Shown: positions 1 through 64,000 of the stretch, piece after piece
How the letters are laid out: each line of letters opens with the position of its first letter
Position numbering within the stretch: position 1 is the stretch's first letter
From: Acidimicrobiia bacterium
Lineage (GTDB): Bacteria > Actinomycetota > Acidimicrobiia > Spongiisociales > UBA5794
Direction: 5' to 3'
Length of the DNA: 64,000 bases
NCBI GenBank assembly: GCA_041393965.1
Contig: JAWKJB010000003.1
Span: forward strand, 192,488-256,487
The notes under the pieces: model-generated
Told to the model about the DNA's origin: nothing
Databases searched by the model: none
Seen by the model: only the letters and a program-made list of their open reading frames with translations
Position numbers and translations under genes: made by a program

Positions 1-63
1 CTTCAACCGGCACGCCACTAAACTCGCTGTCTGCATCCTCAGCCGAATCCGAGGAGATCACTC

Positions 64-741
64 ATGCAGCAGGAGACCCTGCGCGCGACCAAGCGCACGA
101 CATCGGGAAGCCGTGCTTCACGCCGGCTTCGGGACCGGGGTCGTGTGCCGGCAGTGGTCTACGGGTCCGGCCTCGATACGACGGAAGCCGTTCATGTCGA
201 CCGTCGTGAGTTGTACGGTGTGCTCCACACCGATGCCGGCCTCAACGCCATCATCGAGGTCGACATCGAAGGCGCTCAAGTCCTGACGGTCGCCCGTGAG
301 ATCCAACGCGACCCGATCAGAGGGACGATCTCGCACCTCGACTTGATTCAGGTCTCGCTCGATGTCGAGATCGAGGCCGAAGTCCACATCGAATACACGG
401 GTACTCCCGTCGGTGTGGTCGACGATGGCGGCATTGCCGAGACGCTTGCCGCCTCCATCACGATCAGTGCCCTTCCGAACGCAATCCCGGCCTCGATCGA
501 GGTGGATGTGACGCATCTCGGACTTCACGACACGCTGACCGTCGCCGATCTCCCCGAGGTGGAGGGTGTGACCTATCTCGCAGACGAGGGACACCCGCTG
601 CTCACCGTTGTCACGCCCGCCGCGGAAATCGTCGAAGAGCCGGAAGTCGACGAGCTCGAAGGCGAAGAGGCGATCGAGGGCGAAGAAGGCGACGAGGCCG
701 CTGCCGACGCCGTCGAGGAAGCCGAAGACGAAGAGGGTTGA
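64..741 (+). CDS. rplY: 50S ribosomal protein L25 / general stress protein Ctc, with an acidic E/D-rich C-terminal tail
   Basis: ATG at 64; L25/Ctc-like beta-barrel N-region; immediately upstream of pth (conserved rplY-pth pairing); C-terminal ~45 aa is E/D/A low complexity. Confidence 0.8.
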   Translation: MQQETLRATKRTTSGSRASRRLRDRGRVPAVVYGSGLDTTEAVHVDRRELYGVLHTDAGLNAIIEVDIEGAQVLTVAREIQRDPIRGTISHLDLIQVSLDVEIEAEVHIEYTGTPVGVVDDGGIAETLAASITISALPNAIPASIEVDVTHLGLHDTLTVADLPEVEGVTYLADEGHPLLTVVTPAAEIVEEPEVDELEGEEAIEGEEGDEAAADAVEEAEDEEG

Positions 742-1331
742 CCACAGAGTCGTCCGCACGCCTCATCGTTGGGCTCCGCAACCCCGGATCCGGTTACGAC
801 AGGACGCGCCACAACATCGGCTCCGTGGCGGTCGCAAGGTTCCTCGATGAACACGGTCTGGATCTCAAGCGTGCCCGTCAAGGTATCCGCGCGGACATCG
901 CCGAGACGAACCTCAGCGGGAATCGAATCGTCGTGACGGTCCCGCGGACCTTTATGAACGAATCGGGGCAGGCGGTCGCTCCGCTCGTGAAGTACTTCGG
1001 TATCGCGGCGGCGCGGATGCTGGTGGTCCACGACGACATCGATGTTCCGTTCGGCAAGCTCAAAGTCACCGATGGTGGGGGCCACGGCGGGCACAACGGC
1101 GTGCGGTCGATCATCGGGTCCCTCGGATTCGACGACTTCTGGCGCCTGAAGATCGGTGTCGGGAGACCTCCGAGCGGTGTGGATCCTGCCGATTTCGTCC
1201 TCGACCGTTTCCGTCCCGACGAGAGGGAATCGATCACGGTGACCGCGTACCGCGGCGCCGAGGTGATCGAGTCGTTCGTTGTCGACGGGGGGGAACGGGC
1301 ACGGCAGCATGCGGGCGAACTCAACATCTGA
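738..1331 (+). CDS. pth: peptidyl-tRNA hydrolase
   Basis: TTG start overlapping rplY stop (TTGA); motifs GLRNPG…RHNIGS…HDD…GGHGGHNG typical of Pth. Confidence 0.9.
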   Translation: MTTESSARLIVGLRNPGSGYDRTRHNIGSVAVARFLDEHGLDLKRARQGIRADIAETNLSGNRIVVTVPRTFMNESGQAVAPLVKYFGIAAARMLVVHDDIDVPFGKLKVTDGGGHGGHNGVRSIIGSLGFDDFWRLKIGVGRPPSGVDPADFVLDRFRPDERESITVTAYRGAEVIESFVVDGGERARQHAGELNI

Positions 1332-1339
1332 GGAGAACG

Positions 1340-2818
1340 ATGACTCGATATGTCGGGGCGATCGATCAGGGGACCACGAGCTCGCGATTCGTCGTCGTCG
1401 ATGATCGAGGCTCGATCGTTGCGAGAGCCCAGACGGAGCATGCCCAGATCCTCCCGCGACCCGGATGGGTCGAGCACGACCCATCCGAGATCTGGCGCAA
1501 CACCGAGTGGGCGATCTCGACGGCCCTCGACGAGGCCGGTCTCGTGGCGTCCGACCTTGCCGGCGTTGGTATCACCAACCAGCGTGAGACCACCGTCGTG
1601 TGGGACCGCTCGACCGGGAGACCCGTTGCGAACGCGATCGTGTGGCAAGACACGAGGACGGCGGAACTCTGCCGCTCGATCGCAGAGCGGGTTGGCGAAG
1701 ATGTCCTCCGACATCGAACGGGCCTTCCCGCCGCAACCTACTTCTCGGGGCCGAAGGTCCGGTGGCTGCTCGACTCGGATCCAGCGATCGCAACTGCGGC
1801 GTCCCGTGGAGAGCTGGCCTTCGGGACCGTTGATTCGTGGCTTGCGTTCCGGCTGACCGGCCGCCATGTCACCGATGTGACCAATGCGTCGAGGACGATG
1901 TTGATGGATCTCCGGACACTTGAGTGGGATGCGGATCTGTGCGACGCGATCGGGGTTCCCGCGTCGATGCTTCCGACGATCGAGGCGTCCGTCGCGCAGT
2001 ACGGGCCATGTGATGGTGTCCTCGCGGGCACGCAGCTGCGTGCCATCCTCGGCGATCAGCAGGCAGCCCTCTTCGGGCAGGCTGCGTTCGCTCACGGCGA
2101 CACCAAATGTACCTATGGCACCGGCGCCTTCCTGTTGACCAACACAGGTACCGTGCCGGTGCCATCCACCGCCGGGCTGCTGACGACGGTGGCATATCAA
2201 AGGCAAGGGCACGATGCGCGGTATGCCCTTGAGGGATCGGTTGCCGTCGCGGGGTCGTCGGTGCAATGGCTGCGCGACAATCTCGGTCTCATCGAGCACT
2301 CGGCCCAGGTCGAGGAGTTGGCTCGGCAGGTGTCCGACAACGGCGATGTGTATTTCGTTCCTGCGTTCTCGGGGCTGTTCGCACCGCACTGGCGTCCCGA
2401 CGCGCGAGGGGTGTTGGTCGGTCTCACCCGATTCAGCAACAGGGGGCATGTTGCTCGCGCCGTACTGGAAGCAACGGCATTCCAGGTCAAGGATGTCCTC
2501 GTGGCGATGCGCAACGACACGAAGACGAGCCTCGATGAACTCCGGGTCGACGGGGGAATGGTTGCCAACGAGCTCCTGATGCAGTTCCAGGCGGACATCC
2601 TCGACATGGATGTCGTGGTTCCCACCCAGATCGAGACCACGGTCCTCGGAGCCGCATATGGGGCGGGAATCACCGCAGGGATCTGGTCGGGAGCTGATGA
2701 TGTTCGCGACCGATGGACGGAACGGGAACGGTTCACACCTGGTCTGACGGTCGAACGAAGAACCGAACTCGATCGGGGGTGGCGAAAGGCCGTCGAGCGC
2801 TCCCTTGGCTGGGCCTGA
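1340..2818 (+). CDS. glpK: glycerol kinase
   Basis: 492 aa; N-terminal AIDQGTTSSRF, FGTVDSWL and full FGGY-kinase architecture of GlpK. Confidence 0.92.
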   Translation: MTRYVGAIDQGTTSSRFVVVDDRGSIVARAQTEHAQILPRPGWVEHDPSEIWRNTEWAISTALDEAGLVASDLAGVGITNQRETTVVWDRSTGRPVANAIVWQDTRTAELCRSIAERVGEDVLRHRTGLPAATYFSGPKVRWLLDSDPAIATAASRGELAFGTVDSWLAFRLTGRHVTDVTNASRTMLMDLRTLEWDADLCDAIGVPASMLPTIEASVAQYGPCDGVLAGTQLRAILGDQQAALFGQAAFAHGDTKCTYGTGAFLLTNTGTVPVPSTAGLLTTVAYQRQGHDARYALEGSVAVAGSSVQWLRDNLGLIEHSAQVEELARQVSDNGDVYFVPAFSGLFAPHWRPDARGVLVGLTRFSNRGHVARAVLEATAFQVKDVLVAMRNDTKTSLDELRVDGGMVANELLMQFQADILDMDVVVPTQIETTVLGAAYGAGITAGIWSGADDVRDRWTERERFTPGLTVERRTELDRGWRKAVERSLGWA

Positions 2819-2984
2819 GGCACTCCAGGCCGTTGTGGCTCAACGGGTGACCGTCCGTCGGCGTGATGATGGCGGAGTGGTCCCCGACCAGCACCCATCG
2901 CCGGCGATGCAACAGGCGGACAGCCGGATGCGGGCGCGACGGGCACCCTGCCCACGGTGCCGGAATCGCTTAGGCTCCGGGACC

Positions 2985-3539
2985 ATGTCGATCCCGAACC
3001 TCCTCGCTGTGACCCGGCTCGTGCTCACCCCCGTCGCGATGGTGCTGATCCTCCATTCGCCACAGGGGCGTGGTTACGCGTACGCCGCGGCAATCGTGTT
3101 CGGTGTCGCCGCCGCAACGGATTTTGCTGACGGCTATCTCGCCCGGAGGTGGCGTATCACGACCACACTCGGCGCGTTCTTGGATCTCGTCGCGGACAAG
3201 GTGCTCATCACCGGGTCCCTGATCGCGCTCGTGGCGATCGGGGCGACTTCGACCTGGGCCGCCTTCCTGATCATCGGAAGGGAGGTGGCGGTGATGGGGC
3301 TCCGATCCGTCGCAGCACTCGATCATTTCTCGGTTCCTCCTTCGATCTGGGGGAAGTGGAAGGCGACGGTCCAGTTCGTTGCGATCTTCTTCGCGATCCT
3401 GCTTCTCGATGTCGAGATCGGCCCGCTGCGTCTCGATGAGTGGCTGATGTGGGTTGCTGTCGGGGTCACGCTGCTGTCAGCAGGTGACTACTTCTCCCGA
3501 TTCCGGTCCGTGTTGTCACGGAAGGACCGCGCTGGGTAG
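2985..3539 (+). CDS. pgsA: CDP-diacylglycerol--glycerol-3-phosphate 3-phosphatidyltransferase (CDP-alcohol phosphatidyltransferase family)
   Basis: ATG at 2985 (MSIPNLL…), chosen over the long upstream ORF extension; D-G-x2-A-R…G-x3-D-x3-D motif (DFADGYLARR…FLDLVADKV); multiple TM helices. Confidence 0.8.
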   Translation: MSIPNLLAVTRLVLTPVAMVLILHSPQGRGYAYAAAIVFGVAAATDFADGYLARRWRITTTLGAFLDLVADKVLITGSLIALVAIGATSTWAAFLIIGREVAVMGLRSVAALDHFSVPPSIWGKWKATVQFVAIFFAILLLDVEIGPLRLDEWLMWVAVGVTLLSAGDYFSRFRSVLSRKDRAG

Positions 3540-3559
3540 CGGCGCGCGGCTGCGCGGCG

Positions 3560-3617
3560 CAACCCTGGGTTCCCACTCGGTCTGAGCCGACTGGCAGCCC
3601 TGGGCTCTACCCAGGGT
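3560..3617. repeat. inverted repeat/hairpin: AACCCTGGGT (3560-3569) … ACCCAGGGTT (3608-3617), 38-nt spacer containing a third CCCTGGG; degenerate member of the CCCAGGGTT motif family
   Basis: read directly in the pgsA-mfd intergenic region. Confidence 0.7.
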
Positions 3618-3631
3618 TAGCCTCCGGCCTT

Positions 3632-6600
3632 GTGTCTGCTCCGCTCCGCGCGCTCGTCGAGGCTTGGCGCCCGGCCCTTGATCCGCCGGTTCCGGGGCGT
3701 TTCGTCGTGCCACCGGCGGTCAGGGCGTTCATGCTCGCAGGAATGCTCGAAACGGCCGATCGGCCCCTCTTGGCGATCGTGGCGGGAGATCGCGAGGCTG
3801 AGGAGCTCGCTGAGGACATCGAGCTGTTCACGGACGAGGTCCATCATCTCCCGGCCTGGGAAACGCTCCCCTTCGAACATGTGTCGCCCAACATCGTCAC
3901 GATGGGTCGAAGGGTCGTTGCCCGCCACGCCCTCGACGCAGCGTACAAGGGCGTCGTCGTCGCTTCGGTTCGCGCGGTGTCACAGCGCCTGTCGCCGACG
4001 CGCACGGCACCGGTGCTCCTCGAGGCGGGCTCCACCCATGATTTCGATGATCTCGTCACCACCTTGAGCCACATCGGGTACCACCGCGTTGATCGGGTCG
4101 AAGCGAGGGGTGACTTCACGGTGAGGGGCGGCATCATCGACCTTTTTCCGCCGGAGGCAAACACCCCGATCCGGCTCGACTTCGTTGGTGACACCCTCGA
4201 CGAGATCCGCACCTTCTCGGTTTCCACACAGCGTTCCGATGAGCGCAAGGACACCGTTGCCGTGTTCCCTGCCCGCGAGCTCCTCCTCACCGAGGAAGTC
4301 CGCGACCGGGCGCGGGCCCTGATGGTCGAAGCGCCGTGGGCAGCCGCGACATGGGAGCGCATCGCCCAAGGGGTCGCATTCCAGGGCATGGAATCGTGGC
4401 TGCCCTGGTTGTCGGAACCGGCGACGCTGCTCGATGCCAAGACTCCGACCGTGGTCGTGTTCGATCGTTCGCGATGCGCCGAGCGCCTCGAGGAACTGAT
4501 TCGCGAGGAAGCCGATCTCGCAGAGGCACTGTCGGGGACATGGGGAACGGGGGAACCCGCCCCGAGCGATCATCCTCCCTTGTATCTCCCCCTCGACATT
4601 GACTCGGTCGGCGACCACCTGCTCGAGGCGGCTCCCCACGCCGCCGGGCCCGGTGATGATGGATACTCGCTCGGTGCCCTCGACGGGACCCCGGGTGATC
4701 CCGAGTCGATCGCCTCAGCGATCAACCGGTGGTCCGCTCGCGGCGTGTCGATCATCGTCGCAATGGATGGTGAGGGTGCCGCCAACCGGGCGGCAAAGGT
4801 CCTCTTGGAGGGGGGAGCCGACCTCCCGGTCATGTCGGAGCTCACAACGATCAGTCAGGCGGTGACCCCGACCGGAATCCACGCGGGGTTCATCCTTCCC
4901 TCCGCGGGCGTTGGGGTTGTCGGCGAGCGGGAGGTGGCTGGGAGACGCCGGGCCCATCGCCGCCTCCGGCCCGGCCACGGACGAGTTCCGAGGGATGCTT
5001 ACCGCGACCTCAACGAGGGCGACTTCGTCGTGCATCACCATCACGGGATCGGCCGGTTCGCCGGCCTCGTGCATCGCGAGATGGCAGGCGTGGAACGGGA
5101 CTACCTGCTGATCGAGTACGCAGCAGGAGACCGCCTCTATGTCCCGACCGATCAGCTTGCCGCCGTCACACGGTACACGGGTGGAGAGTCGCCTCGCCTA
5201 TCGCGTATGGGTGGTGCCGACTGGAACCAGGTCAGGTCCCGGATACGCAAGGAGGTCGCCGTGGTGGCCGACCAGGTCGTCGCGCTGCACCGCAAGCGTG
5301 CCGCCGCCGCCGGGCACACCTTCGGACCCGACACACCATGGCAGCACGAATTCGAGGCCGCGTTCCCGTACGAGGAAACTCCGGACCAGCAGCAGGCAAT
5401 CCTCGATGTCAAGGCTGACATGGAATCCGAGCGGCCCATGGACCGCCTCATCTTCGGTGATGTCGGCTTCGGCAAGACCGAAGTCGCCATCCGAGCCATG
5501 TTCAAGGCCGTCCAGGGAGGCAAGCAGGCCGCAATGCTTGTGCCGACCACACTTCTCGCCCAGCAGCATTTCGCAACCTTCGAGGACCGCTTCGCCCCGT
5601 ACCCGGTTCGGGTCGAGATGCTGTCCCGTTTTCTGACACCCGCCCAGCAACGGGAGGTCATCGCCGGCCTTGCCGACGGCACCGTGGACATCGTGGTCGG
5701 CACGCACCGACTGCTGTCCTCCGATATCGCGTTCGGCGACCTCGGTCTCGTGGTGGTCGACGAGGAGCAGCGCTTCGGCGTGGCCGCGAAGGACGCGCTT
5801 CGCGAGCTGCGTACCAGCACCGATGTGCTGACACTGACGGCAACACCGATCCCGAGGACGCTCGAGATGGCGCTCACCGGGATCCGCGATGTCTCCAACA
5901 TCCGGACCGCACCACAGGACCGGCATCCGATCCTGACCTATGTCGGACCATACGACGAGCAGGCCGTTTCGGCCGCGATCCGGCGCGAGATGCTGCGCGA
6001 GGGCCAGGTGTATGTCGTGCACAACCGGGTCCAGTCGATCGACCACGCCGTCACCCGACTTGCGGCGCTGGTGCCGGACGCTCGGATCGGGGTCGCCCAC
6101 GGACAGATGGGTGAAGCCCAACTTGAGCAGGTGATGTTCGACTTTTGGAACCGCCAATACGATGTTCTCGTGGCCACAACCATCATCGAATCGGGGCTCG
6201 ATGTCCCGCAGGTCAACACGCTCATCGTTGAGCGTTCCGATCGGTTGGGGCTGGCGCAGCTCTATCAGCTCCGTGGGAGGGTCGGGCGCTCGAACCAGCG
6301 GGCATACGCCTACCTGTTCCATCCGCCGGAGGAACGCATCGGCGAGGATGCCTACCGGCGTCTCGAGGCGATCGGGCAGTTCTCCGACCTTGGGAGCGGC
6401 TTCGAGCTCGCGATGCGGGACCTCGAGATCAGGGGGGCTGGCAGCGTGCTGTCCGAGACGCAATCGGGCCACATCGCAGCGGTCGGGTTCGACCTGTACA
6501 CGGAGCTCGTTGCCGACGCGGTCCTTGAACTGCAGGGAGGGGGACCACCGGTTCCGGAGCCATCACCGATCCGGATCGACCTCCCACTCGACGCCCATCT

Positions 6601-7024
6601 CCCCGACGGCTATGTGTCCGGTGTTGAGACCCGCCTCGAAGCGTACCGGCGTCTCGCTGCGGCTCGGAGCCTCGACGATGTCCACGATGTCGTTGCCGAA
6701 TGGCGTGATCGTTTCGGCGACCTGCCGGCGGCGGCCGAGGCCCTGATCGCGGTCGCCGAGCTCCGGGTCGAAGCGGCACGGCTCGGGATCGCCGAGATCC
6801 TCCAGACGCGGGACGAGGTCCGGATCAAACCCGTGGCTATGCGGGCATCCCAGGAGGTTCGGTTCAAGCGAATTGCACGGGACGGTTTGTTCCGCAACGG
6901 CACCGTGTACCTCCCGGCATCATTTGTGGGCACGACCGATCCCGCAGGTGCGATTGTCGGCTTCCTCCGTACAATGTGGCCTGCATCCGACGATGCACCC
7001 CCCGACTCGCACGACACCAGGTAG
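3632..7024 (+). CDS. mfd: transcription-repair coupling factor Mfd
   Basis: GTG start; 1130 aa; UvrB-homology N-region, DEAD/DEAH helicase motifs (GDVGFGKTEVA, DEEQRFGV), TRG motif and C-terminal D7; near colinear with Mycobacterium Mfd. Confidence 0.95.
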   Translation: MSAPLRALVEAWRPALDPPVPGRFVVPPAVRAFMLAGMLETADRPLLAIVAGDREAEELAEDIELFTDEVHHLPAWETLPFEHVSPNIVTMGRRVVARHALDAAYKGVVVASVRAVSQRLSPTRTAPVLLEAGSTHDFDDLVTTLSHIGYHRVDRVEARGDFTVRGGIIDLFPPEANTPIRLDFVGDTLDEIRTFSVSTQRSDERKDTVAVFPARELLLTEEVRDRARALMVEAPWAAATWERIAQGVAFQGMESWLPWLSEPATLLDAKTPTVVVFDRSRCAERLEELIREEADLAEALSGTWGTGEPAPSDHPPLYLPLDIDSVGDHLLEAAPHAAGPGDDGYSLGALDGTPGDPESIASAINRWSARGVSIIVAMDGEGAANRAAKVLLEGGADLPVMSELTTISQAVTPTGIHAGFILPSAGVGVVGEREVAGRRRAHRRLRPGHGRVPRDAYRDLNEGDFVVHHHHGIGRFAGLVHREMAGVERDYLLIEYAAGDRLYVPTDQLAAVTRYTGGESPRLSRMGGADWNQVRSRIRKEVAVVADQVVALHRKRAAAAGHTFGPDTPWQHEFEAAFPYEETPDQQQAILDVKADMESERPMDRLIFGDVGFGKTEVAIRAMFKAVQGGKQAAMLVPTTLLAQQHFATFEDRFAPYPVRVEMLSRFLTPAQQREVIAGLADGTVDIVVGTHRLLSSDIAFGDLGLVVVDEEQRFGVAAKDALRELRTSTDVLTLTATPIPRTLEMALTGIRDVSNIRTAPQDRHPILTYVGPYDEQAVSAAIRREMLREGQVYVVHNRVQSIDHAVTRLAALVPDARIGVAHGQMGEAQLEQVMFDFWNRQYDVLVATTIIESGLDVPQVNTLIVERSDRLGLAQLYQLRGRVGRSNQRAYAYLFHPPEERIGEDAYRRLEAIGQFSDLGSGFELAMRDLEIRGAGSVLSETQSGHIAAVGFDLYTELVADAVLELQGGGPPVPEPSPIRIDLPLDAHLPDGYVSGVETRLEAYRRLAAARSLDDVHDVVAEWRDRFGDLPAAAEALIAVAELRVEAARLGIAEILQTRDEVRIKPVAMRASQEVRFKRIARDGLFRNGTVYLPASFVGTTDPAGAIVGFLRTMWPASDDAPPDSHDTR

Positions 7025-7031
7025 CAATTCG

Positions 7032-7985
7032 ATGCCTTTGATCCGACCAGCCCGACCTCGTCGTTTCGCCGCCATTGCCGCGTTCGCGGTGCTGGTCGCC
7101 GCCGGCTGTGGGAGTTCGACCGGGGGAGCAGCGGCGGTTGTGAACGGCGTCTCGATCGAAGACTCCAGCGTCTACGCACTCGGTGGGCTCGATGCGCAAG
7201 CCGACACCGTGTCCGGGAGCGAGTTCCGAGATGCACTCTCGCTCCTCATCATCCAGCAAGCTCTGCTCGAAGCCGCTGACGAAACCTATGGTCTCGGGGA
7301 CCTGTCGGAACCCGACGCCCTTGAGGCGTTCATGAATGATCTCGAACCGAGCGAGGCCAACGCCATCAACGATGCGATCGACGCCGGTGTCTCCCAGGGG
7401 CGAGATCCCGCCGCAACACGCTCGTATGTGACCACCCAGCAGCACATTGCGACGGCCGTGTCAGAAGCGATCATGGCTGATCCCGTGTTCTTGTCCGATG
7501 TCTTCACCAACAGCCCCGAACTGCTGATGATGGTATGCGCCCGGCACATCCTCGTGGCGACCGCAGAGGAGGCGGACGAGGTCCTCACGAGGCTCGAGGC
7601 GGGCGAGGACTTCGGTGCCGTTGCGGGCGAAACGAGCCTCGACACCCAGTCGCTGGGAGGCGCGTTGCCGTGCCCGGCCTCTCCGTTCGTATTCGGACAA
7701 ACGCTCGGACCGGTGCTCGCATCGGTAGCGGTCGGCGAGTTGACAGGTCCCGTTGAGAGCGAGTTCGGCTACCACATCATCGTCGTCGACTCACGGGACA
7801 CGCCGGGGACCTTCATCGAATTGACGGGTGATCCCGATCGGTGGGTGCCGAGAGGCGTTATCGAAACCGAACTGACTGCCTGGTACAACGACGCACTCGC
7901 GCGTGCGGACATCATGGTCAGGTCCCAGATCGGAACTTGGAACCCACAGGCGGATGCCATCAGCCCGCCGCCCGGTTCTCCCTGA
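7032..7985 (+). CDS. parvulin-type peptidyl-prolyl cis-trans isomerase lipoprotein (PpiC/PrsA-like)
   Basis: ATG 7032, 8 nt after mfd stop; signal peptide with lipobox (VLVAAGCGSS); C-terminal parvulin domain (…ARHILVAT…GGALPCPASPF…GYHIIVVD). Confidence 0.7.
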   Translation: MPLIRPARPRRFAAIAAFAVLVAAGCGSSTGGAAAVVNGVSIEDSSVYALGGLDAQADTVSGSEFRDALSLLIIQQALLEAADETYGLGDLSEPDALEAFMNDLEPSEANAINDAIDAGVSQGRDPAATRSYVTTQQHIATAVSEAIMADPVFLSDVFTNSPELLMMVCARHILVATAEEADEVLTRLEAGEDFGAVAGETSLDTQSLGGALPCPASPFVFGQTLGPVLASVAVGELTGPVESEFGYHIIVVDSRDTPGTFIELTGDPDRWVPRGVIETELTAWYNDALARADIMVRSQIGTWNPQADAISPPPGSP

Positions 7986-9454
7986 TGGCAATCACCGTCG
8001 TCGGAATCGGGCCAGCGGGTCTCGACCGGTGCGGTGCACAGCAACTCGATGCGATCCTGGATCCCGAGGTGGTCGTTGTCGTGCGAACCGTGAAGCACCC
8101 GGCCGCCGCGGAGCTGGCGGAGCGCCGCCCAGTGCAGTCCTGTGATGACCTCTACGACACCCACGATGACTACGACGAGCTGTACCGCGCGATCGTCACG
8201 AGGGTGCTCCAGATCGCTCGGGATCGTGATGTCGTGTATGGCGTTCCCGGGAGCGCCGTCGTGGGGGAGCGCAGTGTTTCGATGCTGCGCGATCGATGCT
8301 CCGACCAAGGCATTCCGATCCGCGTGCTGCCGGGCTCGTCCTTTCTCGACCTCGTCTACCTCGAAGCGGGTGTGGATCCTATCGCCGACGGCCTCCAGGT
8401 CGTCGATGCACGAATGCTGCCGGATCCCTTTCCCTTGCACCTGCCGACGGTCATCACCCAGGTCGATACGCCGCTTCGGGCTGCGGATGTGTCGGTCGCT
8501 GTCGGGAGAACCCTCGCGCCGGACCACGAGCTTGTCGTCCTCGACCGCCTCGGCGACGACGATCAGGTCGTTGAGCGCATCACGGTGTCGGACCTCGCGA
8601 ACTACCGGGCGGGGTCGAGGACATCGGTGTTCATCGAAGCGACACCCGTTGGCTTGCTCGGCCTCGTCGCCACCAACCGGGTCCTCCGTCGCGAATGCCC
8701 GTGGGACCGCGAGCAGACCCATCACACCCTGTTGAGCCACCTTCTCGAGGAGGCATATGAGGCCGCCGACGCGATCGCGCTCCTGCCCCTCGATGCGCCC
8801 GATGGCCCCCCGGACTTCGGTGCCTATGCGGAAGTCGAAGAAGAGCTCGGCGACCTGTTGCTCCAAGTCGTGTTCCATGCAACGCTCGCGTCCGAGACCG
8901 GGGCCTTCGACATCGATGAAGTCGCAGAGACCATACGGGGAAAGCTCGTTGCCAGGCATCCCCATGTGTTCGGGGATGTCGTTGCCGAAACCCCAGGCGA
9001 GGTTCGGGCCAACTGGGAGCGTCTCAAGGTCGACGAGAAGCACCGCGAGAGCCTCATGGATGACATCCCCGTTGGCATGTCCGGTGTCGGGAGGGCGCAC
9101 AAGGTGCAGCTCCGCGCCGCAAGTGTCGGGTTCGATTGGGAAGACCCGGTTGCGGTGCTCGACGACCTCCGGAGCGAGATCGACGAGTTGGTCGCAGCGG
9201 ACTCCGACGACGAGGTCCATCACGAGGTCGGTGACATCCTGTTCGCAGCCATCAATGTGGCTCGGCTCAACGGCGTCGACCCCGAAACAGCCCTTCGGTC
9301 GAGCGTGAATCGTTTCATTGAACGCTTTCGCCTGATGGAGCAGCGGTTCGCCGCTGCGGGACGCACGATGAGCGACGCTCCGATGAGCGACCTCGACGCG
9401 GAGTGGGATCGCGCCAAGCAGTCCCTTGCGGACCATCCGACGACAAAGTCCTGA
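7985..9454 (+). CDS. mazG: MazG nucleoside-triphosphate pyrophosphohydrolase fused to an N-terminal tetrapyrrole-methylase-like (YabN-type) domain
   Basis: ATG overlaps the upstream stop (TGATG); N-domain MAITVVGIGPAGLD… (TP_methylase fold); two MazG EExxE/D repeats (EVEEELGDLLLQVVFHA…; EVGDILFAAINVAR). Confidence 0.85.
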   Translation: MAITVVGIGPAGLDRCGAQQLDAILDPEVVVVVRTVKHPAAAELAERRPVQSCDDLYDTHDDYDELYRAIVTRVLQIARDRDVVYGVPGSAVVGERSVSMLRDRCSDQGIPIRVLPGSSFLDLVYLEAGVDPIADGLQVVDARMLPDPFPLHLPTVITQVDTPLRAADVSVAVGRTLAPDHELVVLDRLGDDDQVVERITVSDLANYRAGSRTSVFIEATPVGLLGLVATNRVLRRECPWDREQTHHTLLSHLLEEAYEAADAIALLPLDAPDGPPDFGAYAEVEEELGDLLLQVVFHATLASETGAFDIDEVAETIRGKLVARHPHVFGDVVAETPGEVRANWERLKVDEKHRESLMDDIPVGMSGVGRAHKVQLRAASVGFDWEDPVAVLDDLRSEIDELVAADSDDEVHHEVGDILFAAINVARLNGVDPETALRSSVNRFIERFRLMEQRFAAAGRTMSDAPMSDLDAEWDRAKQSLADHPTTKS

Positions 9455-11191
<1,737 letters not shown>

Positions 11192-11211
<20 letters not shown>

Positions 11212-11731
11212 CGAATCCGTCGTAGCGATTCAGATCGGTCGTCCCCCGCGTTCGGCGGTGACGGTGCGGGCGCGATGTCACCTCCGGCTGCCGGTCGCCA
11301 TCGAAGTTCCTCCCGTGCTCGATGACGGGACCCCGTTCCCGACCCTGTACTGGCTGACCTGCCCGCTCGCCGTCACCCGCATCAGCCGGATCGAATCCCA
11401 CGGTGGCGTTCGCGCCGCCTCCGAGCTGCTTGCCTCGGATCCCGACATGGCTGAGACGATGGCAGCGACCCATCGACGATACGCAGCAGAGCGTGACTCG
11501 CGACTTCCCGCTGACTGGGATGGCCCCGTTCCCTCCGGTGGTGTTGCTGGGTCGATTGGCGGCGTCAAGTGCCTTCACGCCCAGTATGCGGACACGGTCG
11601 CAGGGAATCAGAACCCGATCGGGGAACAGGTCGCGGTGGAGATCGAACCACTGGACTGTCTGGTTGGGTGTGTGGTCGACGGTGGCGACGGTGTGGCGAT
11701 TCCGAACCCGGAATGGTCGGAACCGGTATGA
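11192..11731 (+). CDS. DUF501 domain protein
   Basis: conserved eno-ftsB-DUF501-ppx order; start ATG 11192 or 11204 (overlaps ftsB stop). Confidence 0.6.
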
Positions 11732-12624
11732 CCGTCGCCGCGATCGACATCGGAACCAACTCCATGAGGCTTCTCATCGTGTCCGATCGGGGCGATGAGC
11801 TCCACCGCGAGGTCGTCGTGACCGGACTTGGGACGGGTGTCGATGCGACGGGCCGGTTCGAGCCTTCGCGGGTTGCAGAGACCCTCGCGGTGATGGAGGC
11901 ATTTCGGTCGAAGGTCGACGCTTTCGGTTCCGGCACCCTTGGCGCGGTTGCGACTTCGGCGACCCGGGACGCGGTCAATGGTCACGACTTCGTCGGTGCG
12001 GTCGCGAGCCGGATCGGCGTGACACCTGCCATCGTCACCGGGGAGCGTGAGGCCGAGCTGTCGTTTCGTGGAGCCATGATGAACCTGGCGCAGCAGCCGA
12101 CGCTTGTGATCGATGTGGGTGGTGGATCGACCGAGTTCATGCAGGGCATTACCCGACCCGAGATGTCGGTGAGTATCGACATCGGTTCGGTCCGCATCAC
12201 CGACCGATGTCTGCCGGATCACCCCACGACCGCTGGCCAGATTCGGGTCGCTCGGGCGCTTGCCGAAGAGCTGTTTGCGCCCGTTCCGAAAGCCGATGGG
12301 GCACGCGTCGTCGGCGTTGCCGGAACCTTCACGAGCCTTTCGGCGATCGCGTCGGGTCACCCGACATATGACCGTACGGTGATCGACGGATCGTCGCTGA
12401 CCCTGCACCAGATCGATGGGCTCGTGGAGCGTTTGTCGGTGATGACGCTCGCGGAACTCGAAGCGATCGGCCCGCTGGATCCTCGAAGGGCGCCCGTCAT
12501 CGTCGGCGGCGCCATCGTCGCAGCGGGCGCCCTTCGTGCTGTTGGCGCCGAGGTGGTCACCGTGAGCGAATCGGATCTCCTCGACGGGCTTGTCCTCGAG
12601 CTGCTCACAAACAACAGCCGTTGA
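11728..12624 (+). CDS. ppx: exopolyphosphatase / guanosine pentaphosphate phosphohydrolase (Ppx/GppA family)
   Basis: ATG 11728 overlapping the DUF501 stop (ATGA); N-terminal AIDIGTNSMRLLI actin-like ATPase fold motifs. Confidence 0.85.
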   Translation: MTVAAIDIGTNSMRLLIVSDRGDELHREVVVTGLGTGVDATGRFEPSRVAETLAVMEAFRSKVDAFGSGTLGAVATSATRDAVNGHDFVGAVASRIGVTPAIVTGEREAELSFRGAMMNLAQQPTLVIDVGGGSTEFMQGITRPEMSVSIDIGSVRITDRCLPDHPTTAGQIRVARALAEELFAPVPKADGARVVGVAGTFTSLSAIASGHPTYDRTVIDGSSLTLHQIDGLVERLSVMTLAELEAIGPLDPRRAPVIVGGAIVAAGALRAVGAEVVTVSESDLLDGLVLELLTNNSR

Positions 12625-12626
12625 GG

Positions 12627-14687
12627 TCAGGTCCTCGCCTCGGCGAGGGCGCGATCGACGAGGTGAGCAGGCATCTCCTGGTAGTGGTCGTGCTCGGCGT
12701 TGAAGCTTCCCCATCCGTGTGTCAACGACCGCAAGTCGATGGCGTACCGCACGATCTCGGATGTGGGAATCATCGCGGTGATCGTCTGTGTGCCATCGCT
12801 CGCCGCCGTCGATCCCTGCACCGATCCGCGTCGTGCGGCGATGTCGCCCATGACATCCCCTTGGTATTCGCTCGGGACGGTGATGGAAACCCTCGAGATG
12901 GGTTCGAGCAGCACCGGCATTCCCTTGTCGAATGCCTCCTTGAACCCGGCGCGTGCAGCGAGCTTGAACGACATCTCGCTCGAATCCACGGTGTGTGCCT
13001 TGCCGTCGTCGACCGTGACCTCGACATCGACGACCGGGTAGCCGTGGTTGCCCCCTTGTGCCATCGTCTCGACGACACCTTTCTCCACGGCGGGGATGTA
13101 CGAGCGAGGGATCGCCCCCCCTTTGACCTGATCGACGAACACGAAACCCTCCCCCCGCGGAAGGGGTCGCAGGATCAGGTGACAGACACCGAACTGGCCG
13201 TGGCCACCGGACTGCTTCTTGTGCTTCCCTTCGGCATCGGCAGGTCTGGTGATGGTCTCTCGATACGGAACACGGACGGGCTCCTGGTCGACCTTGACAC
13301 CGAACTTGCGATCGAGCTTCTCAAGGGCGATTGACAGGTGCATCTCGCCCATTCCGTACAGCAGCGTCTGTTTCGTCTCGTCGTTCCGTTCGAGCCTGAG
13401 CGATGAATCCTCTTCAAGGATCCGGTGGAGGGCTGACGCCATCTTGTCATCATCGGATTGAGTCTGCGGGACGAGGGCGGTTGCGAGCACCGGCGCCGGA
13501 CGGTCGACCGGTGGCACGATCACGGGCTTGTGCTTCGGTGCAAGCGTGTCGCCGGTCTGGGTGTCCTGGAGCTTTGCTGCTGCGACGATGTCGCCTGCGG
13601 GCGCTGCGTCGACTAGCGTCGTCTCCTTGCCGAACATCGTTGCGATCTTCGCGAGGCGTTCATCCTGGCCCGATCGGCTGTTCGTGAGCTGGGTCTCGGG
13701 TTTGAGGGTTCCCGACAGCACCTTGAACACCGAGATCTGCCCCACATAGGGATCGGCGAAGGTCTTGAACACGAAGGCAAGCGGGTCGCCGTTGGGGTTC
13801 TTCGGCACCTCGACCTGTTCACCACCGGCGACGACGACGGCTGGGGGGCGGTCGAGTGGGGAAGGGCCGAGTTCGACGATGAAGTCGGCAAGCCGGTCCA
13901 CCGCGATGGGGCCGACCGCTGATCCGCAGACCACAGGGAAGACCGTGGCGTCTGCGACACCCTTCGCCATGGTGTCTTCGAGTTCCTGAACCGATGGGAC
14001 GGTTCCTTCGAGGTACTGCTCGAGCATGTCGTCGTCGGCCACGACGATCCCTTCAACGAGGTTGTCGTGCACCTCGCTGGCGCGGGCGACGAGCCCTTCG
14101 GGGATGTCTGCGGCTTGCGCCTGCCCCGAGTCGTACACATGTGCCTTGTTCCGAAACAGGTCGGCGACCCCGCGGAAGGAATCCTCGATGCCGATCGGCA
14201 ACTCGATGGGAGCGATCCCCGCGCCGAATCGTTCGCGTAGCTGGGCAAGGGTCCGGTCGAACGACGCGCGTTCCTTGTCGAGCTTGTTGATGAAGATCAT
14301 GCGAGGCGTCTTGAGCTGGTGGGCCACCTTCCACGCATAGGCGGTCTGCACCTCGATGCCGTCAACGGCGCTAACGACGAAGACGGCGAGGTCCGCGACC
14401 CGAAGTGCGGCGTGCACATCGCCTGCGAAGTCGGCGTAGCCGGGGGTATCGATCAGGTTGATCTTGTGGTCCCGCCAGACGAACGGAGCGAGGGCCAGGG
14501 TGAGCGAGATGCCCCGATCGTGCTCCTCGGGGTCGTAGTCAGTGACGGTATTGCGGTCCTCGACTCTGCCGAGGCGCGTGACCGCTCCGGCGCGGTACAG
14601 CAATGCTTCGGCGAGAGTGGTCTTCCCGGACCCCGTGTGGCCCACGAGTGCAACATTGCGAATCCGTTCGGGAGGGAAGACCTTCAC
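12627..14687 (-). CDS. fusA2: elongation factor G family GTPase (EF-G2-like paralogue)
   Basis: 686 aa; G1 GHTGSGKTT, G3 DTPGYADF, G4 NKLD; five-domain EF-G architecture. Confidence 0.85.
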   Translation of the reverse strand: MKVFPPERIRNVALVGHTGSGKTTLAEALLYRAGAVTRLGRVEDRNTVTDYDPEEHDRGISLTLALAPFVWRDHKINLIDTPGYADFAGDVHAALRVADLAVFVVSAVDGIEVQTAYAWKVAHQLKTPRMIFINKLDKERASFDRTLAQLRERFGAGIAPIELPIGIEDSFRGVADLFRNKAHVYDSGQAQAADIPEGLVARASEVHDNLVEGIVVADDDMLEQYLEGTVPSVQELEDTMAKGVADATVFPVVCGSAVGPIAVDRLADFIVELGPSPLDRPPAVVVAGGEQVEVPKNPNGDPLAFVFKTFADPYVGQISVFKVLSGTLKPETQLTNSRSGQDERLAKIATMFGKETTLVDAAPAGDIVAAAKLQDTQTGDTLAPKHKPVIVPPVDRPAPVLATALVPQTQSDDDKMASALHRILEEDSSLRLERNDETKQTLLYGMGEMHLSIALEKLDRKFGVKVDQEPVRVPYRETITRPADAEGKHKKQSGGHGQFGVCHLILRPLPRGEGFVFVDQVKGGAIPRSYIPAVEKGVVETMAQGGNHGYPVVDVEVTVDDGKAHTVDSSEMSFKLAARAGFKEAFDKGMPVLLEPISRVSITVPSEYQGDVMGDIAARRGSVQGSTAASDGTQTITAMIPTSEIVRYAIDLRSLTHGWGSFNAEHDHYQEMPAHLVDRALAEART

Positions 14688-14768
14688 CCACCATCTCCTT
14701 GATCGAGTCCGTACAGCCTACGCAGTCGCGGAACGCCACGACGAGTCGGACACGGTACCCTCCGATGG

Positions 14769-14855
14769 GCCCGGGTGGCGAAACTGGCAGACGCGGCGGA
14801 CTTAAAATCCGCTACTCGAAAGGGTGTGTGGGTTCAAATCCCGCCCCGGGCACCA
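14769..14855 (+). tRNA. tRNA-Leu (anticodon UAA), 87 nt including encoded CCA
   Basis: hand-folded: acceptor GCCCGGG/CCCGGGC, anticodon loop CTTAAAA, long variable arm, T-loop GGTTCAAATCC, 3' ACCA. Confidence 0.85.
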
Positions 14856-14908
14856 TGCCCTCAGTTACCGGTGAGTGGCCGGAGAGGGTTGCAGCGCGCG
14901 GCTCGCTG

Positions 14909-15262
14909 TCACGACCGAAGACCGAGCAGCTCCGCCTTTCGCTCGGCGTAGGCGCCATCGTCGATGGCTCCCCTCGAACGCTGCTCGACGAGGTCCTCGA
15001 GGCCAGACACGATCGCCGACGCGCGTGGGGTTGAGCCCATCTCCGCCTTCCCCGGTGGGTCGGGGATGGGCCGGACGGCGAAGTAGGCGGCAATGCCGAT
15101 GTAGGTGGTGATGACCATTGCTGCACCCCACAGGACCTTTGGTATGACCCCCAGATCGGGCCCGCGGGCAAGGTCCCAGAAAGCGGCGATCCACAGCGCG
15201 ACGAGAGGAACCACAAGGGCGATCCACAGCACGGTGCTGCTGTTGTCGTCGAGAAGCGACAC
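14909..15262 (-). CDS. small membrane protein, PLDc_N (cardiolipin-synthase N-terminal-like) + SHOCT C-terminal domain
   Basis: two TM helices with conserved W/FWDL segment; C-terminal …DDGAYAERKAELLG (SHOCT-like); tandem paralogue of next gene. Confidence 0.55.
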   Translation of the reverse strand: MSLLDDNSSTVLWIALVVPLVALWIAAFWDLARGPDLGVIPKVLWGAAMVITTYIGIAAYFAVRPIPDPPGKAEMGSTPRASAIVSGLEDLVEQRSRGAIDDGAYAERKAELLGLRS

Positions 15263-15265
15263 AGG

Positions 15266-15637
15266 TCAGCTCAGCAGTTTGGCCTTGAACGCTTCGTATT
15301 CCTCTTGGTTGATGGCGCCCGCGTCGCGCAGGGTGGCGAACTTCTCCACCTGATCGGCGTACGAGCTCGCGACCGTTGAAGCGGGAGGGACACTCCGCAT
15401 TGCCTCTTCCATCGGACTCGGTGGTCTCGCAATGAAGTAGATCACCATGCCGATGAGCGGCAGCAGCACGATGGTGATGGCCCAGAGGGCCTTCGCCGCG
15501 CCGGAGAGATTGTCCCGTTTCGTGAGGTCGAGGAGCGTGAAGACCCACAGCATGATGAGTGGGATGTAGATCAAAAGGATGAAGAAGAGGTTCCAGAAGG
15601 TCAATGTCCGCTCCGTTGTCGTGGATGGTTCATCCAT
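15266..15637 (-). CDS. small membrane protein, PLDc_N + SHOCT domain (paralogue)
   Basis: same architecture (…LWVFTLLDL…; C-terminal AINQEEYEAFKAKLLS); 3 nt from previous gene. Confidence 0.55.
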   Translation of the reverse strand: MDEPSTTTERTLTFWNLFFILLIYIPLIMLWVFTLLDLTKRDNLSGAAKALWAITIVLLPLIGMVIYFIARPPSPMEEAMRSVPPASTVASSYADQVEKFATLRDAGAINQEEYEAFKAKLLS

Positions 15638-15732
15638 CGTACTCGGTTCGCGGCAATCGCCCCGCGAAGGACGACTCCTTCACTCAGGCGTCCGTCCTGC
15701 CGATAGGACTGCATGGTTCCCACCAGCCACCC

Positions 15733-17163
15733 ATGCTGATCCCGGTCGTCGCCGGGATCGTTGTCGCGGCGGCCGCCTCCATGGTGGTCATTGCCGTGGT
15801 ACGCCGCCCCGAGCCGGTTGCGGACCCGATCGGGCACTTCGATGCCCTCACCGGCCTCATCAACCGAACGCTCTTCCAGGATCGTGTCACAAGCGCCTTG
15901 TCCCGCGCTCGTCGGGACGGCGGTCTCCTGACGCTGATGTTTCTCGACATCGACGGGTTCAAGGATGTCAACGATCGGTTCGGTCACGCCGTTGGCGATG
16001 AGCTGCTGCGCCAGATCGCAGGACGCCTGATCTCGGTCCTGCGTGAAACCGATACCGTCGCTCGGCTCGGGGGCGACGAGTTCACCATCATCCTCGAGGG
16101 TGGTCGGCGTGTCGAGGATGCCGGCCGGGTCGCGACGAAGATCCTGCGGACCGCGGCAGCACCGTACAGGGTGGGGGAGCGCGAGCTCGTGATCACCGTG
16201 TCGATCGGGATCTCGATGTACCCGGTCGACGGTGACAGCTACGAGGAGCTCATGAAGGGGGCCGACACGGCGATGTACCAAGCCAAGACGGCTGGCAAGA
16301 ACACCTATCAGTACTACACCCGGTCGTTGCGGGACCGGACATCGGATCGCCTTGCGCTTCTCGACGACCTCAGGGAAGCGATCGAGGCAGGCGATCAACT
16401 ACGGCTTGCGTATCTGCCGAAGGTCGATGCCGTACGCGGTGCTGTGACCGGGCTCGAGGCACTGGTGCGATGGCAGCACCCGACGAGGGGGCTCCTGTTG
16501 CCCGGTACCTTCGTTCCCCTCGCCGAGGAGTCCGACCTCATCGCACCGATGAGCCAGTGGGTGCTCGATGAGGCGTGCCACGACATGAAACGGTGGGTCC
16601 AGAACGGTATTCGCCCGCTGCGGCTTTCGGTGAACATCTCGGACCGCATGTTTCGTGACACGAACCTGGTGGAGGCGATCGCGGTGTCGCTCGCGGTCGC
16701 GGACCTCGATCCCCGCTACCTCGAGGTCGAGGTGACCGAGCGAACCATCACGATGGAGGCAGAGCGTGCCGGTCGGGCTATCGAGCGTCTCACCGACATG
16801 GGCGTCAATGTGTCGATCGACGACTTCGGGACGGGCTCGTCGAGCCTCCGCCACCTCCAGAACCTCCCGATCAGGGCGCTGAAGATTGACAACTCGTTCG
16901 TCGACAAGATTCATGAGCGCAAGGCTTCCCAGGCCATCGCTGCGTCCATCGTTGCCATTGCATCATGCCTCGGGATCGATGTCGTTGCCGAGGGTGTGCA
17001 ATCCGCAGACGAACTCGCGTGGCTCACCGAGGTCGGCTGTAACCAGGTGCAGGGGTTCCTTGTGGCCAAGCCGCTTGCTCCAGAGGAGGTTGTCGACTTC
17101 GTAGCCACCTACGACCGGACTCTGTCGTTCCCGACAAATCCCCTCCCGGACTCCACCGTGTGA
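15733..17163 (+). CDS. membrane-anchored diguanylate cyclase/phosphodiesterase (GGDEF + EAL)
   Basis: N-terminal TM helix; GGDEF motif (RLGGDEFTII); EAL domain (EALVRW…DDFGTG…); start could be further upstream (ORF opens at 15604). Confidence 0.85.
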   Translation: MLIPVVAGIVVAAAASMVVIAVVRRPEPVADPIGHFDALTGLINRTLFQDRVTSALSRARRDGGLLTLMFLDIDGFKDVNDRFGHAVGDELLRQIAGRLISVLRETDTVARLGGDEFTIILEGGRRVEDAGRVATKILRTAAAPYRVGERELVITVSIGISMYPVDGDSYEELMKGADTAMYQAKTAGKNTYQYYTRSLRDRTSDRLALLDDLREAIEAGDQLRLAYLPKVDAVRGAVTGLEALVRWQHPTRGLLLPGTFVPLAEESDLIAPMSQWVLDEACHDMKRWVQNGIRPLRLSVNISDRMFRDTNLVEAIAVSLAVADLDPRYLEVEVTERTITMEAERAGRAIERLTDMGVNVSIDDFGTGSSSLRHLQNLPIRALKIDNSFVDKIHERKASQAIAASIVAIASCLGIDVVAEGVQSADELAWLTEVGCNQVQGFLVAKPLAPEEVVDFVATYDRTLSFPTNPLPDSTV

Positions 17164-17172
17164 ACCGAGCCG

Positions 17173-19998
17173 GTGTGGGATATCGGCTCCGGATGCCGGA
17201 TGACCCGCGCGTGGGACAATGGTCCCGATTGGGAGGAGCCATTGACCACGACAACCCGAGTCAGCGTCTCGATCGACGATCCCCCGGTCGGATATCCGAG
17301 CGACTGGGAGGAGGACGCCGTCCTCAAGGACGGATCCACGGTGAGGATCCGGCCCATTGTCCCTTCGGACCGGATCGCCCTTCAGGCGTTCGTCAAGGAG
17401 ATGTCAACCGAGACGAGCTACTTCCGGTTCTTTCGCGTCAAGCGTGAACTGAGCGAGGAGGAACTCGCGGCGTTCACCACGCTCGACTACCACACCGCGA
17501 TGGCGTTCATCGCGATCGCCGATGGTCGTCTCGTGGGAGTTGGAAGGTATTCCACCCTCAAGGACGCAGATGACGGCGCCGAAATCGCGTTCACTGTCGC
17601 CGACGACATGCAGGGGCGGGGCATCGGAACCCTTCTCGTGTTTCGCATCGCCGCGTACGCCCGAGCCCTTGGCATCACCGCCTTCAAGGCGTATGTCCTT
17701 TCGGACAACCACGCGATGATGCGCGTCTTCCGCAATGCCGGTTTTGTGCTCACCCGCGAGATCGACGAGGGCGTCTATACCGTGACGATTCCGACCGAGG
17801 AATCCGACTCGGTTCGAGAAGCCGAGGGCGAAGCCGAACGAAGGGCAACAGCCGCGAGCCTCATGCCGTTGTTCTACCCGGCAGCGATCGCGGTCATCGG
17901 TGCGTCGCGTAACAAGCTGTCCATCGGTGGTCGACTGTTCAACAACATCATCAATGCCGATTTCACCGGTCCCGTCTATCCCGTGAACCGGAACACCTCT
18001 GTCGTCCGATCGATCCCGAGCTTCAAGTCGATCCTCGACATCGACGCTCCGATCGATCTTGCGTTCATCGTGGTGCCCGCATCGCAGGTGATCGACACGG
18101 TCCGCGAGTGCGCGCAGAAGGGAGTCCGGAGCATCTGTGTGATCTCGGCCGGGTTCTCCGAGACGGGGGCCGCCGGAGCCGCTGCAGAACGGGAGCTGCT
18201 CGATGTCGTGCGTTCGGCGGGCATGCGCATGGTCGGTCCGAACTGCATGGGGCTTCTCAACACCGATCCCGCCGTGAGCCTCGACGGCCAGTTCGGGCCC
18301 GTGACCCCGCCGAGAGGCAATGTCGCCATGTCGTCCCAGAGCGGTGCCCTTGGACTGGCCATCTTGGACCACGCGAGCAATCTCAACATCGGGATCTCGA
18401 CCTTCGTGTCGGTCGGGAACAAGGCAGATGTCTCCGGCAATGATCTCCTCCTCTTCTGGGAAGGCGACCCGAACACCGATGTGATCCTGTTGTATCTCGA
18501 GTCGTTCGGGAATCCCCGCCGATTCTCGAGGATTGCGCGGCGAATCGGGAGGACCAAGCCCATCGTCGCTGTCAAGTCCGGTCGAACCAGCGCTGGAGCC
18601 CGTGCAGCTTCGAGCCATACGGGATCGCTGGCAAGCCTCGATGTGGCGGTCGACGCCCTCTTCCGCCAGTCGGGAGTGATCCGTGTCACGACCATCGAGG
18701 AGCTCTTCGATGTGACAGCGCTCGTGGCCAACCAGCCGATCCCGAAGGGACGAAGGGTGGGGCTCGTGACGAACGCTGGCGGGCCAGCGATCCTCGCCGT
18801 GGACGCCCTCGAATCCCAGGGTCTCGAGATCCCCCAGCTGTCGGACGAGTTCCAGGCGAACTTGCGGTCGTTCCTGTCGCCGGACGCCGCCGTTGCGAAT
18901 CCCGTCGACATGATCGCCTCGGCGGGGCCGGACGAGTACCGCAGGGCCATCTCGATGATGCTTGAAAGCCCGGAGCTCGACTCGGTCATCGCGCTGTACA
19001 TCCCGGCATCCATCGAGGGAGTCATCGAGACCGCCGTTGCGATCCGTCAGGCTGCCGAGTCCGGCCCGCCGGACACGCCGTTCCTCGCGGTGTACATGAA
19101 CTCGTCAGGAGCGCCGTCGGAACTCGCGAGCGAACTCGCGAGTTTCCCCGCCTTTCCGTTTCCGGAACGGGCGGCCAAGGCGCTGCGCAAGGCCGTCGAC
19201 TACGCCGAATGGCTTGGCAAGCCGACCGGGCACCCGGTCGAATTCGACGACCTCGATCCCGATACGGTTGCGACGGTGATCACCCGAGCCCTCACCGGAG
19301 CCGACGAGGCCACCTGGCTGGATGCCGACGCTGTCGAAGCGGTACTGAGCGCCTACGGCATGCGTCTTCCTGCGTCGGCCGTGGTCCGCACAGCCGATGA
19401 GGCGGTTGCGTTCGCCGAAGGTGTCGGTGGATCCGTCGTCCTCAAGGTGATTGCCCCATCAGCCATCCACAAGTCCGATGTCGGCGGGGTCGCGCTCGAC
19501 CTCACGGGCGAAGACGACATCCGGGCAGCATTCGTCCAAGTCACCGGTGCGGTCCCCGACGCCGAAGGTGTGCTCGTCCAGGAGTTCGTCGCTGGCGGCC
19601 ACGAGATCCTGATCGGCATGTTCGAGGATCCGAACTTCGGTCCGTTGATCGGCTTCGGGCTCGGCGGCGTCTTCGTCGAGCTCATCAAGGATGTCGCATT
19701 CAAGATCCATCCGCTGACCGATCTCGACGCCCGCGACCTCATCTCGGAGGTCAGATCCGGCAAGCTGCTCGATGGCTATCGTGGCGGAGAGGCCGGTGAT
19801 GTCGACGCGGTTGTCGAGACGCTTCTACGCGTGTCAGCGCTCGTCGAGCAGCACCGTGAGATCGTGGAGATGGATCTCAACCCCGTGAAGGTGGCAAGGC
19901 CCGGTGAAGGTGTCACGATCGTCGATGCCCGCATCAAGGTTCGCCCCATCGAAGGACGATGGATACCATCTCGGTCGGATCAACCGATGAGGCTGTGA
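17173..19998 (+). CDS. PatA-type protein lysine acetyltransferase: N-terminal GNAT fused to NDP-forming acyl-CoA synthetase-like (CoA-binding + ATP-grasp) domains
   Basis: GNAT motifs (…VGVGRY…QGRGIGTLL…); then CoA-binding (AVIGASRNKLSIGG), succinyl-CoA-synthetase-like and ATP-grasp regions; reversed domain order as described for Streptomyces PatA; start 17173 or 17200. Confidence 0.8.
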   Translation: MWDIGSGCRMTRAWDNGPDWEEPLTTTTRVSVSIDDPPVGYPSDWEEDAVLKDGSTVRIRPIVPSDRIALQAFVKEMSTETSYFRFFRVKRELSEEELAAFTTLDYHTAMAFIAIADGRLVGVGRYSTLKDADDGAEIAFTVADDMQGRGIGTLLVFRIAAYARALGITAFKAYVLSDNHAMMRVFRNAGFVLTREIDEGVYTVTIPTEESDSVREAEGEAERRATAASLMPLFYPAAIAVIGASRNKLSIGGRLFNNIINADFTGPVYPVNRNTSVVRSIPSFKSILDIDAPIDLAFIVVPASQVIDTVRECAQKGVRSICVISAGFSETGAAGAAAERELLDVVRSAGMRMVGPNCMGLLNTDPAVSLDGQFGPVTPPRGNVAMSSQSGALGLAILDHASNLNIGISTFVSVGNKADVSGNDLLLFWEGDPNTDVILLYLESFGNPRRFSRIARRIGRTKPIVAVKSGRTSAGARAASSHTGSLASLDVAVDALFRQSGVIRVTTIEELFDVTALVANQPIPKGRRVGLVTNAGGPAILAVDALESQGLEIPQLSDEFQANLRSFLSPDAAVANPVDMIASAGPDEYRRAISMMLESPELDSVIALYIPASIEGVIETAVAIRQAAESGPPDTPFLAVYMNSSGAPSELASELASFPAFPFPERAAKALRKAVDYAEWLGKPTGHPVEFDDLDPDTVATVITRALTGADEATWLDADAVEAVLSAYGMRLPASAVVRTADEAVAFAEGVGGSVVLKVIAPSAIHKSDVGGVALDLTGEDDIRAAFVQVTGAVPDAEGVLVQEFVAGGHEILIGMFEDPNFGPLIGFGLGGVFVELIKDVAFKIHPLTDLDARDLISEVRSGKLLDGYRGGEAGDVDAVVETLLRVSALVEQHREIVEMDLNPVKVARPGEGVTIVDARIKVRPIEGRWIPSRSDQPMRL

Positions 19999-20010
19999 GG
20001 AGGACGGACC

Positions 20011-20637
20011 GTGGAAGTGCGAGACCTGATGTCCACCGATGTCGTGGCGGTGGGCCCGACAACCTCGATTCGCGACGCCGCCCGCCTGATGTTTCGGTAC
20101 CGAATCTCCGGTCTCCCCGTCGTCGACATCGAGAACCGGCTCCTCGGGATCATCACCGAAGGCGACTTCCTCCAGATGGAGATCGAACGCATCGAGACCG
20201 GGGCCAATCCCCAACAGGTTGCTGCCGTGATGTCCACGACGGTCAAGACGATCCCCCCGAGCATGGATGTGATGGGTGCAGCCCGGTTCATGCAGGATCA
20301 GGAGGTCAAGCGTCTCGTCGTGGCTGAGGACGGCATCATGGTCGGCATCATCTCCCGCTTCGACATCGTTGCCGCCTTCACGCGGCCCGATGACCTCATC
20401 GAGGACGAGATCAGGGAAGATCTCGTCCGCCGTGTCCTGTTCGTCGACCCGGCGACGATCGATGTTGCGGTGACGAACGGCATTGTGACCTTCACGGGAT
20501 CGATCGGCACCCGAACCGAGGCACGGCTCGTCGAAGAGCTCGCCCGCCGTCTCGACGGCGTCGTTGATGTGCAAAACGAACTCACCTGGAGACTCGACGA
20601 CACCGACGAGACAGATGCCGATCTCTTCAGGGGCTGA
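20011..20637 (+). CDS. CBS-pair + BON domain protein
   Basis: two CBS motifs (…VVAVGPTTSIRDAARLM…SGLPVVD; …VKRLVVAEDGIMVGIISRFDIV) followed by BON-like C-terminus (VAVTNGIVTFTGSIGT…RLDGVVDVQNEL). Confidence 0.75.
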   Translation: MEVRDLMSTDVVAVGPTTSIRDAARLMFRYRISGLPVVDIENRLLGIITEGDFLQMEIERIETGANPQQVAAVMSTTVKTIPPSMDVMGAARFMQDQEVKRLVVAEDGIMVGIISRFDIVAAFTRPDDLIEDEIREDLVRRVLFVDPATIDVAVTNGIVTFTGSIGTRTEARLVEELARRLDGVVDVQNELTWRLDDTDETDADLFRG

Positions 20638-21427
20638 CCACGAAGGGCCGATCGCAACATCGGGCTCCGACCCCGCAGACGCGACCATGCTCCTCGCCCA
20701 CGCCGCTGGCTTCTGCAAGGAGCTGTGGCATCCCGTGGTCGCGGCACTCAGGCGTGAACAGCCGGATGTTGAAGCGTTGCTCATCGACACGCGGGGCCAC
20801 GGCCAGAGTACGCCGCATCCGGGGCCGTTCGATCCGGCTTCGATCGCAAGCGACATCATCGAGATCGTCGACCGCATCGACCGTCCCGTTGTCGGCGTGG
20901 GGCACTCGAGCGGAGGGGCAGCGCTCCCGCGCGTCGAGGCGCACCGACCAGGAACCTTCTCGAAGCTGGTCCTGATCGAACCCATCATCATCGAACCTCC
21001 GTACGCGCGGCGTGAGACCCCGCTGTCGATCAGTGCCGCAAAGCGGCGGGTGCATTTCGCGTCGGCCGAGCGTGCACGAAGACGGTTCGAGAAGCCATTC
21101 GCCTCGTGGAAACCGGAGGTCCTCGACCTCTATGTCGAGCATGCGTTCGAACACACCGACGACGGCCTCGTGCTGCGTTGCCTTCCCGAGGTCGAAGCTG
21201 AGGTGTACCGGGAAGGACTCAACAACGATGTCTGGGAGTTGATTCCGCACATCCGAGTCCCCGTCACGGTCGTCGCAGGGGAGACCTCGGACACGCTCAC
21301 AAGCTCGCACCTCGACCGCATCGTCGAACGGTTCGACGACGCAACACTCGTGGTTGCCGAGGGGCACGGCCATCTCGTCCCCATGGAAGCACCAGACCTG
21401 ATCGCGGAGATCATCGCGCGGGCGTGA
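20615..21427 (+). CDS. alpha/beta hydrolase fold protein
   Basis: HG-like oxyanion region (LLAHAAGF), nucleophile elbow GVGHSSGG, C-terminal His; start ambiguous (20567/20615/20687). Confidence 0.7.
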   Translation: MPISSGADHEGPIATSGSDPADATMLLAHAAGFCKELWHPVVAALRREQPDVEALLIDTRGHGQSTPHPGPFDPASIASDIIEIVDRIDRPVVGVGHSSGGAALPRVEAHRPGTFSKLVLIEPIIIEPPYARRETPLSISAAKRRVHFASAERARRRFEKPFASWKPEVLDLYVEHAFEHTDDGLVLRCLPEVEAEVYREGLNNDVWELIPHIRVPVTVVAGETSDTLTSSHLDRIVERFDDATLVVAEGHGHLVPMEAPDLIAEIIARA

Positions 21428-21455
21428 TCGACAGCCTGGTCGGTACCATCGGCAG

Positions 21456-22790
21456 ATGCCTCCCGACGCACCTTCACCGCTCGTCACGCAGGATCACATC
21501 GCGGGGCTGCGTTCCCAACTCCGAGGGCGAGGAGAGCTGCGAATCGGCGAGATCATCGTCGATCTCGACCCGTTCGATTTCGCGCGAACCGGCGCTCCCC
21601 TTGTCGATCGAGCCGTCGCGTTCTCAGGGCCGAGTGGAACCCGCGTCGCGGGACTCGGAACGGCATGGCGAGCGAGTTCGGAAGGACCGAGCCGGTTCGT
21701 CGACCTCAACGAGCGTCTTCAGGAACTCGACGGTCTCGGTGTTCGAGCATTTCTCGGCTTCTCGTTCCTGCCGTGGGCAGGCAATGGCTCGATCTGGGGA
21801 GGGTATGAGCCTGCCGAGGCGTTCGTTCCAAGGATCATGATCGAAGGTGTCGACGGCGGGTCTCGGATACGCGTTGCCGCACCGACAGCAGATGCGGTCG
21901 AACCGACCCTCGAGCTCCTCGCGTCGATGCGTAAGCCGGTGTGGCGGCCATTCGAGGATCCCGGCAACCACGCCACGGAAGCCAACCCGTCCGTGTCGGA
22001 TTGGGCCAAAGCCGTCGAGCTCGCCGTCGAAGCGATCGATCGGGGCGATCTCGACAAGGTCGTCCTCGCCAGGTCGGTTCTCGTGCGTTCGGCTGAACCT
22101 CCCCCCATTCTTCGCATGTTCAGGGAACTCGTTCGGACCTACCCGGGGTGCTACAACTTCGCATGGAAATCCCACGACGCCGTCTTTATGGGCGCGAGCC
22201 CGGAGCTGCTCGCTTCGGTTCACGGACGGGACCTGCGGGCCAACCCCCTTGCCGGCAGCGCGCCGCGGGGAGAAGGATCCGTTCAGGATGATCAGCTTGC
22301 GGCGGCGTTGCTGTCGTCGATCAAGGACCGAAAAGAGCACGCCTTCGTCGTCGATGCCATGGCTGGGCGCCTCGCTCCTCTCGCCGAGTCGATCACCGCT
22401 TCGGACGAGCCCCATCTCAAACAGATGTCCAGCGTGCAGCATCTGTCGTCCACGATCGACGCCACGCTGCATTCCGGCCATGGCCTGCTCGATGTGCTCG
22501 ACGCGGTCCACCCGACCCCTGCGGTGGGTGGGGTCCCCACCGCCGAGGCGCTCGCGCTCATCAACGAGCTTGAGGCCATCGATCGCGGCTGGTACACCGG
22601 TGGTGTGGGGTGGGTCGACGCGCACGGGGACGGTGTGGTCGCCCTCGGTCTTCGATGTGGACTGATTCGGGACACCACAACGCACCTGTTCGCGGGAGCG
22701 GGCATCGTCGAAGGCTCGGTCGCCGACGCCGAAGTACGCGAGACCCGTCTCAAGCTCGAACCCCTGCTCAAGCTGCTCACCGCTTCCTGA
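21456..22790 (+). CDS. menF: isochorismate synthase (chorismate-binding enzyme), menaquinone-specific by context
   Basis: C-terminal chorismate-binding signature (…GGVPTAEALALI…RGWYTGGVGW…AGAGIV…); adjacent to menD/menA/menB/menE. Confidence 0.8.
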   Translation: MPPDAPSPLVTQDHIAGLRSQLRGRGELRIGEIIVDLDPFDFARTGAPLVDRAVAFSGPSGTRVAGLGTAWRASSEGPSRFVDLNERLQELDGLGVRAFLGFSFLPWAGNGSIWGGYEPAEAFVPRIMIEGVDGGSRIRVAAPTADAVEPTLELLASMRKPVWRPFEDPGNHATEANPSVSDWAKAVELAVEAIDRGDLDKVVLARSVLVRSAEPPPILRMFRELVRTYPGCYNFAWKSHDAVFMGASPELLASVHGRDLRANPLAGSAPRGEGSVQDDQLAAALLSSIKDRKEHAFVVDAMAGRLAPLAESITASDEPHLKQMSSVQHLSSTIDATLHSGHGLLDVLDAVHPTPAVGGVPTAEALALINELEAIDRGWYTGGVGWVDAHGDGVVALGLRCGLIRDTTTHLFAGAGIVEGSVADAEVRETRLKLEPLLKLLTAS

Positions 22791-22806
22791 GTTCCCCTGC
22801 TGACGA

Positions 22807-24480
22807 TCAGGGCGTCTGCTCGGCGAGGGCCACTGAAACAGCTTGTTGGATGGTGTCGTGGACAGCGGCGTTCAACGACCGGTCCGTTTGAATCTCGACG
22901 AGGCCCGGTTGGCGCCCATCGTTGAGGCGGTCGCGGAGCTGGTCGACACGCTCGACCCGAGCCGCGGTGACGCCGAGGGAGGTAGCGATCGGGATGAGGG
23001 TGAACCCGTGTGGTGTCCCCCAATGGCGCTCATACAGGTCATCGGGAAGCACTGCGCTCGTTCGTTGCGGAAGGAATGAGAAGATGCCGCCTCCGTCATT
23101 GTTGATGACCACAACCGTGAGAGGTGCTTGAAGCCGGGCGAGTTCGGAGAGCCCCGAAAGGTCGTGGAGCGCAGCGATGTCGCCGATCACCGCAACGGTC
23201 GGCGTGCCGGTGAGGGCGCAGCCGATGGCGGTGCTGATCGAGCCGTCGATGCCGTTGACACCGCGGTTTGCGAGCACCGTCACATCGGGTCGTGCAACCC
23301 CGAAACGGTCGAGGTCCCTGATCGGCATCGATGAGGCCCCGAAGACGATCGATCCGGACGGCGCCGCTTCCATGACGGTCCGTGCCACGAGAGGCTCCGT
23401 GAGCCCGGATCCTTCGAGAGCCGACACGAGCGCGATCGACGCCGCACGATCCGCGGCCACCCATTCCGCGAGGTATGCGTGATCGGCGGTGCACCGCGGA
23501 TCCGATGCGACGAAGTCGAGCGGGTCGATATCGATATGGTCGAGCTGTGTCTCACCGAGCCGGACCAGCGGATCCTCGAGCCTCGATCGCCCAACGAGGA
23601 TCTGCGGGACGCCCGAGTGCGTCAGCCATGTCGCGACCGGCTTCGAGATCGGGAGTGGTCCGAATCGGAGAACGACATCGGGCGGCAAGCGGTCAAGCAT
23701 CCCAGCCCCGGCGAGGGCATCTCCTGCCCTGAGGGCGCCGTCAGAGGCGGGCCGGCACTGCGGATCGGCGAAGATCGAGGCGCCGAGCGCCGACGCGTAG
23801 CGACCGAGCGCCGCGGGGAACCGTCGGGGTTGCCCCCCGCCCGCGATGATGAGCACTCGACGCCCTTCCACAAGGTTGCGCATGTCGGGGACGACGACGG
23901 AGGCTTGCTCCGGGCGTCGGATCGGGTTGGCCGGGAGCGCAGCGGTGAGCGCCGAGGGGGTGAGCGGCTCATCGAGGGGGACATTCAGATGGACGGGGCC
24001 GGGAATCCCGTCCGTGGCGGTCGCCACGGCCGCGATCGCGGTGTCCGTGAGCGCCGGGGCGGAGATGTCGATATCAACGAACGCTTTGACATGCGTCGTG
24101 TAGAGGTGTTCCTGGTCGAGGGTCTGGGGTGCGGAGGTTCCCCGAAGTCGCAGCGGACGATCCGCGGTGACGACGATCATCGGAACGCCCGCCTGGTCAG
24201 CCTCGACGATGGACGGGTAGTAGTGGGTGGCAGCCGATCCTGATGTACTCACGACGATGGCGGGGGATTCGGTCGCTTTGGCCCACCCGAGTGCCATGAA
24301 CCCAGCCGATCGCTCATCCCGGATGGAGATGTCGTTGATTCGCTCCTCGGCGGCGAGTGCGAGCACAAGCGGTGTGTGGCGCGAGCCAGGCGACACGAAA
24401 GCGATCGTCACTCCGGCATCGGCGAGTCCGGAAACGAGATCACGGCAGCCAATCGAGGTCGGATTCGTTTCCGCGGTCAC
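22807..24480 (-). CDS. menD: 2-succinyl-5-enolpyruvyl-6-hydroxy-3-cyclohexene-1-carboxylate synthase (ThDP enzyme)
   Basis: 557 aa; ThDP-binding N- and C-domains (GDIAALHD…NNDGGGIF). Confidence 0.9.
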   Translation of the reverse strand: MTAETNPTSIGCRDLVSGLADAGVTIAFVSPGSRHTPLVLALAAEERINDISIRDERSAGFMALGWAKATESPAIVVSTSGSAATHYYPSIVEADQAGVPMIVVTADRPLRLRGTSAPQTLDQEHLYTTHVKAFVDIDISAPALTDTAIAAVATATDGIPGPVHLNVPLDEPLTPSALTAALPANPIRRPEQASVVVPDMRNLVEGRRVLIIAGGGQPRRFPAALGRYASALGASIFADPQCRPASDGALRAGDALAGAGMLDRLPPDVVLRFGPLPISKPVATWLTHSGVPQILVGRSRLEDPLVRLGETQLDHIDIDPLDFVASDPRCTADHAYLAEWVAADRAASIALVSALEGSGLTEPLVARTVMEAAPSGSIVFGASSMPIRDLDRFGVARPDVTVLANRGVNGIDGSISTAIGCALTGTPTVAVIGDIAALHDLSGLSELARLQAPLTVVVINNDGGGIFSFLPQRTSAVLPDDLYERHWGTPHGFTLIPIATSLGVTAARVERVDQLRDRLNDGRQPGLVEIQTDRSLNAAVHDTIQQAVSVALAEQTP

Positions 24481-24499
24481 TCGACGAGCCTACCGCCGT

Positions 24500-25372
24500 T
24501 CAGAACGCGATCCCGAGAGCGAGCAGCAGCGCCGTCATCATCTGGAGCTGACCGGTTCCCTTGAGAACCGAGATCAGCTCAGGACCGTCGGTTGTCGTGT
24601 GGATCGTCCGGACAAGCGGGATGGCAAGTGGCGCAACCACGACTGCCATGAGGCTCATCGTCGGGAGCCATCCGACGAAGGCAGCAACCACAATGACGAA
24701 GTACGCACCGAATAGGGTCACGGTGAACAGCCGCCGTGCGCGGGTACGACCGAGGACGACCGCCAGCGTTCGTTTTCCCGAATCGCGGTCGGTGTCGAGA
24801 TCGCGGATGTTGTTCGCCTGGAGGATTGCCGCGGCAAAGAGACCCATCGTCACACCTGCGGCCCACGCCTCGGACGAAACGGTCAGGTCGTACACATATC
24901 TGGTCCCTGCCGTAGCGACGAGACCGAAGAAGACAAAGACGAACAGCTCCCCCAATCCGTAGTAGCCATAGGGGATCGGCCCGTTCGTGTAGCCGAGGGC
25001 CGCGATGATCGACACCACGCCGATCGCAGCGATCACCCAGTCGGCGTACGCGATGAGGTAGACCCCTCCAATGGCTGCCACGCCGAACACGACGGTGATT
25101 CCGAGCTTCATCTCGGCTGGCCGAATCAACCCCGCTGAGACGGTCCTGAGGGGCCCGATACGCGCCTCGGTATCTGCACCCCGGTGCGCATCGGCGAGGT
25201 CGTTGGCGTAGTTGACCCCGACCTGGATGGCAAGGGCACACACGATGATGACGCAGAACGGGACGATCGCCGCGACCGAATCACGCCAGGCGCTTGCGGT
25301 GCCCACGACGACCGGCGCGATCCCGGCGACGAGGGTCGGGGGCCGTGCGGCAAGAACCCACCGGTTCGCCAT
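24500..25372 (-). CDS. menA: 1,4-dihydroxy-2-naphthoate polyprenyltransferase (UbiA family)
   Basis: start reset to MANRWVL… (25372) instead of the long ORF extension that overlaps menB; UbiA Asp-rich motifs (NYANDLADAHRGAD; NNIRDLDTDRDSGKRT); 8-9 TM helices. Confidence 0.85.
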   Translation of the reverse strand: MANRWVLAARPPTLVAGIAPVVVGTASAWRDSVAAIVPFCVIIVCALAIQVGVNYANDLADAHRGADTEARIGPLRTVSAGLIRPAEMKLGITVVFGVAAIGGVYLIAYADWVIAAIGVVSIIAALGYTNGPIPYGYYGLGELFVFVFFGLVATAGTRYVYDLTVSSEAWAAGVTMGLFAAAILQANNIRDLDTDRDSGKRTLAVVLGRTRARRLFTVTLFGAYFVIVVAAFVGWLPTMSLMAVVVAPLAIPLVRTIHTTTDGPELISVLKGTGQLQMMTALLLALGIAF

Positions 25373-25433
25373 CACCGGAACATCAGTGGCCTGTCGCACG
25401 AACAACGAAGACCCCCGTTCGGGCGACACACCA

Positions 25434-26369
25434 CTAGAAGTGCCATGGGAAGTGCGAGTAGTCCTGCGGGCGCTTCTCCAAGAAGGCGTCCCTTCCCTCA
25501 CGCGCCTCGTCGGTTCCGTATGCCAAACGGGTCGCTTCCCCTGCGAACAGCTGCTGTCCCACCAAGCCGTCGTCGAGGAGGTTGAACGCGTACTTGAGCA
25601 TCCTCTGCGCCGTCGGGCTCTTGGCCGTGATCTCGGCCGCCCACCGCAGCGCAACGGTCTCGAGATCCGCGTGGGGGATGGAGGCGTTCGCCATGCCCAT
25701 CGCGACGGCCTCGTCTGCGCTGTAGGTTCGACCGAGGAAGAAGATCTCTCGTGCCCGCTTCTGGCCGACTTGTTTGGCGAGCAGCGCTGATCCGTAGCCT
25801 CCGTCGAAACTTGCGACATCCGCATCGGTCTGCTTGAACTTCGCGTGTTCGGTCGATGCGAGGGTCAGGTCGCACACGACATGGAGGCTGTGGCCGCCGC
25901 CCACCGCCCATCCCGGTACGACGGCGATCACGACCTTCGGCATGAAGCGGATCAGTCGCTGGACTTCGAGGATGTGGAGTCGCCCGAGCCGCGTCGCGTC
26001 GACACCGTCGGCTCCCTCGTAGCGATAGCCGTCCTTGCCACGGATGCGCTGGTCCCCACCGGAGCAGAACGCCCACCCGCCATCGATCGGCGAGGGTCCG
26101 TTCCCGGTCAGGAGCACACAACCGACATCGGACATCATGCGGGCATCGTCGAGTGCTCGATACAGCTCATCCACCGTCGCGGGTCTGAAGGCGTTCCGGA
26201 CTTCGGGTCGATCGAACGCGATGCGGACTGCGGAGCCCTCGACCGCCCGGTGGTAGGTGATGTCGGTGAAATCGAAGCCGGGAACCGTTTCCCATGCTTC
26301 GGGATCGAAGATGTCCGAAACCACGCTGCCTCCGGTCGTGCGGTCCGCGGTACTGTAGCGACCATGCAA
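25434..26369 (-). CDS. menB: 1,4-dihydroxy-2-naphthoyl-CoA synthase (crotonase family)
   Basis: near-identical motif layout to Mycobacterium MenB (…FDRPEVRNAFRP…GGDQRIRG…FKQTDADV…). Confidence 0.92.
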   Translation of the reverse strand: MHGRYSTADRTTGGSVVSDIFDPEAWETVPGFDFTDITYHRAVEGSAVRIAFDRPEVRNAFRPATVDELYRALDDARMMSDVGCVLLTGNGPSPIDGGWAFCSGGDQRIRGKDGYRYEGADGVDATRLGRLHILEVQRLIRFMPKVVIAVVPGWAVGGGHSLHVVCDLTLASTEHAKFKQTDADVASFDGGYGSALLAKQVGQKRAREIFFLGRTYSADEAVAMGMANASIPHADLETVALRWAAEITAKSPTAQRMLKYAFNLLDDGLVGQQLFAGEATRLAYGTDEAREGRDAFLEKRPQDYSHFPWHF

Positions 26370-27626
26370 CCCGACTCTCCGGTCGACTGGATGAACCGTT
26401 GGGCGGACATCGATCCGGATCGTGTCGCGCTGGTCACACCCGGAATCGAGCTCACCTACGGGAAACTTCGATCACTTGTGCGCGAGAGGGTCGGTCGTTT
26501 CGCCGAGGGCTCTGGGCTTGCCCCCATTGGGGTAACGATCGATCACACGACGGTTGTCGACCTGTTGGCCGCGACCGAAGGCGGAGCGGTGGTCCTTCCC
26601 TTCATCGGGGACGAGCCAACGGTGACGGCCCCGCCCGATGAAGACGATTGCTATGTGATCCCGACCTCGGGATCGGTCAGCCGGGCGAGGCTGGTGCGAA
26701 TCACCGCGAGCAACATCGCAGCCTCCGTGGTGGCGTCCCGGCAACATCTCGGAACCGGTGCATCCGATCGCTGGTTGCTGTGCCTGCCGCTCAACCATGT
26801 TGCAGGTCTCGCCATCTTATGGCGATCGCTCGAAGCCGGCGGTTCCGTTGCGATGGCTCCGTTCGATCGGGATCTCCCATCATTCATCGCCGCAACGGCC
26901 CCCACGATCGGCTCGTTCGTGCCGACCATGGTGAGGCGCCTCCTCAGATCGAATCCGGAGTGTCTCGGGTCGCTGCGCTTCTCGCTCGTCGGTGGGGCCG
27001 CCGTCGATAGTGCCCTTGTTGCGGCCGGGCGCCGAGCGGGAGCCGAGCTCCTCCCAACCTACGGGATGACCGAGACCACATCGCAGGTGGCGACGGTGCC
27101 ACCGGGTTCCGAGACGGGTGGTGCGCTACCGCTGCCAGGGATCGCTGTTCGGATCGTCGACAACCGGGGGGATGGGGTGCCGGTCGGCGTGCACGGGACT
27201 GTCACCGTCGAGGGCCCGATCGTGAGCCCCGGCTACCTCGGGGACCCGGAACGATTGATGCCCCTTGTTACGAACGATATTGGCTACTTCGATGGATCAG
27301 GGGCGCTTCACATCGTCGGGCGCGTGGACGACATCGTGATCAGTGGCGGGGAGAACATCTCGCTGCGGCATGTCGCCGAGAGGATCATCGCCATCGACGG
27401 CGTGGATGATGCGGTGGCCGTCGGGCTTCCCGACCCCGAATGGGGCTCGGTGGTCGCGGTGGTTGTTGAGACCACATTGCCGATCGACGAGCTGACGGCG
27501 TTCGCCCGCGCGGTGCTTGCGCCGCACGAGCAACCCAAACGGGTGGTCATCGTGTCCGAGCTGCCCCTCCTTCCCAACGGGAAGCACGATCGAGCCGCGG
27601 TCACCACCATCGCCGCGGCAGGGTAG
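26364..27626 (+). CDS. menE: o-succinylbenzoate--CoA ligase (adenylate-forming)
   Basis: ATG 26364 (alternative 26391); AMP-binding core (…TSGSVS…, TYGMTET, …GEN…); upstream ORF extension rejected (it overlaps menB on the opposite strand). Confidence 0.8.
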   Translation: MQPDSPVDWMNRWADIDPDRVALVTPGIELTYGKLRSLVRERVGRFAEGSGLAPIGVTIDHTTVVDLLAATEGGAVVLPFIGDEPTVTAPPDEDDCYVIPTSGSVSRARLVRITASNIAASVVASRQHLGTGASDRWLLCLPLNHVAGLAILWRSLEAGGSVAMAPFDRDLPSFIAATAPTIGSFVPTMVRRLLRSNPECLGSLRFSLVGGAAVDSALVAAGRRAGAELLPTYGMTETTSQVATVPPGSETGGALPLPGIAVRIVDNRGDGVPVGVHGTVTVEGPIVSPGYLGDPERLMPLVTNDIGYFDGSGALHIVGRVDDIVISGGENISLRHVAERIIAIDGVDDAVAVGLPDPEWGSVVAVVVETTLPIDELTAFARAVLAPHEQPKRVVIVSELPLLPNGKHDRAAVTTIAAAG

Positions 27627-27635
27627 GGTCACGGC

Positions 27636-28421
27636 ATGGATCTCGGACTCACCGGGAAGCGTGCACTGGTGGCGGCGGCTTCGAGGGGCCTCGGAGCCGC
27701 CATCGCCCGCCGACTCGCCGACGAGGGGTGCATCGTCGAGATCAGCTCACGACAAGCGGACAACGCCGTCACCACGGCGGAGGCCATCACCGCAGACACC
27801 CGGGGGGTCGTCACCGGCTGTGGGGTCGATGTGCGGGACGGGTCGGCGATCGAAGCCTGGATCGATGACGCCTCGGATCGGTTCGGTGGCATCGACATCG
27901 TGATCCCCAATGCTGGCGGGCCACCCCAGCAGGCGTTCTCGTCGACGACGCCCGATGACTGGGATGCCGCCTACGAGCTCACTCTTCGCTCAGCGATGAT
28001 GTTCGCTCGCGCTGCGAGACCCCACTTGCGGGCGGGCGGCACGATGCTGTATCTGACTTCATCTTCGGTCAAAGAGCCGATCCCGCAGCTTGCGCTCTCG
28101 GGGATCTTCCGGGCCGGTGTTGCAGCCCTTGCCAAGACCCTTGCCACCGAATGGGCGTCGGACGACATCAGGGTCAATCACCTCATCCCCGGCAGGATCG
28201 CGACCGAACGACTCGACGAACTCGATCGCGCTGCGGCCGACCGGCTCGGGATCTCATTCGACGACGCGCGTGAGCGCAGCGAGTCGGCACTTCCGATGGG
28301 GCGCTACGGGCAGCCCGGCGAGTTTGCGGCGGCAGCGGCATTTCTCGTGTCTCCTGCGGCCTCGTACATCACCGGGGCAACCCTCCAGGTCGACGGGGGT
28401 CTCCTGCGCACGATGCTGTAG
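27636..28421 (+). CDS. SDR family NAD(P)-dependent oxidoreductase
   Basis: TGxxxGxG-like N-terminus (ALVAAASRGLGAAIARRL), NAG motif, YxxxK-type catalytic region. Confidence 0.8.
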   Translation: MDLGLTGKRALVAAASRGLGAAIARRLADEGCIVEISSRQADNAVTTAEAITADTRGVVTGCGVDVRDGSAIEAWIDDASDRFGGIDIVIPNAGGPPQQAFSSTTPDDWDAAYELTLRSAMMFARAARPHLRAGGTMLYLTSSSVKEPIPQLALSGIFRAGVAALAKTLATEWASDDIRVNHLIPGRIATERLDELDRAAADRLGISFDDARERSESALPMGRYGQPGEFAAAAAFLVSPAASYITGATLQVDGGLLRTML

Positions 28422-28444
28422 CCCAAGCGGAAGACAACGAAGCG

Positions 28445-30379
28445 TTACAGCCCGATCTTGCGCATGAACGCGTTGGCGTTCGGTTCGCGGCCGAGGAATG
28501 CTCGCAGGTGTTCAATGGCGTCTCGTGACGAACCCGCAGCGAGGATTTCTCGTCGGAAGCGAGCCCCCACCTCCGTTGACAGGACGCCTTGCTGTTCGAA
28601 CACGGAGAACATGTCGTCTCCGTAGACCATCGACCACAGGTACCCGTAGTAGCCGGCGTCGTAGCCGCCGAGGAGGTGGCCGAATCCCGCGGCGAAGAAG
28701 GTGTCCTCGTGGAACGGCAACAGGGTCAGCTCGTGGGCTTGACGATCGATGACCGACATGTCGGGGCTCGGTCCCGATGTGTGAAAGGCGAGATCGAGGG
28801 TGCCGTAGTAGATCTGGCGGAGGGTCTTGAGGGCGATGTTGTGATCGCGCAGCTTCACCAATCCTTCGATCAATGCGTCGGGTATCTCGGTCCCGGTCCG
28901 GTGATGGCGTGCGTAGCGTTTGAGAATCTCGGCGTTCCACATCCAGTTCTCCATGATCTGGGATGGTGCTTCGACGAAGTCCCACTCGGTGTCGAAACCC
29001 GCGAACCGTTGCATGTCCACCTCGGTGAGGCACTCATGGAGGGCATGGCCGAATTCATGGAACAGGGTCACGGCCTCATCGTGGCGGAGCAACGATGGTG
29101 CATCCGCGGTGGGCTTCGTGAAGTTCGCGAGGATCGCCGCGCTCGGCATGCGGTAGGTCCCGTCGCTGAGACGGCATCCCTTCTGGAGCGACCAGCACGC
29201 CGCATGCGAGTACTTGCCCTCGCGGGGATGCAGATCGAGATGAAACACGGCCACCGACCGACTGGTCGCGCCGTCGATGATGCGGTAGGTGCGGACCTCG
29301 TCGTGCCAGGTTCGGACATCGTCGACCTGTTCGTATATCAAGCCGAATACCCGGCCGGTGATGTCGAACATGGCGTCGATGACCAACTCGAGCGGGAAGT
29401 ACTGCGCCACCTCGTTGTGGTCGACACCGAAATCGTTCCGGGCCTGCTGCGTGTCGTAGTAGACCCAGTCCCATGTGGACAGCTCGGCGCCGGGCTCGTC
29501 GGCATCGAGCAGCCGCGCGAGGGCAGCGAGTTCCTCGCGGGCCTTCTCCGTGAGACCCGGCGTGATGCTTGCATACAGCGCGTTGACCGCGTCCGTATCG
29601 GCCATCTTGATCTCCATCTGGTGGTCGGCCCATGTCGGGAACCCGAGAAGCTCGGCCATATGGGACCTGATCGCTATGGCTTCGGCGAGGATGGGTCGAT
29701 TCGGCTCGACCGCCTGATTCAAGTATTTGTGCTGAAGCACACGCCGGTTGGAGCGGTTCGCCGCCTGTTGCATGAACGGCTGATAGTCGGGGTAGTCGAG
29801 GGTGACGCGCACCGAGCCAGGTGTCTCGCCTTCCGACAACGACTCCACGAACACGGCTGGCAGTCCTTCGAGATCATCCCGTGCGACATCGAGATGATCG
29901 GTGTGTTCGGCGATGTTGCGATTGAACGACACCTCGAGTTCGATGAGTCGCGATCGGAGCCGCTGGAGTTCCTCGCGCTGATCTGCGTCGAGGCTGTGGC
30001 CGGCACGGCGGAGGTCGCGTAACCACCACGACAGCGATCGCGATTCGTTCCCGGTGACGCTTCGGGGATCCACGGCGTGTACGGCGGCATTGATGTCCGA
30101 CCTGAAGATGAGATCCGAAGCCCATTTCTCGAGGCGTTCCCTCGCGTCGTTCCCCGCATCGCGCACCCCCTTGTCGGGATGGCAGTTGGCGAGGAATGGC
30201 CCGTAGCCGCTTGCGTCTTGCACGATGCCCATCGCGGCGTCGAGTGGTGCCACGCGGTCTGCAAAGACATCAGACGGTGCCGAACAGGCCCCTTCGACGA
30301 GCAGCTCTGCGGCGGCGATGGCACGGTCGACGGCATCGGCGATGCTTGTCGGCGTCGCGGTCGATAGGTCGTGACCCAT
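28445..30379 (-). CDS. M3 family metallopeptidase (oligopeptidase A / peptidyl-dipeptidase Dcp-like)
   Basis: 644 aa; HEXXH zinc motif (FHEFGHALHE) with downstream Glu; thimet-oligopeptidase-like architecture. Confidence 0.85.
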   Translation of the reverse strand: MGHDLSTATPTSIADAVDRAIAAAELLVEGACSAPSDVFADRVAPLDAAMGIVQDASGYGPFLANCHPDKGVRDAGNDARERLEKWASDLIFRSDINAAVHAVDPRSVTGNESRSLSWWLRDLRRAGHSLDADQREELQRLRSRLIELEVSFNRNIAEHTDHLDVARDDLEGLPAVFVESLSEGETPGSVRVTLDYPDYQPFMQQAANRSNRRVLQHKYLNQAVEPNRPILAEAIAIRSHMAELLGFPTWADHQMEIKMADTDAVNALYASITPGLTEKAREELAALARLLDADEPGAELSTWDWVYYDTQQARNDFGVDHNEVAQYFPLELVIDAMFDITGRVFGLIYEQVDDVRTWHDEVRTYRIIDGATSRSVAVFHLDLHPREGKYSHAACWSLQKGCRLSDGTYRMPSAAILANFTKPTADAPSLLRHDEAVTLFHEFGHALHECLTEVDMQRFAGFDTEWDFVEAPSQIMENWMWNAEILKRYARHHRTGTEIPDALIEGLVKLRDHNIALKTLRQIYYGTLDLAFHTSGPSPDMSVIDRQAHELTLLPFHEDTFFAAGFGHLLGGYDAGYYGYLWSMVYGDDMFSVFEQQGVLSTEVGARFRREILAAGSSRDAIEHLRAFLGREPNANAFMRKIGL

Positions 30380-30393
30380 GAACCGATGTGCCG

Positions 30394-31377
30394 TCAGGAC
30401 CCTGGCCCAGCCAGCACGCGGACGGGGAGATGCCGGGCTGTCACATCTGGCCCGGTGTCGAGTTCAACGGGGGTCACGCCGGGCGTCATCAGCACGACAT
30501 CGAGCGGGAGGCCGAGCCAGCCGCCGATGAGGGGAAGGTCAGATGCCCACGAGGTCGAGAGGTACCCGTAGCCTTCGGTTGCGTCTCGCAGGTCGGTCGT
30601 CGACAGCAGATCGCGCATGCCGCTCGTCCAGCGTGTGGCGCCGATGTTGCCGATCACGATGACCGGGTTCGACGCCGAGTCGATGATCGTGCGAATCGTG
30701 TCGAGGCGTGCGGCGAGGCGATCTGCCTTTGCGGCATTCGACGCCGTCGGCCCGAGTGCGGTCACGATGTCGTAGGTAGTCCCATTGCCGTCCGCCGTCA
30801 CCCGGGTGACCGTGTCGCTCCCGACGCCGGTCGGAGTCACCGCGACCTCCCATCGTTCCCTTGCAAGCACGACCTGGCCCGCGGTGTTGTCCATGTCGGG
30901 TGCAAGCAGCACAAGCCAGGCCCCGTCGGTCGCGGTGATCTCGTCGACGAGCTCGGTGGTCGCACCCGAAATGAGGAGCACATCTGCGTCAGAGGCAGCC
31001 GCCCAGTCGGTGGCCTCTTCCTGGTCGGAGAAGCCGCCGGTCGCATCGAGGTGGATCACCACGAGGCTGCTCTCGCCGATCGAGTCGGGCTGTGACCCGA
31101 GCCAAAGCGGTGCGAGCACGAAGGCGTTGGCCGCCATGGCGACGAGCATGGCGACGACAAGCCATCCCTTGGCCGTGAGCGCGTAGATCACCGAGGCGAT
31201 GAGGAGCACCCACAGCAGGTACCACCGGAGGTTGGCGACATAGTCGAACGGCCACCACACCGAACCGAAGAAGCCGACAACCGTCGCAATGGTGGCGAGT
31301 CCTCCAACGATCATCGTCGCGACGATGACGAAGAGGCGGAAGCCTGCAACCGTCCCGGTGTCTGTCCAAGCAATCAC
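30394..31377 (-). CDS. membrane protein with degenerate endonuclease/exonuclease/phosphatase (EEP)-like domain
   Basis: GTG start at 31377 overlapping the upstream stop (GTGA); 3-4 N-terminal TM helices; weak EEP-like segments (…DVLLISGATTE…; …LPLDVVLMT…); alternative ATG 31314; function unknown. Confidence 0.4.
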   Translation of the reverse strand: MIAWTDTGTVAGFRLFVIVATMIVGGLATIATVVGFFGSVWWPFDYVANLRWYLLWVLLIASVIYALTAKGWLVVAMLVAMAANAFVLAPLWLGSQPDSIGESSLVVIHLDATGGFSDQEEATDWAAASDADVLLISGATTELVDEITATDGAWLVLLAPDMDNTAGQVVLARERWEVAVTPTGVGSDTVTRVTADGNGTTYDIVTALGPTASNAAKADRLAARLDTIRTIIDSASNPVIVIGNIGATRWTSGMRDLLSTTDLRDATEGYGYLSTSWASDLPLIGGWLGLPLDVVLMTPGVTPVELDTGPDVTARHLPVRVLAGPGS

Positions 31378-32966
31378 GAGCCGAAAGCGTACATGAACCC
31401 GTCGCGCGAACCGACGAATATCTGCCCATTCCAGATCGCGGGGGTTGCTTCGATGCATCCCCCCGTTGCGATGGTGGTCTCCCATTTCTCGACGGGGGCG
31501 CGAGGGTTCTCAAGGTCATAGGCCCGAAGGTTGCGCTGTTCAGACAGGCAGTTCGTGATGATGAGCAAAGTGTCGTCGACGACCAGTGGGGACGACCAGG
31601 CGTTCGCTCCTACATAGTCATCCCAGACGACTTCGCCCGTTTCGGTGTCGACGGCAAGGAGATCACCACTGTCGGCCGCGACGAAGATCAACCCGTCCTC
31701 GTGCAGGGCGGGTGTCGCCCACGCTCCGGTGTCCTGGCCCCTCGCCGCGGGGAGGTCGACCTTCCACACGATCGGATCCAGGTTCGAGAGCCCGTCACCG
31801 GGAATCGAGGTATCCAGCTTGACGAGCTGCCCAACTTCTCGCACGCGTCGAGCGGCGGTGTTGTTCCTCTTCTCGTGGTCTGCATGCGCCACGACATAGA
31901 TGAACCCTTCGCGGTCGATCACAATCGTCGAATCGACATCGTCCCCCATCCAGAAGTCGAAGAAGACATCGGCATTGCCGTTTTCGATGTCAGAAAGGTC
32001 CACGCCCACAACGCGACCTGCGCTTGTGGCGTAATAGGCCTTCTGGCCAAACACCGCGGTGGAGTTCTCGACGGATTGTTGGCGGCCGAGGAGGTCGTAC
32101 AGTTCGTCGGTCCAAGCCGGCATCTGGAAGACGACCTCGGGGGCGACGGTCACCGTGCCGTCGTCGGCGTAGCCGCGGTTGAGCTTGATCGCGAACCACC
32201 AGGAGTTCTCGCCCCCCTGGTACAGCATGTCGTCGACAATGACCGGATTTGAGTCCCAGTCGTCGTTCCACATCCCCTCGACGGATCGAGCATGGAGGGA
32301 CCACACTTCCCTCACCTCGTCGCCGTCGAGGGCAAGGATGCGGAATCGGGGATCGCGCGATCCCGTGTACAGGAGCGGATAGCCGTCGGGGTCCAGTGTG
32401 GGGGTTCCTTTGATGATGTCCCCCATGTCGTAATCGGGGCGGAGCCGCGTCCCTGTTGCGGCATCCACGAAGTGAATCTTCTTGTCGTATGCACCGAAGA
32501 TGACTTCTGTGGTTCCATCCTCGAGTTCGTGGACGAGTGGCTGTCCGGTCCAGCCGGTGCCCGACCACCACTTCTCCTCCTTCCCGACCGGCGACAGCCC
32601 GGACATGGGTTCGTCCGGGAACCGCCACTGCTGCTTCGGCGGCGTATCGGGAATCGGGCCCGTACCGTAGAAGGTCCGGGTCGGGTTCCCCCTGAACATC
32701 GTCAGGCCGACCACCGAGCCCCACGGTTCGAACACCGTGTCGGGGGTCACCACGCCCGGCGGACGAGGCGGCAGGGTCGTCGTGGTCGTTGGTGCAGGTT
32801 CGGTGGGGGTGGTGGTTCCCGAGGGATCCGAAGGGGAGGTCGTGTCCGCCGGTGGGAGGGTGGTGACCGTGATCGACGGCTCGGCCGCCACGATGTTGTC
32901 TACACCGGCCACGCATCCTGACGCGAGCACCGCGAACGACACAACAAGAAGAGAGAGGATGCGCAT
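31374..32966 (-). CDS. PQQ-like beta-propeller repeat lipoprotein with Pro/Thr-rich linker
   Basis: start reset to MRILSLLVVSFAVLASGC (lipobox) at 32966; PT-rich linker; repeated …W…G-type propeller blades; the 113-aa upstream extension of the ORF is rejected. Confidence 0.6.
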   Translation of the reverse strand: MRILSLLVVSFAVLASGCVAGVDNIVAAEPSITVTTLPPADTTSPSDPSGTTTPTEPAPTTTTTLPPRPPGVVTPDTVFEPWGSVVGLTMFRGNPTRTFYGTGPIPDTPPKQQWRFPDEPMSGLSPVGKEEKWWSGTGWTGQPLVHELEDGTTEVIFGAYDKKIHFVDAATGTRLRPDYDMGDIIKGTPTLDPDGYPLLYTGSRDPRFRILALDGDEVREVWSLHARSVEGMWNDDWDSNPVIVDDMLYQGGENSWWFAIKLNRGYADDGTVTVAPEVVFQMPAWTDELYDLLGRQQSVENSTAVFGQKAYYATSAGRVVGVDLSDIENGNADVFFDFWMGDDVDSTIVIDREGFIYVVAHADHEKRNNTAARRVREVGQLVKLDTSIPGDGLSNLDPIVWKVDLPAARGQDTGAWATPALHEDGLIFVAADSGDLLAVDTETGEVVWDDYVGANAWSSPLVVDDTLLIITNCLSEQRNLRAYDLENPRAPVEKWETTIATGGCIEATPAIWNGQIFVGSRDGFMYAFGS

Positions 32967-33002
32967 CGCGCGCGAGTGTAGAGACGGACCCCCAGTAGTC
33001 CG

Positions 33003-33893
33003 ATGACCTCGCAGCGTACGGGCCGTAGGCTGCCGGGCATGCAAGGAATCGTGGACGGAATCGTCCCGTTCGTGAAACGGTGGGTTCGGGATTGGACGGT
33101 GCTTTCGCGCCGTGGAGACCCGTTGCTCATGGGCGCCGCCATTGCGTTCAACTCCTTGTTCGCTCTGGTGCCGCTCGCGATCGCGTTCGTGGCGATCGTG
33201 ACCCTGTTCGAACGATCCAAGGTCTTCTTCGAGGACCTCGTCGAGTTCCTCGAAAGCACCCTTCCGCCCGATGTTGCCGTGTTCTTGGGCAACATCCTCG
33301 CCCAATCCCTCGAGATCGTCAGCGGCAAGCGGTCCGTGATCCTCGCGGTGTCGATTCTCGTTGCGTTGTGGTCGGGTTCGCGCGCCGTGTATGCGATCCA
33401 GAAGTCGCTTCGACTCGTCCAGGGAACCGTCGACGAGCGCGGGTATGTGAGGATCCGGGCGACCGGAATCGTCGTGACGGTTGCTGGCGGGGTCGCGGTG
33501 ATGGCCGCATACCTCGTCATGCTCATCGGTGGGGGGGTGTGGCGCACCGTTTCGGACTGGCTCGGCTTGCCGGGCATCGGTATCACCCAGGCACTCGCGA
33601 TCGCCCTTGCGCTCGCGTGGGTGTATCTCCTGCTGTGGGTGATCTACCGCTACGGGCCGCCGGAACCGGTGTCGTTCGCGTGGTTGACTGCGGCGATCGT
33701 CACAGCAGTCCTCGGCTTGGGAACAATGATCGCCGTGAACCTGCTTCCCAATGTCTCCTCACAGGCAGTTGCCGTGTTCGGATCGGTCGGCCTCGCCCTG
33801 CTGTGGCTCTACTACATCGGTGTCGTGGTCGTCGCTGCCCCCATCGGGATCCTCAGTTTTCTCTCCGCGTGGGAGGACTCAAGCCAGCGGTAG
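33003..33893 (+). CDS. YihY/BrkB family inner-membrane protein
   Basis: YihY signature region (…GAAIAFNSLFALVPL…), six TM helices; alternative start 33039. Confidence 0.75.
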   Translation: MTSQRTGRRLPGMQGIVDGIVPFVKRWVRDWTVLSRRGDPLLMGAAIAFNSLFALVPLAIAFVAIVTLFERSKVFFEDLVEFLESTLPPDVAVFLGNILAQSLEIVSGKRSVILAVSILVALWSGSRAVYAIQKSLRLVQGTVDERGYVRIRATGIVVTVAGGVAVMAAYLVMLIGGGVWRTVSDWLGLPGIGITQALAIALALAWVYLLLWVIYRYGPPEPVSFAWLTAAIVTAVLGLGTMIAVNLLPNVSSQAVAVFGSVGLALLWLYYIGVVVVAAPIGILSFLSAWEDSSQR

Positions 33894-33899
33894 CCTCGC

Positions 33900-35663
33900 G
33901 TGGTGGCTTCGGAACCCTCACGACTCGCTGAACTCACCGACGGATTCCGGTTGCTTCGGTCGACCCTGTACCGGTACCGGTTCGTCGCGTCGGTTTCGAT
34001 CTCGGGAGCCGTCCTGTGGATGGCAGCCGTCGTCGCGATCCCGTACTTCGTCGGCGAGATCGTCGATGTGGCGACAACCGAGAGCGACCCGTCACGGATC
34101 TGGCCGCTGATCGCTGCGCTCATCGTTGCCGGCGCCATCCAGGCGATCGGCATCTCGGTCAGGCGATACTTCGGCTTCAAGCTCTCATACCGCGCCGAGG
34201 CGGATCTTCGTAACCGCATCTTCAGCCATGTGCAGCGCCTCGCATTCAGCTTCCACGATGTGACATCGACCGGCGAGCTGATGGCGCGGGCCAGCTCGGA
34301 TCTGAGCCAGCTTCGCTTGATCCTCGCCATGTTGCCGATCACCCTCGCGAACCTCGCGATGTTCCTCGTCGTGGGCGTCGTCCTGCTCATCATCGATCCG
34401 GTTCTTGGTGGTGTGGCGGCGCTGATCATCCCGGCCCTCCTGTACACATCGGCGCGTTTCGCGATCCGTGTCGTTGGCTACTCGTTCGACATCCAGGCAG
34501 GGTTGTCGAGCCTCTCGCATGTGGTGGAGGAGTCCGTGACCGGCATCGAGGTCGTGAAGAGCTACGGCCAGGAAGCCCAGCAGCGTCATCGGCTCAACGC
34601 CACCGCGATGACGATCTATCGGGCTGCCATGGCTCTTGCAAAAGAGCGCGCGATCCATCGTCCGCTGTTCGAGATCATCCCAGCACTCGGAACCGTTGCG
34701 GTTCTCGCGGTTGGAGGGATCAGGGTGATCGACGGCGCCATCACGCTCGGTGAGTTCGTGGCGTTCACCCAGTACCTCGCGGTGATGGTCCTGCCGCTGA
34801 TGATCACCGGGTGGTTCTTCGCCAACCTGCCGAGATCTGCGGCTGCCGCAACCCGCATCGATGCCCTCCTCGCCGAGGATCCCGAGATCGAAGAGCCGGT
34901 ACGGCCCGTGCGTCTTCCGGTCGGCCCCGGAGAGGTCGTCTTCGACGATGTCCAGTTCGCCTATCCCGACGGTACCCAGGTGCTCACCGGGATGAATCTG
35001 GTGATCCCTGGGGGATCCTCCGTCGGTGTCGTCGGGACCACCGGGAGCGGCAAAACGACCCTCGGGCACCTGATCCCGCGCTTCTACGATGTTGGATCCG
35101 GCACGATCACCATCGACGGGGTCGATGTCCGACGGCTCGATCTCGATGAGTTGCGCAACGAGGTGGCGGTGGTCTTCCAGGAGACCTTCCTGTTCTCGGC
35201 ATCGATCGCCGACAACATCCGCGTCGGTGATCCGATGGCGACCGACAAGCAGATCAGGGCCGCAGCCCGGCTCGCGCGGGCACACGAGTTCATCTGCGAA
35301 CTCCCGGACGGGTATGACACGGTTGTCGGGGAGCGTGGCGCCACCCTCTCGGGAGGGCAGCGGCAGCGTGTGAGCCTTGCTCGGGGCGTCGTGCGTGACC
35401 CGCGGGTGCTGATCCTCGACGATGCCACATCGTCCGTTGACGCCGTCGTCGAGTCCGAGATCCAAGCGGCCCTCCGTCAGGTCATGGCTGGCCGCACGAC
35501 GGTGATCATCGCCCACCGGACCTCCACGCTTGCGCTCGTCGACAATGTCGCGTTCATCGACGACGGAAAGATCCTCGCATTCGGTCCCCACGAGGAGCTG
35601 CTTCGCGATGTCCCGAGGTATGGCGAGGTGCTCGCCGCGACCGCCGGCGGTGCCTTCGCATGA
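33900..35663 (+). CDS. ABC transporter permease/ATP-binding protein (type I exporter half-transporter)
   Basis: 6-TM domain + NBD (Walker A GTTGSGKTT, signature LSGGQRQR, Walker B ILILDDATS). Confidence 0.9.
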   Translation: MVASEPSRLAELTDGFRLLRSTLYRYRFVASVSISGAVLWMAAVVAIPYFVGEIVDVATTESDPSRIWPLIAALIVAGAIQAIGISVRRYFGFKLSYRAEADLRNRIFSHVQRLAFSFHDVTSTGELMARASSDLSQLRLILAMLPITLANLAMFLVVGVVLLIIDPVLGGVAALIIPALLYTSARFAIRVVGYSFDIQAGLSSLSHVVEESVTGIEVVKSYGQEAQQRHRLNATAMTIYRAAMALAKERAIHRPLFEIIPALGTVAVLAVGGIRVIDGAITLGEFVAFTQYLAVMVLPLMITGWFFANLPRSAAAATRIDALLAEDPEIEEPVRPVRLPVGPGEVVFDDVQFAYPDGTQVLTGMNLVIPGGSSVGVVGTTGSGKTTLGHLIPRFYDVGSGTITIDGVDVRRLDLDELRNEVAVVFQETFLFSASIADNIRVGDPMATDKQIRAAARLARAHEFICELPDGYDTVVGERGATLSGGQRQRVSLARGVVRDPRVLILDDATSSVDAVVESEIQAALRQVMAGRTTVIIAHRTSTLALVDNVAFIDDGKILAFGPHEELLRDVPRYGEVLAATAGGAFA

Positions 35664-37435
35664 AGTACATGGCCGAGGCAGGGAACCGCGGCATTGAGCG
35701 CCCCGGTGCGTTGATCGTGCGTGCGGCCCGTATCGCCCCCGATCTGCTGTGGCCTTTTGCCGGAGCGCTCGGCATCGCGATCGTCGCAACGGTTGTGCGT
35801 CTGCTGGGTCCCCTGTTCGTCCGCGGCGGCATCGATGCGGGCATCGAGGCTGGCGACAAGGCCGCCGTTCTATTCGCCGCGGGCCTGTGGGTGGGCACCC
35901 TTGTGCTCCAGTATTTCGCAAACGGGATCGCCCAATGGGCGATTTCGTATGTCGGTGAACGGTATCTCGTTCGACTCCGAAATGTGGTGTTTGGGCGGCT
36001 CCTGAGCCTCGACATGGGGTTCTTCTCACGAACCAAGAGTGGCGTTCTCGTTTCCCGCATGACATCGGACATCGAGTCCCTCCAGGAATTCGCATCCGAC
36101 GCATCGGTGATGGCGCTCACCAACTTCCTCACGGTCGTCGGTGTGGCGATCGCGCTGGTTCTCGTCGACTGGCAGATGGCGGCTGCCGTGTTCGGAGTCG
36201 TGATCGTCCTGCTCATCGCCTCGGTCGTCTTCCAGCGTCAGGCTCGGCGTGCGTATGACCTCATCCGCGAGCGAATCGGCCTTGTGCTGTCAACCCTCCA
36301 AGAGGGCATCACCGGCGTGCGAGTCGTGCAGGCGTTCACCCAGGAGGGTCTCCAGGCATCGGAGTTCGGCCGGGTCAACGAGCGACACTTCGACGCGAAC
36401 ATGGCAGCGGCCCGCGCCATCGCGTGGTACTTCCCGCTTGTTGCCTTCTTACGCGTCGTCGCCATGGGTGCTGCTCTGTCCATCGGTGCGGTGCGGGTGA
36501 TCGACGGGTCGATGTCGGTGGGTACCCTCGTCGCCTTCACGCTGTATCTCGACTGGTTCTTCCAGCCGATCATCAACCTGTCGAATGTCTACAACCTCCT
36601 CCAGTCGGCCCTTGCCGCGCTCGCGAAGCTGTTCACGCTTGTCGACGAGACCGTCGTGATCTCCGACCGCGAAGGCGCCTACGACCTTCCGGAGCCGATC
36701 CAAGGTGCGATCGAGGTCGATGAGGTCGACTTCGAGTACCTCGACGGAGTGCCGACGCTGCGGGGTGTCTCGATGTCGATTGCGCCGGGGGAGCGCATTG
36801 CCATCGTCGGTGAGACCGGATCCGGGAAGTCGACGATCGCGAAACTGATGATGCGGTTCTACGACCCGAGTGCCGGTCACATCGCCGTTGACGGTCACGA
36901 CCTGGCACATGTCACAAGGGACTCACGAGTCGGGGCGATGGCGCTGATACCTCAAGATGGGTTCCTCTTTGCGGGGACGCTCAGGGAGAACCTCGTATAC
37001 GCAACCCCTGAGGCGACCGACGAGGAGGTGTGGAGGGTTCTCACGACCATGGGCATCGACGACTGGGTCACCTCGCTTCCGGACGGACTCGACACGGAGG
37101 TCCGAGAGCGAGGCGCGCGTTTCTCCGCGGGGGAGCGCCAACTCGTCGCGCTCGCGAGGGCGTTCCTCGCCGATCCGGAGATCATCGTATTGGATGAGGC
37201 AACATCGAACCTCGATCCCGAGACGGAGGTCAAGGTCGACTCGGCCCTCCATGCACTCCTTGAGGGTCGAACCTCGGTCGTGATCGCCCACCGGCTCCGA
37301 TCGGCAGAGCGTGCAGATCGCGTCGTGCTGGTCGCCGACGGGGAGGTCATCGCGAAGGGCACACACGACGAGCTCGCGCGGTCGTCGGTCGAGTACAAGG
37401 AGCTGGTGGATGTCTGGAAGGTCGGGCTCGCGTAG
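35660..37435 (+). CDS. ABC transporter permease/ATP-binding protein (second half-transporter; probable heterodimer partner)
   Basis: 4-nt overlap with previous gene; Walker A GETGSGKST, signature FSAGERQL, Walker B IIVLDEATS. Confidence 0.9.
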   Translation: MKYMAEAGNRGIERPGALIVRAARIAPDLLWPFAGALGIAIVATVVRLLGPLFVRGGIDAGIEAGDKAAVLFAAGLWVGTLVLQYFANGIAQWAISYVGERYLVRLRNVVFGRLLSLDMGFFSRTKSGVLVSRMTSDIESLQEFASDASVMALTNFLTVVGVAIALVLVDWQMAAAVFGVVIVLLIASVVFQRQARRAYDLIRERIGLVLSTLQEGITGVRVVQAFTQEGLQASEFGRVNERHFDANMAAARAIAWYFPLVAFLRVVAMGAALSIGAVRVIDGSMSVGTLVAFTLYLDWFFQPIINLSNVYNLLQSALAALAKLFTLVDETVVISDREGAYDLPEPIQGAIEVDEVDFEYLDGVPTLRGVSMSIAPGERIAIVGETGSGKSTIAKLMMRFYDPSAGHIAVDGHDLAHVTRDSRVGAMALIPQDGFLFAGTLRENLVYATPEATDEEVWRVLTTMGIDDWVTSLPDGLDTEVRERGARFSAGERQLVALARAFLADPEIIVLDEATSNLDPETEVKVDSALHALLEGRTSVVIAHRLRSAERADRVVLVADGEVIAKGTHDELARSSVEYKELVDVWKVGLA

Positions 37436-37436
37436 G

Positions 37437-38090
37437 ATGCAGTCCGTGCCGACCGACCGTTCACGCGTCCGCCGCCTCCCGGAGCGGGGTGCCTATGACC
37501 TCGACACGATCGAGGCGATCATCGATGCGGCTGCGATCTGTCATGTCGGGTTCGAGACCGACGACGGAGCGATCGTGATCCCAACGATCCACGCAAGGGT
37601 CGGAAAAACGCTGTACCTGCACGGATCACCGGCGTCGCGGATGCTCAGGGCGATACCGGGTCAGCAGGTGTGTGTGACGATCACGATCGTCGACGGCATC
37701 GTGGTTGCCCGATCGGCGTTCCACCACTCGATGAACTACCGGTCCGTGATGATCTTCGGGGTGCCGAGAGTGGTGGACGACCCGACCGAGCGGATCATCG
37801 CCCTCGAAGCCGTGACCGAACATGTCCTGCCTGGCCGGTGGGCAGAAGCAAGGCGTCCCAACGACGCCGAGAACCGAGCGACGAAGCTGCTTGCAATCGA
37901 CATCGGTGAGGCATCCGCCAAGATCCGGACGGGCCCCCCCGGTGACGACGCCGAGGACATGGACCTCGACATCTGGGCAGGGGTCATTCCGTTGACCGTG
38001 GTGCCAGGTACACCGGTTGCTGCCCCCGATCTCAAACGCGGCGTGGCGATCCCCCCGTCCGTTGAGCGTTACGGCTCAGCGCGCACCTGA
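37437..38090 (+). CDS. pyridoxamine 5'-phosphate oxidase-like FMN/F420-binding split-barrel protein
   Basis: ATG 37437, 2 nt after the ABC stop; PNPOx-like fold signatures (…HVGFETDDGAIVIPT…LYLHGS…). Confidence 0.65.
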   Translation: MQSVPTDRSRVRRLPERGAYDLDTIEAIIDAAAICHVGFETDDGAIVIPTIHARVGKTLYLHGSPASRMLRAIPGQQVCVTITIVDGIVVARSAFHHSMNYRSVMIFGVPRVVDDPTERIIALEAVTEHVLPGRWAEARRPNDAENRATKLLAIDIGEASAKIRTGPPGDDAEDMDLDIWAGVIPLTVVPGTPVAAPDLKRGVAIPPSVERYGSART

Positions 38091-38882
38091 ACTGGTCGCC
38101 GTGTTGATGTCATCTCGCCATGCGAGCCACTCCGACAAGGGCGCAAGGTCGTAGACCGGCCCGGTCAACCCTACGGTGAATTCGGTTGCGCCCGCGGCGT
38201 GGAGGGCGTCGGCGGTCCTGATCTTGGTCGGGCCAACCCCGATCGATCGGCGGATCTCGGATGGATCCCTTCCAATGGCCTCGCAGTGGCCGTCGAGCAC
38301 GCCGGTCTTGTGGCTGAAGATCGCAACATCACCGAAGCTGTGCCAGATGTCTGCGTGCTCGGCAACGATGCGGAGCGTGACCTTCTCGCCACCGCCTCCG
38401 ATGAGGATGGGCATCGGCCCGACGGCTGGCGGATCGAGCGCGGCCAGGCGCTTCTTGATGAGCGGCATTGCCCCGGCAAGGTCACGGAGCCGGGTCCTTG
38501 CGGTGCCGAATTCGTACCCGTACTCGTCGTAGTCCTTCTCGAACCATCCAGCGCCGATCCCGAGGATCAGCCGACCACCCGACATGACATCGACCGTCCG
38601 GGCCATGTCGGCGAGCAGCTGGGGATTCCGGTAGGAGTTGCAGGTCACGAGCGCGCCGATGCTGATCCGCTCGGTCGCCTCTGCCCACGCTCCGAGCATC
38701 GTCCAGCACTCGAAGTGCTTTCCGACATTCGGGTCAGGGATACCCCCGTGGAGCGGGAAGAAGTGGTCCCAGTTGTAGATCACATCCACACCCATGGCTT
38801 CGATTGCCGCAACGGCGCGGCGGATCTCGGCGTACTCGGCGTGCTGCGGTTGGAGCTGAACGGCGACGCGAACACGGTGCAT
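38076..38882 (-). CDS. LLM class (luciferase-like) flavin/F420-dependent oxidoreductase
   Basis: LLM TIM-barrel motifs (…YNWDHFFPL…; GIGAGW). Confidence 0.8.
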   Translation of the reverse strand: MHRVRVAVQLQPQHAEYAEIRRAVAAIEAMGVDVIYNWDHFFPLHGGIPDPNVGKHFECWTMLGAWAEATERISIGALVTCNSYRNPQLLADMARTVDVMSGGRLILGIGAGWFEKDYDEYGYEFGTARTRLRDLAGAMPLIKKRLAALDPPAVGPMPILIGGGGEKVTLRIVAEHADIWHSFGDVAIFSHKTGVLDGHCEAIGRDPSEIRRSIGVGPTKIRTADALHAAGATEFTVGLTGPVYDLAPLSEWLAWRDDINTATSSGAR

Positions 38883-38920
38883 TGGACTCCTCAGTTGATG
38901 CCTGTAAGAAACCTACCCCC

Positions 38921-38947
38921 ACGCGTACCCAGGGTTCGCGTTCGACG
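38921..38947 (+). repeat. intergenic repeat element copy A (ACGCGTACCCAGGGTTCGCGTTCGACG)
   Basis: read directly; 25/27 identical to the reverse complement of 39022-39048; 20-nt core identical to 45260-45279. Confidence 0.8.
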
Positions 38948-39021
38948 AAAAGGTGTTCTCCTGCCCACAGAAGCTCCCCATTCACCCAAACCCCCATTCC
39001 GTGGGCCATAAGTGACCCTTT

Positions 39022-39048
39022 CGTTGAACGGGAACCCTGGGTACGCGT
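39022..39048 (-). repeat. intergenic repeat element copy B (inverted relative to copy A; the pair spans 128 bp in the LLM/gltB divergent promoter region)
   Basis: read directly: CGTTGAACGGGAACCCTGGGTACGCGT. Confidence 0.8.
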
Positions 39049-39161
39049 GAACGGTGGATTTCGTGAATTGGATCACGAGTGATACGGTGTGCGTTCGTTT
39101 CGGGCCGGGCGCCGACCCGAGAGCTGCCCCTTGAGGTCGATGCTCGCCCGCCAAGAGAGGT

Positions 39162-42100
39162 GTGAACAGGGTGAGCCGGTTTCCGCTATATGACACGAGT
39201 CAGCACCACGATGCGTGTGGTGTTGGGTTCATCGCGGATCGGTCCGCCTCCGTGTCGCACCGCATCGTCCGTCTCGGCGTCCAATGTCTGCACAACCTCG
39301 ATCACCGGGGTGCGAGAGCAGCAGACGGGACCGGTGATGGTGCCGGGGTCATGACCCGGATTCCGCACCGCATCGTCGAGCGTGACCTCACCGCAGCAGG
39401 AATCGCCCCTCCGCCCCGGGACCGCATCGGCGTCATCGCAGGTTTCTTCCCGCGAGCACGATCGACCTCGGACGCCAAGGCGATCATCGAGGCGGTCCTC
39501 GCGGACAACGGCATCGAGACGCTGCTGTGGCGTCGTGTTCCCATCGACCGCAATGTGCTGTCCGCGACCGCTCGGCGGACGCTTCCCAAGATCCGCCAGG
39601 CCTTCGTTGCTGCATCGGACGACATCGCGGATCCCGACGCCTTCGAGCGGGCGATGTTCCTCGCGCGCAAGCAGATCGAACAACGCGACGACCTTCCCGG
39701 GTTCACGGTTTCGTCGGCGTCGGCGCGTACCGTGGTGTACAAGGGTCTGTTCACCGCCGATCTCATCGAGGACTTCTACTGGGACCTCCGGGATCCCGCG
39801 TACGAATCCGATTTTGTGATCTTTCATCAACGCTATTCGACCAACACCCAACCGGCGTGGGAACTCGCGCAACCCTTCCGGATGCTTGCCCACAATGGGG
39901 AGATCAACACGATCCAGGGCAATCGTTCCTGGATGGCCGCGCGCTCGAATGATCTCGGAACGAGCGTCTGGGGGGATCGGACACCGGATCTTGCGCCGCT
40001 GGTGCGGCCGGGCATCGGGAGCGACTCAGCGAGCCTCGACGAGGCCTTCGAGGTGCTGGTCCGCTCGGGACGGTCCCTTGCCCATGTCAAGGAGATGCTG
40101 ATACCCCAAGCATGGGAGAATGTCCCCGACCTCGATCCGTCGCTCAAGGCCTTTCACGAATACCACGCGTTCCTCACCGAGCCATGGGACGGTCCTGCCG
40201 CGATTGCTGCCTCGGACGGAACAACGCTCATCGCCGGACTCGACCGCAATGGATTGCGGCCTGCGCGTTGGGCCATCTCGCCGGACACGATCGTCGTTGC
40301 CTCCGAGGCAGGCGTTGCGCCCGAGATCGAGGTGGTTGCTCTCGAGACGGGACAGCTCGGTCCGGGGGAGATGCTCGAAGTCGACCTCGCCACGGGCACC
40401 CACACCATGTCGTTGGAACTCAAGCAGCGGCTTGCACGCCTTGCCCCATACGCCGACTGGATCACGATGCAGACCAACTATGTGAACGATCCGTTCGATG
40501 AGCTTCAAGACGAACGATTCGATCCCGACGCGCTCGCGCGGGTGTTCGGCTACACCTCCGAAGAGCGGCGGCTGCTGCTCGAGCAGATGACCGATGGCGT
40601 CGAACCGATCCTGTCGATGGGACACGACACCGGCCTTGCTGCATTGTCGCCGCATCCCCAGCGCATGCCGAGATATTTCCATCAAGCGTTCGCGCAGGTG
40701 ACCAACCCACCGATGGATCCGATCCGTGAGAAGCTCGTGATGTCGCTGCTGACCTATGTGGGGAAGCACGGTTCGCTTCTCGAAGAAACCGAGCAGCAGG
40801 CACACATGATCGAGCTCGCGTCACCGGTCCTTTCCGATGCAGAAGTCGAGGCGCTCCGATCCTCGTCCGATCCGACCTTCGCTTCAGCGTGGATCGACAT
40901 CTTGTACCGACCAGCACCGGGTGCAGCGCCCCTTGTCGACGCGATCGCAGCGGTCTGTGACAGGGCCGAGGAGGCGGTGAGGGCGGGAGCATCGATCATC
41001 ATGCTGTCTGATCGTGCTACCGACGCGGACTTGGCACCGATCCCCATCCTGATGGCGGTCGGTGCGGTCCACCATCGGCTCATCGACACCGGCCTACGGC
41101 TCAACGCATCCATCATTGCCGTGAGCGGGGAGCCACGCGATGCGCACGACCTTGCATGCCTCATCGGCTTTGGCGCCGCAGCCGTGAACCCGTATCTGGC
41201 GATCGAGCAGGTACGAAGCATGGCTGCCGACGGGATGGTCGACCACGGTGTGGTCGAGGCGCAAGAGAACTATCGGTCGAGCCTTGAGAAGGGGCTTCTC
41301 AAGATCATGTCCAAGATGGGAATCTGCACCGTGAAGTCGTACCGGAGCTCCGAGCTGTTCGAGGCAATCGGCCTCGATGACGAGGTCGTCGACCTTTGCT
41401 TCCGCAATGTGCAGCGCAGGGTCGGAGGTGTCGGCATCGAGCGGATCGCCAACGATGTGTTGGTCCGACACGCTCGCTACCGCACGGGTGACACCGAGAT
41501 CGAGGGCTACTACAAACACCGCGGCGGCGGTGTTCCACACGCTGCCGGCCCCATGAATGTCCTTGCCCTCCAGCGCGCCGTGCGCTCCGGTGATGCCGAG
41601 GCCTATGACCGCTATGTGAACCTGATCGAACACGAAACGCCCGCGATGGAGATTCGCGACCTGCTCGAGATCGGGACGCTCGGCGAACCGGTTCCGCTCG
41701 AGTCCGTGGAACCGGCGGAAGAAGTCATGCGGCGTTTCGTCACGGCAGCGATGTCGCTCGGCGCGCTGTCTGCTGAGGTCCACCAGACGCTCGCGGCGGC
41801 CATGAACCGGATCAGGGGCCGATCGAATTCGGGTGAGGGTGGCGAAGACCCCGCGAGGTACGGAACGGAGCTCAACTCGGCGATCAAGCAGGTGGCAAGC
41901 GGCCGGTTCGGTGTCACGCCGGGATACCTTGCATCTGCCGCGGAGTTCCAGATCAAGATGGCGCAGGGCTCGAAACCCGGAGAGGGCGGTCAGCTCCCCG
42001 GGCACAAGGTCACTGCCGAGATCGCTGCGCTGCGTCACACCGAACCAGGCGTGACATTGATCTCACCGCCTCCGCACCACGACATCTACTCCATCGAGGA

Positions 42101-43640
42101 CCTCGCCCAGCTCATCTACGACCTCAAGACCTTCAAGCCCAAGGCGGCGGTGTCGGTGAAGCTGGTGTCGGGTCCCGGCGTCGGAACGATCGCCGTCGGT
42201 GTCGCCAAGGCCCATGCTGACGGCATCACCGTGTCGGGCAACGGAGGGGGAACCGGGGCATCCCCGCTGGTGTCGATCAAGCACGCCGGATCTCCATGGG
42301 AGATCGGTGTCGCCGAGGCTCACCAGGCGCTGGTCGCGAACGGGCTCCGTGGTTCGATTTCTCTCGAAACCGACGGTGGACTGCGCACCGGCCGTGACAT
42401 CGTGATTGCTGCGTTGTTGGGAGCCGACCGATTCGGTTTCGGGACGCTTCCACTGCTTGCGCTCGGGTGCAAGATGGTCCGCCAGTGTCATCTCAACACC
42501 TGTCCCGTCGGGATCACGACCCAGCGCGAGGACCTGCGAGCCAAGTACACCGGTTCGGTGGAACAGGTGATCGAACTGTTCCGACTGCTCGCAGAGGATG
42601 TCAGGCGGCATCTCGCGCGAATCGGTGCGACCGCGATCGATGAGATCGTTGGCCGCGGTGACCTTCTCACCGCTACCGATGGCGGGATCGGTGCAAGCCT
42701 CGCCAGCTTGCTGGTTCGGGCAGACATCGGTGAGGAGCGGCCGTTCCGGCGCACGGCGCGCTCGCCCCTCGGCGACATCCTCGCCGATCTCGGCCGCGAG
42801 GTCGCCGAAACGGAACGGCCCACGGTCGTGTCCTTTCCGATCAAGAACACGGAGCGTTCGGTCGGCACCCGGCTCTCGGGAGATGTCGCTGCATCCAAAG
42901 GTGATGCGGGGCTCCCCGAAGGCACTTTCACGATTCGCCTCTCGGGAACGGCTGGCCAGTCCTTCGGAGCCTTCCTCTCGAATGGCATCGATCTCGACCT
43001 CGACGGGGTCGCAAACGACTATGTCGGGAAGGGCATGGGCGGTGGATCGATCTCGATCCGACCCTATCCGGGTACCCGGTCGGTTCCCCATGTTGCCGGC
43101 AACGCCTGTCTGTATGGGGCGACGGGTGGAGCGCTGTATGCCGCTGGATCCGTCGGTCAGCGCTTCGCGGTGCGCAACTCGGGGGCAACCGCCGTCGTGG
43201 AGGGAGCTTCGGACCATCTCGCCGAATACATGACCGGGGGCACCGTCGCGGTCCTCGGTCCGACTGGGCGCAATGTCGCGGCGGGGATGACCGGCGGCGT
43301 GCTGTATCTGTACGACGCGGACCTCGGGGTCAAGGGCAGGCTCGCGGACAGCGCAACTCGTCTCGAACGGCTCGGAGCCGACGATGGAAGGCGACTGCAC
43401 GCCCTCGTTGCTGAGCACCACATTCGGACCGGATCCGGGGTTGCGAAAGCTCTCCTTGACGATTGGGACGACGCCGTGGATCGGTTCTGGGTACTGCGCC
43501 CCGAGCCCCCGGAGCCGCGGGTGATCGGTGCCACGGATGCGGCGACCGATGTCATCTCATCGCACCTCATCGATCGGGAGTCAACCGACGGCTTCCCGCC
43601 GCCGCTGCCGCTTGCGTCGAGGGAACAATTCGTCCGCTGA
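39162..43640 (+). CDS. gltB: glutamate synthase large (alpha) subunit
   Basis: 1492 aa; N-terminal Ntn amidotransferase Cys (…DACGVGF…), central FMN/3Fe-4S domain, C-terminal GXGXG beta-helix domain; no gltD follows. Confidence 0.95.
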   Translation: MNRVSRFPLYDTSQHHDACGVGFIADRSASVSHRIVRLGVQCLHNLDHRGARAADGTGDGAGVMTRIPHRIVERDLTAAGIAPPPRDRIGVIAGFFPRARSTSDAKAIIEAVLADNGIETLLWRRVPIDRNVLSATARRTLPKIRQAFVAASDDIADPDAFERAMFLARKQIEQRDDLPGFTVSSASARTVVYKGLFTADLIEDFYWDLRDPAYESDFVIFHQRYSTNTQPAWELAQPFRMLAHNGEINTIQGNRSWMAARSNDLGTSVWGDRTPDLAPLVRPGIGSDSASLDEAFEVLVRSGRSLAHVKEMLIPQAWENVPDLDPSLKAFHEYHAFLTEPWDGPAAIAASDGTTLIAGLDRNGLRPARWAISPDTIVVASEAGVAPEIEVVALETGQLGPGEMLEVDLATGTHTMSLELKQRLARLAPYADWITMQTNYVNDPFDELQDERFDPDALARVFGYTSEERRLLLEQMTDGVEPILSMGHDTGLAALSPHPQRMPRYFHQAFAQVTNPPMDPIREKLVMSLLTYVGKHGSLLEETEQQAHMIELASPVLSDAEVEALRSSSDPTFASAWIDILYRPAPGAAPLVDAIAAVCDRAEEAVRAGASIIMLSDRATDADLAPIPILMAVGAVHHRLIDTGLRLNASIIAVSGEPRDAHDLACLIGFGAAAVNPYLAIEQVRSMAADGMVDHGVVEAQENYRSSLEKGLLKIMSKMGICTVKSYRSSELFEAIGLDDEVVDLCFRNVQRRVGGVGIERIANDVLVRHARYRTGDTEIEGYYKHRGGGVPHAAGPMNVLALQRAVRSGDAEAYDRYVNLIEHETPAMEIRDLLEIGTLGEPVPLESVEPAEEVMRRFVTAAMSLGALSAEVHQTLAAAMNRIRGRSNSGEGGEDPARYGTELNSAIKQVASGRFGVTPGYLASAAEFQIKMAQGSKPGEGGQLPGHKVTAEIAALRHTEPGVTLISPPPHHDIYSIEDLAQLIYDLKTFKPKAAVSVKLVSGPGVGTIAVGVAKAHADGITVSGNGGGTGASPLVSIKHAGSPWEIGVAEAHQALVANGLRGSISLETDGGLRTGRDIVIAALLGADRFGFGTLPLLALGCKMVRQCHLNTCPVGITTQREDLRAKYTGSVEQVIELFRLLAEDVRRHLARIGATAIDEIVGRGDLLTATDGGIGASLASLLVRADIGEERPFRRTARSPLGDILADLGREVAETERPTVVSFPIKNTERSVGTRLSGDVAASKGDAGLPEGTFTIRLSGTAGQSFGAFLSNGIDLDLDGVANDYVGKGMGGGSISIRPYPGTRSVPHVAGNACLYGATGGALYAAGSVGQRFAVRNSGATAVVEGASDHLAEYMTGGTVAVLGPTGRNVAAGMTGGVLYLYDADLGVKGRLADSATRLERLGADDGRRLHALVAEHHIRTGSGVAKALLDDWDDAVDRFWVLRPEPPEPRVIGATDAATDVISSHLIDRESTDGFPPPLPLASREQFVR

Positions 43641-43798
43641 ATTCGTTGTATGGGTACCTATTTGCGGCTGGGACGGGCGGCCGGTCTTCCCCCACTCCCA
43701 CTCGCTGTCGCCCGACCAGCCGCAACATGGGCTCCGTGACACCAAGCGGGTGTTCGGAGCGGTTTCGTTGAGGTGCGCCGTGCGGTGGACTAGGATTC

Positions 43799-43816
43799 GC
43801 ACTAGCCGCGTAGTGC
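43799..43816. promoter_or_regulatory. palindrome GCACTA-N6-TAGTGC (extended imperfect arms) 18 bp upstream of the sufB start, followed by RBS GAGGTGA: candidate operator
   Basis: read directly; resembles the ACACT-N5-TGTGA type of SufR operator reported in mycobacteria (from memory, not checked). Confidence 0.3.
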
Positions 43817-43834
43817 AATTCGTGAGGTGATGTC

Positions 43835-45241
43835 ATGACCACGGTGGATATCGATCTCGGTAGTTATCAGCTTGGCTGGTCCGACTCCGAGGACGCCTAT
43901 GTCTACAAGCCCGAGAAGGGACTGACCGAACAGCTCATCCGCGACATGTCGAAGATGAAGGGTGAACCCGAGTGGATGCTCGAGTTCCGCCTCAAGGCGT
44001 ACCAGCGGTTCTTGCGCAAGCCGACCCCGACCTGGGGCGGTGCGGGCTTGCTCGAGACCATCGACTACGACGACATCTACTACTACATCAAGCCGACCGA
44101 GGGCCAAGCCAAGGACTGGGACATGGTTCCCGAGTCGATCAAGGACACCTACGAGAAGCTCGGTATCCCCCAAGCAGAACGCAAGTACCTCGCCGGCGTG
44201 ACCGCACAGTATGAGTCTGAAGTCGTCTACCACCGCAATCGCGAGGATCTCGAGAAACTCGGCGTGCTGTTCTCCGACATGGACACCGCCGTGCGCGAAT
44301 ACCCCGACCTCGTCCGCGAGTACTTCGGCACCGTCATCCCGCCGAACGACAACAAGTTCGCGTCGCTGAACTCGGCTGTCTGGTCCGGCGGTTCGTTCAT
44401 CTATGTGCCCCCCGGCGTGCATGTCGACCAGCCCCTCCAGGCATACTTCCGGATCAACGCCGAATCGATGGGGCAGTTCGAACGCACCCTGATCATCGTG
44501 GACGAAGGCGCCTACTGCCACTATGTCGAGGGCTGTTCGGCGCCAACCTATTCAAATGACTCGCTTCATGCGGCGGTGGTCGAGGTCATCGTCAAGGACG
44601 GTGGCCGCTGTCGTTACACGACCATTCAGAACTGGTCGAACAATGTGCTCAATCTTGTCACCAAGCGGGCGACCGCCTACAAGAACGCCACCATGGAATG
44701 GATCGACGGCAACCTCGGCTCCGGGCTGACCATGAAGTATCCCGCGGTGTGGCTCATGGACGAAGGGGCACACGGGGAGGTGCTGTCGATCGCCTTCGCA
44801 AACACCGGCCAGGTTCTCGATGCCGGGGCCAAGATGGTGCATGCGGCACCACACACCACATCGCTCATCACCTCCAAGTCGATCAGCAAGGGGGGTGGCC
44901 GGTCGGCGTACCGCGGCCTTGTTCGGGTCGAGGAGGGCGCAGAGGACGCCAAGGCCTTTGTCCGGTGCGATGCGTTGCTGCTCGACGAGGACTCCCGATC
45001 AGACACCTACCCGTACATGGAGATCGAGGAGTCCGACATCGACATCGGACACGAGGCGACCGTGTCCAAGGTGGGTGAGGACCAACTGTTCTACCTGATG
45101 AGCCGAGGACTGACCGAGGAACAGGCGACCGCGATGGTGGTGGCGGGGTTCATCGAGCCCATCGTCAAGGAACTCCCGATGGAGTACGCCGTCGAACTGA
45201 ACCGCCTCATCGAACTCCAGATGGAAGGCGCCATCGGCTGA
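43835..45241 (+). CDS. sufB: Fe-S cluster assembly protein SufB
   Basis: 468 aa; conserved SufB N-terminus and C-terminal beta-helix core. Confidence 0.93.
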
Positions 45242-45259
45242 CCGCGGTTGCGCGTACCC

Positions 45260-45279
45260 ACGCGTACCCAGGGTTCGCG
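45260..45279 (+). repeat. intergenic repeat element copy C (ACGCGTACCCAGGGTTCGCG), preceded by a partial direct duplication GCGCGTACCCA
   Basis: read directly, 19 nt after the sufB stop. Confidence 0.8.
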
Positions 45280-45350
45280 GACCACCGAAATGGTCGCTGC
45301 CGACCCACAGAACGGATCGCCGGATCTGCCGCTCGTTACGCTGGGCGGCG

Positions 45351-46010
45351 ATGCGCATCCGGGTAGCTGTCTGCACCGTACGGTACGAAGGTCGCCTCAA
45401 CGCGTCGCTGCCTGAGGCAACGCGGCTCGTGATGGTCAAAGCGGACGGTTGCGTCGCGATCCATGCCGACGGTGCTGCGTACAAGCCGCTCAATTGGATG
45501 AACGCACCCAACACGATCACCGAGGACGACGATTCGTGGACGGTCGTCAATCCCAAGGGGGAGCGACTCACCATTCGATTCCGAGAGGTCCTCTTCGAGG
45601 AGTCGTTCGACATGGGAGACGACCCCGGGCTCGAAAAGGACGGTGTCGAGCTCGAACTCCAGCGGTTGATCGCGCAACGACCCGAGACGCTCGGTGCTGG
45701 CATGGCACTGGTACGCCGTGAATATCCGACGCCGATCGGCCCGGTCGACTTGCTGTGCCGTGCACAGGACGGTTCGACGGTTGCCGTCGAGATCAAGCGT
45801 CGTGGCGAGATCCAAGCCGTCGAGCAGCTCACCCGGTATCTCGAGTTCCTGAACCGCGACACCCGCATCGCCCCGGTCACGGGCATCCTGGCCGCACAGC
45901 TCATCAAGCCGCAGGCTCGGCTCCTTGCTGTGGATCGCGGCATCGAGTGCGTGGAGATCGACTACGACGCCCTGCGCGGTGCCGAATCAGACATCCTGCG
46001 ACTCTTCTGA
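45351..46010 (+). CDS. nucS: endonuclease NucS (EndoMS, mismatch-specific)
   Basis: 219 aa; N-terminus colinear with mycobacterial NucS (…[22 protein letters not shown]…); RecB-like nuclease C-domain. Confidence 0.88.
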
Positions 46011-46049
46011 GGCCCGGCAGCGATCGAACGCGCGTGCGGCGAGGCGACG

Positions 46050-46457
46050 CTACGAGCCGTTGTTCGTCAGGGTCAGCACGGGGACCGCCGCAAGTTCGTC
46101 GAGAAGCGCCGTTCGAGCAGCCTTCCACGGTTCGTGGATCGCGCATTGCGTGGCACCCCCACACGGTCCACCCCTCAGGACGCAGGTCTCCGTGTCCGTT
46201 TTCCCCTCGACGGCCTCGATGAGATCGAGGACACTGATCGTGACCGGATCGGCGGCGAGCTGATAGCCACCGGTCGGCCCACGCTTGGAATCGACCCACC
46301 CCATGTGGACGAGGGGTGACATGATCTGAGGGAGGTAGGCCTGGGTGGTATCGATCGCTTCGGCAAGGTCCGACGACTGCATCGACGACTTCGACCGGCT
46401 CAGGACCCGCAGTGCATCAACGGCAAGCCCTGTCTTTTTCTGGATGGAGAATTTCAC
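46050..46457 (-). CDS. Rrf2 family transcriptional regulator with three-Cys cluster-ligand motif (IscR/NsrR/RsrR-like)
   Basis: GTG start; N-terminal wHTH (…LAEAIDTTQAYLPQIMSPL…); C-x7-C-x5-C (CVLRGGPCGGATQC). Confidence 0.8.
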   Translation of the reverse strand: MKFSIQKKTGLAVDALRVLSRSKSSMQSSDLAEAIDTTQAYLPQIMSPLVHMGWVDSKRGPTGGYQLAADPVTISVLDLIEAVEGKTDTETCVLRGGPCGGATQCAIHEPWKAARTALLDELAAVPVLTLTNNGS

Positions 46458-46462
46458 AGTTC

Positions 46463-46503
46463 CGAAGTCTAGAACATTTATATCTCAGATGGGTCGACTT
46501 CGG
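46463..46503. promoter_or_regulatory. inverted repeat CCGAAGTC-N25-GACTTCGG in the AT-richer 72-bp region immediately upstream of the Rrf2 gene: candidate autoregulatory operator/promoter
   Basis: read directly; the only clearly lower-GC stretch near here. Confidence 0.3.
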
Positions 46504-46529
46504 GCTGAAGTTTGTCCCCAACCGGGACC

Positions 46530-47459
<930 letters not shown>

Positions 47460-47590
47460 CACCCCCGCCCCTTGGCTGTGAAACCGCGTCCCTTGCCGGG
47501 AACTGGAAGATATCACCTTTCGGTCAGTGTGGCAAGAGAGCTGTACGCTTCATTCGCAGTCTCTTGAGGCACCCGTTCGGGGCGATCGGC

Positions 47591-49081
47591 ATGAAGCAAC
47601 GGCCATTCACAGCACTTGTCTCGATGGTCGCGCTCGTCGTCACCGGTTGCACCGGCATGAACGGCTTCGGGCCCAGTGATGCGGTTATCCCACCGGAACG
47701 GGGAGATCCCACGCTGCGGATCGTCGTCCTCGCTGCAGACGACCTCGGTGAGCTTCCATCGACGGTGATCCTCGACGGAGCGGTGCTCCCGGGATCAGGA
47801 GGCACGAGGGAGATCCCATGGCGGCGAGAGCCGATCGAGGTGTCTGTCGCCGCAAGTGGATTCCACCCCCTCGATCATCGTATCGAGCGATATCCGGAGG
47901 GGGGAGTCGTCGAGTTCCGGCTCGAGCCGGTCGTGCTCACCGGCCGTATCACGACCCACGACGGACGGCCGCTCCCCGGAGCCTTGGTGGAACTGGGCGG
48001 CGACTCGGATCGGACCGACAACGAGGGCCGGTACGCGCTCGAGCGAGCAACCGAAGGCACCATGACCCTGTCACGGCCCGCATGGCAGACACGGACCTAC
48101 GACTGGGATGGGACCATTCTCGAGGTGGACATACCGATGGAGCGGTTCGACATCAGGGCGATCCGAGCATCGGCGGCAGACCTCGGCGACTCGGCGGCCT
48201 GGGATCGGATGCTCGATCTGGCGGATCGCACCGCGATCAACGCCGTCGTCATCGACCTCAAGGACGAGAACGGGGCGGTGGTGTACGGTTCGACGCTGGC
48301 CAGGGCAGCCTCGATCGGGGCGATCAACAGCTACTTCGACGCCACGACCGTGGTCGCGGACGCCAAGGAGCACGACCTGTACACGATCGGTCGGATCGGT
48401 GTGTTCCAGGACGACTTCTACGCAACGGCCGAGCCGGACCACGCCGTGACAACCACAACCGGGGAGCTGTGGCGAGCATCGAACGGCCATGGCTGGGTCG
48501 ACCCTTCGGACCCCGCAGGTTACGAATACTCGGTTGCGCTCGCCGAGGAGGCATGCCTTCTCGGATTCGACGAGATCCAGTTCGACTATGTCTCGTGGCC
48601 GATCGGTGATCTCGACAACGCCGTCTTCGACGGCGAGTACAACCAGGAGGTTCGGGTGGCGTCGATCACGGCCTTCCTTGAGCGTGCCTACACCGTACTG
48701 CATCCACGATGCGCCGTGTCGACGACCGTTCTCGGCATCGTGCTCGAGTCAGGAACCGACGAGGGGGTGGGTCAGGAGCCGTCGGCGATGTCCGGCGCAG
48801 TCGATGTCCTATCGCCAACCCTCTACACGACGAACTACGGCGCCGGGTGGAAGGGGATGGATGATCCGAACGATCACGCCGTCGAGGTTGTCACAACGGC
48901 CCTCGACGGTGGTGCCAGCAAGCTCGTCGGTTTTGCCTATCTGCGTCCGTGGCTCCAGACCTGGGCGATCAGCGAAACGGATCAGCGAGCCGTACAGTCA
49001 GCGGTCAGCAACGATGGCATGGGGTGGCTGTTGTGGAGCAACAACGCGCAATACACGATGGGGAACCTGCCGAGCGGTTAG
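47591..49081 (+). CDS. lipoprotein with putative glycoside-hydrolase-like TIM-barrel domain (DUF4015/GHL-type)
   Basis: signal peptide + lipobox (ALVVTGCTG); central region resembles YngK/GHL-type family; function unknown. Confidence 0.5.
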   Translation: MKQRPFTALVSMVALVVTGCTGMNGFGPSDAVIPPERGDPTLRIVVLAADDLGELPSTVILDGAVLPGSGGTREIPWRREPIEVSVAASGFHPLDHRIERYPEGGVVEFRLEPVVLTGRITTHDGRPLPGALVELGGDSDRTDNEGRYALERATEGTMTLSRPAWQTRTYDWDGTILEVDIPMERFDIRAIRASAADLGDSAAWDRMLDLADRTAINAVVIDLKDENGAVVYGSTLARAASIGAINSYFDATTVVADAKEHDLYTIGRIGVFQDDFYATAEPDHAVTTTTGELWRASNGHGWVDPSDPAGYEYSVALAEEACLLGFDEIQFDYVSWPIGDLDNAVFDGEYNQEVRVASITAFLERAYTVLHPRCAVSTTVLGIVLESGTDEGVGQEPSAMSGAVDVLSPTLYTTNYGAGWKGMDDPNDHAVEVVTTALDGGASKLVGFAYLRPWLQTWAISETDQRAVQSAVSNDGMGWLLWSNNAQYTMGNLPSG

Positions 49082-49746
49082 CGAACCTCACCGAGGAGCT
49101 GATCCAATGTCGACGCTGCCCTCGACTGGTGGCATGGCGCGAGGAGGTGGCAAGGACCAAGCGTGCCGCCTTTGAAGGTGAGGAGTATTGGGGCAAGCCG
49201 GTACCGGGGTTCGGGGATCCGATGGCTCGGATCGTCGTCATCGGCCTCGCACCCGCTGCACACGGGGCCAACCGCACCGGGCGCATGTTCACCGGTGATC
49301 GTTCAGGTGATTGGCTGTTTCGCGCGTTGCACACGGCGGGTCTGGCATCGCAGCCACATTCGGTCTCGACAACCGACGGGCTCACGCTGTCAGATGTCTG
49401 GATCACGGCACCGGTGCGGTGTGCGCCGCCCCAGAACAAGCCGACACCGGCAGAGCGGGATGCGTGCTCGTCGTGGTTCGATGCCGAACTCGGGATGCTC
49501 GCCAACGCCCGAGTGTTTGTCGCGCTCGGTCAGTACGGCTATCACGCCCTGTGGGCCCACCTGGCTCGTGCAGGACAGCCCCTCCCGGTCCCACGGCCGA
49601 AGTTCGCCCACGGTCTCGAGACCGCCATCGGCCCCCTCACGATTCTCACCAGTTTCCATGTCTCCCAGCAGAACACCTTCACGGGAAGGCTGACGGTCGA
49701 GATGCTCGATGCCGTGTTCTTGCGAGCCGTACGGCTCGTGTCGTGA
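49033..49746 (+). CDS. udgB: uracil-DNA glycosylase, family 5 (UdgB-type)
   Basis: motif A with Ala in place of the catalytic Asp (GLAPAAHGANRTGRMFTGDRSGDWL), CxRCPRL upstream, motif B HVSQQN; no in-frame ATG, so GTG 49033 (or 49024) is proposed, overlapping the upstream gene by ~49 nt. Confidence 0.7.
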   Translation: MEQQRAIHDGEPAERLANLTEELIQCRRCPRLVAWREEVARTKRAAFEGEEYWGKPVPGFGDPMARIVVIGLAPAAHGANRTGRMFTGDRSGDWLFRALHTAGLASQPHSVSTTDGLTLSDVWITAPVRCAPPQNKPTPAERDACSSWFDAELGMLANARVFVALGQYGYHALWAHLARAGQPLPVPRPKFAHGLETAIGPLTILTSFHVSQQNTFTGRLTVEMLDAVFLRAVRLVS

Positions 49747-49862
49747 GCGACGACATGCACGCCCGGGTCCTCCATGGGGGCGTGATGGGCAATTCACCTA
49801 TCGTCGTATTGGAAACGCCGAGGATCCAGTAACCTCGGAGCATCCCAGCAAGGACATCTGGC

Positions 49863-51062
49863 GTGACAACACCCGCAACCATCGGAATCGATGACGCCGC
49901 GTGGATGGCGACTCGGCGCTCGGACGCGAGCCAACGGCTCGCGACCACAACCATGCCGTCCGAACGCGAGGAGGTCTGGCGCTACCTCGACCTCGACTTC
50001 GATCCCGACTTCGGCTCGGCGCCGCTCGCGCCCGGCGCTTTCCCTTCCGCTGATCAGTTGATGGACGACTGGGTCGGCTCGGTGATCTCGATCGTCGACG
50101 GGTTCGTTACGACCGACGGTGTGCACACCGTTGTATCCGAGCCGGAGGCGACCGACGACGGTGTCGGATCTGATCTGTTCGCAACAGCGTACGATGCGCT
50201 CGCCCCGGGTGCTGCGCTCGTGGATGCCGGTCATCTCGGGGAGCCGGTCTTCGTCGATATCGCAGCGACCGGCCCCGGAACCACCTTTCCGGGAGTGCAT
50301 ATCCACGCGCCCGCCGGATGCGATGCCTCGGTGGTGATCCGCTACCGGTCCGCTTCCGATGACGCTGCCGTGGTCGTGCCGCGCCTCACCGCCAAGGTCG
50401 GCGACAATGCTCGGCTCGCACTCACGATCATCCAGGACTGGAACTACGCGACGAGGGCGATGGGGCGAGCCGTCGTCGATCTCGGGCAGGATGCGGGGCT
50501 GACCCTGTCGGAGGTCGGCCTCGGTGCACTCCTTGGTCGCTTGCACCTCGATGTCAACTTCATCGGCCGCGGATCGTGGGGTCAGATCCACGGTGCCTAC
50601 TTCGGCGAGGAGAACCAGACCCTCGACTACCGGTACTTCATGAACCACATCGGGACCAACACGCGGTCTGACATGTTCCTCAAAGGTGCCGTGGAGGACG
50701 AGGCGCTGTCGGTGTTCACCGGCATGATCAGGATCGAGACGACCGGCCAGAAGACCGAGGCGTTCCAGACGAACCGGAACCTGATCCTTTCACGCGGTGC
50801 GTCGGCACAGTCCGTTCCCAACCTTGAGATCCTCGCGAACGATGTCAAGTGCGGTCACGGATCGAGCGTCGGTCCCCTCGACGAGGACCAGCGCTACTAC
50901 CTGATGAGCCGAGGGCTGATTCCCGAGGTCGCCGACCGGCTGCAGGTCCGGGGCTTCTTCGAGGAGGCCATCGCCAAGATCCCCCATGCGGATCTCGCAC
51001 CGTGGATCCGCGAGCGGATCAACGCCAAGTATGTCCTTGCCCAGGAAGAAGGCAGGGTATGA
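49863..51062 (+). CDS. sufD: Fe-S cluster assembly protein SufD
   Basis: 399 aa; SufD beta-helix C-terminal region; context. Confidence 0.9.
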   Translation: MTTPATIGIDDAAWMATRRSDASQRLATTTMPSEREEVWRYLDLDFDPDFGSAPLAPGAFPSADQLMDDWVGSVISIVDGFVTTDGVHTVVSEPEATDDGVGSDLFATAYDALAPGAALVDAGHLGEPVFVDIAATGPGTTFPGVHIHAPAGCDASVVIRYRSASDDAAVVVPRLTAKVGDNARLALTIIQDWNYATRAMGRAVVDLGQDAGLTLSEVGLGALLGRLHLDVNFIGRGSWGQIHGAYFGEENQTLDYRYFMNHIGTNTRSDMFLKGAVEDEALSVFTGMIRIETTGQKTEAFQTNRNLILSRGASAQSVPNLEILANDVKCGHGSSVGPLDEDQRYYLMSRGLIPEVADRLQVRGFFEEAIAKIPHADLAPWIRERINAKYVLAQEEGRV

Positions 51063-51394
51063 CGATCCATTCCCTCGGCTCCATCGATGCGCTCCCCGAC
51101 GGAAAAGGGACCCGTTTCGATTTCGGTGATGAACGCATCGCGGTGTTCCGTGTCGGCGGGGCGGTGTATGCCATCGGAGATCGCTGTAGCCATGCGGAGG
51201 CATCGCTGTCTGAGGGCGAGCTGTTCGGGCTCGAGGTCGAGTGTCCGAGGCATGGTGCCGAGTTCGACATCACCACCGGTGCCGTCTGCTCGCTGCCAGC
51301 GACCAAGCCGGTTCCGTCGTACCCAACGGAGGTGCGTGACGGTGAGGTCCTCATCACGATCACAACGAAGGAAGAAGATGTCAAGCGCACTTGA
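51059..51394 (+). CDS. Rieske [2Fe-2S] non-heme iron-sulfur protein
   Basis: ATG overlapping the sufD stop (ATGA); CxH…CxxH (DRCSHAE…CPRHGAEF); upstream ORF extension rejected. Confidence 0.8.
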   Translation: MTIHSLGSIDALPDGKGTRFDFGDERIAVFRVGGAVYAIGDRCSHAEASLSEGELFGLEVECPRHGAEFDITTGAVCSLPATKPVPSYPTEVRDGEVLITITTKEEDVKRT

Positions 51395-52106
51395 GGTCAG
51401 CAATCTGACCGCGTCGATCGGAGATCTCGCGATTCTCAAGGGGGTCGATCTGGAGGTGCCGTTCGGAGAGGTCCACGCGGTGATGGGACCAAACGGTTCC
51501 GGGAAGTCGACCCTCTGCCATGTCCTGATGGGCAAGGACGACTACACGGCGTCCGGCACGGCTCGGGTGGACGGAGTGGACATCATGGGCATGACCGTCG
51601 ATGAACGGGCCCGCGTGGGGCTGTTCGAAGCCTTCCAGTATCCGACCGAGATTCCGGGCGTCACGCTCGATGATCTCGTCGGTGCGATGGCGGCGTCGAA
51701 CCCCGACGACGACGGATTCTGGGCGCGCGCCGATGCGACCGCACAGACCCTGTCGATGGATCGATTCCGGAAGCGGTCGGTGAATGTCGGGCTGTCCGGT
51801 GGCGAGAAGAAGCGTTCGGAGATGTACCTGCTCGGCGTTGCGAACCCCAAGGTGGCGATCCTCGACGAGATCGACTCGGGTCTCGACATCGACGCGGTGC
51901 GCGAGGTCGCAGCGCTGGTCGAGTCCATGCGAAGCGACGAGCGCGCTGTGCTCATCATCACGCACTACAGCAGGATCCTGCGCTACCTATCGGTCGACCG
52001 TGTCCATGTCATGGTGAGCGGCAAGATCGTCAGAAGTGGTGGTCCCGAGGTCGCAGAGGAACTCGAGTCCGGCGGCTACGCCGAATTGCAGGCAGCAGCT
52101 CGGTAG
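51378..52106 (+). CDS. sufC: Fe-S cluster assembly ATPase SufC (copy 1)
   Basis: 242 aa fits ATG at 51378 (the track lists 51381); Walker A GPNGSGKST, signature LSGGEKKR, Walker B ILDEIDSGLD; strong match to mycobacterial SufC C-terminus (ITHYSRILRYL…GGPEVAEELE). Confidence 0.9.
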   Translation: MSSALEVSNLTASIGDLAILKGVDLEVPFGEVHAVMGPNGSGKSTLCHVLMGKDDYTASGTARVDGVDIMGMTVDERARVGLFEAFQYPTEIPGVTLDDLVGAMAASNPDDDGFWARADATAQTLSMDRFRKRSVNVGLSGGEKKRSEMYLLGVANPKVAILDEIDSGLDIDAVREVAALVESMRSDERAVLIITHYSRILRYLSVDRVHVMVSGKIVRSGGPEVAEELESGGYAELQAAAR

Positions 52107-52177
52107 CGCACAGGCAGCCGGCTGCGGTGTGATCCGAGTGAGGTCCGGTGCCTTGCGTTCATAGTACGGTTCGTGCC

Positions 52178-52939
52178 ATGGACGGCTCGATGTCACACCT
52201 CACCAGGCTCGTCGCCCAAGCCGACGCCATTCTCATCCTGAGCGGCGCAGGGATCTCCACGGCAAGTGGCATCCCCGATTTTCGCGGACCAAACGGGATC
52301 TGGAAGGCCGAACGCCCCGTCCCGTTCGACGAGTTCCTCACCAACGAGCAACGCCGGATCGCGTCCTGGGAACAGAAGGTACGAGCCGCCGAGGTCCTCC
52401 GGGACGCACGACCGAATGCTGTTCATGTGGCGTGTGTCGAGCTCGAGGCCTCTGGCAAGCTCGAGATGGTTGCCACACAGAACATCGACGGTCTGCACGC
52501 CGAGGCGGGCACCTCGCCCGGACGGCTCGTCGAGTTGCATGGCACCGGCCGGGAGGCCGGGTGCCTGTCGTGCGGTGAACGCACACCGATCGAGCCGCAT
52601 CTCGAGCGGTTTGTGGCGACGGGAACAGCGCCGACCTGTGCGGCGTGTGGTGGTCTCCTCAAGTCGGCGACCATCAGTTTCGGGCAGGCCCTCGATCCGC
52701 TTGTGCTCGATCGGGCTCATCGGGCGGCGGAGCGCTGCGATCTGGTGGTGGCACTCGGGACCTCGCTCAGCGTGTATCCCGCCGCGGACCTTCCTCTGAC
52801 GGCGGTTCGTCGAGGTATTCCGTACGCAATTGTCAATCGGGGCGGTACCGACCACGACACCTGGACCGGAGTAACGGTGCGCATCGATGGTGATGTCAAC
52901 GAGGTGTTTCCACAAGTGGTCGCGGCCGCCATCGGCTGA
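52178..52939 (+). CDS. cobB: NAD-dependent protein deacylase (Sir2/CobB sirtuin)
   Basis: start MDGSMSH (52178); GAGIST…GIPDFRG, QNIDGLH, zinc-binding Cys pairs (CLSCG…CAAC). Confidence 0.85.
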   Translation: MDGSMSHLTRLVAQADAILILSGAGISTASGIPDFRGPNGIWKAERPVPFDEFLTNEQRRIASWEQKVRAAEVLRDARPNAVHVACVELEASGKLEMVATQNIDGLHAEAGTSPGRLVELHGTGREAGCLSCGERTPIEPHLERFVATGTAPTCAACGGLLKSATISFGQALDPLVLDRAHRAAERCDLVVALGTSLSVYPAADLPLTAVRRGIPYAIVNRGGTDHDTWTGVTVRIDGDVNEVFPQVVAAAIG

Positions 52940-52995
52940 AGTGACGCCGCGCGGGGTCACTATCGTTTGGACGAGTCGACGGTGAGGAGGAGACG

Positions 52996-54384
52996 ATGCG
53001 GGTCGAGAAGGACTCGATGGGCGAGGTGTCCGTGCCGGACGGTGCGTACTACGGTGCCTCGACCCAACGGGCCGTTGACAACTTCCCGATCTCGAACCTC
53101 CGATTCGGACGCTCGTTCATCTGGGCCCTCGGCCTCCTCAAGGCCTCAGCCGCCGAAACGAACCTCACGCTCGGTCTGATCGACGAGCGGCAGGCAGACG
53201 CGATCATCGCGGCGGCCGAGGAAGTCATGAACGGGGACCTCGACGACCAGTTCGTCCTCGACATCTTTCAGACGGGATCCGGCACATCGACGAACATGAA
53301 CGCGAACGAGGTGATCGCAAACCGAGCGACGGAGATCCTCGGCGGGGAGCTCGGATCAAAGTTGATCCACCCGAACGACCATGTCAACGCGAGCCAGTCC
53401 TCGAACGACACCATTCCCACCGCTATCCATGTGGCTGCCGTGGCCGGCATCGAGCAGCGGCTCCTTCCCGCACTCGATGCCCTCGCCGAATCGCTCGAGG
53501 CCAAGTCCGACGAGTTCGACGATGTGCTCAAGTCGGGCCGAACCCATCTGATGGATGCAACACCGGTCCGTCTCGGCCAGGAGTTTGGCGGCTACGCCGC
53601 CCAGGTGCGCAAGGGCATTGCCCGTCTTCGGGCGATCCTTCCGGACCTGCACGAGCTCGCGCTCGGCGGAACGGCGGTCGGGACGGGTATCAATGCCCCG
53701 CAAGGTTTTGCGTCGGGGACGATCGGGCGCATGGCGGAACGATCCGGATATCCCTTCGTCGAGGCAGCGGATCATTTCGAGGCGCAGGCGTCCAAAGATG
53801 CCGTCGTCAGCGCATCTGGGGCACTCAAGACGGTTGCCGTGTCCTTGTTCAAGATCTCGAACGACCTCCGATGGCTCTCATCGGGCCCACGAACGGGTAT
53901 CGCCGAGATCACCCTTCCCTCGCTCCAGCCCGGATCCTCGATCATGCCGGGGAAGGTCAACCCGGTGATTTCGGAGATGATGATGCAGGTTGCGAGCCAT
54001 GTGATCGGAAACGACACCGCCATCACATGGGGCGGTGCCAACGGCAACTTCGAGCTCAATGTGATGATGCCGATGATGGCTCACAACCTGCTTGAGTCCA
54101 TCGACCTCCTCGCGTCGGCGGCGGCGGTCATGCGGGACAAGATGGTGGTCGGGATCGAGGCAAACTCGGAGCGAGCCAAGTGGCTCCTCGAGCAGAATGT
54201 GATCATCATTACGGCGCTCGTTCCACTGATCGGATACGACACCTCTGCCGAGGTGGCGAAGAAGGCGTTTGCCGAGGGCCGAAGCGTCCGTGAGGTCGCC
54301 CTCGAGATGGGAGTGCTTCCCGAAGAGGAGCTCAACGCTGCGCTTGATCTGCGCCCGATGACCGAGGGTGGTATCACGGGTTGA
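52996..54384 (+). CDS. fumC: class II fumarate hydratase (aspartase/fumarase superfamily; fumC more likely than aspA)
   Basis: 462 aa; GSSIMPGKVNP signature; QSSNDTIPTAIHVAA and N-terminal region closer to FumC than AspA. Confidence 0.8.
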   Translation: MRVEKDSMGEVSVPDGAYYGASTQRAVDNFPISNLRFGRSFIWALGLLKASAAETNLTLGLIDERQADAIIAAAEEVMNGDLDDQFVLDIFQTGSGTSTNMNANEVIANRATEILGGELGSKLIHPNDHVNASQSSNDTIPTAIHVAAVAGIEQRLLPALDALAESLEAKSDEFDDVLKSGRTHLMDATPVRLGQEFGGYAAQVRKGIARLRAILPDLHELALGGTAVGTGINAPQGFASGTIGRMAERSGYPFVEAADHFEAQASKDAVVSASGALKTVAVSLFKISNDLRWLSSGPRTGIAEITLPSLQPGSSIMPGKVNPVISEMMMQVASHVIGNDTAITWGGANGNFELNVMMPMMAHNLLESIDLLASAAAVMRDKMVVGIEANSERAKWLLEQNVIIITALVPLIGYDTSAEVAKKAFAEGRSVREVALEMGVLPEEELNAALDLRPMTEGGITG

Positions 54385-54431
54385 GGTTCAGTCCGCCGCC
54401 GGCATCGGGCATGGGACCCGCGCGGGATCCG

Positions 54432-55952
54432 ATGATGGAGGGTTTCCTGTTCACCGATCAGTACCAGTTGACAATGGCCCAGCTGTACTGGAAGTACGGA
54501 CTTGCCGACACCACCGCCCAGTTCGACTACTTCTTCAGGCGGTACCCGAACTACGGCGAGCACCAGGCCGGGTACGCCGTCACCGCGGGCATGGGATGGC
54601 TCCTCGACTGGATCGAGACAACCCGCATCACCGCCGAGGATCTCGAGGCCCTTCGCGCACAAACCGACAGGACAGGATCGCGCCGTTTCGACGACGGTTT
54701 CCTGGCGTGGCTCGCCGAGGACGGGAGCTTCGACCGGCTCCGGATCAGGTCGATCGCCGAGGGTCGAATCGTCCATGCCGCCGAGCCGATCGCCGTCGTG
54801 GAAGGCCCCCTCGCGGTCGCTCAGATCCTTGAGACCTCACTGCTGAACCATCTCAACTACCAGACCCTGATCGCAACCAAGGCCTCCCGAATCGCCGAAC
54901 AGGCCCGAGGTGCCGTAGTGCTTGAGTTCGGGATGCGTCGGGGTCCTGATCAGGGGACGAACGCTGGCACGCGCGCGGCGCTGATCGGTGGGGCGCATGC
55001 CAGCTCCAATGTGGGCGCATCGGCGGTGTTCGGGACCGACCCAATGGGTACCCATGCTCATTCGATGGTGCAGCTGTTCATGGCGCTCGGTGAGGGCGAG
55101 ATCGGGGCTTTTCGGGCGTATGCCGCAACCTATCCGGACGAATGTCTGCTGCTCGTCGACACCATTGACACCTTGCGCAGCGGACTCCCGAACGCCATCG
55201 AGGTGTTCGGGGAGCTTCGAGCTCGGGGCCACGAGCCGGTAGGGATCCGTCTCGATTCGGGAGATCTTGCGCACCTCGCGGTCCGTTCCGCTGCCATGCT
55301 CGACGATGCCGGATTCCCCGATGTCGCGATCGTGCTGTCCTCGGACCTCGACGAACTCGCGATGTGGCAGATCCGGGAACAGATCATCCAGGAGGCACCC
55401 GCATATGGCCTCGAGCCCGACGCCGTTGTCGCAAGGCTCACCTACGGAGTCGGGACCCGGCTCGTCACCTCCCACGGCGACTCGGCGCTCGGCGGTGTGT
55501 ACAAGCTCGTCGGCATCGAACGCGACGGTGCACTTGCACCGGCAATCAAGGTCTCTGATTCGCCTGCGAAGATGCCGATTCCGGGCGACAAGCGCCTGTG
55601 GCGCGTCTATGACCAGCGCGGCCTCGCAACGGCCGATGTGGTTGCTCTCACCGGTGAATCTGTGGCACGGAACGAACCGATCACGGTGCACCATCCGCAC
55701 CAGCCGGGCGTCAGCCGTCGCCTCGACGCCGGTCAGGTCCACGATGTGGAGGAACTCCATGTCGTCGTGTTCGACACGGGACAGCGCCGGGACCGGGATG
55801 GGAGCATCGATGCCCTCCGTGCCCGCCGCGACGCCGACCTTGACCGGCTCGATGTCGGTGTCAGACGCCTCGTCAATCCCCACCGATACCATGTTTCGGT
55901 GACCGATGGCGTGCGCGACCTTCGCGACCGGCTCCTTGCCGGGTACCACTAA
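54432..55952 (+). CDS. pncB: nicotinate phosphoribosyltransferase
   Basis: NAPRTase family N-terminus (…LFTDQYQLTMAQ…) and central phosphoribosyltransferase barrel (…HAHSMVQ…); start 54432/54435 (ORF opens 54381). Confidence 0.85.
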   Translation: MMEGFLFTDQYQLTMAQLYWKYGLADTTAQFDYFFRRYPNYGEHQAGYAVTAGMGWLLDWIETTRITAEDLEALRAQTDRTGSRRFDDGFLAWLAEDGSFDRLRIRSIAEGRIVHAAEPIAVVEGPLAVAQILETSLLNHLNYQTLIATKASRIAEQARGAVVLEFGMRRGPDQGTNAGTRAALIGGAHASSNVGASAVFGTDPMGTHAHSMVQLFMALGEGEIGAFRAYAATYPDECLLLVDTIDTLRSGLPNAIEVFGELRARGHEPVGIRLDSGDLAHLAVRSAAMLDDAGFPDVAIVLSSDLDELAMWQIREQIIQEAPAYGLEPDAVVARLTYGVGTRLVTSHGDSALGGVYKLVGIERDGALAPAIKVSDSPAKMPIPGDKRLWRVYDQRGLATADVVALTGESVARNEPITVHHPHQPGVSRRLDAGQVHDVEELHVVVFDTGQRRDRDGSIDALRARRDADLDRLDVGVRRLVNPHRYHVSVTDGVRDLRDRLLAGYH

Positions 55953-56533
55953 CGCACGGTGACGCCTGCGTCGACCATGGTGGCGATGGCGCGGGCACCG
56001 TCGCCGGGTTCGAGATCAACCGCGGCGATACCGTCAGCAACAACGATGGTCTCATAGCCGAGCCTGACGGCGTCGAGGCAGGTAGCAAGCACGCAGTAAT
56101 CGGTGGCAAGCCCGACGACGACCACCGTGTCGATGCCGTGAGCGGTCAGCATGCCACCAAGCTCGGTCGGGATCTCATCACCCGAGGTGGGATCACGCAT
56201 GGTGAACCCGGAGTATCCATCCTCCCCGTTCGTGCCCTTTCGAACGACCGGTCCGGTGGCCGTGCAGTCGGCGTGGAACTCCGCGCCCCAGGAATCTGCG
56301 ACACAGTGCACCGGCCAGATCCCGCCATCCTTGGCGAAATGGGGGGTGGATTCGGGGTGCCAGTCCTGGGTTCTGACGACAAGGGATCCCGCTGCCGCTG
56401 CCGCGTCGGCCTGTTCGTTGATCGATGTCATCACCCGCGGTGCGCCGGAGACGAACAGCGACCCATCCGGATGGGCAAAGTCGTTCTGGACATCGACGAC
56501 GATGAGCGCCGTGGTCTCTCCATAGGTGATCAT
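55949..56533 (-). CDS. pncA: nicotinamidase/pyrazinamidase (isochorismatase family)
   Basis: 194 aa; ALIVVDVQNDF, catalytic Cys in VVVGLATDYCV, metal-binding His/Asp region (…DWHPE…). Confidence 0.85.
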   Translation of the reverse strand: MITYGETTALIVVDVQNDFAHPDGSLFVSGAPRVMTSINEQADAAAAAGSLVVRTQDWHPESTPHFAKDGGIWPVHCVADSWGAEFHADCTATGPVVRKGTNGEDGYSGFTMRDPTSGDEIPTELGGMLTAHGIDTVVVVGLATDYCVLATCLDAVRLGYETIVVADGIAAVDLEPGDGARAIATMVDAGVTVR

Positions 56534-56543
56534 GGATCGGCGG

Positions 56544-57002
56544 TCATGTCGTCACGCCGGCCTGTTCGAGTGCGTTGGCAAGCGTGGTCCAGGCGAGGTC
56601 GGCGCACTTGATCCGCACAGGGAACTTGCGGACTCCCTGGAGCGCTTCGAGGTCGCCGAGGACCGAACCGGGCCGTTCCTCGTCGACGGGATTCTCGCCC
56701 TCCTCGATCGACATCATGGTTCGGAACTTGTGGGCGAGATCGGTGATCTCGCCGGTCGTCTTCCCGACGATCGACTCCATCATCATGGAGCCCGACGCCT
56801 GCGAGATCGAACACCCCTGTCCCTGCATGGCGGCGTCGGTGACGACATCATCCTCGATGACGATGTCGAGGTAGAACTCGTCGCCACACGACGGATTGGT
56901 TCCCTCGGCGTGGATGTGGTCGGCCTCGATACGGCCCCTTCGCCTCGGGTTGCGGTAGTGATCGAGGATCACACCACGGTACAGCTCGTCGAGTTCTGCC
57001 AT
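56544..57002 (-). CDS. sufU: SUF system NifU-family Fe-S cluster assembly scaffold SufU
   Basis: conserved Cys residues (…NPSCGDE…; …GQGCSISQAS…; …KCADLAW…). Confidence 0.85.
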   Translation of the reverse strand: MAELDELYRGVILDHYRNPRRRGRIEADHIHAEGTNPSCGDEFYLDIVIEDDVVTDAAMQGQGCSISQASGSMMMESIVGKTTGEITDLAHKFRTMMSIEEGENPVDEERPGSVLGDLEALQGVRKFPVRIKCADLAWTTLANALEQAGVTT

Positions 57003-57050
57003 TCAGGTCCTGGTCCGCTGGGTTCGAGGATACCGGTGGGGGGTGAGCAC

Positions 57051-58277
57051 TCAGGCGAGCCCGAAGATCCTGCGCGCCTTGTGGAGGGACTCGACGAGCA
57101 CATCGACCTCCTCGAGCGTGTTGTAGAGGTAGAACGAGGCTCTTGCGGTGGCGGGTATGGCAAGGTACTTCATGAGCGGCCGCGCGCAGTGATGACCCGC
57201 CCGCACCGCAACACCGTCCTGGTCGAGGATGGTTGCGATGTCATGCGGATGGATGTCTCCGAGCTCGAAGCTCACGGCGCCGCCGCGCCTCGACACATCC
57301 TTCGGGCCGTAGATCGTCAAGTCGGGCACCTCGGACAGCCGCTCGAGTGCGTACTGGGTCAGGGCGCGTTCGTGCCCAACGATGGTCTCCATGCCGATGG
57401 CTTCGAGGTAATCCACGGCGGCACCGAAGCCGATCGCCTCGGCGATCGGTGGTGTCCCCGCTTCGAATTTGTGGGGGACCGGCGCCCAGGTCGCCGAGTG
57501 CCGCTCGACGGTGTTGATCATTTCCCCGCCACCTTCGGTCGGCTCCATCTCCTCAAGGAGTTCGGCGCGCCCCCAGAGGGCCCCGATCCCGGTCGGGCCG
57601 AGCATCTTGTGTGAGGAGAAGGCAAGGAAGTCGACTTGAAGCTCCGTGACATCCACCGCGGTGTGCGGCACGAGCTGGGCACCGTCGAGGACCGAGATGG
57701 CCCCAACCGAGCGCGCCGCGGCCGACAGGGTCTCGATCGGGCCGAGTGCACCCGTGACATTGGACATGCCGGAAAAGGCGATGACCCGGGTTCGCTCGTC
57801 GATCACGGTGTCGAGCTGGCTCGTGTCGACGCCGTAGTCGTCGTCGAGCTCGAGATAGGCGAGTTCGGCGCCCGTGTAGCGCGCGACGAGCTGCCACGGC
57901 ACGATGTTGGCGTGGTGTTCCATGATCGTCACCACGATGCGGTCCCCGTCGCGAAGGTGGTTCAGACCCCACCCGTAGGCGATGTAGTTGAGTGCGGTCG
58001 TTGTTCCCCTTGTGAAGACCAGGTGCGCCGGGGACGCGCCGATGAAGGAGGCAACCTTCGACCGGGCTGTCTCATACTGCTCGGTCGCCTCTGCCGCGAG
58101 CGTGTGGGCGCCACGATGCACATTGGCATTCGAGGTCTCGTAGTAGGTGTCCATGGCGTCGAGCACCGACCGTGGCTTCTGCGTGGTGGCTGCCGAGTCG
58201 AGGTAGACGAGCGGCTTTCCGTTGACCTCGCGTCCGAGAATCGGGAAGTCCGACCGGAGCGCCCGCAGGTCGCTCAC
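57051..58277 (-). CDS. sufS: cysteine desulfurase SufS (class V aminotransferase, group II)
   Basis: 408 aa; PLP-Lys region (SSHKMLGPTGIG), active-site Cys loop (…RAGHHCARPL…). Confidence 0.9.
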   Translation of the reverse strand: MSDLRALRSDFPILGREVNGKPLVYLDSAATTQKPRSVLDAMDTYYETSNANVHRGAHTLAAEATEQYETARSKVASFIGASPAHLVFTRGTTTALNYIAYGWGLNHLRDGDRIVVTIMEHHANIVPWQLVARYTGAELAYLELDDDYGVDTSQLDTVIDERTRVIAFSGMSNVTGALGPIETLSAAARSVGAISVLDGAQLVPHTAVDVTELQVDFLAFSSHKMLGPTGIGALWGRAELLEEMEPTEGGGEMINTVERHSATWAPVPHKFEAGTPPIAEAIGFGAAVDYLEAIGMETIVGHERALTQYALERLSEVPDLTIYGPKDVSRRGGAVSFELGDIHPHDIATILDQDGVAVRAGHHCARPLMKYLAIPATARASFYLYNTLEEVDVLVESLHKARRIFGLA

Positions 58278-59026
58278 CCGACGCCGACCTCCGGCCGGAA
58301 CGCCTCGTACCCTGCTTCTTCGATGGCGTCCGCGAGCTCGGCAGTGCCGGATTCGACGATCGTACCGTCCACGAAGACATGGACGAAGTCGGGCGTGATG
58401 TAGTCGAGCATCCGCTGGTAGTGGGTAATGATGAGGAAACCCCGTTGCTCGTTCTGGAGCCTCGTGACGCCTTCAGCCACGATCTTGAGCGCATCGATGT
58501 CGAGTCCGCTGTCGGTCTCGTCCAACACCGCGAATTCGGGTTCGAGGACCGCCATCTGGAGGATCTCGTTGCGTTTGCGTTCGCCGCCGGAGAAACCCTC
58601 ATTGAGGTAGCGGTCGGCGAACGATGGATCCATGTCGAGGTCCCGCATGGCGTCCATCACCTTGAGGCGCAGCTCGAGGACCGTGAGATCGGTCCCCGTC
58701 TTGTTCGACAGTGCGGTGCGGAGGAAGTTCACGACGCTGACGCCGGGGATCTCCTCGGGGTACTGGAAGCCGAGGAACATTCCGACCTTCCCGCGCTTGT
58801 CAGGAGACCACTCGGTGATGTCCTCGCCCTTGAAGCGAACGGAACCAGAGACCTCGTAGGCGGGATGGCCGAGGAGGATGTTGGCAAGGGTCGACTTGCC
58901 GGATCCGTTGGGACCCATGATGGCATGCGTCTCGCCCGCGTTGATCGTCACATCGACCCCTTTGAGAATCGGGGTGCCGTCGACGGAGGCGTGCAGGTTG
59001 CTGACCTCAAGGAGGGGCGTTGGCAT
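58274..59026 (-). CDS. sufC: Fe-S cluster assembly ATPase SufC (copy 2)
   Basis: start MPTPLLEV… (59026; the ORF extends to 59080); Walker A GPNGSGKST, signature FSGGERKR, Walker B VLDETDSGLD; only ~45% identical to copy 1. Confidence 0.88.
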   Translation of the reverse strand: MPTPLLEVSNLHASVDGTPILKGVDVTINAGETHAIMGPNGSGKSTLANILLGHPAYEVSGSVRFKGEDITEWSPDKRGKVGMFLGFQYPEEIPGVSVVNFLRTALSNKTGTDLTVLELRLKVMDAMRDLDMDPSFADRYLNEGFSGGERKRNEILQMAVLEPEFAVLDETDSGLDIDALKIVAEGVTRLQNEQRGFLIITHYQRMLDYITPDFVHVFVDGTIVESGTAELADAIEEAGYEAFRPEVGVG

Positions 59027-59134
59027 CGTCGTCATGGGGCGAGGATACCCCGTCAGATGGCCCAAGGAAGCGGTTTCCAATATGCTGGTAGGTGAAACAC
59101 GGTTGGGTGGGCAGGAGGTCCGCCGTGAGCGTCG

Positions 59135-60067
59135 TCAGGTGCCGATGGCCTCGAAGACGAGGCGCATCCGATCGAGGTCGATGGCGTCGAGTGGCCGGTA
59201 CTCCTGGATGTAGTACCGACCGATGCCCCACGACATCAGACGGTCGATGACGGCTCTTGCCATCTCGGGAGTCCCGTGTGGCACGCCGCGAGCATCGAGC
59301 AGGTCGCGGTAATCGGTGGCCGAGATGCCACGCCGTGCTCCCCGCGTCTCGAGCGCCTCGGCGTGTTCGCGTTCCGACTCGTGGATGAGGACCGGTCCCG
59401 CGAACGACACGAGGATCGCGTCCGGGTCACGGCTTGCGGCCACAGCTGCCGTGCGCATCGTCTCGACCCGCTCGTCGAGGTTGTGGCGTTCCGTGACGAA
59501 CAGGTTGTATTCGTCGGCGTATCGCCCCGCGAGCTGCGGTGTGCGGCGTCGCCCGGCGCCGCCGATGACGATGGCGAACCCGTCCGAGACGCGTGGGTGC
59601 ACCCTCGTGATGTCGAGCGAGTGATGGGTTCCCGGGACGGAACCGCCTCCGGATGTGATCGCGGCGATCACTGCCAGCGCCTCTTCGAGCCGATCGAACC
59701 GCTCTTCGATCGGGGGGAGGTCGACGCCGAATGCCTCATGTTCGGAACGCATCCAGCCTGCCCCGACGCCGAGGGTGAACCGACCGCCGGACATCTCGTC
59801 GATGGTCGCCGCCGATTTGGCGAGGACGGCGGGGTGGCGGAAGGTGATGGGTGAGACAAGCGACACGAGTCGGATCTTCGAGGTTTCGCGTGCGAGGCCC
59901 CCGAATGAGACAAGGGCATCGGTCGCATCGTTCGAGTCCTCCCCGTCGAGGTAGTGATCCGACCGGGCGAAGGCCGCAAAGCCCGTCGCTTCGGCCCACC
60001 GTGCGAGCTCGATGAGGCGCTCGTACGACCCACCGCATTGCGGCTCGACGAAGAGGCCGAGTTCCAT
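59135..60067 (-). CDS. LLM class flavin/F420-dependent oxidoreductase
   Basis: start MELGLFVEP (60067); LLM motifs (…LGVGAGW…). Confidence 0.75.
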   Translation of the reverse strand: MELGLFVEPQCGGSYERLIELARWAEATGFAAFARSDHYLDGEDSNDATDALVSFGGLARETSKIRLVSLVSPITFRHPAVLAKSAATIDEMSGGRFTLGVGAGWMRSEHEAFGVDLPPIEERFDRLEEALAVIAAITSGGGSVPGTHHSLDITRVHPRVSDGFAIVIGGAGRRRTPQLAGRYADEYNLFVTERHNLDERVETMRTAAVAASRDPDAILVSFAGPVLIHESEREHAEALETRGARRGISATDYRDLLDARGVPHGTPEMARAVIDRLMSWGIGRYYIQEYRPLDAIDLDRMRLVFEAIGT

Positions 60068-60078
60068 CGCGTCCGTCC

Positions 60079-60693
60079 TCACCACCCGCGCTCGATCCAC
60101 ACGGGGAGCTGGTCGCGTTCGGTCCCGATCGTCGTGCCTGCACCGTGCCCGGGGAGCACGATGGTGGAGTCGTCAAGGATGAACAAATGGTCCCGGATCG
60201 AGGCGATGATCGTGTCGAACGAGCTGTACTCGAATCGGGTGGCCCCCGGCCCACCGGGAAACAGCGTGTCGCCGGTGAGCACGACGCCATCGAGCACGAC
60301 GCAGATCGACCCCGGTGTGTGGCCCGGCGTATGGATGATCTGCGCCGTCACTTCACCGAAGGAAAGCGGTCCGGTGGCGAGGGGCGAGAACGGCTTGGCC
60401 GCGATGGTGAGATCGGCTGGGTGGAGGAGCACGGGTGCACCGAGGTGTCGACCGACCTCCTGGGCGGCTTGATGGTGATCCCAGTGGCCGTGTGTTGTCA
60501 CGATGGCGACGACATCAGCATCGGCAGCGAGCTCCACCAGTGCGTCGATGTCGTCTGCCGCATCGACAAGGAGTGCTTGGTTGGTGCCCGTGCAGCGCAC
60601 GAGGTATGCGTTGTTGTCGAGGGCGCCGACAGCGGCTTGATTGACAACGAACCCGGGACCGGTGATGGGGTCCGGTGTGGTGCTACTGAACAA
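60079..60693 (-). CDS. MBL-fold metallo-hydrolase (glyoxalase II-like)
   Basis: HxHxDH motif (TTHGHWDHH), downstream His/Asp ligands. Confidence 0.75.
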   Translation of the reverse strand: MFSSTTPDPITGPGFVVNQAAVGALDNNAYLVRCTGTNQALLVDAADDIDALVELAADADVVAIVTTHGHWDHHQAAQEVGRHLGAPVLLHPADLTIAAKPFSPLATGPLSFGEVTAQIIHTPGHTPGSICVVLDGVVLTGDTLFPGGPGATRFEYSSFDTIIASIRDHLFILDDSTIVLPGHGAGTTIGTERDQLPVWIERGW

Positions 60694-61306
60694 GGTCCTG
60701 CATGATCGCGTTGAGCTGCTCGATCGGGAGTTCGCCCGAAGTGCGGAGGGCGACGGTGCCGTCTGCGTTCAGGAATACCCAGTACGGGAACCCTCCTGAT
60801 CCGTAGGCGGTCAGCACGGAGTTCTTCTTGTCGTCGCGCAGCACGGGAACGGTCCAGCCCTCGCGCTCGAGCCAGTCCGACGGCGGATAGTTCTCGCGTG
60901 CCGAGTTCATCGAAGTCGCGACCGAGTACATGTCGACGCCATCGACTCCTCCACCGGCGTTCAGCCATGCCTGGACCTTCGGCACCTCGACCTGGCAGTG
61001 GGGGCACCAGTGGGCAAGGAACACAATGGCCTTGGCACGGCCATCCGCCGTGTCGATGACGACCGAGGATCCTTCGAAGTCCTCACCGATCGCACTCGGT
61101 GCGGGGAGCTCGTTGGCGGTGGTATCGACGGGACTGCTCGGTGGCATGAGGGGGAGGCCCGTGCCTTCGAGTTCCACGCTTCCGTACTCGGTGCCGACCT
61201 CGTTCGTTCCGAGCACGACGGCGAGGACAAGCAGCAGCACGATGCCGCCGCCGATGAGTCCGACGATGATGCCGGTCTTGCTCTTCGGTGTCGCTGTCGT
61301 CGTCAT
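60683..61306 (-). CDS. TlpA/ResA-like thiol-disulfide oxidoreductase (thioredoxin fold), membrane-anchored
   Basis: N-terminal TM helix; WCPHC active site; redoxin fold. Confidence 0.75.
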   Translation of the reverse strand: MTTTATPKSKTGIIVGLIGGGIVLLLVLAVVLGTNEVGTEYGSVELEGTGLPLMPPSSPVDTTANELPAPSAIGEDFEGSSVVIDTADGRAKAIVFLAHWCPHCQVEVPKVQAWLNAGGGVDGVDMYSVATSMNSARENYPPSDWLEREGWTVPVLRDDKKNSVLTAYGSGGFPYWVFLNADGTVALRTSGELPIEQLNAIMQDLVQ

Positions 61307-61319
61307 GGACTTCCTCGGT

Positions 61320-61871
61320 TCAGGGTGCAGACATCGTGGAGGTGTCGGTGCTCGGTCGGATTGCGTTCACTCGATCGGCCCACAGGAGGGTGAGGATAAG
61401 GGCGAAAGCGCTCAACGACATGTAGGGAATCGTGACGAAGCCGAACTTGTCGATCAGAGCAGCACTGCACGACGGCCCAGTCACCGCGCACGACCCGGCA
61501 TCGAGGTCGGGAAAGGCCTGGATGGTTCGGTGGTAAGCGGCGATGCCCAGCCCGATCGATGCGATGGTTGCTGCATACAGCCGCACCATGGAGTCCTTGC
61601 GGTACGCCGCCATCAGCAGGATGAGGGCGAGGGGATACATGGCGATACGCTGGAACCAGCAGTAACGGCACGGCACGAGATGTGCCACTTCGGACAGGTA
61701 CAGACTCCCGAGGGTTGCTGCGAGCGCGACGAACCCAGCCAGCCAGAGGGTCAGGCCCTCAAGTGCTTCGAATGGACTCCGATCACCGGAGCGACGAAGA
61801 ACGCCGGTGACGATCAGCCCGACCGTGAGGAGGTTGGCGGTGAGCGCGGCAAGGGCAAAGAAGGTTGCCAT
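61320..61871 (-). CDS. DsbB-family disulfide bond formation protein (BdbC-like)
   Basis: start MATFF… (61871); 4 TM helices; CRYCWFQRIAMYP motif in first extracytoplasmic loop plus second Cys pair (…GSCAVTGPSCS…); N-terminal ORF extension rejected. Confidence 0.6.
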   Translation of the reverse strand: MATFFALAALTANLLTVGLIVTGVLRRSGDRSPFEALEGLTLWLAGFVALAATLGSLYLSEVAHLVPCRYCWFQRIAMYPLALILLMAAYRKDSMVRLYAATIASIGLGIAAYHRTIQAFPDLDAGSCAVTGPSCSAALIDKFGFVTIPYMSLSAFALILTLLWADRVNAIRPSTDTSTMSAP

Positions 61872-61959
61872 CGTGTTGAAGTCCACGAACCTCTCCGTTC
61901 TCCGGTGGTGCGACGCTACCAGCGGCTCGGCGGTACCACGCCAAAGGTACGATGCTGAC

Positions 61960-62367
61960 ATGAACGGGCCCCTGTTCTTCGCCGTCCTGATGGTCGTCGT
62001 TCTTGCGTTCGGCGTCGCGATGTTCTGGCAGGAGTCCAAACGGGTTCGTGAGGACGCGGCGATCTACGGTGTGGAGGATTCGATCGAATTCGTGTGGGCG
62101 TCGCTCGGGGATGATCGGCGTGGACTCGACAAGTCCGATATCCGTCGGATCCTCGAGTGGGAACTGCATTACCTCCAACAGCCCCACTTGTGGGAGGCCG
62201 AGAGGAACGCGGTCGTCGGCAGTCAGGCATCGGCGGAGTATGTCCAGATCCATGCACTCGAAGCCGGATATGCCTACGAACCCGACCAGATCTTCGCCGT
62301 CCTCGACGGTCAGGCCTCGTATCTCGCTGCGATCGGGGCGATCGATTCGACAGACGAGACATCATGA
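61960..62367 (+). CDS. hypothetical protein with N-terminal TM helix
   Basis: ATG 61960 (MNGPLFFAVLMVVVLAFGV…); upstream part of the ORF overlaps DsbB and is rejected. Confidence 0.35.
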   Translation: MNGPLFFAVLMVVVLAFGVAMFWQESKRVREDAAIYGVEDSIEFVWASLGDDRRGLDKSDIRRILEWELHYLQQPHLWEAERNAVVGSQASAEYVQIHALEAGYAYEPDQIFAVLDGQASYLAAIGAIDSTDETS

Positions 62368-62389
62368 TGCATTTACAGGAAGACCGGGC

Positions 62390-62611
62390 ATGGCAGGGTT
62401 GACCAGATTCGAGGCACACCGATTCGTCGGCACCCGCGACGACATGCGTGTCTACGACTGTGAGGACGCCGAACAGCTCGCGGCGCTGGTTGAGCGCGTC
62501 GAAACAGACGACCTCATGCGCCGCAAGATGCTCCAATCCTTCGGACCGGACACGCTCGTCGAAGCCCGTAATCGGGGGTTCCGGGCGCTCCGCCGAGCAA
62601 CCGGCGATTAG
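62390..62611 (+). CDS. hypothetical small protein (73 aa)
   Basis: ATG 62390 inside the longer ORF 62003..62611; no recognisable domain. Confidence 0.2.
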   Translation: MAGLTRFEAHRFVGTRDDMRVYDCEDAEQLAALVERVETDDLMRRKMLQSFGPDTLVEARNRGFRALRRATGD

Positions 62612-63267
62612 GTGCGTCTGCCTGCGCCGGGGGAGACATCGATGGCCCCGATGACCTCGGTGGCGAGGCGTTCGTGTTTGAAGACGAAGAAGTGGTCCGA
62701 TCCCGTGTACACCGACAGGTCCGCACCGATCTCTTCGGCGTACGCCTCGAGGGCGTCCACATCGACGAATTGGTCCCGCTCGCCGACGATGAACCGGCGT
62801 CGTGCCGGAGCAAGATCTCCGGGATCGGGGAGGTCGGGTGACAAGGCGCTTCGCACCGGCGGTGCGATCCCGACATAGGGCACCGTTGCGTGGGACATGG
62901 CCTGCCAGCGAAGCGCCATCACCGCGCCAAACGACCATCCGGCGATGCCTGCCAACGACGGCAGCTCACGATCGACGAGGTCGGTGATCGATGCGACATC
63001 GGAGGTCTCGCCGATGCCGTCGTCGTAGGCCCCCGTCGACTCGCCAACCCCGCGGAAGTTGAATCGCACGGTCACGAACCCGGCAGCAAGGGCACGCAAC
63101 GCAATGGCCCCGAGGATCGGATGACGCATGGTCCCGCCCTGCGTCGGATGCGGATGACAGACGACGATGGTTCCCCGTTCGGAGCCGTCGGTCGGGTATT
63201 CGACGAGCACTTCGAGGACAACGCCGCCCGTGGAGGGCACGAGACGGGCCTGTGCTCTCGCGTTCAC
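62608..63267 (-). CDS. alpha/beta hydrolase (dienelactone-hydrolase/esterase-like)
   Basis: GTG start; nucleophile elbow (GWSFGA), C-terminal …GSDHFF…. Confidence 0.7.
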   Translation of the reverse strand: MNARAQARLVPSTGGVVLEVLVEYPTDGSERGTIVVCHPHPTQGGTMRHPILGAIALRALAAGFVTVRFNFRGVGESTGAYDDGIGETSDVASITDLVDRELPSLAGIAGWSFGAVMALRWQAMSHATVPYVGIAPPVRSALSPDLPDPGDLAPARRRFIVGERDQFVDVDALEAYAEEIGADLSVYTGSDHFFVFKHERLATEVIGAIDVSPGAGRRT

Positions 63268-63359
63268 AATGTGACGAAGTAGATGCCGGTTGCAGCGAGG
63301 ATCAGCAAGCCAACGGCGAGTGAGGCAAGAATCAGATAGCGCGTCTGCACGCGCGCCAT
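63264..63359 (-). CDS. candidate 31-aa hydrophobic single-TM peptide (MARVQTRYLILASLAVGLLILAATGIYFVTL), stop overlapping the GTG start of the downstream hydrolase (GTGA)
   Basis: manual six-frame read; below the ORF-track length cutoff; speculative. Confidence 0.15.
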   Translation of the reverse strand: MARVQTRYLILASLAVGLLILAATGIYFVTL

Positions 63360-63439
63360 CGTATCTACTCCCGCGGACTGGCGCCTACTCCGCCACTATC
63401 GTTTGCCCGCAGGGTCGCGAACAGCTGGAGCACGATTTC

Positions 63440-64000
63440 ATGTATGACATTGTCGTCGTCGGCGGGGGTCCGGGCGGGTACGCTGCTGCCCTGTATGCCC
63501 ACAACTTCGGGCTCTCGGTTGCCCTCATCGAGCGAGACCGGCTTGGCGGCACCTGCCTCCTTCGCGGTTGCATTCCTGCCAAGGCGCTGATCCAATCCGG
63601 TGAGGTCTACGCGACGGTGAAGGGATCCGCGGAGTTCGGTGTGGTCACCGACGACCCGACCTTCGACTGGTCGGTCGCGATGGCGCGAAAGACCAAGGTC
63701 GTGGAAGGGCTCGTCAGCGGCCTCGGTGGCCTCCTCAAGAGCCGAGGCGTGGAGATCATCGACGGCGTCGGCTCGCTTGGGGGAGAGCACACCGTCGTGG
63801 TCACGCACGGGGATGGCTCAACAACCGAGGTCGAGGCACGGGCAATCATCCTCGCCACCGGTTCGTCACCTGCGACCATCCCCGGCTACGCATTCGACGG
63901 CACGATGATCGTGTCGTCGGACCATGCGCTGTCGTGGGATTCCCAGCCTGACCGTGTCGCGGTTATCGGCGCCGGTGTGATCGGTTGTGAGTTCGCGTCC
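63440..64000 (+). CDS. lpdA: dihydrolipoyl dehydrogenase (E3), 5' partial, runs off the window end
   Basis: ATG 63440; FAD-binding GGGPGGY, redox-active disulfide GGTCLLRGCIPAK; absent from the ORF track because there is no stop in the window. Confidence 0.85.
   Translation, partial: MYDIVVVGGGPGGYAAALYAHNFGLSVALIERDRLGGTCLLRGCIPAKALIQSGEVYATVKGSAEFGVVTDDPTFDWSVAMARKTKVVEGLVSGLGGLLKSRGVEIIDGVGSLGGEHTVVVTHGDGSTTEVEARAIILATGSSPATIPGYAFDGTMIVSSDHALSWDSQPDRVAVIGAGVIGCEFAS

Follow-up and report, generated by a model that had tools for sequence, protein, structure and literature searches.

The inverted repeat in the intergenic region between the LLM gene and gltB belongs to a REP/BIME/REPIN-like family of non-coding intergenic repeats conserved throughout the class Acidimicrobiia. 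A REP-like structured repeat was one of the explanations offered by an earlier note on the 64,000-nucleotide stretch of DNA analysed here (the window), and it is the one that our data bear out. The element is multi-copy, intergenic, palindromic and class-wide, and its units occur singly, in tandem arrays and in inverted doublets. We give a probability of about 0.6 to the reading in which this REP/REPIN-like family has a winged-helix, Vsr/DUF559-like nuclease as its putative trans-acting partner. Recognition or spreading of the repeats by this nuclease is our inference from sequence comparison.

The repeat unit is approximately 53–59 nt long and is built of three blocks. The first, block 1, is a 21-nt palindrome of invariant sequence, ACGCGTACCCAGGGTTCGCGT, in which 97.7% of the cells pair in an alignment of 57 copies. 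Across variants, both sides have changed at 5 of 9 pairs, a two-fold symmetry whose score was reached in 0 of 500 shuffles. Block 2 is a variable, AT-centred and hairpin-like stretch of about 21 nt with a sequence specific to each genome; at 4 of 5 positions its pairs have changed on both sides, and its identity is 78% within genomes versus 50% between genomes. JBDLHX and CAZWDQ carry two block-2 types, which are reverse complements of each other. Block 3, GCCCAC(A/G)GAA, is an invariant, non-palindromic tail whose distance from block 1 does not vary, and it is 84% identical between genomes though it was not used for the selection of copies. The 57-copy alignment has no conserved GT[AG]G at either edge, and thus no GTAG head. 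Three further assignments were rejected. A third hairpin around block 3 pairs inconsistently between copies, and the likeness of block 2 to an NrdR box in one MAG is not shared by block 2 of other genomes. A CCCC tract upstream of the unit is part of the conserved flank in L005 and is therefore target or context, not element.

Profile search found exactly three full copies in the window. The sequence observations of the earlier note all hold, apart from two corrections given below. The 20-mer ACGCGTACCCAGGGTTCGCG occurs exactly at 38921-38940 (+) and 45260-45279 (+), and with one mismatch at 39029-39048 (−); 0.04 matches are expected by chance, and the observed count was reached in 0 of 100 shuffles. 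The match of 25 of 27 positions between copy A (38921-38947) and the reverse complement of copy B (39022-39048) also stands. The length of 20–27 bp then given to the repeat was too short, as the A and B arms comprise 53 nt, and the downstream flanks that had been seen to resemble each other belong to the repeat unit itself. Copy A extends over 38920..38972 on the plus strand (nhmmer 39.3 bits, E 1.9e-10; 38.9 bits with a wider model) and is made up of the block-1 palindrome CACGCGTACCCAGGGTTCGCGT (38920-38941), block 2 TCGACGAAAAGGTGTTCTCCTG (38942-38963) and block 3 CCCACAGAA (38964-38972). Copy B lies inverted at 38997..39049 on the minus strand (36.2 bits, E 1.8e-9), with block 1 CACGCGTACCCAGGGTTCCCG at 39049-39029 and block 3 CCCACGGAA at 39005-38997. 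Both are in the 279-bp intergenic gap between LLM and gltB (38883-39161), where they form a tail-to-tail doublet of 53-nt arms that are 79% complementary and 24 nt apart. The C-rich 24-nt spacer GCTCCCCATTCACCCAAACCCCCA between the two block-3 ends (38973..38996, unstranded) is the loop of a long hairpin. Folded as single-stranded DNA, 38910-39060 reaches −44.6 kcal/mol (z = −8.5), which none of 200 shuffles equalled; single units are unexceptional hairpins, with z between −1 and −2.

Copy C (45259..45314, +; 39.2 bits, E 2e-10) is a single unit between sufB and nucS, the gene that follows it. It starts 18 nt past the stop codon of sufB, and 37 nt separate its end from the nucS ATG. Block 1 occupies 45259-45279, block 2 is the hairpin GACCA-CCGAAA-TGGTC, and block 3, again CCCACAGAA, lies at 45304-45312. 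The partial direct duplication noted at this copy is real: its first 10 nt, CGCGTACCCA, have a 100% identical tandem duplicate at 45251..45260 (+), so that the direct repeat spans 45251-45270. Copy B has 75% identity with A and 77% with C. Because the three copies are only 72–77% alike pairwise, their sequences suggest that they are old and possibly inactive. The earlier note had also proposed a degenerate variant at 3560-3617, between the CDP-alcohol phosphatidyltransferase gene and mfd. The region 3559..3621 (unstranded) does hold three CCCWGGG block-1 cores, AACCCTGGGTT at 3561, GCCCTGGGC at 3597 and TACCCAGGGTT at 3608. It has no block 3, it was not scored as a copy, and the element profiles give sub-significant partial matches only (E 0.5–5); at best, these cores are a decayed relic of the element. 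The core ACCCWGGGT is found five times in the window against 0.31 expected, each time between genes (5/5). The gene names LLM, gltB, SufB, CDP-alcohol phosphatidyltransferase and mfd were borne out by Pfam.

The element is found throughout the class. An exact 19-mer scan with one genome per species gave 49 loci, 43 of them in Acidimicrobiia/Actinomycetota MAGs, and in nearly all of these 43 block 3 is at the same distance. By profile search we found about 60 full copies; they are spread over 44 loci, come from no fewer than 16 MAG species of Acidimicrobiia and are essentially all intergenic. As a lower bound on the number per genome, one fragmentary MAG holds at least 12 exact 19-mers, and the window holds 3 copies per 64 kb. 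In 30 cases the gene downstream is encoded on the strand of the copy, in 21 on the other strand. Many copies begin 4–28 nt past a stop codon and some lie between convergent genes. Their neighbours are 68 genes with 103 unrelated Pfam families and no common theme. Units form head-to-tail tandem arrays with a period of 59–60 nt (L019, L030, L034, L045 and L049), doublets that share a centre (L001, L003, L012 and L018) and tail-to-tail doublets (the window, L028 and L011). Viral contigs gave no match to the element. A metagenome scan for the window's CGAAA sub-type gave a single chance match, inside a low-GC coding region, and a literature search with the element sequence itself found nothing.

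Occupancy of orthologous sites differs between species. The syntenic relatives L051, L052 and L055 have no element upstream of gltB, and it is likewise missing between sufB and nucS in L053 and L054. L055 has the LLM–gltB gap without the element, yet it carries an element at a site where the window has none. A metagenome scan for the empty LLM–gltB site gave no match, and an exact-protein look-up of the LLM protein returned no record. Copies within one genome evolve in concert. At one orthologous site of L005 and L032, where the flanking genes encode proteins of 82–88% identity, the element stands in opposite orientations, each with the block 2 of its own genome, and L003 has a doublet at this site. 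The intergenic spread in either orientation, the unrelated neighbours, the turnover in relatives and the orientation flip therefore indicate a REP/REPIN-like repeat and not an operator of the GlnR/AmtR type.

A regulator-binding site at gltB had been suggested in the earlier note. Block 1 is a 21-bp palindrome and copies A and B lie within a divergent promoter region, as would suit the operator of a specific transcription factor (GlnR, AmtR or CsoR-like) for gltB, LLM and nucS. The sequence TACCC-N-GGGTA may resemble CsoR-type sites. The GlnR box is gTnAc-N6-GaAAc and the AmtR box is CTAT-N6-ATAG; the element is, in our estimation, unlike both. We consider an operator extremely improbable, since the 68 neighbouring genes are functionally unrelated, copies follow stop codons or separate convergent genes, neither orientation nor distance to gene starts is fixed, and the syntenic relatives lack the element upstream of their orthologous gltB and nucS. 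The distance to nearby −10-like hexamers also varies, from 4 to 30 nt. Two promoter readings were rejected. TATTTG and CAGAAT provide a usable −35 at no spacing, and the window copies have no TA motif, which speaks against a sigma-70 promoter. The 4 to 30 nt to TAnnnT hexamers speak against the element as a −35 donor to leaderless promoters. The conserved sequence upstream of gltB is at 39056-39125, to the right of the doublet. The A/B doublet has been inserted or retained upstream of the conserved gltB leader, beside the LLM promoter.

Selection at the transcript level, as for an sRNA, UTR element, terminator or mRNA stabiliser, might account for two hairpins followed by a conserved tail and for the copies that begin shortly after stop codons. 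Orientation is, however, random relative to both neighbouring genes, and neither strand of block 2 folds better than the other (26 versus 31 cases). A U-tract is absent, and RNAalifold recovers the invariant block-1 stem alone. Rfam at gathering score matches only tRNA in the window, and at E ≤ 10 it gives nothing relevant in 38850-39170. A structured RNA is therefore very unlikely indeed. A tRNA-derived origin came into view with L016, where the element directly follows tRNA-Val and block 3 resembles the junction; it was rejected, as ARAGORN finds the real tRNA only and there is no T-arm.

The proposal of a MITE bounded by A and B fits the shape of the doublet, with inverted 53-nt arms (38920-38972 and 38997-39049) and a short spacer, and this shape recurs in L028 and L011. 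On this account the parent would be an insertion sequence with a DDE transposase, and single units would be solo ends. No target-site duplication is present at 38919/39050, where the flanks ...CCTACCCC and GAACGGTGG have no common direct repeat, nor at the L005/L032 boundaries. None of 77 loci holds a transposase bounded by these ends; an rve-domain fragment does lie beside the element cluster in L019, but outside the elements. Single units are common, and a MITE would not be expected to form head-to-tail arrays or centre-sharing doublets, so that we hold this origin to be very unlikely. Neisseria Correia elements and ERIC resemble the A/B doublet in their inverted arms and short spacer, and mycobacterial MIRUs resemble the Acidimicrobiia arrays in lying head to tail in operon intergenic gaps. 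Unlike Correia, ERIC, RUP and MIRUs, the Acidimicrobiia unit has neither a target-site duplication nor a DDE transposase relative, commonly occurs singly and is not read as a small ORF.

Among known systems, the REP/REPIN elements of Pseudomonas and E. coli (PMC3116915, PMC3337134, PMC5581495) come closest. These likewise consist of short palindromic units, extragenic as essentially all copies found here are, and occur singly, clustered or as inverted doublets with long hairpin folds; their sequence is genome-specific while the architecture is kept. The Acidimicrobiia unit differs from REPs in that it is longer (53 nt), has the conserved non-palindromic block 3 and has no GTAG head; many species share identical blocks 1 and 3, and its hosts are Actinomycetota. 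The E. coli BIMEs, which are mosaics of Y and Z palindromic units, also show alternating orientation, short linkers and sub-types, but they have no sequence similarity to the Acidimicrobiia unit.

The candidate partner is a protein of approximately 300 aa with an AbiEi-like winged helix in the N-terminal part and a Vsr/DUF559-like PD-(D/E)XK nuclease in the C-terminal part. Its gene is bracketed by inverted element copies, with block 3 facing the gene, in all eight lineages (8/8). Two of these loci (L019 and L009) were reached through the element, and the others (L057, L058, L059/L060, L061, L062-066 and L067-071) were picked by protein homology alone; in all six of the latter the bracketing copies are of the variants that match the dispersed copies of that genome. 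The gene is found at two chromosomal sites with conserved synteny, sigma70-CBS-[gene]-HerA and proC-[gene]-Macro, and its neighbours are CBS, HerA/DUF87, P5CR and Macro genes. In each lineage, approximately 50 nt separate the upstream copy from the ATG. The downstream copy abuts or overlaps the stop codon in every lineage, and in one clade the last residues of the protein, ...HSAG*, are encoded by the inverted block 3. The protein has both the Vsr/DUF559-like PD-(D/E)XK fold, according to a fold search, and conserved acidic and histidine residues, with D232, E243, D245 and H250 invariant. Pfam REase_MTES_1575 matches below its gathering score (32 versus 38.2 bits), and a PDB sequence search with the protein profile found nothing. 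At E ≤ 1e-30, the profile family counts 2,931 representatives of 50%-identity clusters.

The geometry of the gene-bearing unit is that of the A/B doublet with the gene replacing the 24-nt spacer. By analogy, the bracketing is also that of a RAYT gene with its REPs, and in REP/REPIN-RAYT systems, too, the partner gene is inherited vertically, keeps its place in the chromosome and is flanked by the system's own repeats. RAYT is an HUH tyrosine transposase, whereas the partner here is a winged-helix protein with a Vsr/DUF559-like PD-(D/E)XK nuclease. The partner gene is absent from the window, and copies A, B and C would be linked to the nuclease through their membership of the family. Bracketing is not unique to the nuclease gene because SRAP (L032), methyltransferase (L037) and MscL (L024) genes are bracketed by inverted copies as well. 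It would also be expected if the repeats were an operator and terminator, or if the locus were a preferred landing site.

AbiEi represses its own operon through inverted repeats. The winged-helix protein might in the same way bind the elements without mobilising them, so that the bracketing copies would be its own operator and terminator and the dispersed copies orphan sites of a regulatory or nucleoid-type protein, spread by recombination, slippage or an unrelated transposase. The constant distance of the upstream copy from the ATG agrees with this, and the symmetry of block 1 suits dimer binding as well as a hairpin. Binding alone leaves unexplained the copy at the stop codon in every lineage, the tandem arrays, the genome-wide homogenisation of block 2 and the orientation flip at one orthologous site, and the invariant nuclease residues argue for an enzymatic role. 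We therefore rate it as rather unlikely. The partner gene differs from the AbiEi type IV toxin–antitoxin system in having no adjacent AbiEii nucleotidyltransferase toxin gene and in being bracketed by dispersed repeats. In a plasmid database search, genuine AbiEi–AbiEii pairs matched the partner protein over the N-terminal part only. The partner gene has no cytosine methyltransferase partner, in contrast to Vsr, and lies outside any intron or intein, in contrast to the I-Bth0305I homing-endonuclease fold.

Classical REPs or REPINs moved by a RAYT (IS200-like HUH) encoded elsewhere, with the nuclease gene as a frequent neighbour, would show every REP-like feature described above, and RAYT groups are present in many bacterial classes (PMC5581495). 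We nevertheless regard this as improbable. A regex search of about 0.45 Mb of locus DNA found no HUH...Y ORF, the GTAG head is absent, and the bracketed gene encodes the Vsr-like nuclease in 6 of 6 lineages picked by homology. Actinobacteria occur 0 times in the REPIN/RAYT papers checked. Bracketing is also seen in two distant Tsukamurella DUF559 homologues (26–33% identity), the only DUF559-fusion homologues in the plasmid search. Each is flanked by its own, different palindromes, unrelated to the Acidimicrobiia repeats, and at least one of the two palindromes is also present elsewhere in the same genome.

In the mechanism that we propose for the nuclease-partnered family, the partner protein would be the trans-acting factor that holds blocks 1 and 3 invariant. 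A dimer may bind the block-1 palindrome through its winged helix and nick nearby, and could thereby copy, convert or otherwise maintain the repeats. The A/B doublet and the single copy C would be non-autonomous members that depend on a partner gene elsewhere in the genome. Effects on LLM, gltB and nucS, possibly through a long hairpin within the 5′ region of LLM and a hairpin between sufB and nucS, would be side effects and not the element's reason to exist. More tentatively, the abundant actinobacterial AbiEi-domain/DUF559 proteins might be repeat-associated nucleases in general, each with a palindromic repeat of its own on both sides of the gene, able to spread in intergenic DNA. In one version of this idea the protein would be a free-standing homing-type endonuclease, and tail-to-tail doublets such as A/B would be the gene-bearing unit in its empty form; cutting or nicking at repeats might then lead to copying or gene conversion between them.

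For the window, our study removes a tempting regulatory reading of the gltB promoter region and locates the conserved gltB leader. REP/REPIN-RAYT systems serve as the model of a long-lived replicator that is inherited vertically in bacterial genomes, and to our knowledge essentially one enzyme family is known in them. In every lineage examined here, repeats with REPIN-like population behaviour are coupled to another enzyme, the winged-helix, Vsr/DUF559-like nuclease. If this coupling is functional, it would reveal the role of a very large and hitherto unexplained actinobacterial protein family and would represent a second, independent origin of nuclease–repeat partnerships, that is, a non-HUH route to the REPIN-RAYT lifestyle. 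Blocks 1 and 3 would then be a class-wide, sequence-invariant marker of the Acidimicrobiia, which are known almost only from metagenomes.

The copies in the window are members of a REP/REPIN-like family of intergenic repeats and are not a regulator site of gltB, and the same repeats bracket the gene for a winged-helix, Vsr-like nuclease in every relative examined. The 20-mer ACGCGTACCCAGGGTTCGCG reported in the earlier note occurs exactly at 38921-38940(+) and 45260-45279(+) and with one mismatch at 39029-39048(-), against 0.04 matches expected from dinucleotide-preserving shuffles. Its core, ACCCWGGGT, occurs five times (0.31 expected), each time between genes. The repeat itself is real but longer than described: the arms of the doublet formed by copies A and B (38920-38972 and 38997-39049) have 53 nt each, are 79% complementary and lie 24 nt apart. 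Alignment of A, the reverse complement of B and the single copy C (45259-45314) yields three blocks, namely CACGCGTACCCAGGGTTCsCG, a palindrome in itself (block 1), a variable stretch including CGAAAnGG (block 2) and CCCACrGAA (block 3). The three copies are 72-77% identical and are each other's closest likenesses. Folded as single-stranded DNA, the doublet reaches -44.6 kcal/mol (z = -8.5), and the folding of single units is unremarkable (z +0.5 to -2). The initial 10 nt of copy C, CGCGTACCCA, stand twice in tandem at 45251-45270, apparently through slippage or as a second copy cut short.

Pfam upheld the gene names given earlier: LLM (38076-38882, minus strand; protein MEZ5176483.1), gltB (39162-43640, plus), SufB (43835-45241, plus), CDP-alcohol phosphatidyltransferase (2805-3539) and mfd (3632-7024). 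One Logan contig is identical to a portion of the window. The doublet lies between a -10-like TAGGTT of LLM (38909-38914, minus strand), which is followed by a GAGGAG Shine-Dalgarno sequence, and a conserved gltB leader; copy C lies in the gap between sufB and nucS (45351-46010). A TAnnnT hexamer 6-8 nt 5' of the start codon is frequent in genes adjoining the elements (L005 4990-5000, L032 4383-4410, L008 ~2955-2990 and L017 ~700-745, loci from other genomes; TAGGAT-N6-ATG in the SRAP gene), and suggests leaderless mRNAs. The LLM and Pyridox_ox_2 (37437-38090) genes are convergent and overlap by 15 nt at 38076-38090. The supposed variant at 3559-3621, between the phosphatidyltransferase gene and mfd, does contain block-1 cores but did not score as a copy in a profile search. 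Its three palindromic CCCWGGG cores, without block 3, are possibly the decayed remains of copies; in UBA5794 (L011), the nearest relative sampled, a complete tail-to-tail doublet at 165-287 lies 5' of a pgsA-like gene instead.

A scan of one genome per GTDB species with CGCGTACCCAGGGTTCSCG gave 49 loci, 43 of them in Acidimicrobiia/Actinomycetota MAGs of at least 16 species. In nearly all of these 43, aGCCCAC(A/G)GAAyG follows downstream at equal distance. Block 3 is missing from the other six, in Proteobacteria, a haloarchaeon and Isoptericola, which are chance matches. A profile built from 44 copies found about 60 full copies in the scan loci and exactly three in the window. Block 3 is 84% identical between genomes, although it was not used in selection, and block 2 is 78% identical within genomes but only 50% between them. 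Rfam has no match to the element, and we found no paper with its sequence. In each of two MAGs (JBDLHX and CAZWDQ; L027, L028 and L032) the unit has two sub-types, with block 2 sequences CCGCCATATAGGACG and CCGTCCTATTTGGCGG that are mutual reverse complements and with GGGTTGGyr replacing GGGTTCGCG in the second; they recall the Y and Z units of E. coli BIMEs. In L016 (5490-5624) an element starts 8 nt past the 3' end of tRNA-Val, whose end with the next bases, GCCCACAGAAT, is identical to block 3.

The copies are intergenic; 30 share the strand of the downstream gene and 21 have the opposite one, and the strands of upstream genes are equally mixed. The 68 adjoining genes represent 103 Pfam families, including ABC transporters, aspartokinase, AlaRS, heliorhodopsin, UvrD and PPK2. 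Neighbours so varied, on mixed strands, exclude a regulon. The units occur singly, in head-to-tail arrays that repeat every 59-60 nt (L019, L030, L034, L045, L049), in head-to-head doublets with a common block-1 palindrome (L001, L003, L012, L018) and in tail-to-tail doublets with a spacer of ~14-24 nt (A/B, L028, L011). Across sequence variants, double changes keep the symmetry of block 1 at 5/9 positions. In one register 67% of the cells of block 2 pair, and four of five pairs show double changes; its hairpins are modest (mean z = -1.0) and the two strands fold equally well. The symmetry of block 1 points to a DNA-level palindrome, which could form a hairpin on one or the other strand or be bound by a dimer, and not to a strand-specific RNA.

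Relatives with the same ABC-ABC-Pyridox_ox-LLM synteny (LLM protein 73-77% identical) differ in occupancy. In L055, LLM adjoins gltB without the element, and a copy occupies the gap between the Pyridox_ox and ABC genes, which is empty in the window. The sufB-nucS gap of L053 and L054 is 54 nt long and lacks the element; a different perfect palindrome, GTAGTACAGAGTACGTACTACGTACTCTGT, takes the place of copy C there (L053 1041-1096). The sequence 5' of gltB that the window has in common with L051 is all found on the right-hand side of the doublet, within 39056-39125, and comprises GGATTT.G.GAAT, CACGAG(G)TGATA and, at ~39103-39122, the GC-rich hairpin CGGGCCGG.GCCGACCCG. These conserved segments are probably the true promoter and leader element of gltB; the weak match of Rfam p27_CRE to this region (E 0.024) is a chance one. 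L005 and L032, whose flanking genes encode proteins 82-88% identical, share the flanks GACGCTACCCAACCTGArTC ... GCGTAGGATCGGGG around units of opposite orientation, each with block 2 of its own genome's type. Compared with each other, they delimit a unit of about 57-59 nt, and there is no target-site duplication at its boundaries. L003 has a doublet 5' of the gene that follows this site, and L008 and L017 both have a unit 5' of aspartokinase in the same place and orientation. Taken together, these sites show that members of a resident repeat population have been re-inserted, inverted or subject to gene conversion. A fixed operator would not behave in this way. The binding site for a shared regulator proposed earlier is wrong, given the 103 neighbouring families and the orthologous sites without an element, and the REP-like alternative was right, the element being a multi-copy intergenic palindromic family. 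The third proposal, a MITE, agrees with the shape of the doublet but with nothing beyond it.

Two loci of different species in which inverted copies enclose a gene, L019 and L009, contain homologous genes; other such cases enclose unrelated ones (SRAP, methyltransferase, MscL). Homologues of the L019 protein were therefore searched and loci picked by protein similarity alone. The contigs of many homologues are no longer than 1.0-1.3 kb, as though assembly had stopped at the flanking repeats. Inverted copies surround the gene in 6/6 lineages so picked (L057; L058; L059/L060; L061; L062-066; L067-071), with block 3 toward the gene. The upstream copy ends ~45-55 nt 5' of the ATG; the downstream one is flush with the stop codon, or overlaps it, in the L019-like clade, and follows it by ~20-80 nt in the proC-Macro group. 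In L058 each side has two copies in tandem. The copies are of the genome's own variant, for example CTGCGAACCCAGGGTTCTC (L057, L058) or CTGCGAACCCAGGGCTCGCAG (L062), and L057, L059 and L062 have a further dispersed copy of it 2-2.5 kb away. The gene occupies two conserved chromosomal positions, sigma70-CBS-[gene]-HerA/DUF87 and proC-[gene]-Macro-racemase, a sign of vertical inheritance. In one clade it is the inverted block 3 that encodes the C-terminal residues of the protein, ...HSAG*. No homologue was found within the 64-kb window. In L019 an rve (integrase core) transposase fragment (3-563) directly adjoins a tandem element pair and the bracketed gene, and an IS may have inserted beside the palindromes. 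In MAG CAXMQQ the proC-Macro gene (L061) is flanked by the CTGCGAACCCTGGGCTCGTAG variant and the dispersed copies (L005, L049) are of the CGCGTACCCAGGGTTCGCG type, which suggests two protein/repeat pairs in one genome.

In Pfam the protein matches AbiEi_4 (up to 44 bits) and, below the gathering score, REase_MTES_1575/DUF559 (E ~1e-7). Its AlphaFold model has pLDDT 89 and pTM 0.76, and four residues (D232, E243, D245, H250) are invariant. The adjacent genes include no AbiEii toxin. This is a large family, whose cluster representatives number 2,931 at E <= 1e-30 and 15,901 at E <= 1e-10. The MTES_1575 domain has been described only as a novel Vsr-family REase (PMC3710099), and DUF559 has been grouped with Vsr and I-Bth0305I (PMC3424549); we found no report tying AbiEi/DUF559-type proteins to repeats. 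In a plasmid collection the only DUF559-fusion homologues were two Tsukamurella tyrosinosolvens genes, 26-33% identical to the Acidimicrobiia proteins; the remaining matches were true AbiEi-AbiEii pairs, matched only in the N-terminal part. Each Tsukamurella gene is bracketed by palindromes of its own, a 42-nt palindrome on either side (93% complementary) in L072, with more copies in unannotated DNA elsewhere in that genome, and, again on either side, doublets of ATTGAACACCGTTTCTG in L073.

A gene set into the spacer of the A/B doublet would give the geometry seen around the bracketed gene. The putative nuclease may recognise blocks 1 and 3, which would account for their invariance across species, and may copy or homogenise the units. 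As a repeat family alone the element is of an ordinary kind in an unusual lineage. The partner of REP repeats, RAYT, is an HUH enzyme; the constant pairing of the Acidimicrobiia repeats, in the relatives examined, with the gene for a putative non-HUH nuclease is what is new relative to the REP-RAYT theme.

Follow-up and report, generated by a model that had tools for sequence, protein, structure and literature searches.

We analysed a window of 64,000 nucleotides, the whole stretch of DNA considered here, which has a GC content of 64% and encodes a SufB protein 82–86% identical to the SufB of Acidimicrobiia MAGs. The usual actinobacterial operon, sufR-sufB-sufD-(Rieske)-sufC-sufS-sufU, is split into three units in the window (Table 1). 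The sufB gene stands between gltB and nucS, sufD is followed by a Rieske gene and a second copy of sufC, and a sufC-sufS-sufU operon lies on the minus strand. The order sufD-Rieske-sufC is repeated in the close relatives L081, L082, and L084, where the orthologues of the second sufC copy are 242–244 aa long. Neither the Pfam scans of about 50 ORFs nor tblastn with actinobacterial SufR detected a sufR or ArsR-type gene in the window, in agreement with an earlier reading of this DNA (the sequence-only reading), which had reported no ArsR-family sufR.

Table 1. Genes and candidate regulatory sites of the window. Positions are counted from the first nucleotide of the window.
Feature	Position	Strand	Description
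gltB	39162–43640	+	
Possible -10 box TAGGAT (TAnnnT)	43791–43796	+	Overlaps the left edge of the operator; TTGAGG 17 nt upstream; predicted from the sequence
Candidate operator site 1	43794–43821		28 bp, GATTCGCACTAGCCGCGTAGTGCAATTC on the plus strand; 5' of sufB; contains the palindrome 43799–43816
sufB	43835–45241	+	468 aa; Pfam SUFBD_core (1.8e-87), SufBD_N
nucS	45351–46010	+	
Rrf2-family regulator	46050–46457	-	135 aa; C92, C99, C105, H108; Pfam Rrf2 (5.7e-29)
SigB-like group-2 sigma factor	46530–47516	-	Pfam sigma-70 r1.2, r2, r3, r4
DUF4015 gene	47564–49081	+	
UDG	48949–49746	+	
Candidate operator site 2	49790–49817		CAATTCACCTATCGTCGTATTGGAAACG; 14.6 bits; 45 nt 5' of the sufD GTG
sufD	49863–51062	+	399 aa; Pfam SUFBD_core (2.6e-62)
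Rieske [2Fe-2S] protein gene	51059–51394, start approximate	+	Between sufD and sufC; Pfam Rieske (8.7e-19) on ORF 50849–51394
sufC-type ABC ATPase, second copy	51378–52106, start approximate	+	Pfam ABC_tran
Sir2	52148–52939	+	
sufC-sufS-sufU operon	56544–59036	-	sufC 58274–59036, sufS 57051–58277, sufU 56544–57002; Pfam ABC_tran, Aminotran_5 (1.3e-145), NifU_N
Candidate operator site 3	59072–59099		GGTTTCCAATATGCTGGTAGGTGAAACA on the plus strand; 14.2 bits; 35 nt 5' of the minus-strand sufC ATG

The sequence-only reading had also pointed to a 3-Cys Rrf2 regulator downstream of sufB. The gene exists (46050–46457), but it lies on the minus strand as the second gene of a sigma-rrf2 operon, in which the sigma gene is upstream and apparently co-transcribed. 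The best NCBIfam match of the sigma factor was SigB, with a score below the cutoff; the sigma factor is context and stands outside the regulon described below. The residues C92, C99, C105, and H108 of the Rrf2 protein correspond in the alignment to the Cys3-His ligands of E. coli IscR and do not vary within the family. In the NCBIfam comparison, the protein passed only the superfamily model TIGR00738; it scored 54.9 bits against the IscR model (cutoff 207.55) and 63.4 bits against suf_reg_Xantho (cutoff 110.65), and was far below the cutoff of the NsrR model.

Upstream of sufB, the palindrome GCACTA-N6-TAGTGC was present exactly where the sequence-only reading had placed it (43799–43816), with perfect arms at 43799–43804 (GCACTA) and 43811–43816 (TAGTGC) and a spacer of 6 nt. 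The extended arms, described in that reading as imperfect, are 82% complementary over 11 nt. Site 1, the 28-bp element that contains the palindrome, ends 13 nt before the sufB ATG (43835), and a GAGGTG Shine-Dalgarno sequence adjoins it. Taken alone, the bare 6+6 palindrome is at chance level: the window holds 301 perfect 6+6 inverted repeats with a spacer of 3–9 nt, which corresponds to about 0.9 per 194-nt intergenic region, versus 209 in Markov simulations. With up to two mismatches allowed, the exact pattern occurred once in the window, and 37 of 100 shuffles contained at least one match. No further exact or near-exact copy of GCACTA-N6-TAGTGC was found in the 64-kb window; it took a matrix based on orthologous sites to bring out the additional ones.

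For the comparison, we used 80 sufB loci from a collection with one genome per species. About 45 of the 80 loci, all of them Acidimicrobiia-like, carry a 28-bp motif 5' of sufB, with the consensus aATT-N3-ACTA-N6-TAGk-N3-AAtt and an invariant CTA-N6-TAG, and the palindrome of the window is the core of this motif. The conservation upstream of sufB in related genomes, on which the sequence-only reading had made its proposal depend, was thus observed. Among the 80 loci, the motif was not found in those of Chloroflexota, Thermomicrobia, Planctomycetota, or other actinobacteria. It is also absent in L001, L007, L047, L062, and Ilumatobacter. The window palindrome aligns in register with the orthologous sites, such as CAATTCAACTATCGGGATAGTGGAAATT in L006 and AGTTGTTACTATCTGGATAGGGGAAATT in L027, and the aligned consensus reads AgTTgTT-ACTA-N6-TAGg-gG-AAATT versus GATTCGC-ACTA-GCCGCG-TAGT-GC-AATTC in the window. 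The A/T tracts flanking the core are about 22 bp apart. The close relatives L081, L082, and L084 have orthologues of site 1.

From 42 sites 5' of sufB in other genomes, excluding the window's own site, we derived a weight matrix of 28 bp. Its information is concentrated in T3 T4, A8 C9 T10 A11 T12, T18 A19 G20, and A25 A26 T27. Scanning the window with this matrix resulted in three matches of at least 8 bits, which scored 15.0, 14.6, and 14.2 bits and were all intergenic and 5' of suf units, whereas 0.005 matches of at least 14 bits are expected per 64 kb. These scores of 14–15 bits are far below the 25–45 bits of most other lineages, on which the matrix was mainly trained. Across GC-rich locus DNA totalling about 1 Mb, matches of at least 13 bits occurred only 5' of sufB, sufD, or sufC-sufS. 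Counterparts of site 2 were found 5' of sufD in L081 and L082, and also in L005, L025, and L048; homologues of site 3 precede sufC-sufS in L023, in L033, and in 29 metagenome loci. The sequence-only reading had suggested a search for more copies upstream of sufD, the second sufC, or the Rrf2 and sigma genes. Such copies lie 5' of sufD (49790–49817) and of sufC-sufS-sufU (59072–59099), but the sigma-rrf2 operon has none, with no match of at least 8 bits near 46458–47700 and none of at least 10 bits in L081–L086; the sigma upstream region holds a conserved block unrelated to the motif.

In an independent scan, metagenome contigs were searched with the exact pattern TTNNNACTAYNNNNRTAGKRGAAAT, and 120 loci were returned. 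Forty-three matches lie within 250 nt 5' of sufB, 29 are 5' of sufC-sufS(-sufU), two are 5' of sufD, three fall in the divergent intergenic region between iscA and mrp/apbC, and two precede an Nfu-type gene (nfu). A further 28 matches, on AT-rich contigs and lacking a suf neighbour, were attributed to chance, and the remaining 13 are other matches on GC-rich contigs. Six of these 13 are located inside the nrdR coding sequence and were rejected as false positives. One more of the 13 (L095) is flanked by the genes of an iron ABC binding protein and of a DtxR-family protein. In total, Fe-S biogenesis genes adjoin 79 of the 92 metagenome loci with at least 50% GC, and therefore the motif defines a regulon of Fe-S biogenesis. 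On these comparative data, the palindrome is more than chance and is a real candidate operator of this regulon.

We also weighed what else the palindrome could be. A functionless inverted repeat would agree with the abundance of 6+6 palindromes in the window, about one per intergenic region; however, both its position and its sequence are conserved across a bacterial class, and a matrix built outside the window recovers site 1 together with two other suf-linked sites. This explanation is refuted by the comparative data, and we give it practically no weight. The palindrome could also act as an RNA hairpin, either in the sufB 5' leader, where it would affect stability or translation, or as a terminator of gltB. 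The minimum-free-energy fold does contain a stem of 6 bp with a loop of 6 nt, and the start codon is 13 nt away, but the fold energy is ordinary (z = -0.42), and a fold at least as good was reached by 64 of 200 shuffles. No T-run or terminator was detected at the site, and the Rfam scan of 43500–44000 gave just one spurious sub-threshold match (HOTAIR). The conservation pattern argues against a stem as well: across 126 distinct sites, C9/T10/A11 and T18/A19/G20 are 97–100% invariant, and the position pair 8/21 is an A.G mismatch in 60% of the sites, with no compensatory changes, a pattern that fits the recognition of DNA by a protein. Moreover, relative to the gene that follows it, the motif is found in either orientation. 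The hairpin is accordingly very improbable, whereas the reading that the palindrome forms the centre of a 28-bp operator, which marks SUF gene promoters throughout the Acidimicrobiia and of which each of the three suf units has a copy, is probably correct.

Relatives have a TACAAT box or an extended -10 element, TGnTACTAT, that overlaps the left edge or left part of the motif. Strict scans for sigma-70 promoters and terminators found nothing at the three window sites.

Regarding the protein that would bind the motif, we compared the sites with the operators of SufR, the [4Fe-4S] regulator of COG2345 in Actinobacteria and Cyanobacteria. According to a cryo-EM study, SufR sites consist of a core palindrome flanked by A/T tracts that are read by an AT-hook, and the core is CAAC-N6-GTTG in Streptomyces and Synechocystis (bioRxiv 10.64898/2025.12.26.696629). 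The site of M. tuberculosis is ACACT-N5-TGTGA (CACT-N6-TGTG in the authors' form) within GGAATTTTGTCACACTGATGTTTGTGAAAATCC, of 29 bp, and the mycobacterial protein reportedly shows low core specificity and does not read the core base-specifically in the major groove (bioRxiv 10.64898/2025.12.26.696629). The mycobacterial half-sites ACACT/TGTGA, which the sequence-only reading had quoted, were therefore correct. In our own set, the sufR operators of L080, L076, and L078 (AAATAcgCAACactggtGTTGtgAAAAA) are 28 bp long with a 4-N6-4 core between A/T tracts; that of L080, for example, is AAATACG-CAAC-ACTGGT-GTTG-TG-AAAAA (28 bp). The Acidimicrobiia motif shares with these operators its place immediately 5' of suf genes, a 4-bp inverted core with a 6-bp spacer, A/T tracts of about 4–5 bp on both sides, and a length of 28 bp against 28–29 bp (29 in the M. 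tuberculosis PsufR oligonucleotide). It differs in the core itself, which is ACTA/TAGk instead of CAAC/GTTG. With respect to M. tuberculosis, the CACTA/TAGTG of the window gives CACT-N8-AGTG, out of register with CACT-N6-TGTG, and the strong conservation of the Acidimicrobiia core contrasts with the low core specificity of the mycobacterial protein. In addition, separate suf fragments carry the Acidimicrobiia motif in at least three copies, and it occurs at iscA/mrp and nfu as well. The layout of the sites appears SufR-like and makes them candidate members of this operator class.

Proteins of COG2345 are encoded in Acidimicrobiia, and two paralogues were examined. The clear SufR, which is similar to BAN02115 of Ilumatobacter, is encoded divergently from fdx-sufB-sufC-sufD-sufT, which is a second suf operon. 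Between the two, a site resembling CAAC-N6-CTTG was seen in two of the three lineages examined (clear in L215 and shifted in L218), and the ACTA motif is absent from these SufR loci (L212–L218; none of the three lineages). That the recognisable SufR of the Acidimicrobiia is paired with this other suf operon is a further difference from the published SufR operators. The second paralogue, TF2, is similar to BAN04159 and is encoded between mrp and iscA in Ilumatobacter. The ACTA motif is also absent from the TF2 loci (L219–L220), where the mrp-TF2 intergenic region has an element, ATTTTACCGGCGAATGCCGTGTAATC, that was present in no other fetched locus; the A/T parts of this element may just represent -10 boxes of divergent genes that lack leaders. 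No paper on Acidimicrobiia and SufR together turned up in a literature search.

None of these regulators is encoded next to the motif. No sufR heads an operon preceded by the motif, no SufR homologue was found within 8 kb of sufB in the Acidimicrobiia loci, and the roughly 2 Mb of fetched DNA contain no COG2345 gene close to a motif site. When all fetched loci were searched by tblastn with Rrf2, SufR, and the second COG2345 paralogue, the only regulator near a motif site was in L133, where a Cys-less, CymR-like Rrf2 is encoded 480 nt from the site with another ORF between them. We also clustered the ORFs within 5 kb of the motif sites (128 loci). Only biogenesis and housekeeping genes recur there, together with an orphan 4-Cys protein not present in the clade of the window. 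Given the 4-N6-4 core, the A/T tracts, and the length of 28 bp, an unlinked protein of the SufR family with a changed core preference is the binder that the analogy favours.

The sequence-only reading had instead considered the neighbouring 3-Cys Rrf2 the most plausible binder, which would make it an IscR-like Fe-S sensor that binds all three sites and controls the suf units. Its gene does lie within the broken-up suf cluster, with sufB on one side and sufD on the other, and the close relatives L081–L086 keep this arrangement; it has the IscR-type ligands; and Rrf2 sites are likewise palindromes of about 25–28 bp with A/T-rich ends. The motif regulon, with suf plus iscA/erpA, nfu, and mrp, also resembles the regulons of IscR. 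Nevertheless, the surroundings of sufB (8 kb) lack an Rrf2 homologue in all 80 species genomes, while about 45 of these carry the motif in this local context. Six species-level genomes (L001, L002, L003, L005, L012, and L013) keep sufB-(nucS)-sigma with no Rrf2 gene within 8 kb, and strong sites persist in four of them (L002, L003, L005, and L012); none is present in L001, and the L013 locus excludes the upstream region. The Rrf2 clade with at least 65% identity is small, comprising about 40 clusters. Homologues with 73–81% identity share the sigma-rrf2 operon, whereas the gene of a 65% homologue adjoins a Cu-oxidase/nirK-like gene and a FixO-like gene, that of a 52% homologue is in a narGHI operon, and that of a 47% homologue is beside nirS. 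In its recognition helix, the nirS-linked protein hardly differs from the window Rrf2 (TTHQYLPQIMSPLV versus TTQAYLPQIMSPLV), yet the motif was found in none of the nirK-like, narGHI, and nirS loci. The lack of a motif before the sigma-rrf2 operon and the failure to reach any NCBIfam equivalog (IscR, SUF regulator, or NsrR) point in the same direction. With a motif that is class-wide and an Rrf2 clade that is narrow, the Rrf2 protein appears disfavoured as the binder, having failed every comparative test run, and we consider this explanation improbable. The neighbouring Rrf2 is probably a regulator of something else. The gene contexts of its relatives resemble those of NsrR-type Rrf2 proteins, which are nitric-oxide sensors, and thereby suggest an NsrR-like or redox role, although the window gene is apparently co-transcribed with a SigB-like sigma gene and is unlinked to denitrification genes.

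A binder from another family would be another Rrf2 paralogue, a protein of the DtxR/IdeR type, or an Fe-S protein that is uncharacterised and encoded at some other place in the genome. In its favour, across about 200 loci the motif is not accompanied by any candidate regulator gene, the L095 site adjoins a DtxR-family gene, and the conserved CTA/TAG core implies base-specific reading in the major groove, unlike what is reported for M. tuberculosis SufR (bioRxiv 10.64898/2025.12.26.696629). On the other hand, the 4-N6-4 core with its A/T tracts closely matches SufR sites, and the site next to the DtxR-family gene is one of 120 loci. The boxes of DtxR/IdeR, which are 19-bp palindromes, differ from the Acidimicrobiia motif in length and sequence. 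As a rival explanation, a binder of this kind seems rather unlikely. When the binder is considered by itself, separately from the operator reading and its higher probability, we give the unlinked SufR-family protein slightly less than an even chance and the local Rrf2 a small one, and leave the rest to other families.

Two further comparisons place the motif among known systems. The regulon of IscR, a [2Fe-2S] protein of the Rrf2 family in Proteobacteria, is similar in that one type of palindromic operator is common to dispersed Fe-S units, here those of suf, an A-type carrier, Nfu, and an Mrp/ApbC-like protein, and in the Cys3-His ligands of the neighbouring Rrf2. The IscR type-1 site, ATASYYGACTRWWWYAGTCRRSTAT, is 25 bp long with half-site centres 9 bp apart, whereas the Acidimicrobiia motif is 28 bp long with centres 10 bp apart; the two share the letters ACT/AGT and the A/T ends. 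The IscR system also differs in that the window-type Rrf2 gene does not co-occur with the motif and has none before its own operon. In the CIRCE operator of HrcA, TTAGCACTC-N9-GAGTGCTAA, the arms GCACTC/GAGTGC resemble the GCACTA/TAGTGC of the window. However, the spacer of the window site is 6 nt instead of 9, the site is linked to suf and not to chaperone genes, and the G and C behind the resemblance are not conserved in the orthologous sites.

In the operator reading, the ancestral actinobacterial suf operon has come apart in this genome into the transcription units sufB, sufD-Rieske-sufC, and sufC-sufS-sufU, each carrying its own candidate operator 13–45 nt 5' of the start codon. In the mechanism that we consider likely, a dimeric winged-helix repressor that senses Fe-S status, encoded away from the sites in most genomes, would sit on the region of the -10 box and the transcription start. 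As the cluster supply falls, the repressor would be released, and the scattered suf units would be induced together. Occlusion of the -10 box and the transcription start by the repressor is the simplest reading and relies on the promoter overlap seen in relatives. More tentatively, the Acidimicrobiia could possess a fragmented SUF regulon (sufB, sufD-Rieske-sufC, sufC-sufS-sufU, iscA, mrp, and nfu) under a class-specific 28-bp operator, whose binder is neither an operon-linked SufR nor the local Rrf2 but either an unlinked COG2345 paralogue with base-specific recognition of the core or a member of a family new to Fe-S homeostasis, while the second suf operon keeps a classical SufR. We regard this full scheme as possible rather than likely.

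The biogenesis of Fe-S clusters is essential, and, to our knowledge, its control is known in detail in few lineages, namely through IscR in Proteobacteria and through SufR in Cyanobacteria, Mycobacterium, and Streptomyces. The case of the neighbouring Rrf2 cautions that gene adjacency alone is insufficient to name a regulator. Should the binder be a SufR paralogue, the strong conservation of the CTA/TAG core in the motif would stand in contrast to the 'shape, not sequence' mode recently put forward for the SufR of M. tuberculosis. In any case, the motif frames a testable search for the missing regulator and is of use for annotating Fe-S regulons in MAGs. It provides a clean cis-regulatory signature for a whole class, mostly uncultured and abundant in soil, fresh water, and the sea, in which an operon would have broken up with its coordination preserved, each fragment having its own copy of the operator.

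The suf genes are fragmented across positions 43835-59036 of the window. Between sufB and sufD lies an inserted segment comprising nucS, rrf2, sigma, DUF4015, and UDG genes, and the separate, opposite-strand sufC-sufS-sufU unit is headed by a second sufC, so the genome carries two sufC copies. A 6-bp GC-rich stem (CCGAGG...CCTCGG, 49817-49840) was found immediately 3' of the sufD operator, and its sequence is not kept in two close relatives (L081 and L082). We also observed that sufB comes directly after gltB, encoding the glutamate synthase large subunit (39162-43640). In the window, gltD does not adjoin gltB; in one comparison locus (L009), gltB is followed by a gltD-like gene.

Within the inserted segment, the SigB-like sigma factor and Rrf2 genes apparently make up an operon. 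Upstream of sigma, at about 47517-47570, the window and L081-L084 share a near-invariant block (GAAGCGTACAnCTCTCTTGCcACACTg...GTGATAnCT) some 45 nt long, which may serve as a promoter or be bound by another regulator.

Directly 3' of sufB, many Acidimicrobiia carry an orphan gene whose product is about 115 aa long; the window and its closest relatives lack it. Four cysteines are conserved in the protein (C-x16-C-x12-C-x3-C), its C-terminal tail (..RKWWRRKR) is basic, and it belongs to no Pfam family. This protein could be an Fe-S accessory or a DNA-binding protein.

Features located in the window and in the comparison loci (L-numbers)
Feature	Location	Strand	Remarks
SigB-like sigma factor and Rrf2 gene	window 46050-47516	minus	apparent operon
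Orphan four-Cys protein	L033 9477-9812		also L020-L068, L096, L102, L117 and others; 32 loci
mrp/COG2345-paralogue interval	L219 5962-6000		Ilumatobacter coccineus AP012057.1; also L220; contains ATTTTACCGGCGAATGCCGTGTAATC
Second SUF operon, (ferredoxin)-sufB-sufC-sufD-DUF59, and SufR	L212 1606-5823; L215 2086-5849; L218 2312-5744

The matches of the DNA search pattern in L113, L114, L118, L123, L140, and L154 were rejected as false positives, as they fall within the nrdR coding sequence of other, non-Acidimicrobiia organisms, where the underlying peptide reads ...RE(I/L)(S/P)TT(D/E)IGEM(L/V)M.... The nrdR coding sequence is a recurrent false positive in motif scans. In L095 (1491-1577), the 85 bp separating a divergent iron-type ABC substrate-binding-protein gene from a DtxR/IdeR-family gene contain one strong copy of the motif, which hints that iron uptake is possibly within the regulon in some lineages.

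A second COG2345 paralogue, BAN04159-like, is flanked by mrp/apbC and iscA (L219 and L220), with the divergent mrp gene just 39 bp away. Within this interval, ATTTTACCGGCGAATGCCGTGTAATC resembles a pair of -10 boxes, as of leaderless genes, with a CGGC-GAAT-GCCG palindrome between them. SufR (COG2345) is encoded divergently from the second SUF operon of Acidimicrobiia, at which a CAAC-N6-CTTG-like operator was found in two of three lineages. Therefore, with this operon and its divergent SufR, two SUF systems, regulated differently, occur within one class.

Follow-up and report, generated by a model that had tools for sequence, protein, structure and literature searches.

Does a SUF Fe-S assembly system that lies in three pieces on two strands, with two sufC genes, represent a scrambled locus or the ordinary form of the system in its class? 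The question was addressed in a 64-kb stretch of an Acidimicrobiia metagenome-assembled genome (hereafter the window), in which gene families were assigned with Pfam and NCBIfam. All genes named in the initial annotation were recovered at or near their proposed positions (Table 1). The arrangement it described also stands: sufB is split from sufD-Rieske-sufC1 by genes for nucS, an Rrf2 protein, a sigma factor, a lipoprotein and a uracil-DNA glycosylase (UDG), while sufC2-sufS-sufU-pncA occupies the opposite strand, with cobB, fumC and pncB between the two halves. We put the probability at about 0.6 that this locus is the standard Acidimicrobiia SUF system, laid out in three units that form one regulon through a common operator.

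Table 1 Genes and operators of the SUF locus (window coordinates).
Feature	Position	Strand	Evidence and remarks
operator 1	43794..43821		GATTCGCACTAGCCGCGTAGTGCAATTC; 29.1 bits (PWM from other genomes only); orthologous site conserved upstream of sufB in L001, L003, L011, L028, L029, L056, L088
sufB	43835-45241	+	468 aa; TIGR01980 712.9 bits (cut-off 346.4); Pfam SUFBD_core
nucS endonuclease	45351-46010	+	NF002876 334.5 bits (cut-off 252); Pfam NucS_N and NucS_C; part of block inserted between sufB and sufD
Rrf2-family regulator	46050-46457	-	Pfam Rrf2 101 bits; TIGR00738 85 bits
sigma-70 factor, group 1/2-type	46530-47516	-	NF005920 (SigB) 339 bits, below 464-bit cut-off
DUF4015 putative glycosyl-hydrolase lipoprotein	47564-49081	+	Pfam DUF4015 229.7 bits
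UDG, family-5-type (UdgB)	48949-49746	+	Pfam UDG; GLAPA motif
operator 2	49790..49817		CAATTCACCTATCGTCGTATTGGAAACG; UDG-sufD intergenic; 20.3 bits (leave-window-out PWM); equivalent upstream of sufD in L001, L003, L011, L013, L014, L016, L018
sufD	49863-51062	+	399 aa; Pfam SUFBD_core 210.8 bits; TIGR01981 211.7 bits, just below 222-bit cut-off
Rieske [2Fe-2S] ferredoxin	51059-51394	+	111 aa; CSH...CPRH motifs
sufC1	51378-52106	+	242 aa; TIGR01978 262.6 bits (cut-off 212.8)
cobB, Sir2-family NAD-dependent deacylase	52148-52939	+	Pfam SIR2 136 bits; NF040867 212.6 bits, below cut-off
fumC, class II fumarase	52996-54384	+	Pfam Lyase_1 and FumaraseC_C
pncB, nicotinate phosphoribosyltransferase	54381-55952	+	NF006695 543 bits (cut-off 469)
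pncA, nicotinamidase	55949-56533	-	Pfam Isochorismatase; NF008623 137 bits, below cut-off; last gene of minus-strand unit
sufU	56544-57002	-	TIGR01994 158.8 bits (cut-off 92.5)
sufS	57051-58277	-	TIGR01979 591.9 bits (cut-off 475.1)
sufC2	58274-59026	-	250 aa; TIGR01978 324 bits (cut-off 212.8); alternative ATG at 59035
operator 3	59072..59099	sufC2 strand	TGTTTCACCTACCAGCATATTGGAAACC; upstream of sufC2; 21.7 bits (leave-window-out PWM); equivalent upstream of sufC2 in L011, L014, L018, L028, L031, L048, L049

Orthologues of the sigma-70 factor are 309 aa long, so its true start is probably internal to the tabulated frame; the plus-strand open reading frame over the same span matches no Pfam or NCBIfam family. 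The UDG gene probably starts downstream of 48949, and the best solved match of its product is T. thermophilus 2d3y (232 bits, E 4e-68), which we take to be a family 5 enzyme. The N-terminus of the DUF4015 protein, ...ALVVTGC, contains a lipobox-like stretch (VVTGC). Rieske-type ferredoxin models match the Rieske protein, all below their cut-offs, and its orthologues carry Pfam Rieske. The sufD and Rieske genes overlap by ATGA, and the Rieske gene is predicted to be translationally coupled to both sufD and sufC1. The NCBI annotation likewise gives a 250-aa product for the sufC2-type protein (P0121).

Synteny was compared across 30 Acidimicrobiia-type genome loci. The same layout is present in relatives at 74-84% SufC1 identity, and the same gene order recurs in independent ENA, JGI and NCBI assemblies (51-84% SufC1 identity) and in nine further metagenome contigs. 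The nearest relatives, L087 and L088, share the layout including Rrf2 and pncB/pncA. In deep members of the class (L028, L048 and L049), a contiguous sufB-sufD-Rieske-sufC1 cluster converges with sufC2-sufS-sufU. Thus, the two-sufC design is taken to predate the nucS-to-UDG insertion and, since it extends to these deep branches, to be ancestral for the lineage and no peculiarity of the window genome. The initial annotation had proposed that a layout shared by close relatives, with a conventional SufR elsewhere regulating it, would be ancestral; the sharing was largely found. In L001-L021, Ca. Actinomarina among them, sufC1 is followed by fumC, a neighbour conserved class-wide whose product, a class II fumarase, needs no Fe-S cluster.

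The locus had been termed atypical, and its arrangement does differ from the sufR-sufB-sufD-sufC-sufS-sufU-sufT operons of mycobacteria. However, a recent rearrangement specific to this genome, or an artefact of assembly, is extremely improbable given the recurrence in the independent assemblies and metagenome contigs, and misassembly of the window locus is excluded because synteny is conserved in so many of them. The suggestion of an old inversion with sufC duplication is compatible with the synteny but is left unconfirmed by the SufC trees, in which SufC1 and SufC2 are never sisters.

A 26-bp palindrome, ATTnnCACTA-N6-TAGTGnnAAT, occurs in the 64 kb only in front of sufB, sufD and sufC2; this operator is a new result. 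Scanning the window with the PWM returned exactly three sites (29.1, 21.7 and 20.3 bits), the next best scoring 1.9 bits and the maximum over 200 simulations being 16.4 bits. In relatives, sites occur only upstream of sufB, of sufC2 and, in loci that separate it from sufB, of sufD; loci with sufD immediately after sufB have no equivalent of operator 2. The site also precedes 41 sufC2-type genes of high-GC metagenomes, in which 62 of 69 stretches with the exact consensus have it within 200 nt upstream of one of a set of genes (sufC2, sufB, Mrp/ApbC, A-type carrier, EfeU, SBP gene or SufR-like gene). Because the layout is common to the class and the same operator stands at every unit, the three suf units probably constitute one co-regulated system and no scrambled locus. 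The most informative operator positions are the ATT/AAT flanks, about 20 nt apart. Operator 1 stops 13 nt short of the sufB start codon, overlapping a -10-like TAGGAT; because the operator's placement relative to the putative -10 is not the same in all three window units, occlusion is a plausible mode of repression for sufB only.

SufR had been reported as not encoded locally, and indeed tblastn with mycobacterial and Ilumatobacter SufR, and Pfam on the other large open reading frames, detected no SufR homologue in the 64 kb. The likeliest candidate regulator is a SufR-like repressor encoded elsewhere in the genome, since the operator is shaped like the SufR sites in the literature and a SufR-family protein is encoded by Ilumatobacter coccineus, a cultured member of the class. 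M. tuberculosis SufR sites consist of a low-specificity palindrome with A/T flanking tracts read by an AT-hook (bioRxiv 10.64898/2025.12.26.696629). The mycobacterial sufR promoter shows flank spacing similar to that of the Acidimicrobiia operator, and in L112 a SufR-like gene lies 24 nt from a consensus operator. The operator-bearing genes of high-GC metagenomes include iron-uptake and carrier genes; the SufR regulons described for mycobacteria are narrower than this apparent breadth. The operator shape is also compatible with an Rrf2/IscR-type dimer.

The operator might instead be bound by an Rrf2/IscR-type Fe-S regulator, with the local three-Cys Rrf2 protein, the candidate Fe-S sensor of the initial annotation, controlling all three suf units. 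The gene and its C-x6-C-x5-C-x2-H ligand pattern are present, and among specific models the protein scores best with the SUF-regulator and IscR types, both below cut-offs. Rrf2 genes lie inside the suf region of the window, L087 and L088; L104, L164, L182 and L204 have others 0.4-0.7 kb upstream of sufC2. The regulon breadth, with carriers and iron uptake, is IscR-like, and IscR type-1 sites are resembled by a 26-bp palindrome with AT-rich ends. However, orthologues of the window protein occur at the locus only in the closest relatives (L087 and L088), and relatives with three operators (L001-L003, where the gene is absent from the suf locus, L011, L028 and others) have no Rrf2 there. The Rrf2 proteins next to sufC2 in L164 and L182 belong to a different subfamily, as they have no Cys cluster and their best-scoring type is CymR-like. 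Upstream of the window Rrf2 gene stands a different conserved sequence, TGTTCTAGACT, with no suf-type site above 2 bits. Rrf2 is therefore unlikely as a conserved SUF regulator, being confined at the locus to the closest sublineage while the operator is conserved class-wide; the SufR-type operator architecture and the SufR-family protein of I. coccineus argue in the same direction. Control of the window units by the local protein is likewise judged rather unlikely.

The two sufC genes, described initially as about 45% identical, encode proteins that are 46% identical, and both are true SufC. Both exceed the SufC equivalog cut-off and match solved SufC at 195-291 bits (T. thermophilus 2d2e: 221.7 bits for SufC1, 290.7 bits for SufC2) vs about 90 bits for other ABC ATPases; derivation of either from another ABC ATPase family is rejected. 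SufC1 retains an intact Walker A, Q-loop, LSGGEKKR, Walker B and H-loop, and SufC2 keeps all ATPase motifs too. SufC2, monophyletic in 92 of 100 bootstraps, is the canonical type. SufC1 splits from all canonical SufC, including the mycobacterial proteins, with 78-83% support, and forms a divergent clade so far seen only in Acidimicrobiia-like sequences; among 1.84 billion representatives, a single full-length 50%-identity cluster lies near it. The helical subdomain, a strongly conserved part of SufC2, is where the extra divergence and low within-clade conservation of SufC1 are located. From these differences in rate and a weak mirror-tree signal (partial distance correlation controlling for SufS of 0.45 for SufC1-SufD and 0.13 for SufC2-SufD), a specialised SufC1-SufC2 heterodimer is proposed. 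Pairing of the second ATPase with a partner other than SufBD found no support; SufC2 is the canonical-type paralogue.

Separate roles, in which one SufC fills both SufB-SufD positions and the other is spare, condition-specific or associated with SufS-SufU or another partner, are possible though doubtful. Loci of Ca. Actinomarina and OCS155 read sufB-sufD-Rieske-sufC1-fumC and lack a sufC2 within 10 kb, and the Actinomarina loci indicate that SufC1 might suffice on its own. In L189, a sufC2-type gene is followed directly by a sufD-like gene, then sufS and sufU; therefore, SufC2-type proteins can presumably serve as sole scaffold ATPase in related lineages. The complete ATPase motifs would allow each paralogue to form homodimeric pairs. 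Nevertheless, 21 contigs, deep branches included, retain both sufC, the same operator serves both, which argues for joint rather than alternative use, and none of the loci compared has another sufB or sufD near sufC2.

In the preferred three-unit reading, sufB alone would form unit 1, sufD-Rieske-sufC1 unit 2, probably running on into cobB-fumC-pncB, and sufC2-sufS-sufU(-pncA) unit 3, all with predicted boundaries. A trans-encoded Fe-S-sensing repressor, most likely of the SufR family (COG2345), would occupy the operators when Fe-S supply is adequate and release all three units together as supply falls. Two non-identical SufC protomers would drive the SufB-SufD scaffold: canonical SufC2 on conserved SufB, and fast-evolving SufC1, whose gene is translationally linked to sufD via the Rieske gene, on fast-evolving SufD.

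The actinobacterial SUF operon, sufR-sufB-sufD-(Rieske)-sufC-sufS-sufU-sufT in Mycobacterium and Streptomyces with the [4Fe-4S] repressor SufR, has the same SufB, SufD, SufC, SufS and SufU set, and its order is kept within the window fragments (sufD-Rieske-sufC; sufC-sufS-sufU). A Rieske gene between sufD and sufC, cited in the initial annotation as a feature of Streptomyces-type operons, is present here too. In contrast, the window system is split among three units and both strands, contains sufC twice as 46%-identical paralogues, and has no sufR or sufT in or near the locus. Like M. tuberculosis SufR sites, the operator combines a palindromic core with A/T tracts, also visible in mycobacterial promoters; its core is CACTA-N6-TAGTG rather than ACACT-N5-TGTGA or CAAC-N6-GTTG, and this operator is additionally found in front of Mrp/ApbC, A-type carrier, EfeU and SBP genes. 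Proteobacterial IscR/Rrf2 regulons are likewise dispersed (scaffold, A-type carrier, Mrp/ApbC-type carrier) and share one palindromic site of about 25 bp, but class Acidimicrobiia shows no conserved Rrf2 gene alongside the operator, and the window three-Cys protein scores below the IscR and SUF-regulator cut-offs. More than one sufC per genome is known from Methanosarcina acetivorans (SufC1B1/SufC2B2) and Paenibacillus polymyxa (sufC2D2B2) (PMC10500019, PMC8038749). There the whole scaffold module is duplicated and each sufC has its own sufB or sufD. In the window, sufC alone is duplicated, the region having one sufB and one sufD; a second copy of either could lie elsewhere in the genome, beyond the 64 kb. 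The E. coli and T. thermophilus SufBC2D structures (PDB 5awf, 2zu0, 2d2e) likewise contain one SufB and one SufD, but there one gene product fills both SufC positions. With two conserved SufC paralogues, both scaffold positions could hold different proteins.

The main new result is an operator shared by the separated suf units. The palindrome TTCACCTA-N6-TATTGGAAAC lies upstream of both sufD and sufC2 in the window, a related element, ATTCGCACTA-N6-TAGTGCAAT, lies upstream of sufB, and the same palindrome recurs in the orthologous upstream regions across the class. Its consensus, aTTTcCACTA-N6-TAGTGgAAAt, carries 26 bits of information, which is highest in the ATT/AAT flanks. With a matrix built from 22 sites, all from genomes other than the window, the three window operators scored 29.1 bits (sufB), 21.7 bits (sufC2) and 20.3 bits (sufD); the fourth-best window position reached only 1.9 bits, and the maximum of 200 simulated 64-kb sequences was 16.4 bits. 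High-scoring sites in relatives occur only upstream of sufB, of sufC2, and of sufD where the latter is separated from sufB. The shared sites point to the three suf units as members of one predicted Fe-S and iron regulon.

Metagenome contigs were also scanned for the exact consensus, which yielded 120 stretches, 69 of them with at least 55% G+C. In 62 of these 69 the site is located no more than 200 nt upstream of a relevant gene: sufC2-type in 41, an SfuA/PhnS-like binding-protein gene in 11, DUF59-Mrp/ApbC in four, EfeU and sufB in two each, and an ErpA/IscA-type carrier and a SufR-like gene in one each. The presence of the operator before Mrp/ApbC, carrier, EfeU and binding-protein genes suggests a regulon wider than suf. 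Sites before non-suf genes include L091:4542, L093:8782, L102:353, L111:1649, L123:77, L129:4046, L139:2121 and L151:14 (L-handles denote loci or contigs from other genomes or metagenomes). At operator sites in high-GC metagenome contigs the DUF59-Mrp/ApbC gene is divergently paired with an ErpA/IscA-type carrier gene, and the SfuA/PhnS-like product is a substrate-binding lipoprotein of uncertain substrate. On a high-GC contig (L189:400-4250) the operator precedes the order sufC (C2-type)-sufD-like-sufS-sufU, which implies that it is also used in lineages that lack the split two-sufC layout. A 21-bit match approximately 110 nt upstream of sufC in a Peribacillus genome (L054:3992-4019) may be due to chance; no comparable match was found in the other Firmicutes loci.

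The operator at sufB overlaps a -10-like hexamer (TAGGAT), with 13 nt between operator and start codon, and in many relatives it abuts a TANNNT hexamer that precedes the start codon of sufC2 or sufD by 6-7 nt. This proximity to -10-like hexamers and start codons suggests repression of promoters that have a short leader or none. The genes overlap or lie close together in what appear to be two transcription units, sufD-Rieske-sufC1-cobB-fumC-pncB and sufC2-sufS-sufU-pncA. When 43.4-60.4 kb was scanned for promoter and terminator consensus sequences, matches were fewer than in shuffled sequence, and operons could not be delimited from them.

The initial annotation was correct in noting that SufR is absent locally: searches with the mycobacterial and Ilumatobacter proteins revealed no SufR homologue, either in the window or in the 10 kb on each side of suf in any of the Acidimicrobiia loci, nor is there an ArsR-type candidate among the other ORFs of the window. 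The M. tuberculosis SufR is reported to employ an AT-hook that reads A/T tracts flanking a low-specificity palindrome (bioRxiv 10.64898/2025.12.26.696629), and the predicted operator has the same shape, a palindromic core with A/T-tract flanks. The flank spacing in mycobacterial sufR promoters is comparable, and these promoters score no more than 2 bits with the Acidimicrobiia matrix; the likeness is one of architecture, not of sequence. The dataset of the same preprint lists a SufR-family protein for Ilumatobacter coccineus (bioRxiv 10.64898/2025.12.26.696629). Its sequence contains a GRP hook, Cys residues and a CxxE motif. Ilumatobacter coccineus is presumably a cultured member of Acidimicrobiia. 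In addition, locus L112 encodes on its minus strand (1251-1991) a 246-aa protein that is labelled SufR-like on the basis of a full-length alignment to mycobacterial SufR at 27% identity and that gave only a weak ArsR HTH match with NCBIfam. The protein contains a GRP wing motif and C-terminal Cys residues, and its gene lies 24 nt from a perfect consensus operator (2015-2040), with a miaA-like gene adjoining. On balance, a trans-encoded SufR-like protein would be the somewhat favored regulator.

The alternative, that the operator is read by the Rrf2 protein, which the initial annotation had singled out as the candidate Fe-S-sensing regulator, appears rather unlikely. The window protein does possess a cluster-ligand pattern of three Cys and a His (C-VLRGGP-C-GGATQ-C-AI-H), yet it scores below the equivalog cut-offs for IscR (54.9 versus 207.6 bits) and the SUF regulator (63.4 versus 110.7 bits) and passes only the Rrf2 superfamily model (85 versus 73.3 bits). 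Moreover, the gene is missing from most loci in which the operators are kept, and a different conserved sequence lies upstream of it in the window. Other Rrf2 genes do occur upstream of sufC2 in four metagenome contigs, on the opposite strand at a distance of 0.4-0.7 kb (L104:2147-2545, L164:2023-2736, L182:4782-5279 and L204:275-409); however, no Cys cluster is present in the copies of L164 and L182, which are CymR-like (the L182 copy scores best as such) and belong to a different subfamily from the 3-Cys protein of the window.

Family searches located every gene that had been named from the sequence of the window, which has a G+C content of 64%. The split of the suf genes, also described at that stage, is evident, with sufB, sufD-Rieske-sufC1 and the minus-strand sufC2-sufS-sufU separate from one another.

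Features of the window, with family assignments and operator sites
Feature	Position	Strand	Remarks
tRNA-Leu (anticodon TAA)	14769-14855	+	Rfam and tRNA scans
941-aa acetyltransferase-like protein gene	17173-19998	+	GNAT, CoA-binding, succinyl-CoA-ligase-like and ATP-grasp domains
Half-transporter gene pair	33900-37435	+	ABC_membrane + ABC_tran; 587 and 591 aa; 4-nt overlap
gltB			precedes sufB; family search
Operator, sufB	43794
sufB	43835-45241		TIGR01980 712.9 bits, above equivalog cut-off 346.4
nucS			after sufB; family search
3-Cys Rrf2 gene	46050-46457	-	between nucS and sigma-70 gene; family search
sigma-70 gene		-	overlapping plus-strand ORF has no family match
DUF4015 lipoprotein gene			between sigma-70 and UDG genes; family search
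UDG, family-5-type			between DUF4015 gene and sufD; family search
Operator, sufD	49790
sufD	49863-51062	+	TIGR01981 211.7 bits, cut-off 222; Pfam SUFBD_core 210.8 bits; position as expected
Rieske ferredoxin	51059-51394	+	ATGA overlap with sufD
sufC1	51378-52106	+	TIGR01978 262.6 bits
cobB			after sufC1; family search
fumC	52996-54384		after cobB; family search
pncB			after fumC; family search
pncA		-	family search
sufU		-	after pncA; TIGR01994 158.8 bits, cut-off 92.5
sufS		-	after sufU, 48 nt between; TIGR01979 591.9 bits, cut-off 475.1
sufC2	58274-59026	-	after sufS; TIGR01978 324 bits
Operator, sufC2	59072
Redox gene block	59135-61306	-	F420-type luciferase-like oxidoreductase, metallo-beta-lactamase-fold and thioredoxin-like/AhpC-TSA proteins

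A 339-aa ORF (51087-52106) does not represent a Rieske-SufC fusion, as the Rieske gene is in another frame. The UDG matched 2d3y, presumably a family 5 enzyme (UdgB), with 232.6 bits versus no more than 34 bits for other UDG structures, and its sequence contains GLAPAAHG, hence GLAPA, presumably the family-5 motif that replaces GEAPG of family 4. No riboswitch was found near suf when the 64-kb window was scanned for Rfam families and tRNAs, the tRNA being the sole RNA family. A weak SufC-like tblastn match at 36740 is accounted for by the half-transporter genes at that position, which probably encode a heterodimeric ABC exporter.

The description of the locus as atypical does not hold, because the layout appears ancestral for the class and ordinary for the lineage. 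A scan of species-representative genomes gave about 30 Acidimicrobiia-type loci, and 21 contigs possess two sufC genes, one adjoining the Rieske gene and the other sufS. The two closest relatives (L087 and L088, 83-84% SufC1 identity) share the layout including Rrf2, pncB and pncA, and four others (L001-L004, 74-77%) have the same gene order without Rrf2 and pncAB. In the deeper loci L028, L029, L048, L049 and L056, sufB-sufD-Rieske-sufC1 is contiguous and a convergent sufU-sufS-sufC2 lies 2-5 kb downstream; the two-sufC design must therefore be older than the insertion of the nucS-to-UDG block. Locus L198 is an intermediate, with the DUF4015 gene alone inserted between sufB and sufD. In L048 (5651-7016) and L049 (5662-7014) the operator is located approximately 1.36 kb upstream of the start of SufB similarity and the intervening sequence has a LAGLIDADG-like translation (GYVDADGYVRDH); these sufB genes probably carry an intein, as mycobacterial SufB does.

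The two SufC proteins, 46% identical, are both genuine and divergent, as initially annotated. Membership of one of them in another ABC ATPase family is ruled out, since both exceed the SufC equivalog cut-off (TIGR01978, 212.8 bits), match the solved SufC structures 2d2e, 2zu0 and 2d3w best (195-222 bits for SufC1 and 248-291 bits for SufC2, with the next ABC proteins at about 90 bits) and retain intact motifs. Walker A (GPNGSGKST), the Q-loop (FQYP) and the H-loop (ITHY) are identical in the two proteins; the ABC signature reads LSGGEKKR in SufC1 and FSGGERKR in SufC2, and Walker B with the catalytic Glu reads ILDEIDSGLD and VLDETDSGLD, respectively. Neighbor-joining trees were built from 60 and from 85 sequences. 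The SufC2 proteins formed a clade in 92 of 100 bootstraps and clustered with mycobacterial, Firmicutes, proteobacterial and nanohaloarchaeal SufC, and this canonical group was split from the SufC1 group with 78-83% support. A distant ABC ATPase outgroup placed the root inside the SufC1 group, which is regarded as a long-branch attraction artefact. In none of the trees did SufC1 and SufC2 pair as sisters, and the initially suggested sufC duplication is not confirmed by them; SufC1 may have arisen either by duplication followed by acceleration or by acquisition. Among 1.84 billion cluster representatives, which were searched exhaustively, a single full-length cluster (P0361, 278 bits) is close to SufC1, and the next matches are all generic SufC proteins scoring no more than 222 bits. 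The named neighboring clusters are from Actinomycetota and include strain IMCC26207, presumably a freshwater member of Acidimicrobiia.

Regional identity profiles locate the extra divergence of SufC1 from canonical SufC in the helical subdomain (approximately residues 91-165, SufC2 numbering), where column identity is 0.13-0.26 among SufC1 and 0.52-0.77 among SufC2 sequences. No site conserved in SufC1 yet different in SufC2 and canonical SufC was found at 80%/70% conservation thresholds. In the mirror-tree test, the partial correlation with SufD was 0.45 (weak) for SufC1 versus 0.13 for SufC2; the SufB part is unreliable, as the SufB sequences extracted included some that were split by an intein or cross-matched.

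Given a single sufB, a single sufD and two sufC genes that are conserved, co-regulated and catalytically intact by motif, a SufB-C2-C1-D complex would be the most economical model. In it, SufC2, the canonical form, would occupy SufB, and SufC1, the divergent form, SufD; the two paralogues would have specialized long ago. The link of each SufC to the scaffold is seen as gene adjacency only (sufD-Rieske-sufC1 and sufC2-sufS-sufU), and the helical-subdomain pattern together with the SufC1-SufD correlation lends the model indirect support. A tentative probability of roughly 0.3 is assigned to the full reading, in which an obligate heteromeric SufB-SufC2-SufC1-SufD scaffold is combined with coordination of the dispersed genes by a SufR-type operator whose control extends to Fe-S carriers and iron uptake. 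In the Ca. Actinomarina and OCS155 loci (sufB-sufD-Rieske-sufC1-fumC), which have no sufC2 within 10 kb, SufC1 may be able to act alone.

Several neighboring genes are also of note. The fumC gene follows sufC1 throughout the class, even in the streamlined Ca. Actinomarina, in which just 27 nt separate the two genes (L017-L021, about 10714). Its product is a fumarase that does not need an Fe-S cluster; co-expression with SUF may provide a back-up for the Fe-S-dependent fumarase. A complete nicotinamide salvage loop (52148-56533) is attached to the ends of both convergent suf units: the CobB sirtuin releases nicotinamide, pncA encodes nicotinamidase and pncB nicotinate phosphoribosyltransferase. 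Among the relatives, only the closest (L005, L087 and L088) have the pncAB pair. The 941-aa protein presumably has the architecture of a protein lysine acetyltransferase of the Pat type, which is the natural opposite number of the deacylase CobB. The block directly upstream of sufC2 is a thiol-redox neighborhood, conserved in L001, L003 and L087; a DsbB gene comes next in relatives.

In the SufBC2D complex the two SufC protomers contact different partners, and their individual roles are difficult to investigate where a single gene encodes both. A class that keeps two distinct SufC proteins with one SufB and one SufD provides a natural experiment on SufC asymmetry, in which each SufC site could be mutated independently. 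If true, the heteromeric scaffold would be the first natural example of a SUF system whose ATPase subunits are asymmetric and a direct way to ask what each site does. The shared operator turns a seemingly scrambled locus into a defined regulon and, as a concrete DNA target, could help to identify the Fe-S sensor of the Acidimicrobiia, which are abundant yet poorly cultured in marine, freshwater and soil environments. Of interest, then, is a class-wide SUF variant that has two specialized SufC proteins and a regulon that is dispersed but recognizable by its operator; if only the synteny holds, it is still useful to know that the locus is ordinary for its lineage. No papers on SufC paralogues in Acidimicrobiia were found in the open-access literature. 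Compared with the mycobacterial SUF operons, the window system has the same parts but is arranged in three units, with a lone sufC duplication, without a local sufR or sufT, and with a distinct operator core and a wider regulon. In Methanosarcina and Paenibacillus, which have multiple sufC genes, whole modules are duplicated, whereas in Acidimicrobiia it is sufC alone.
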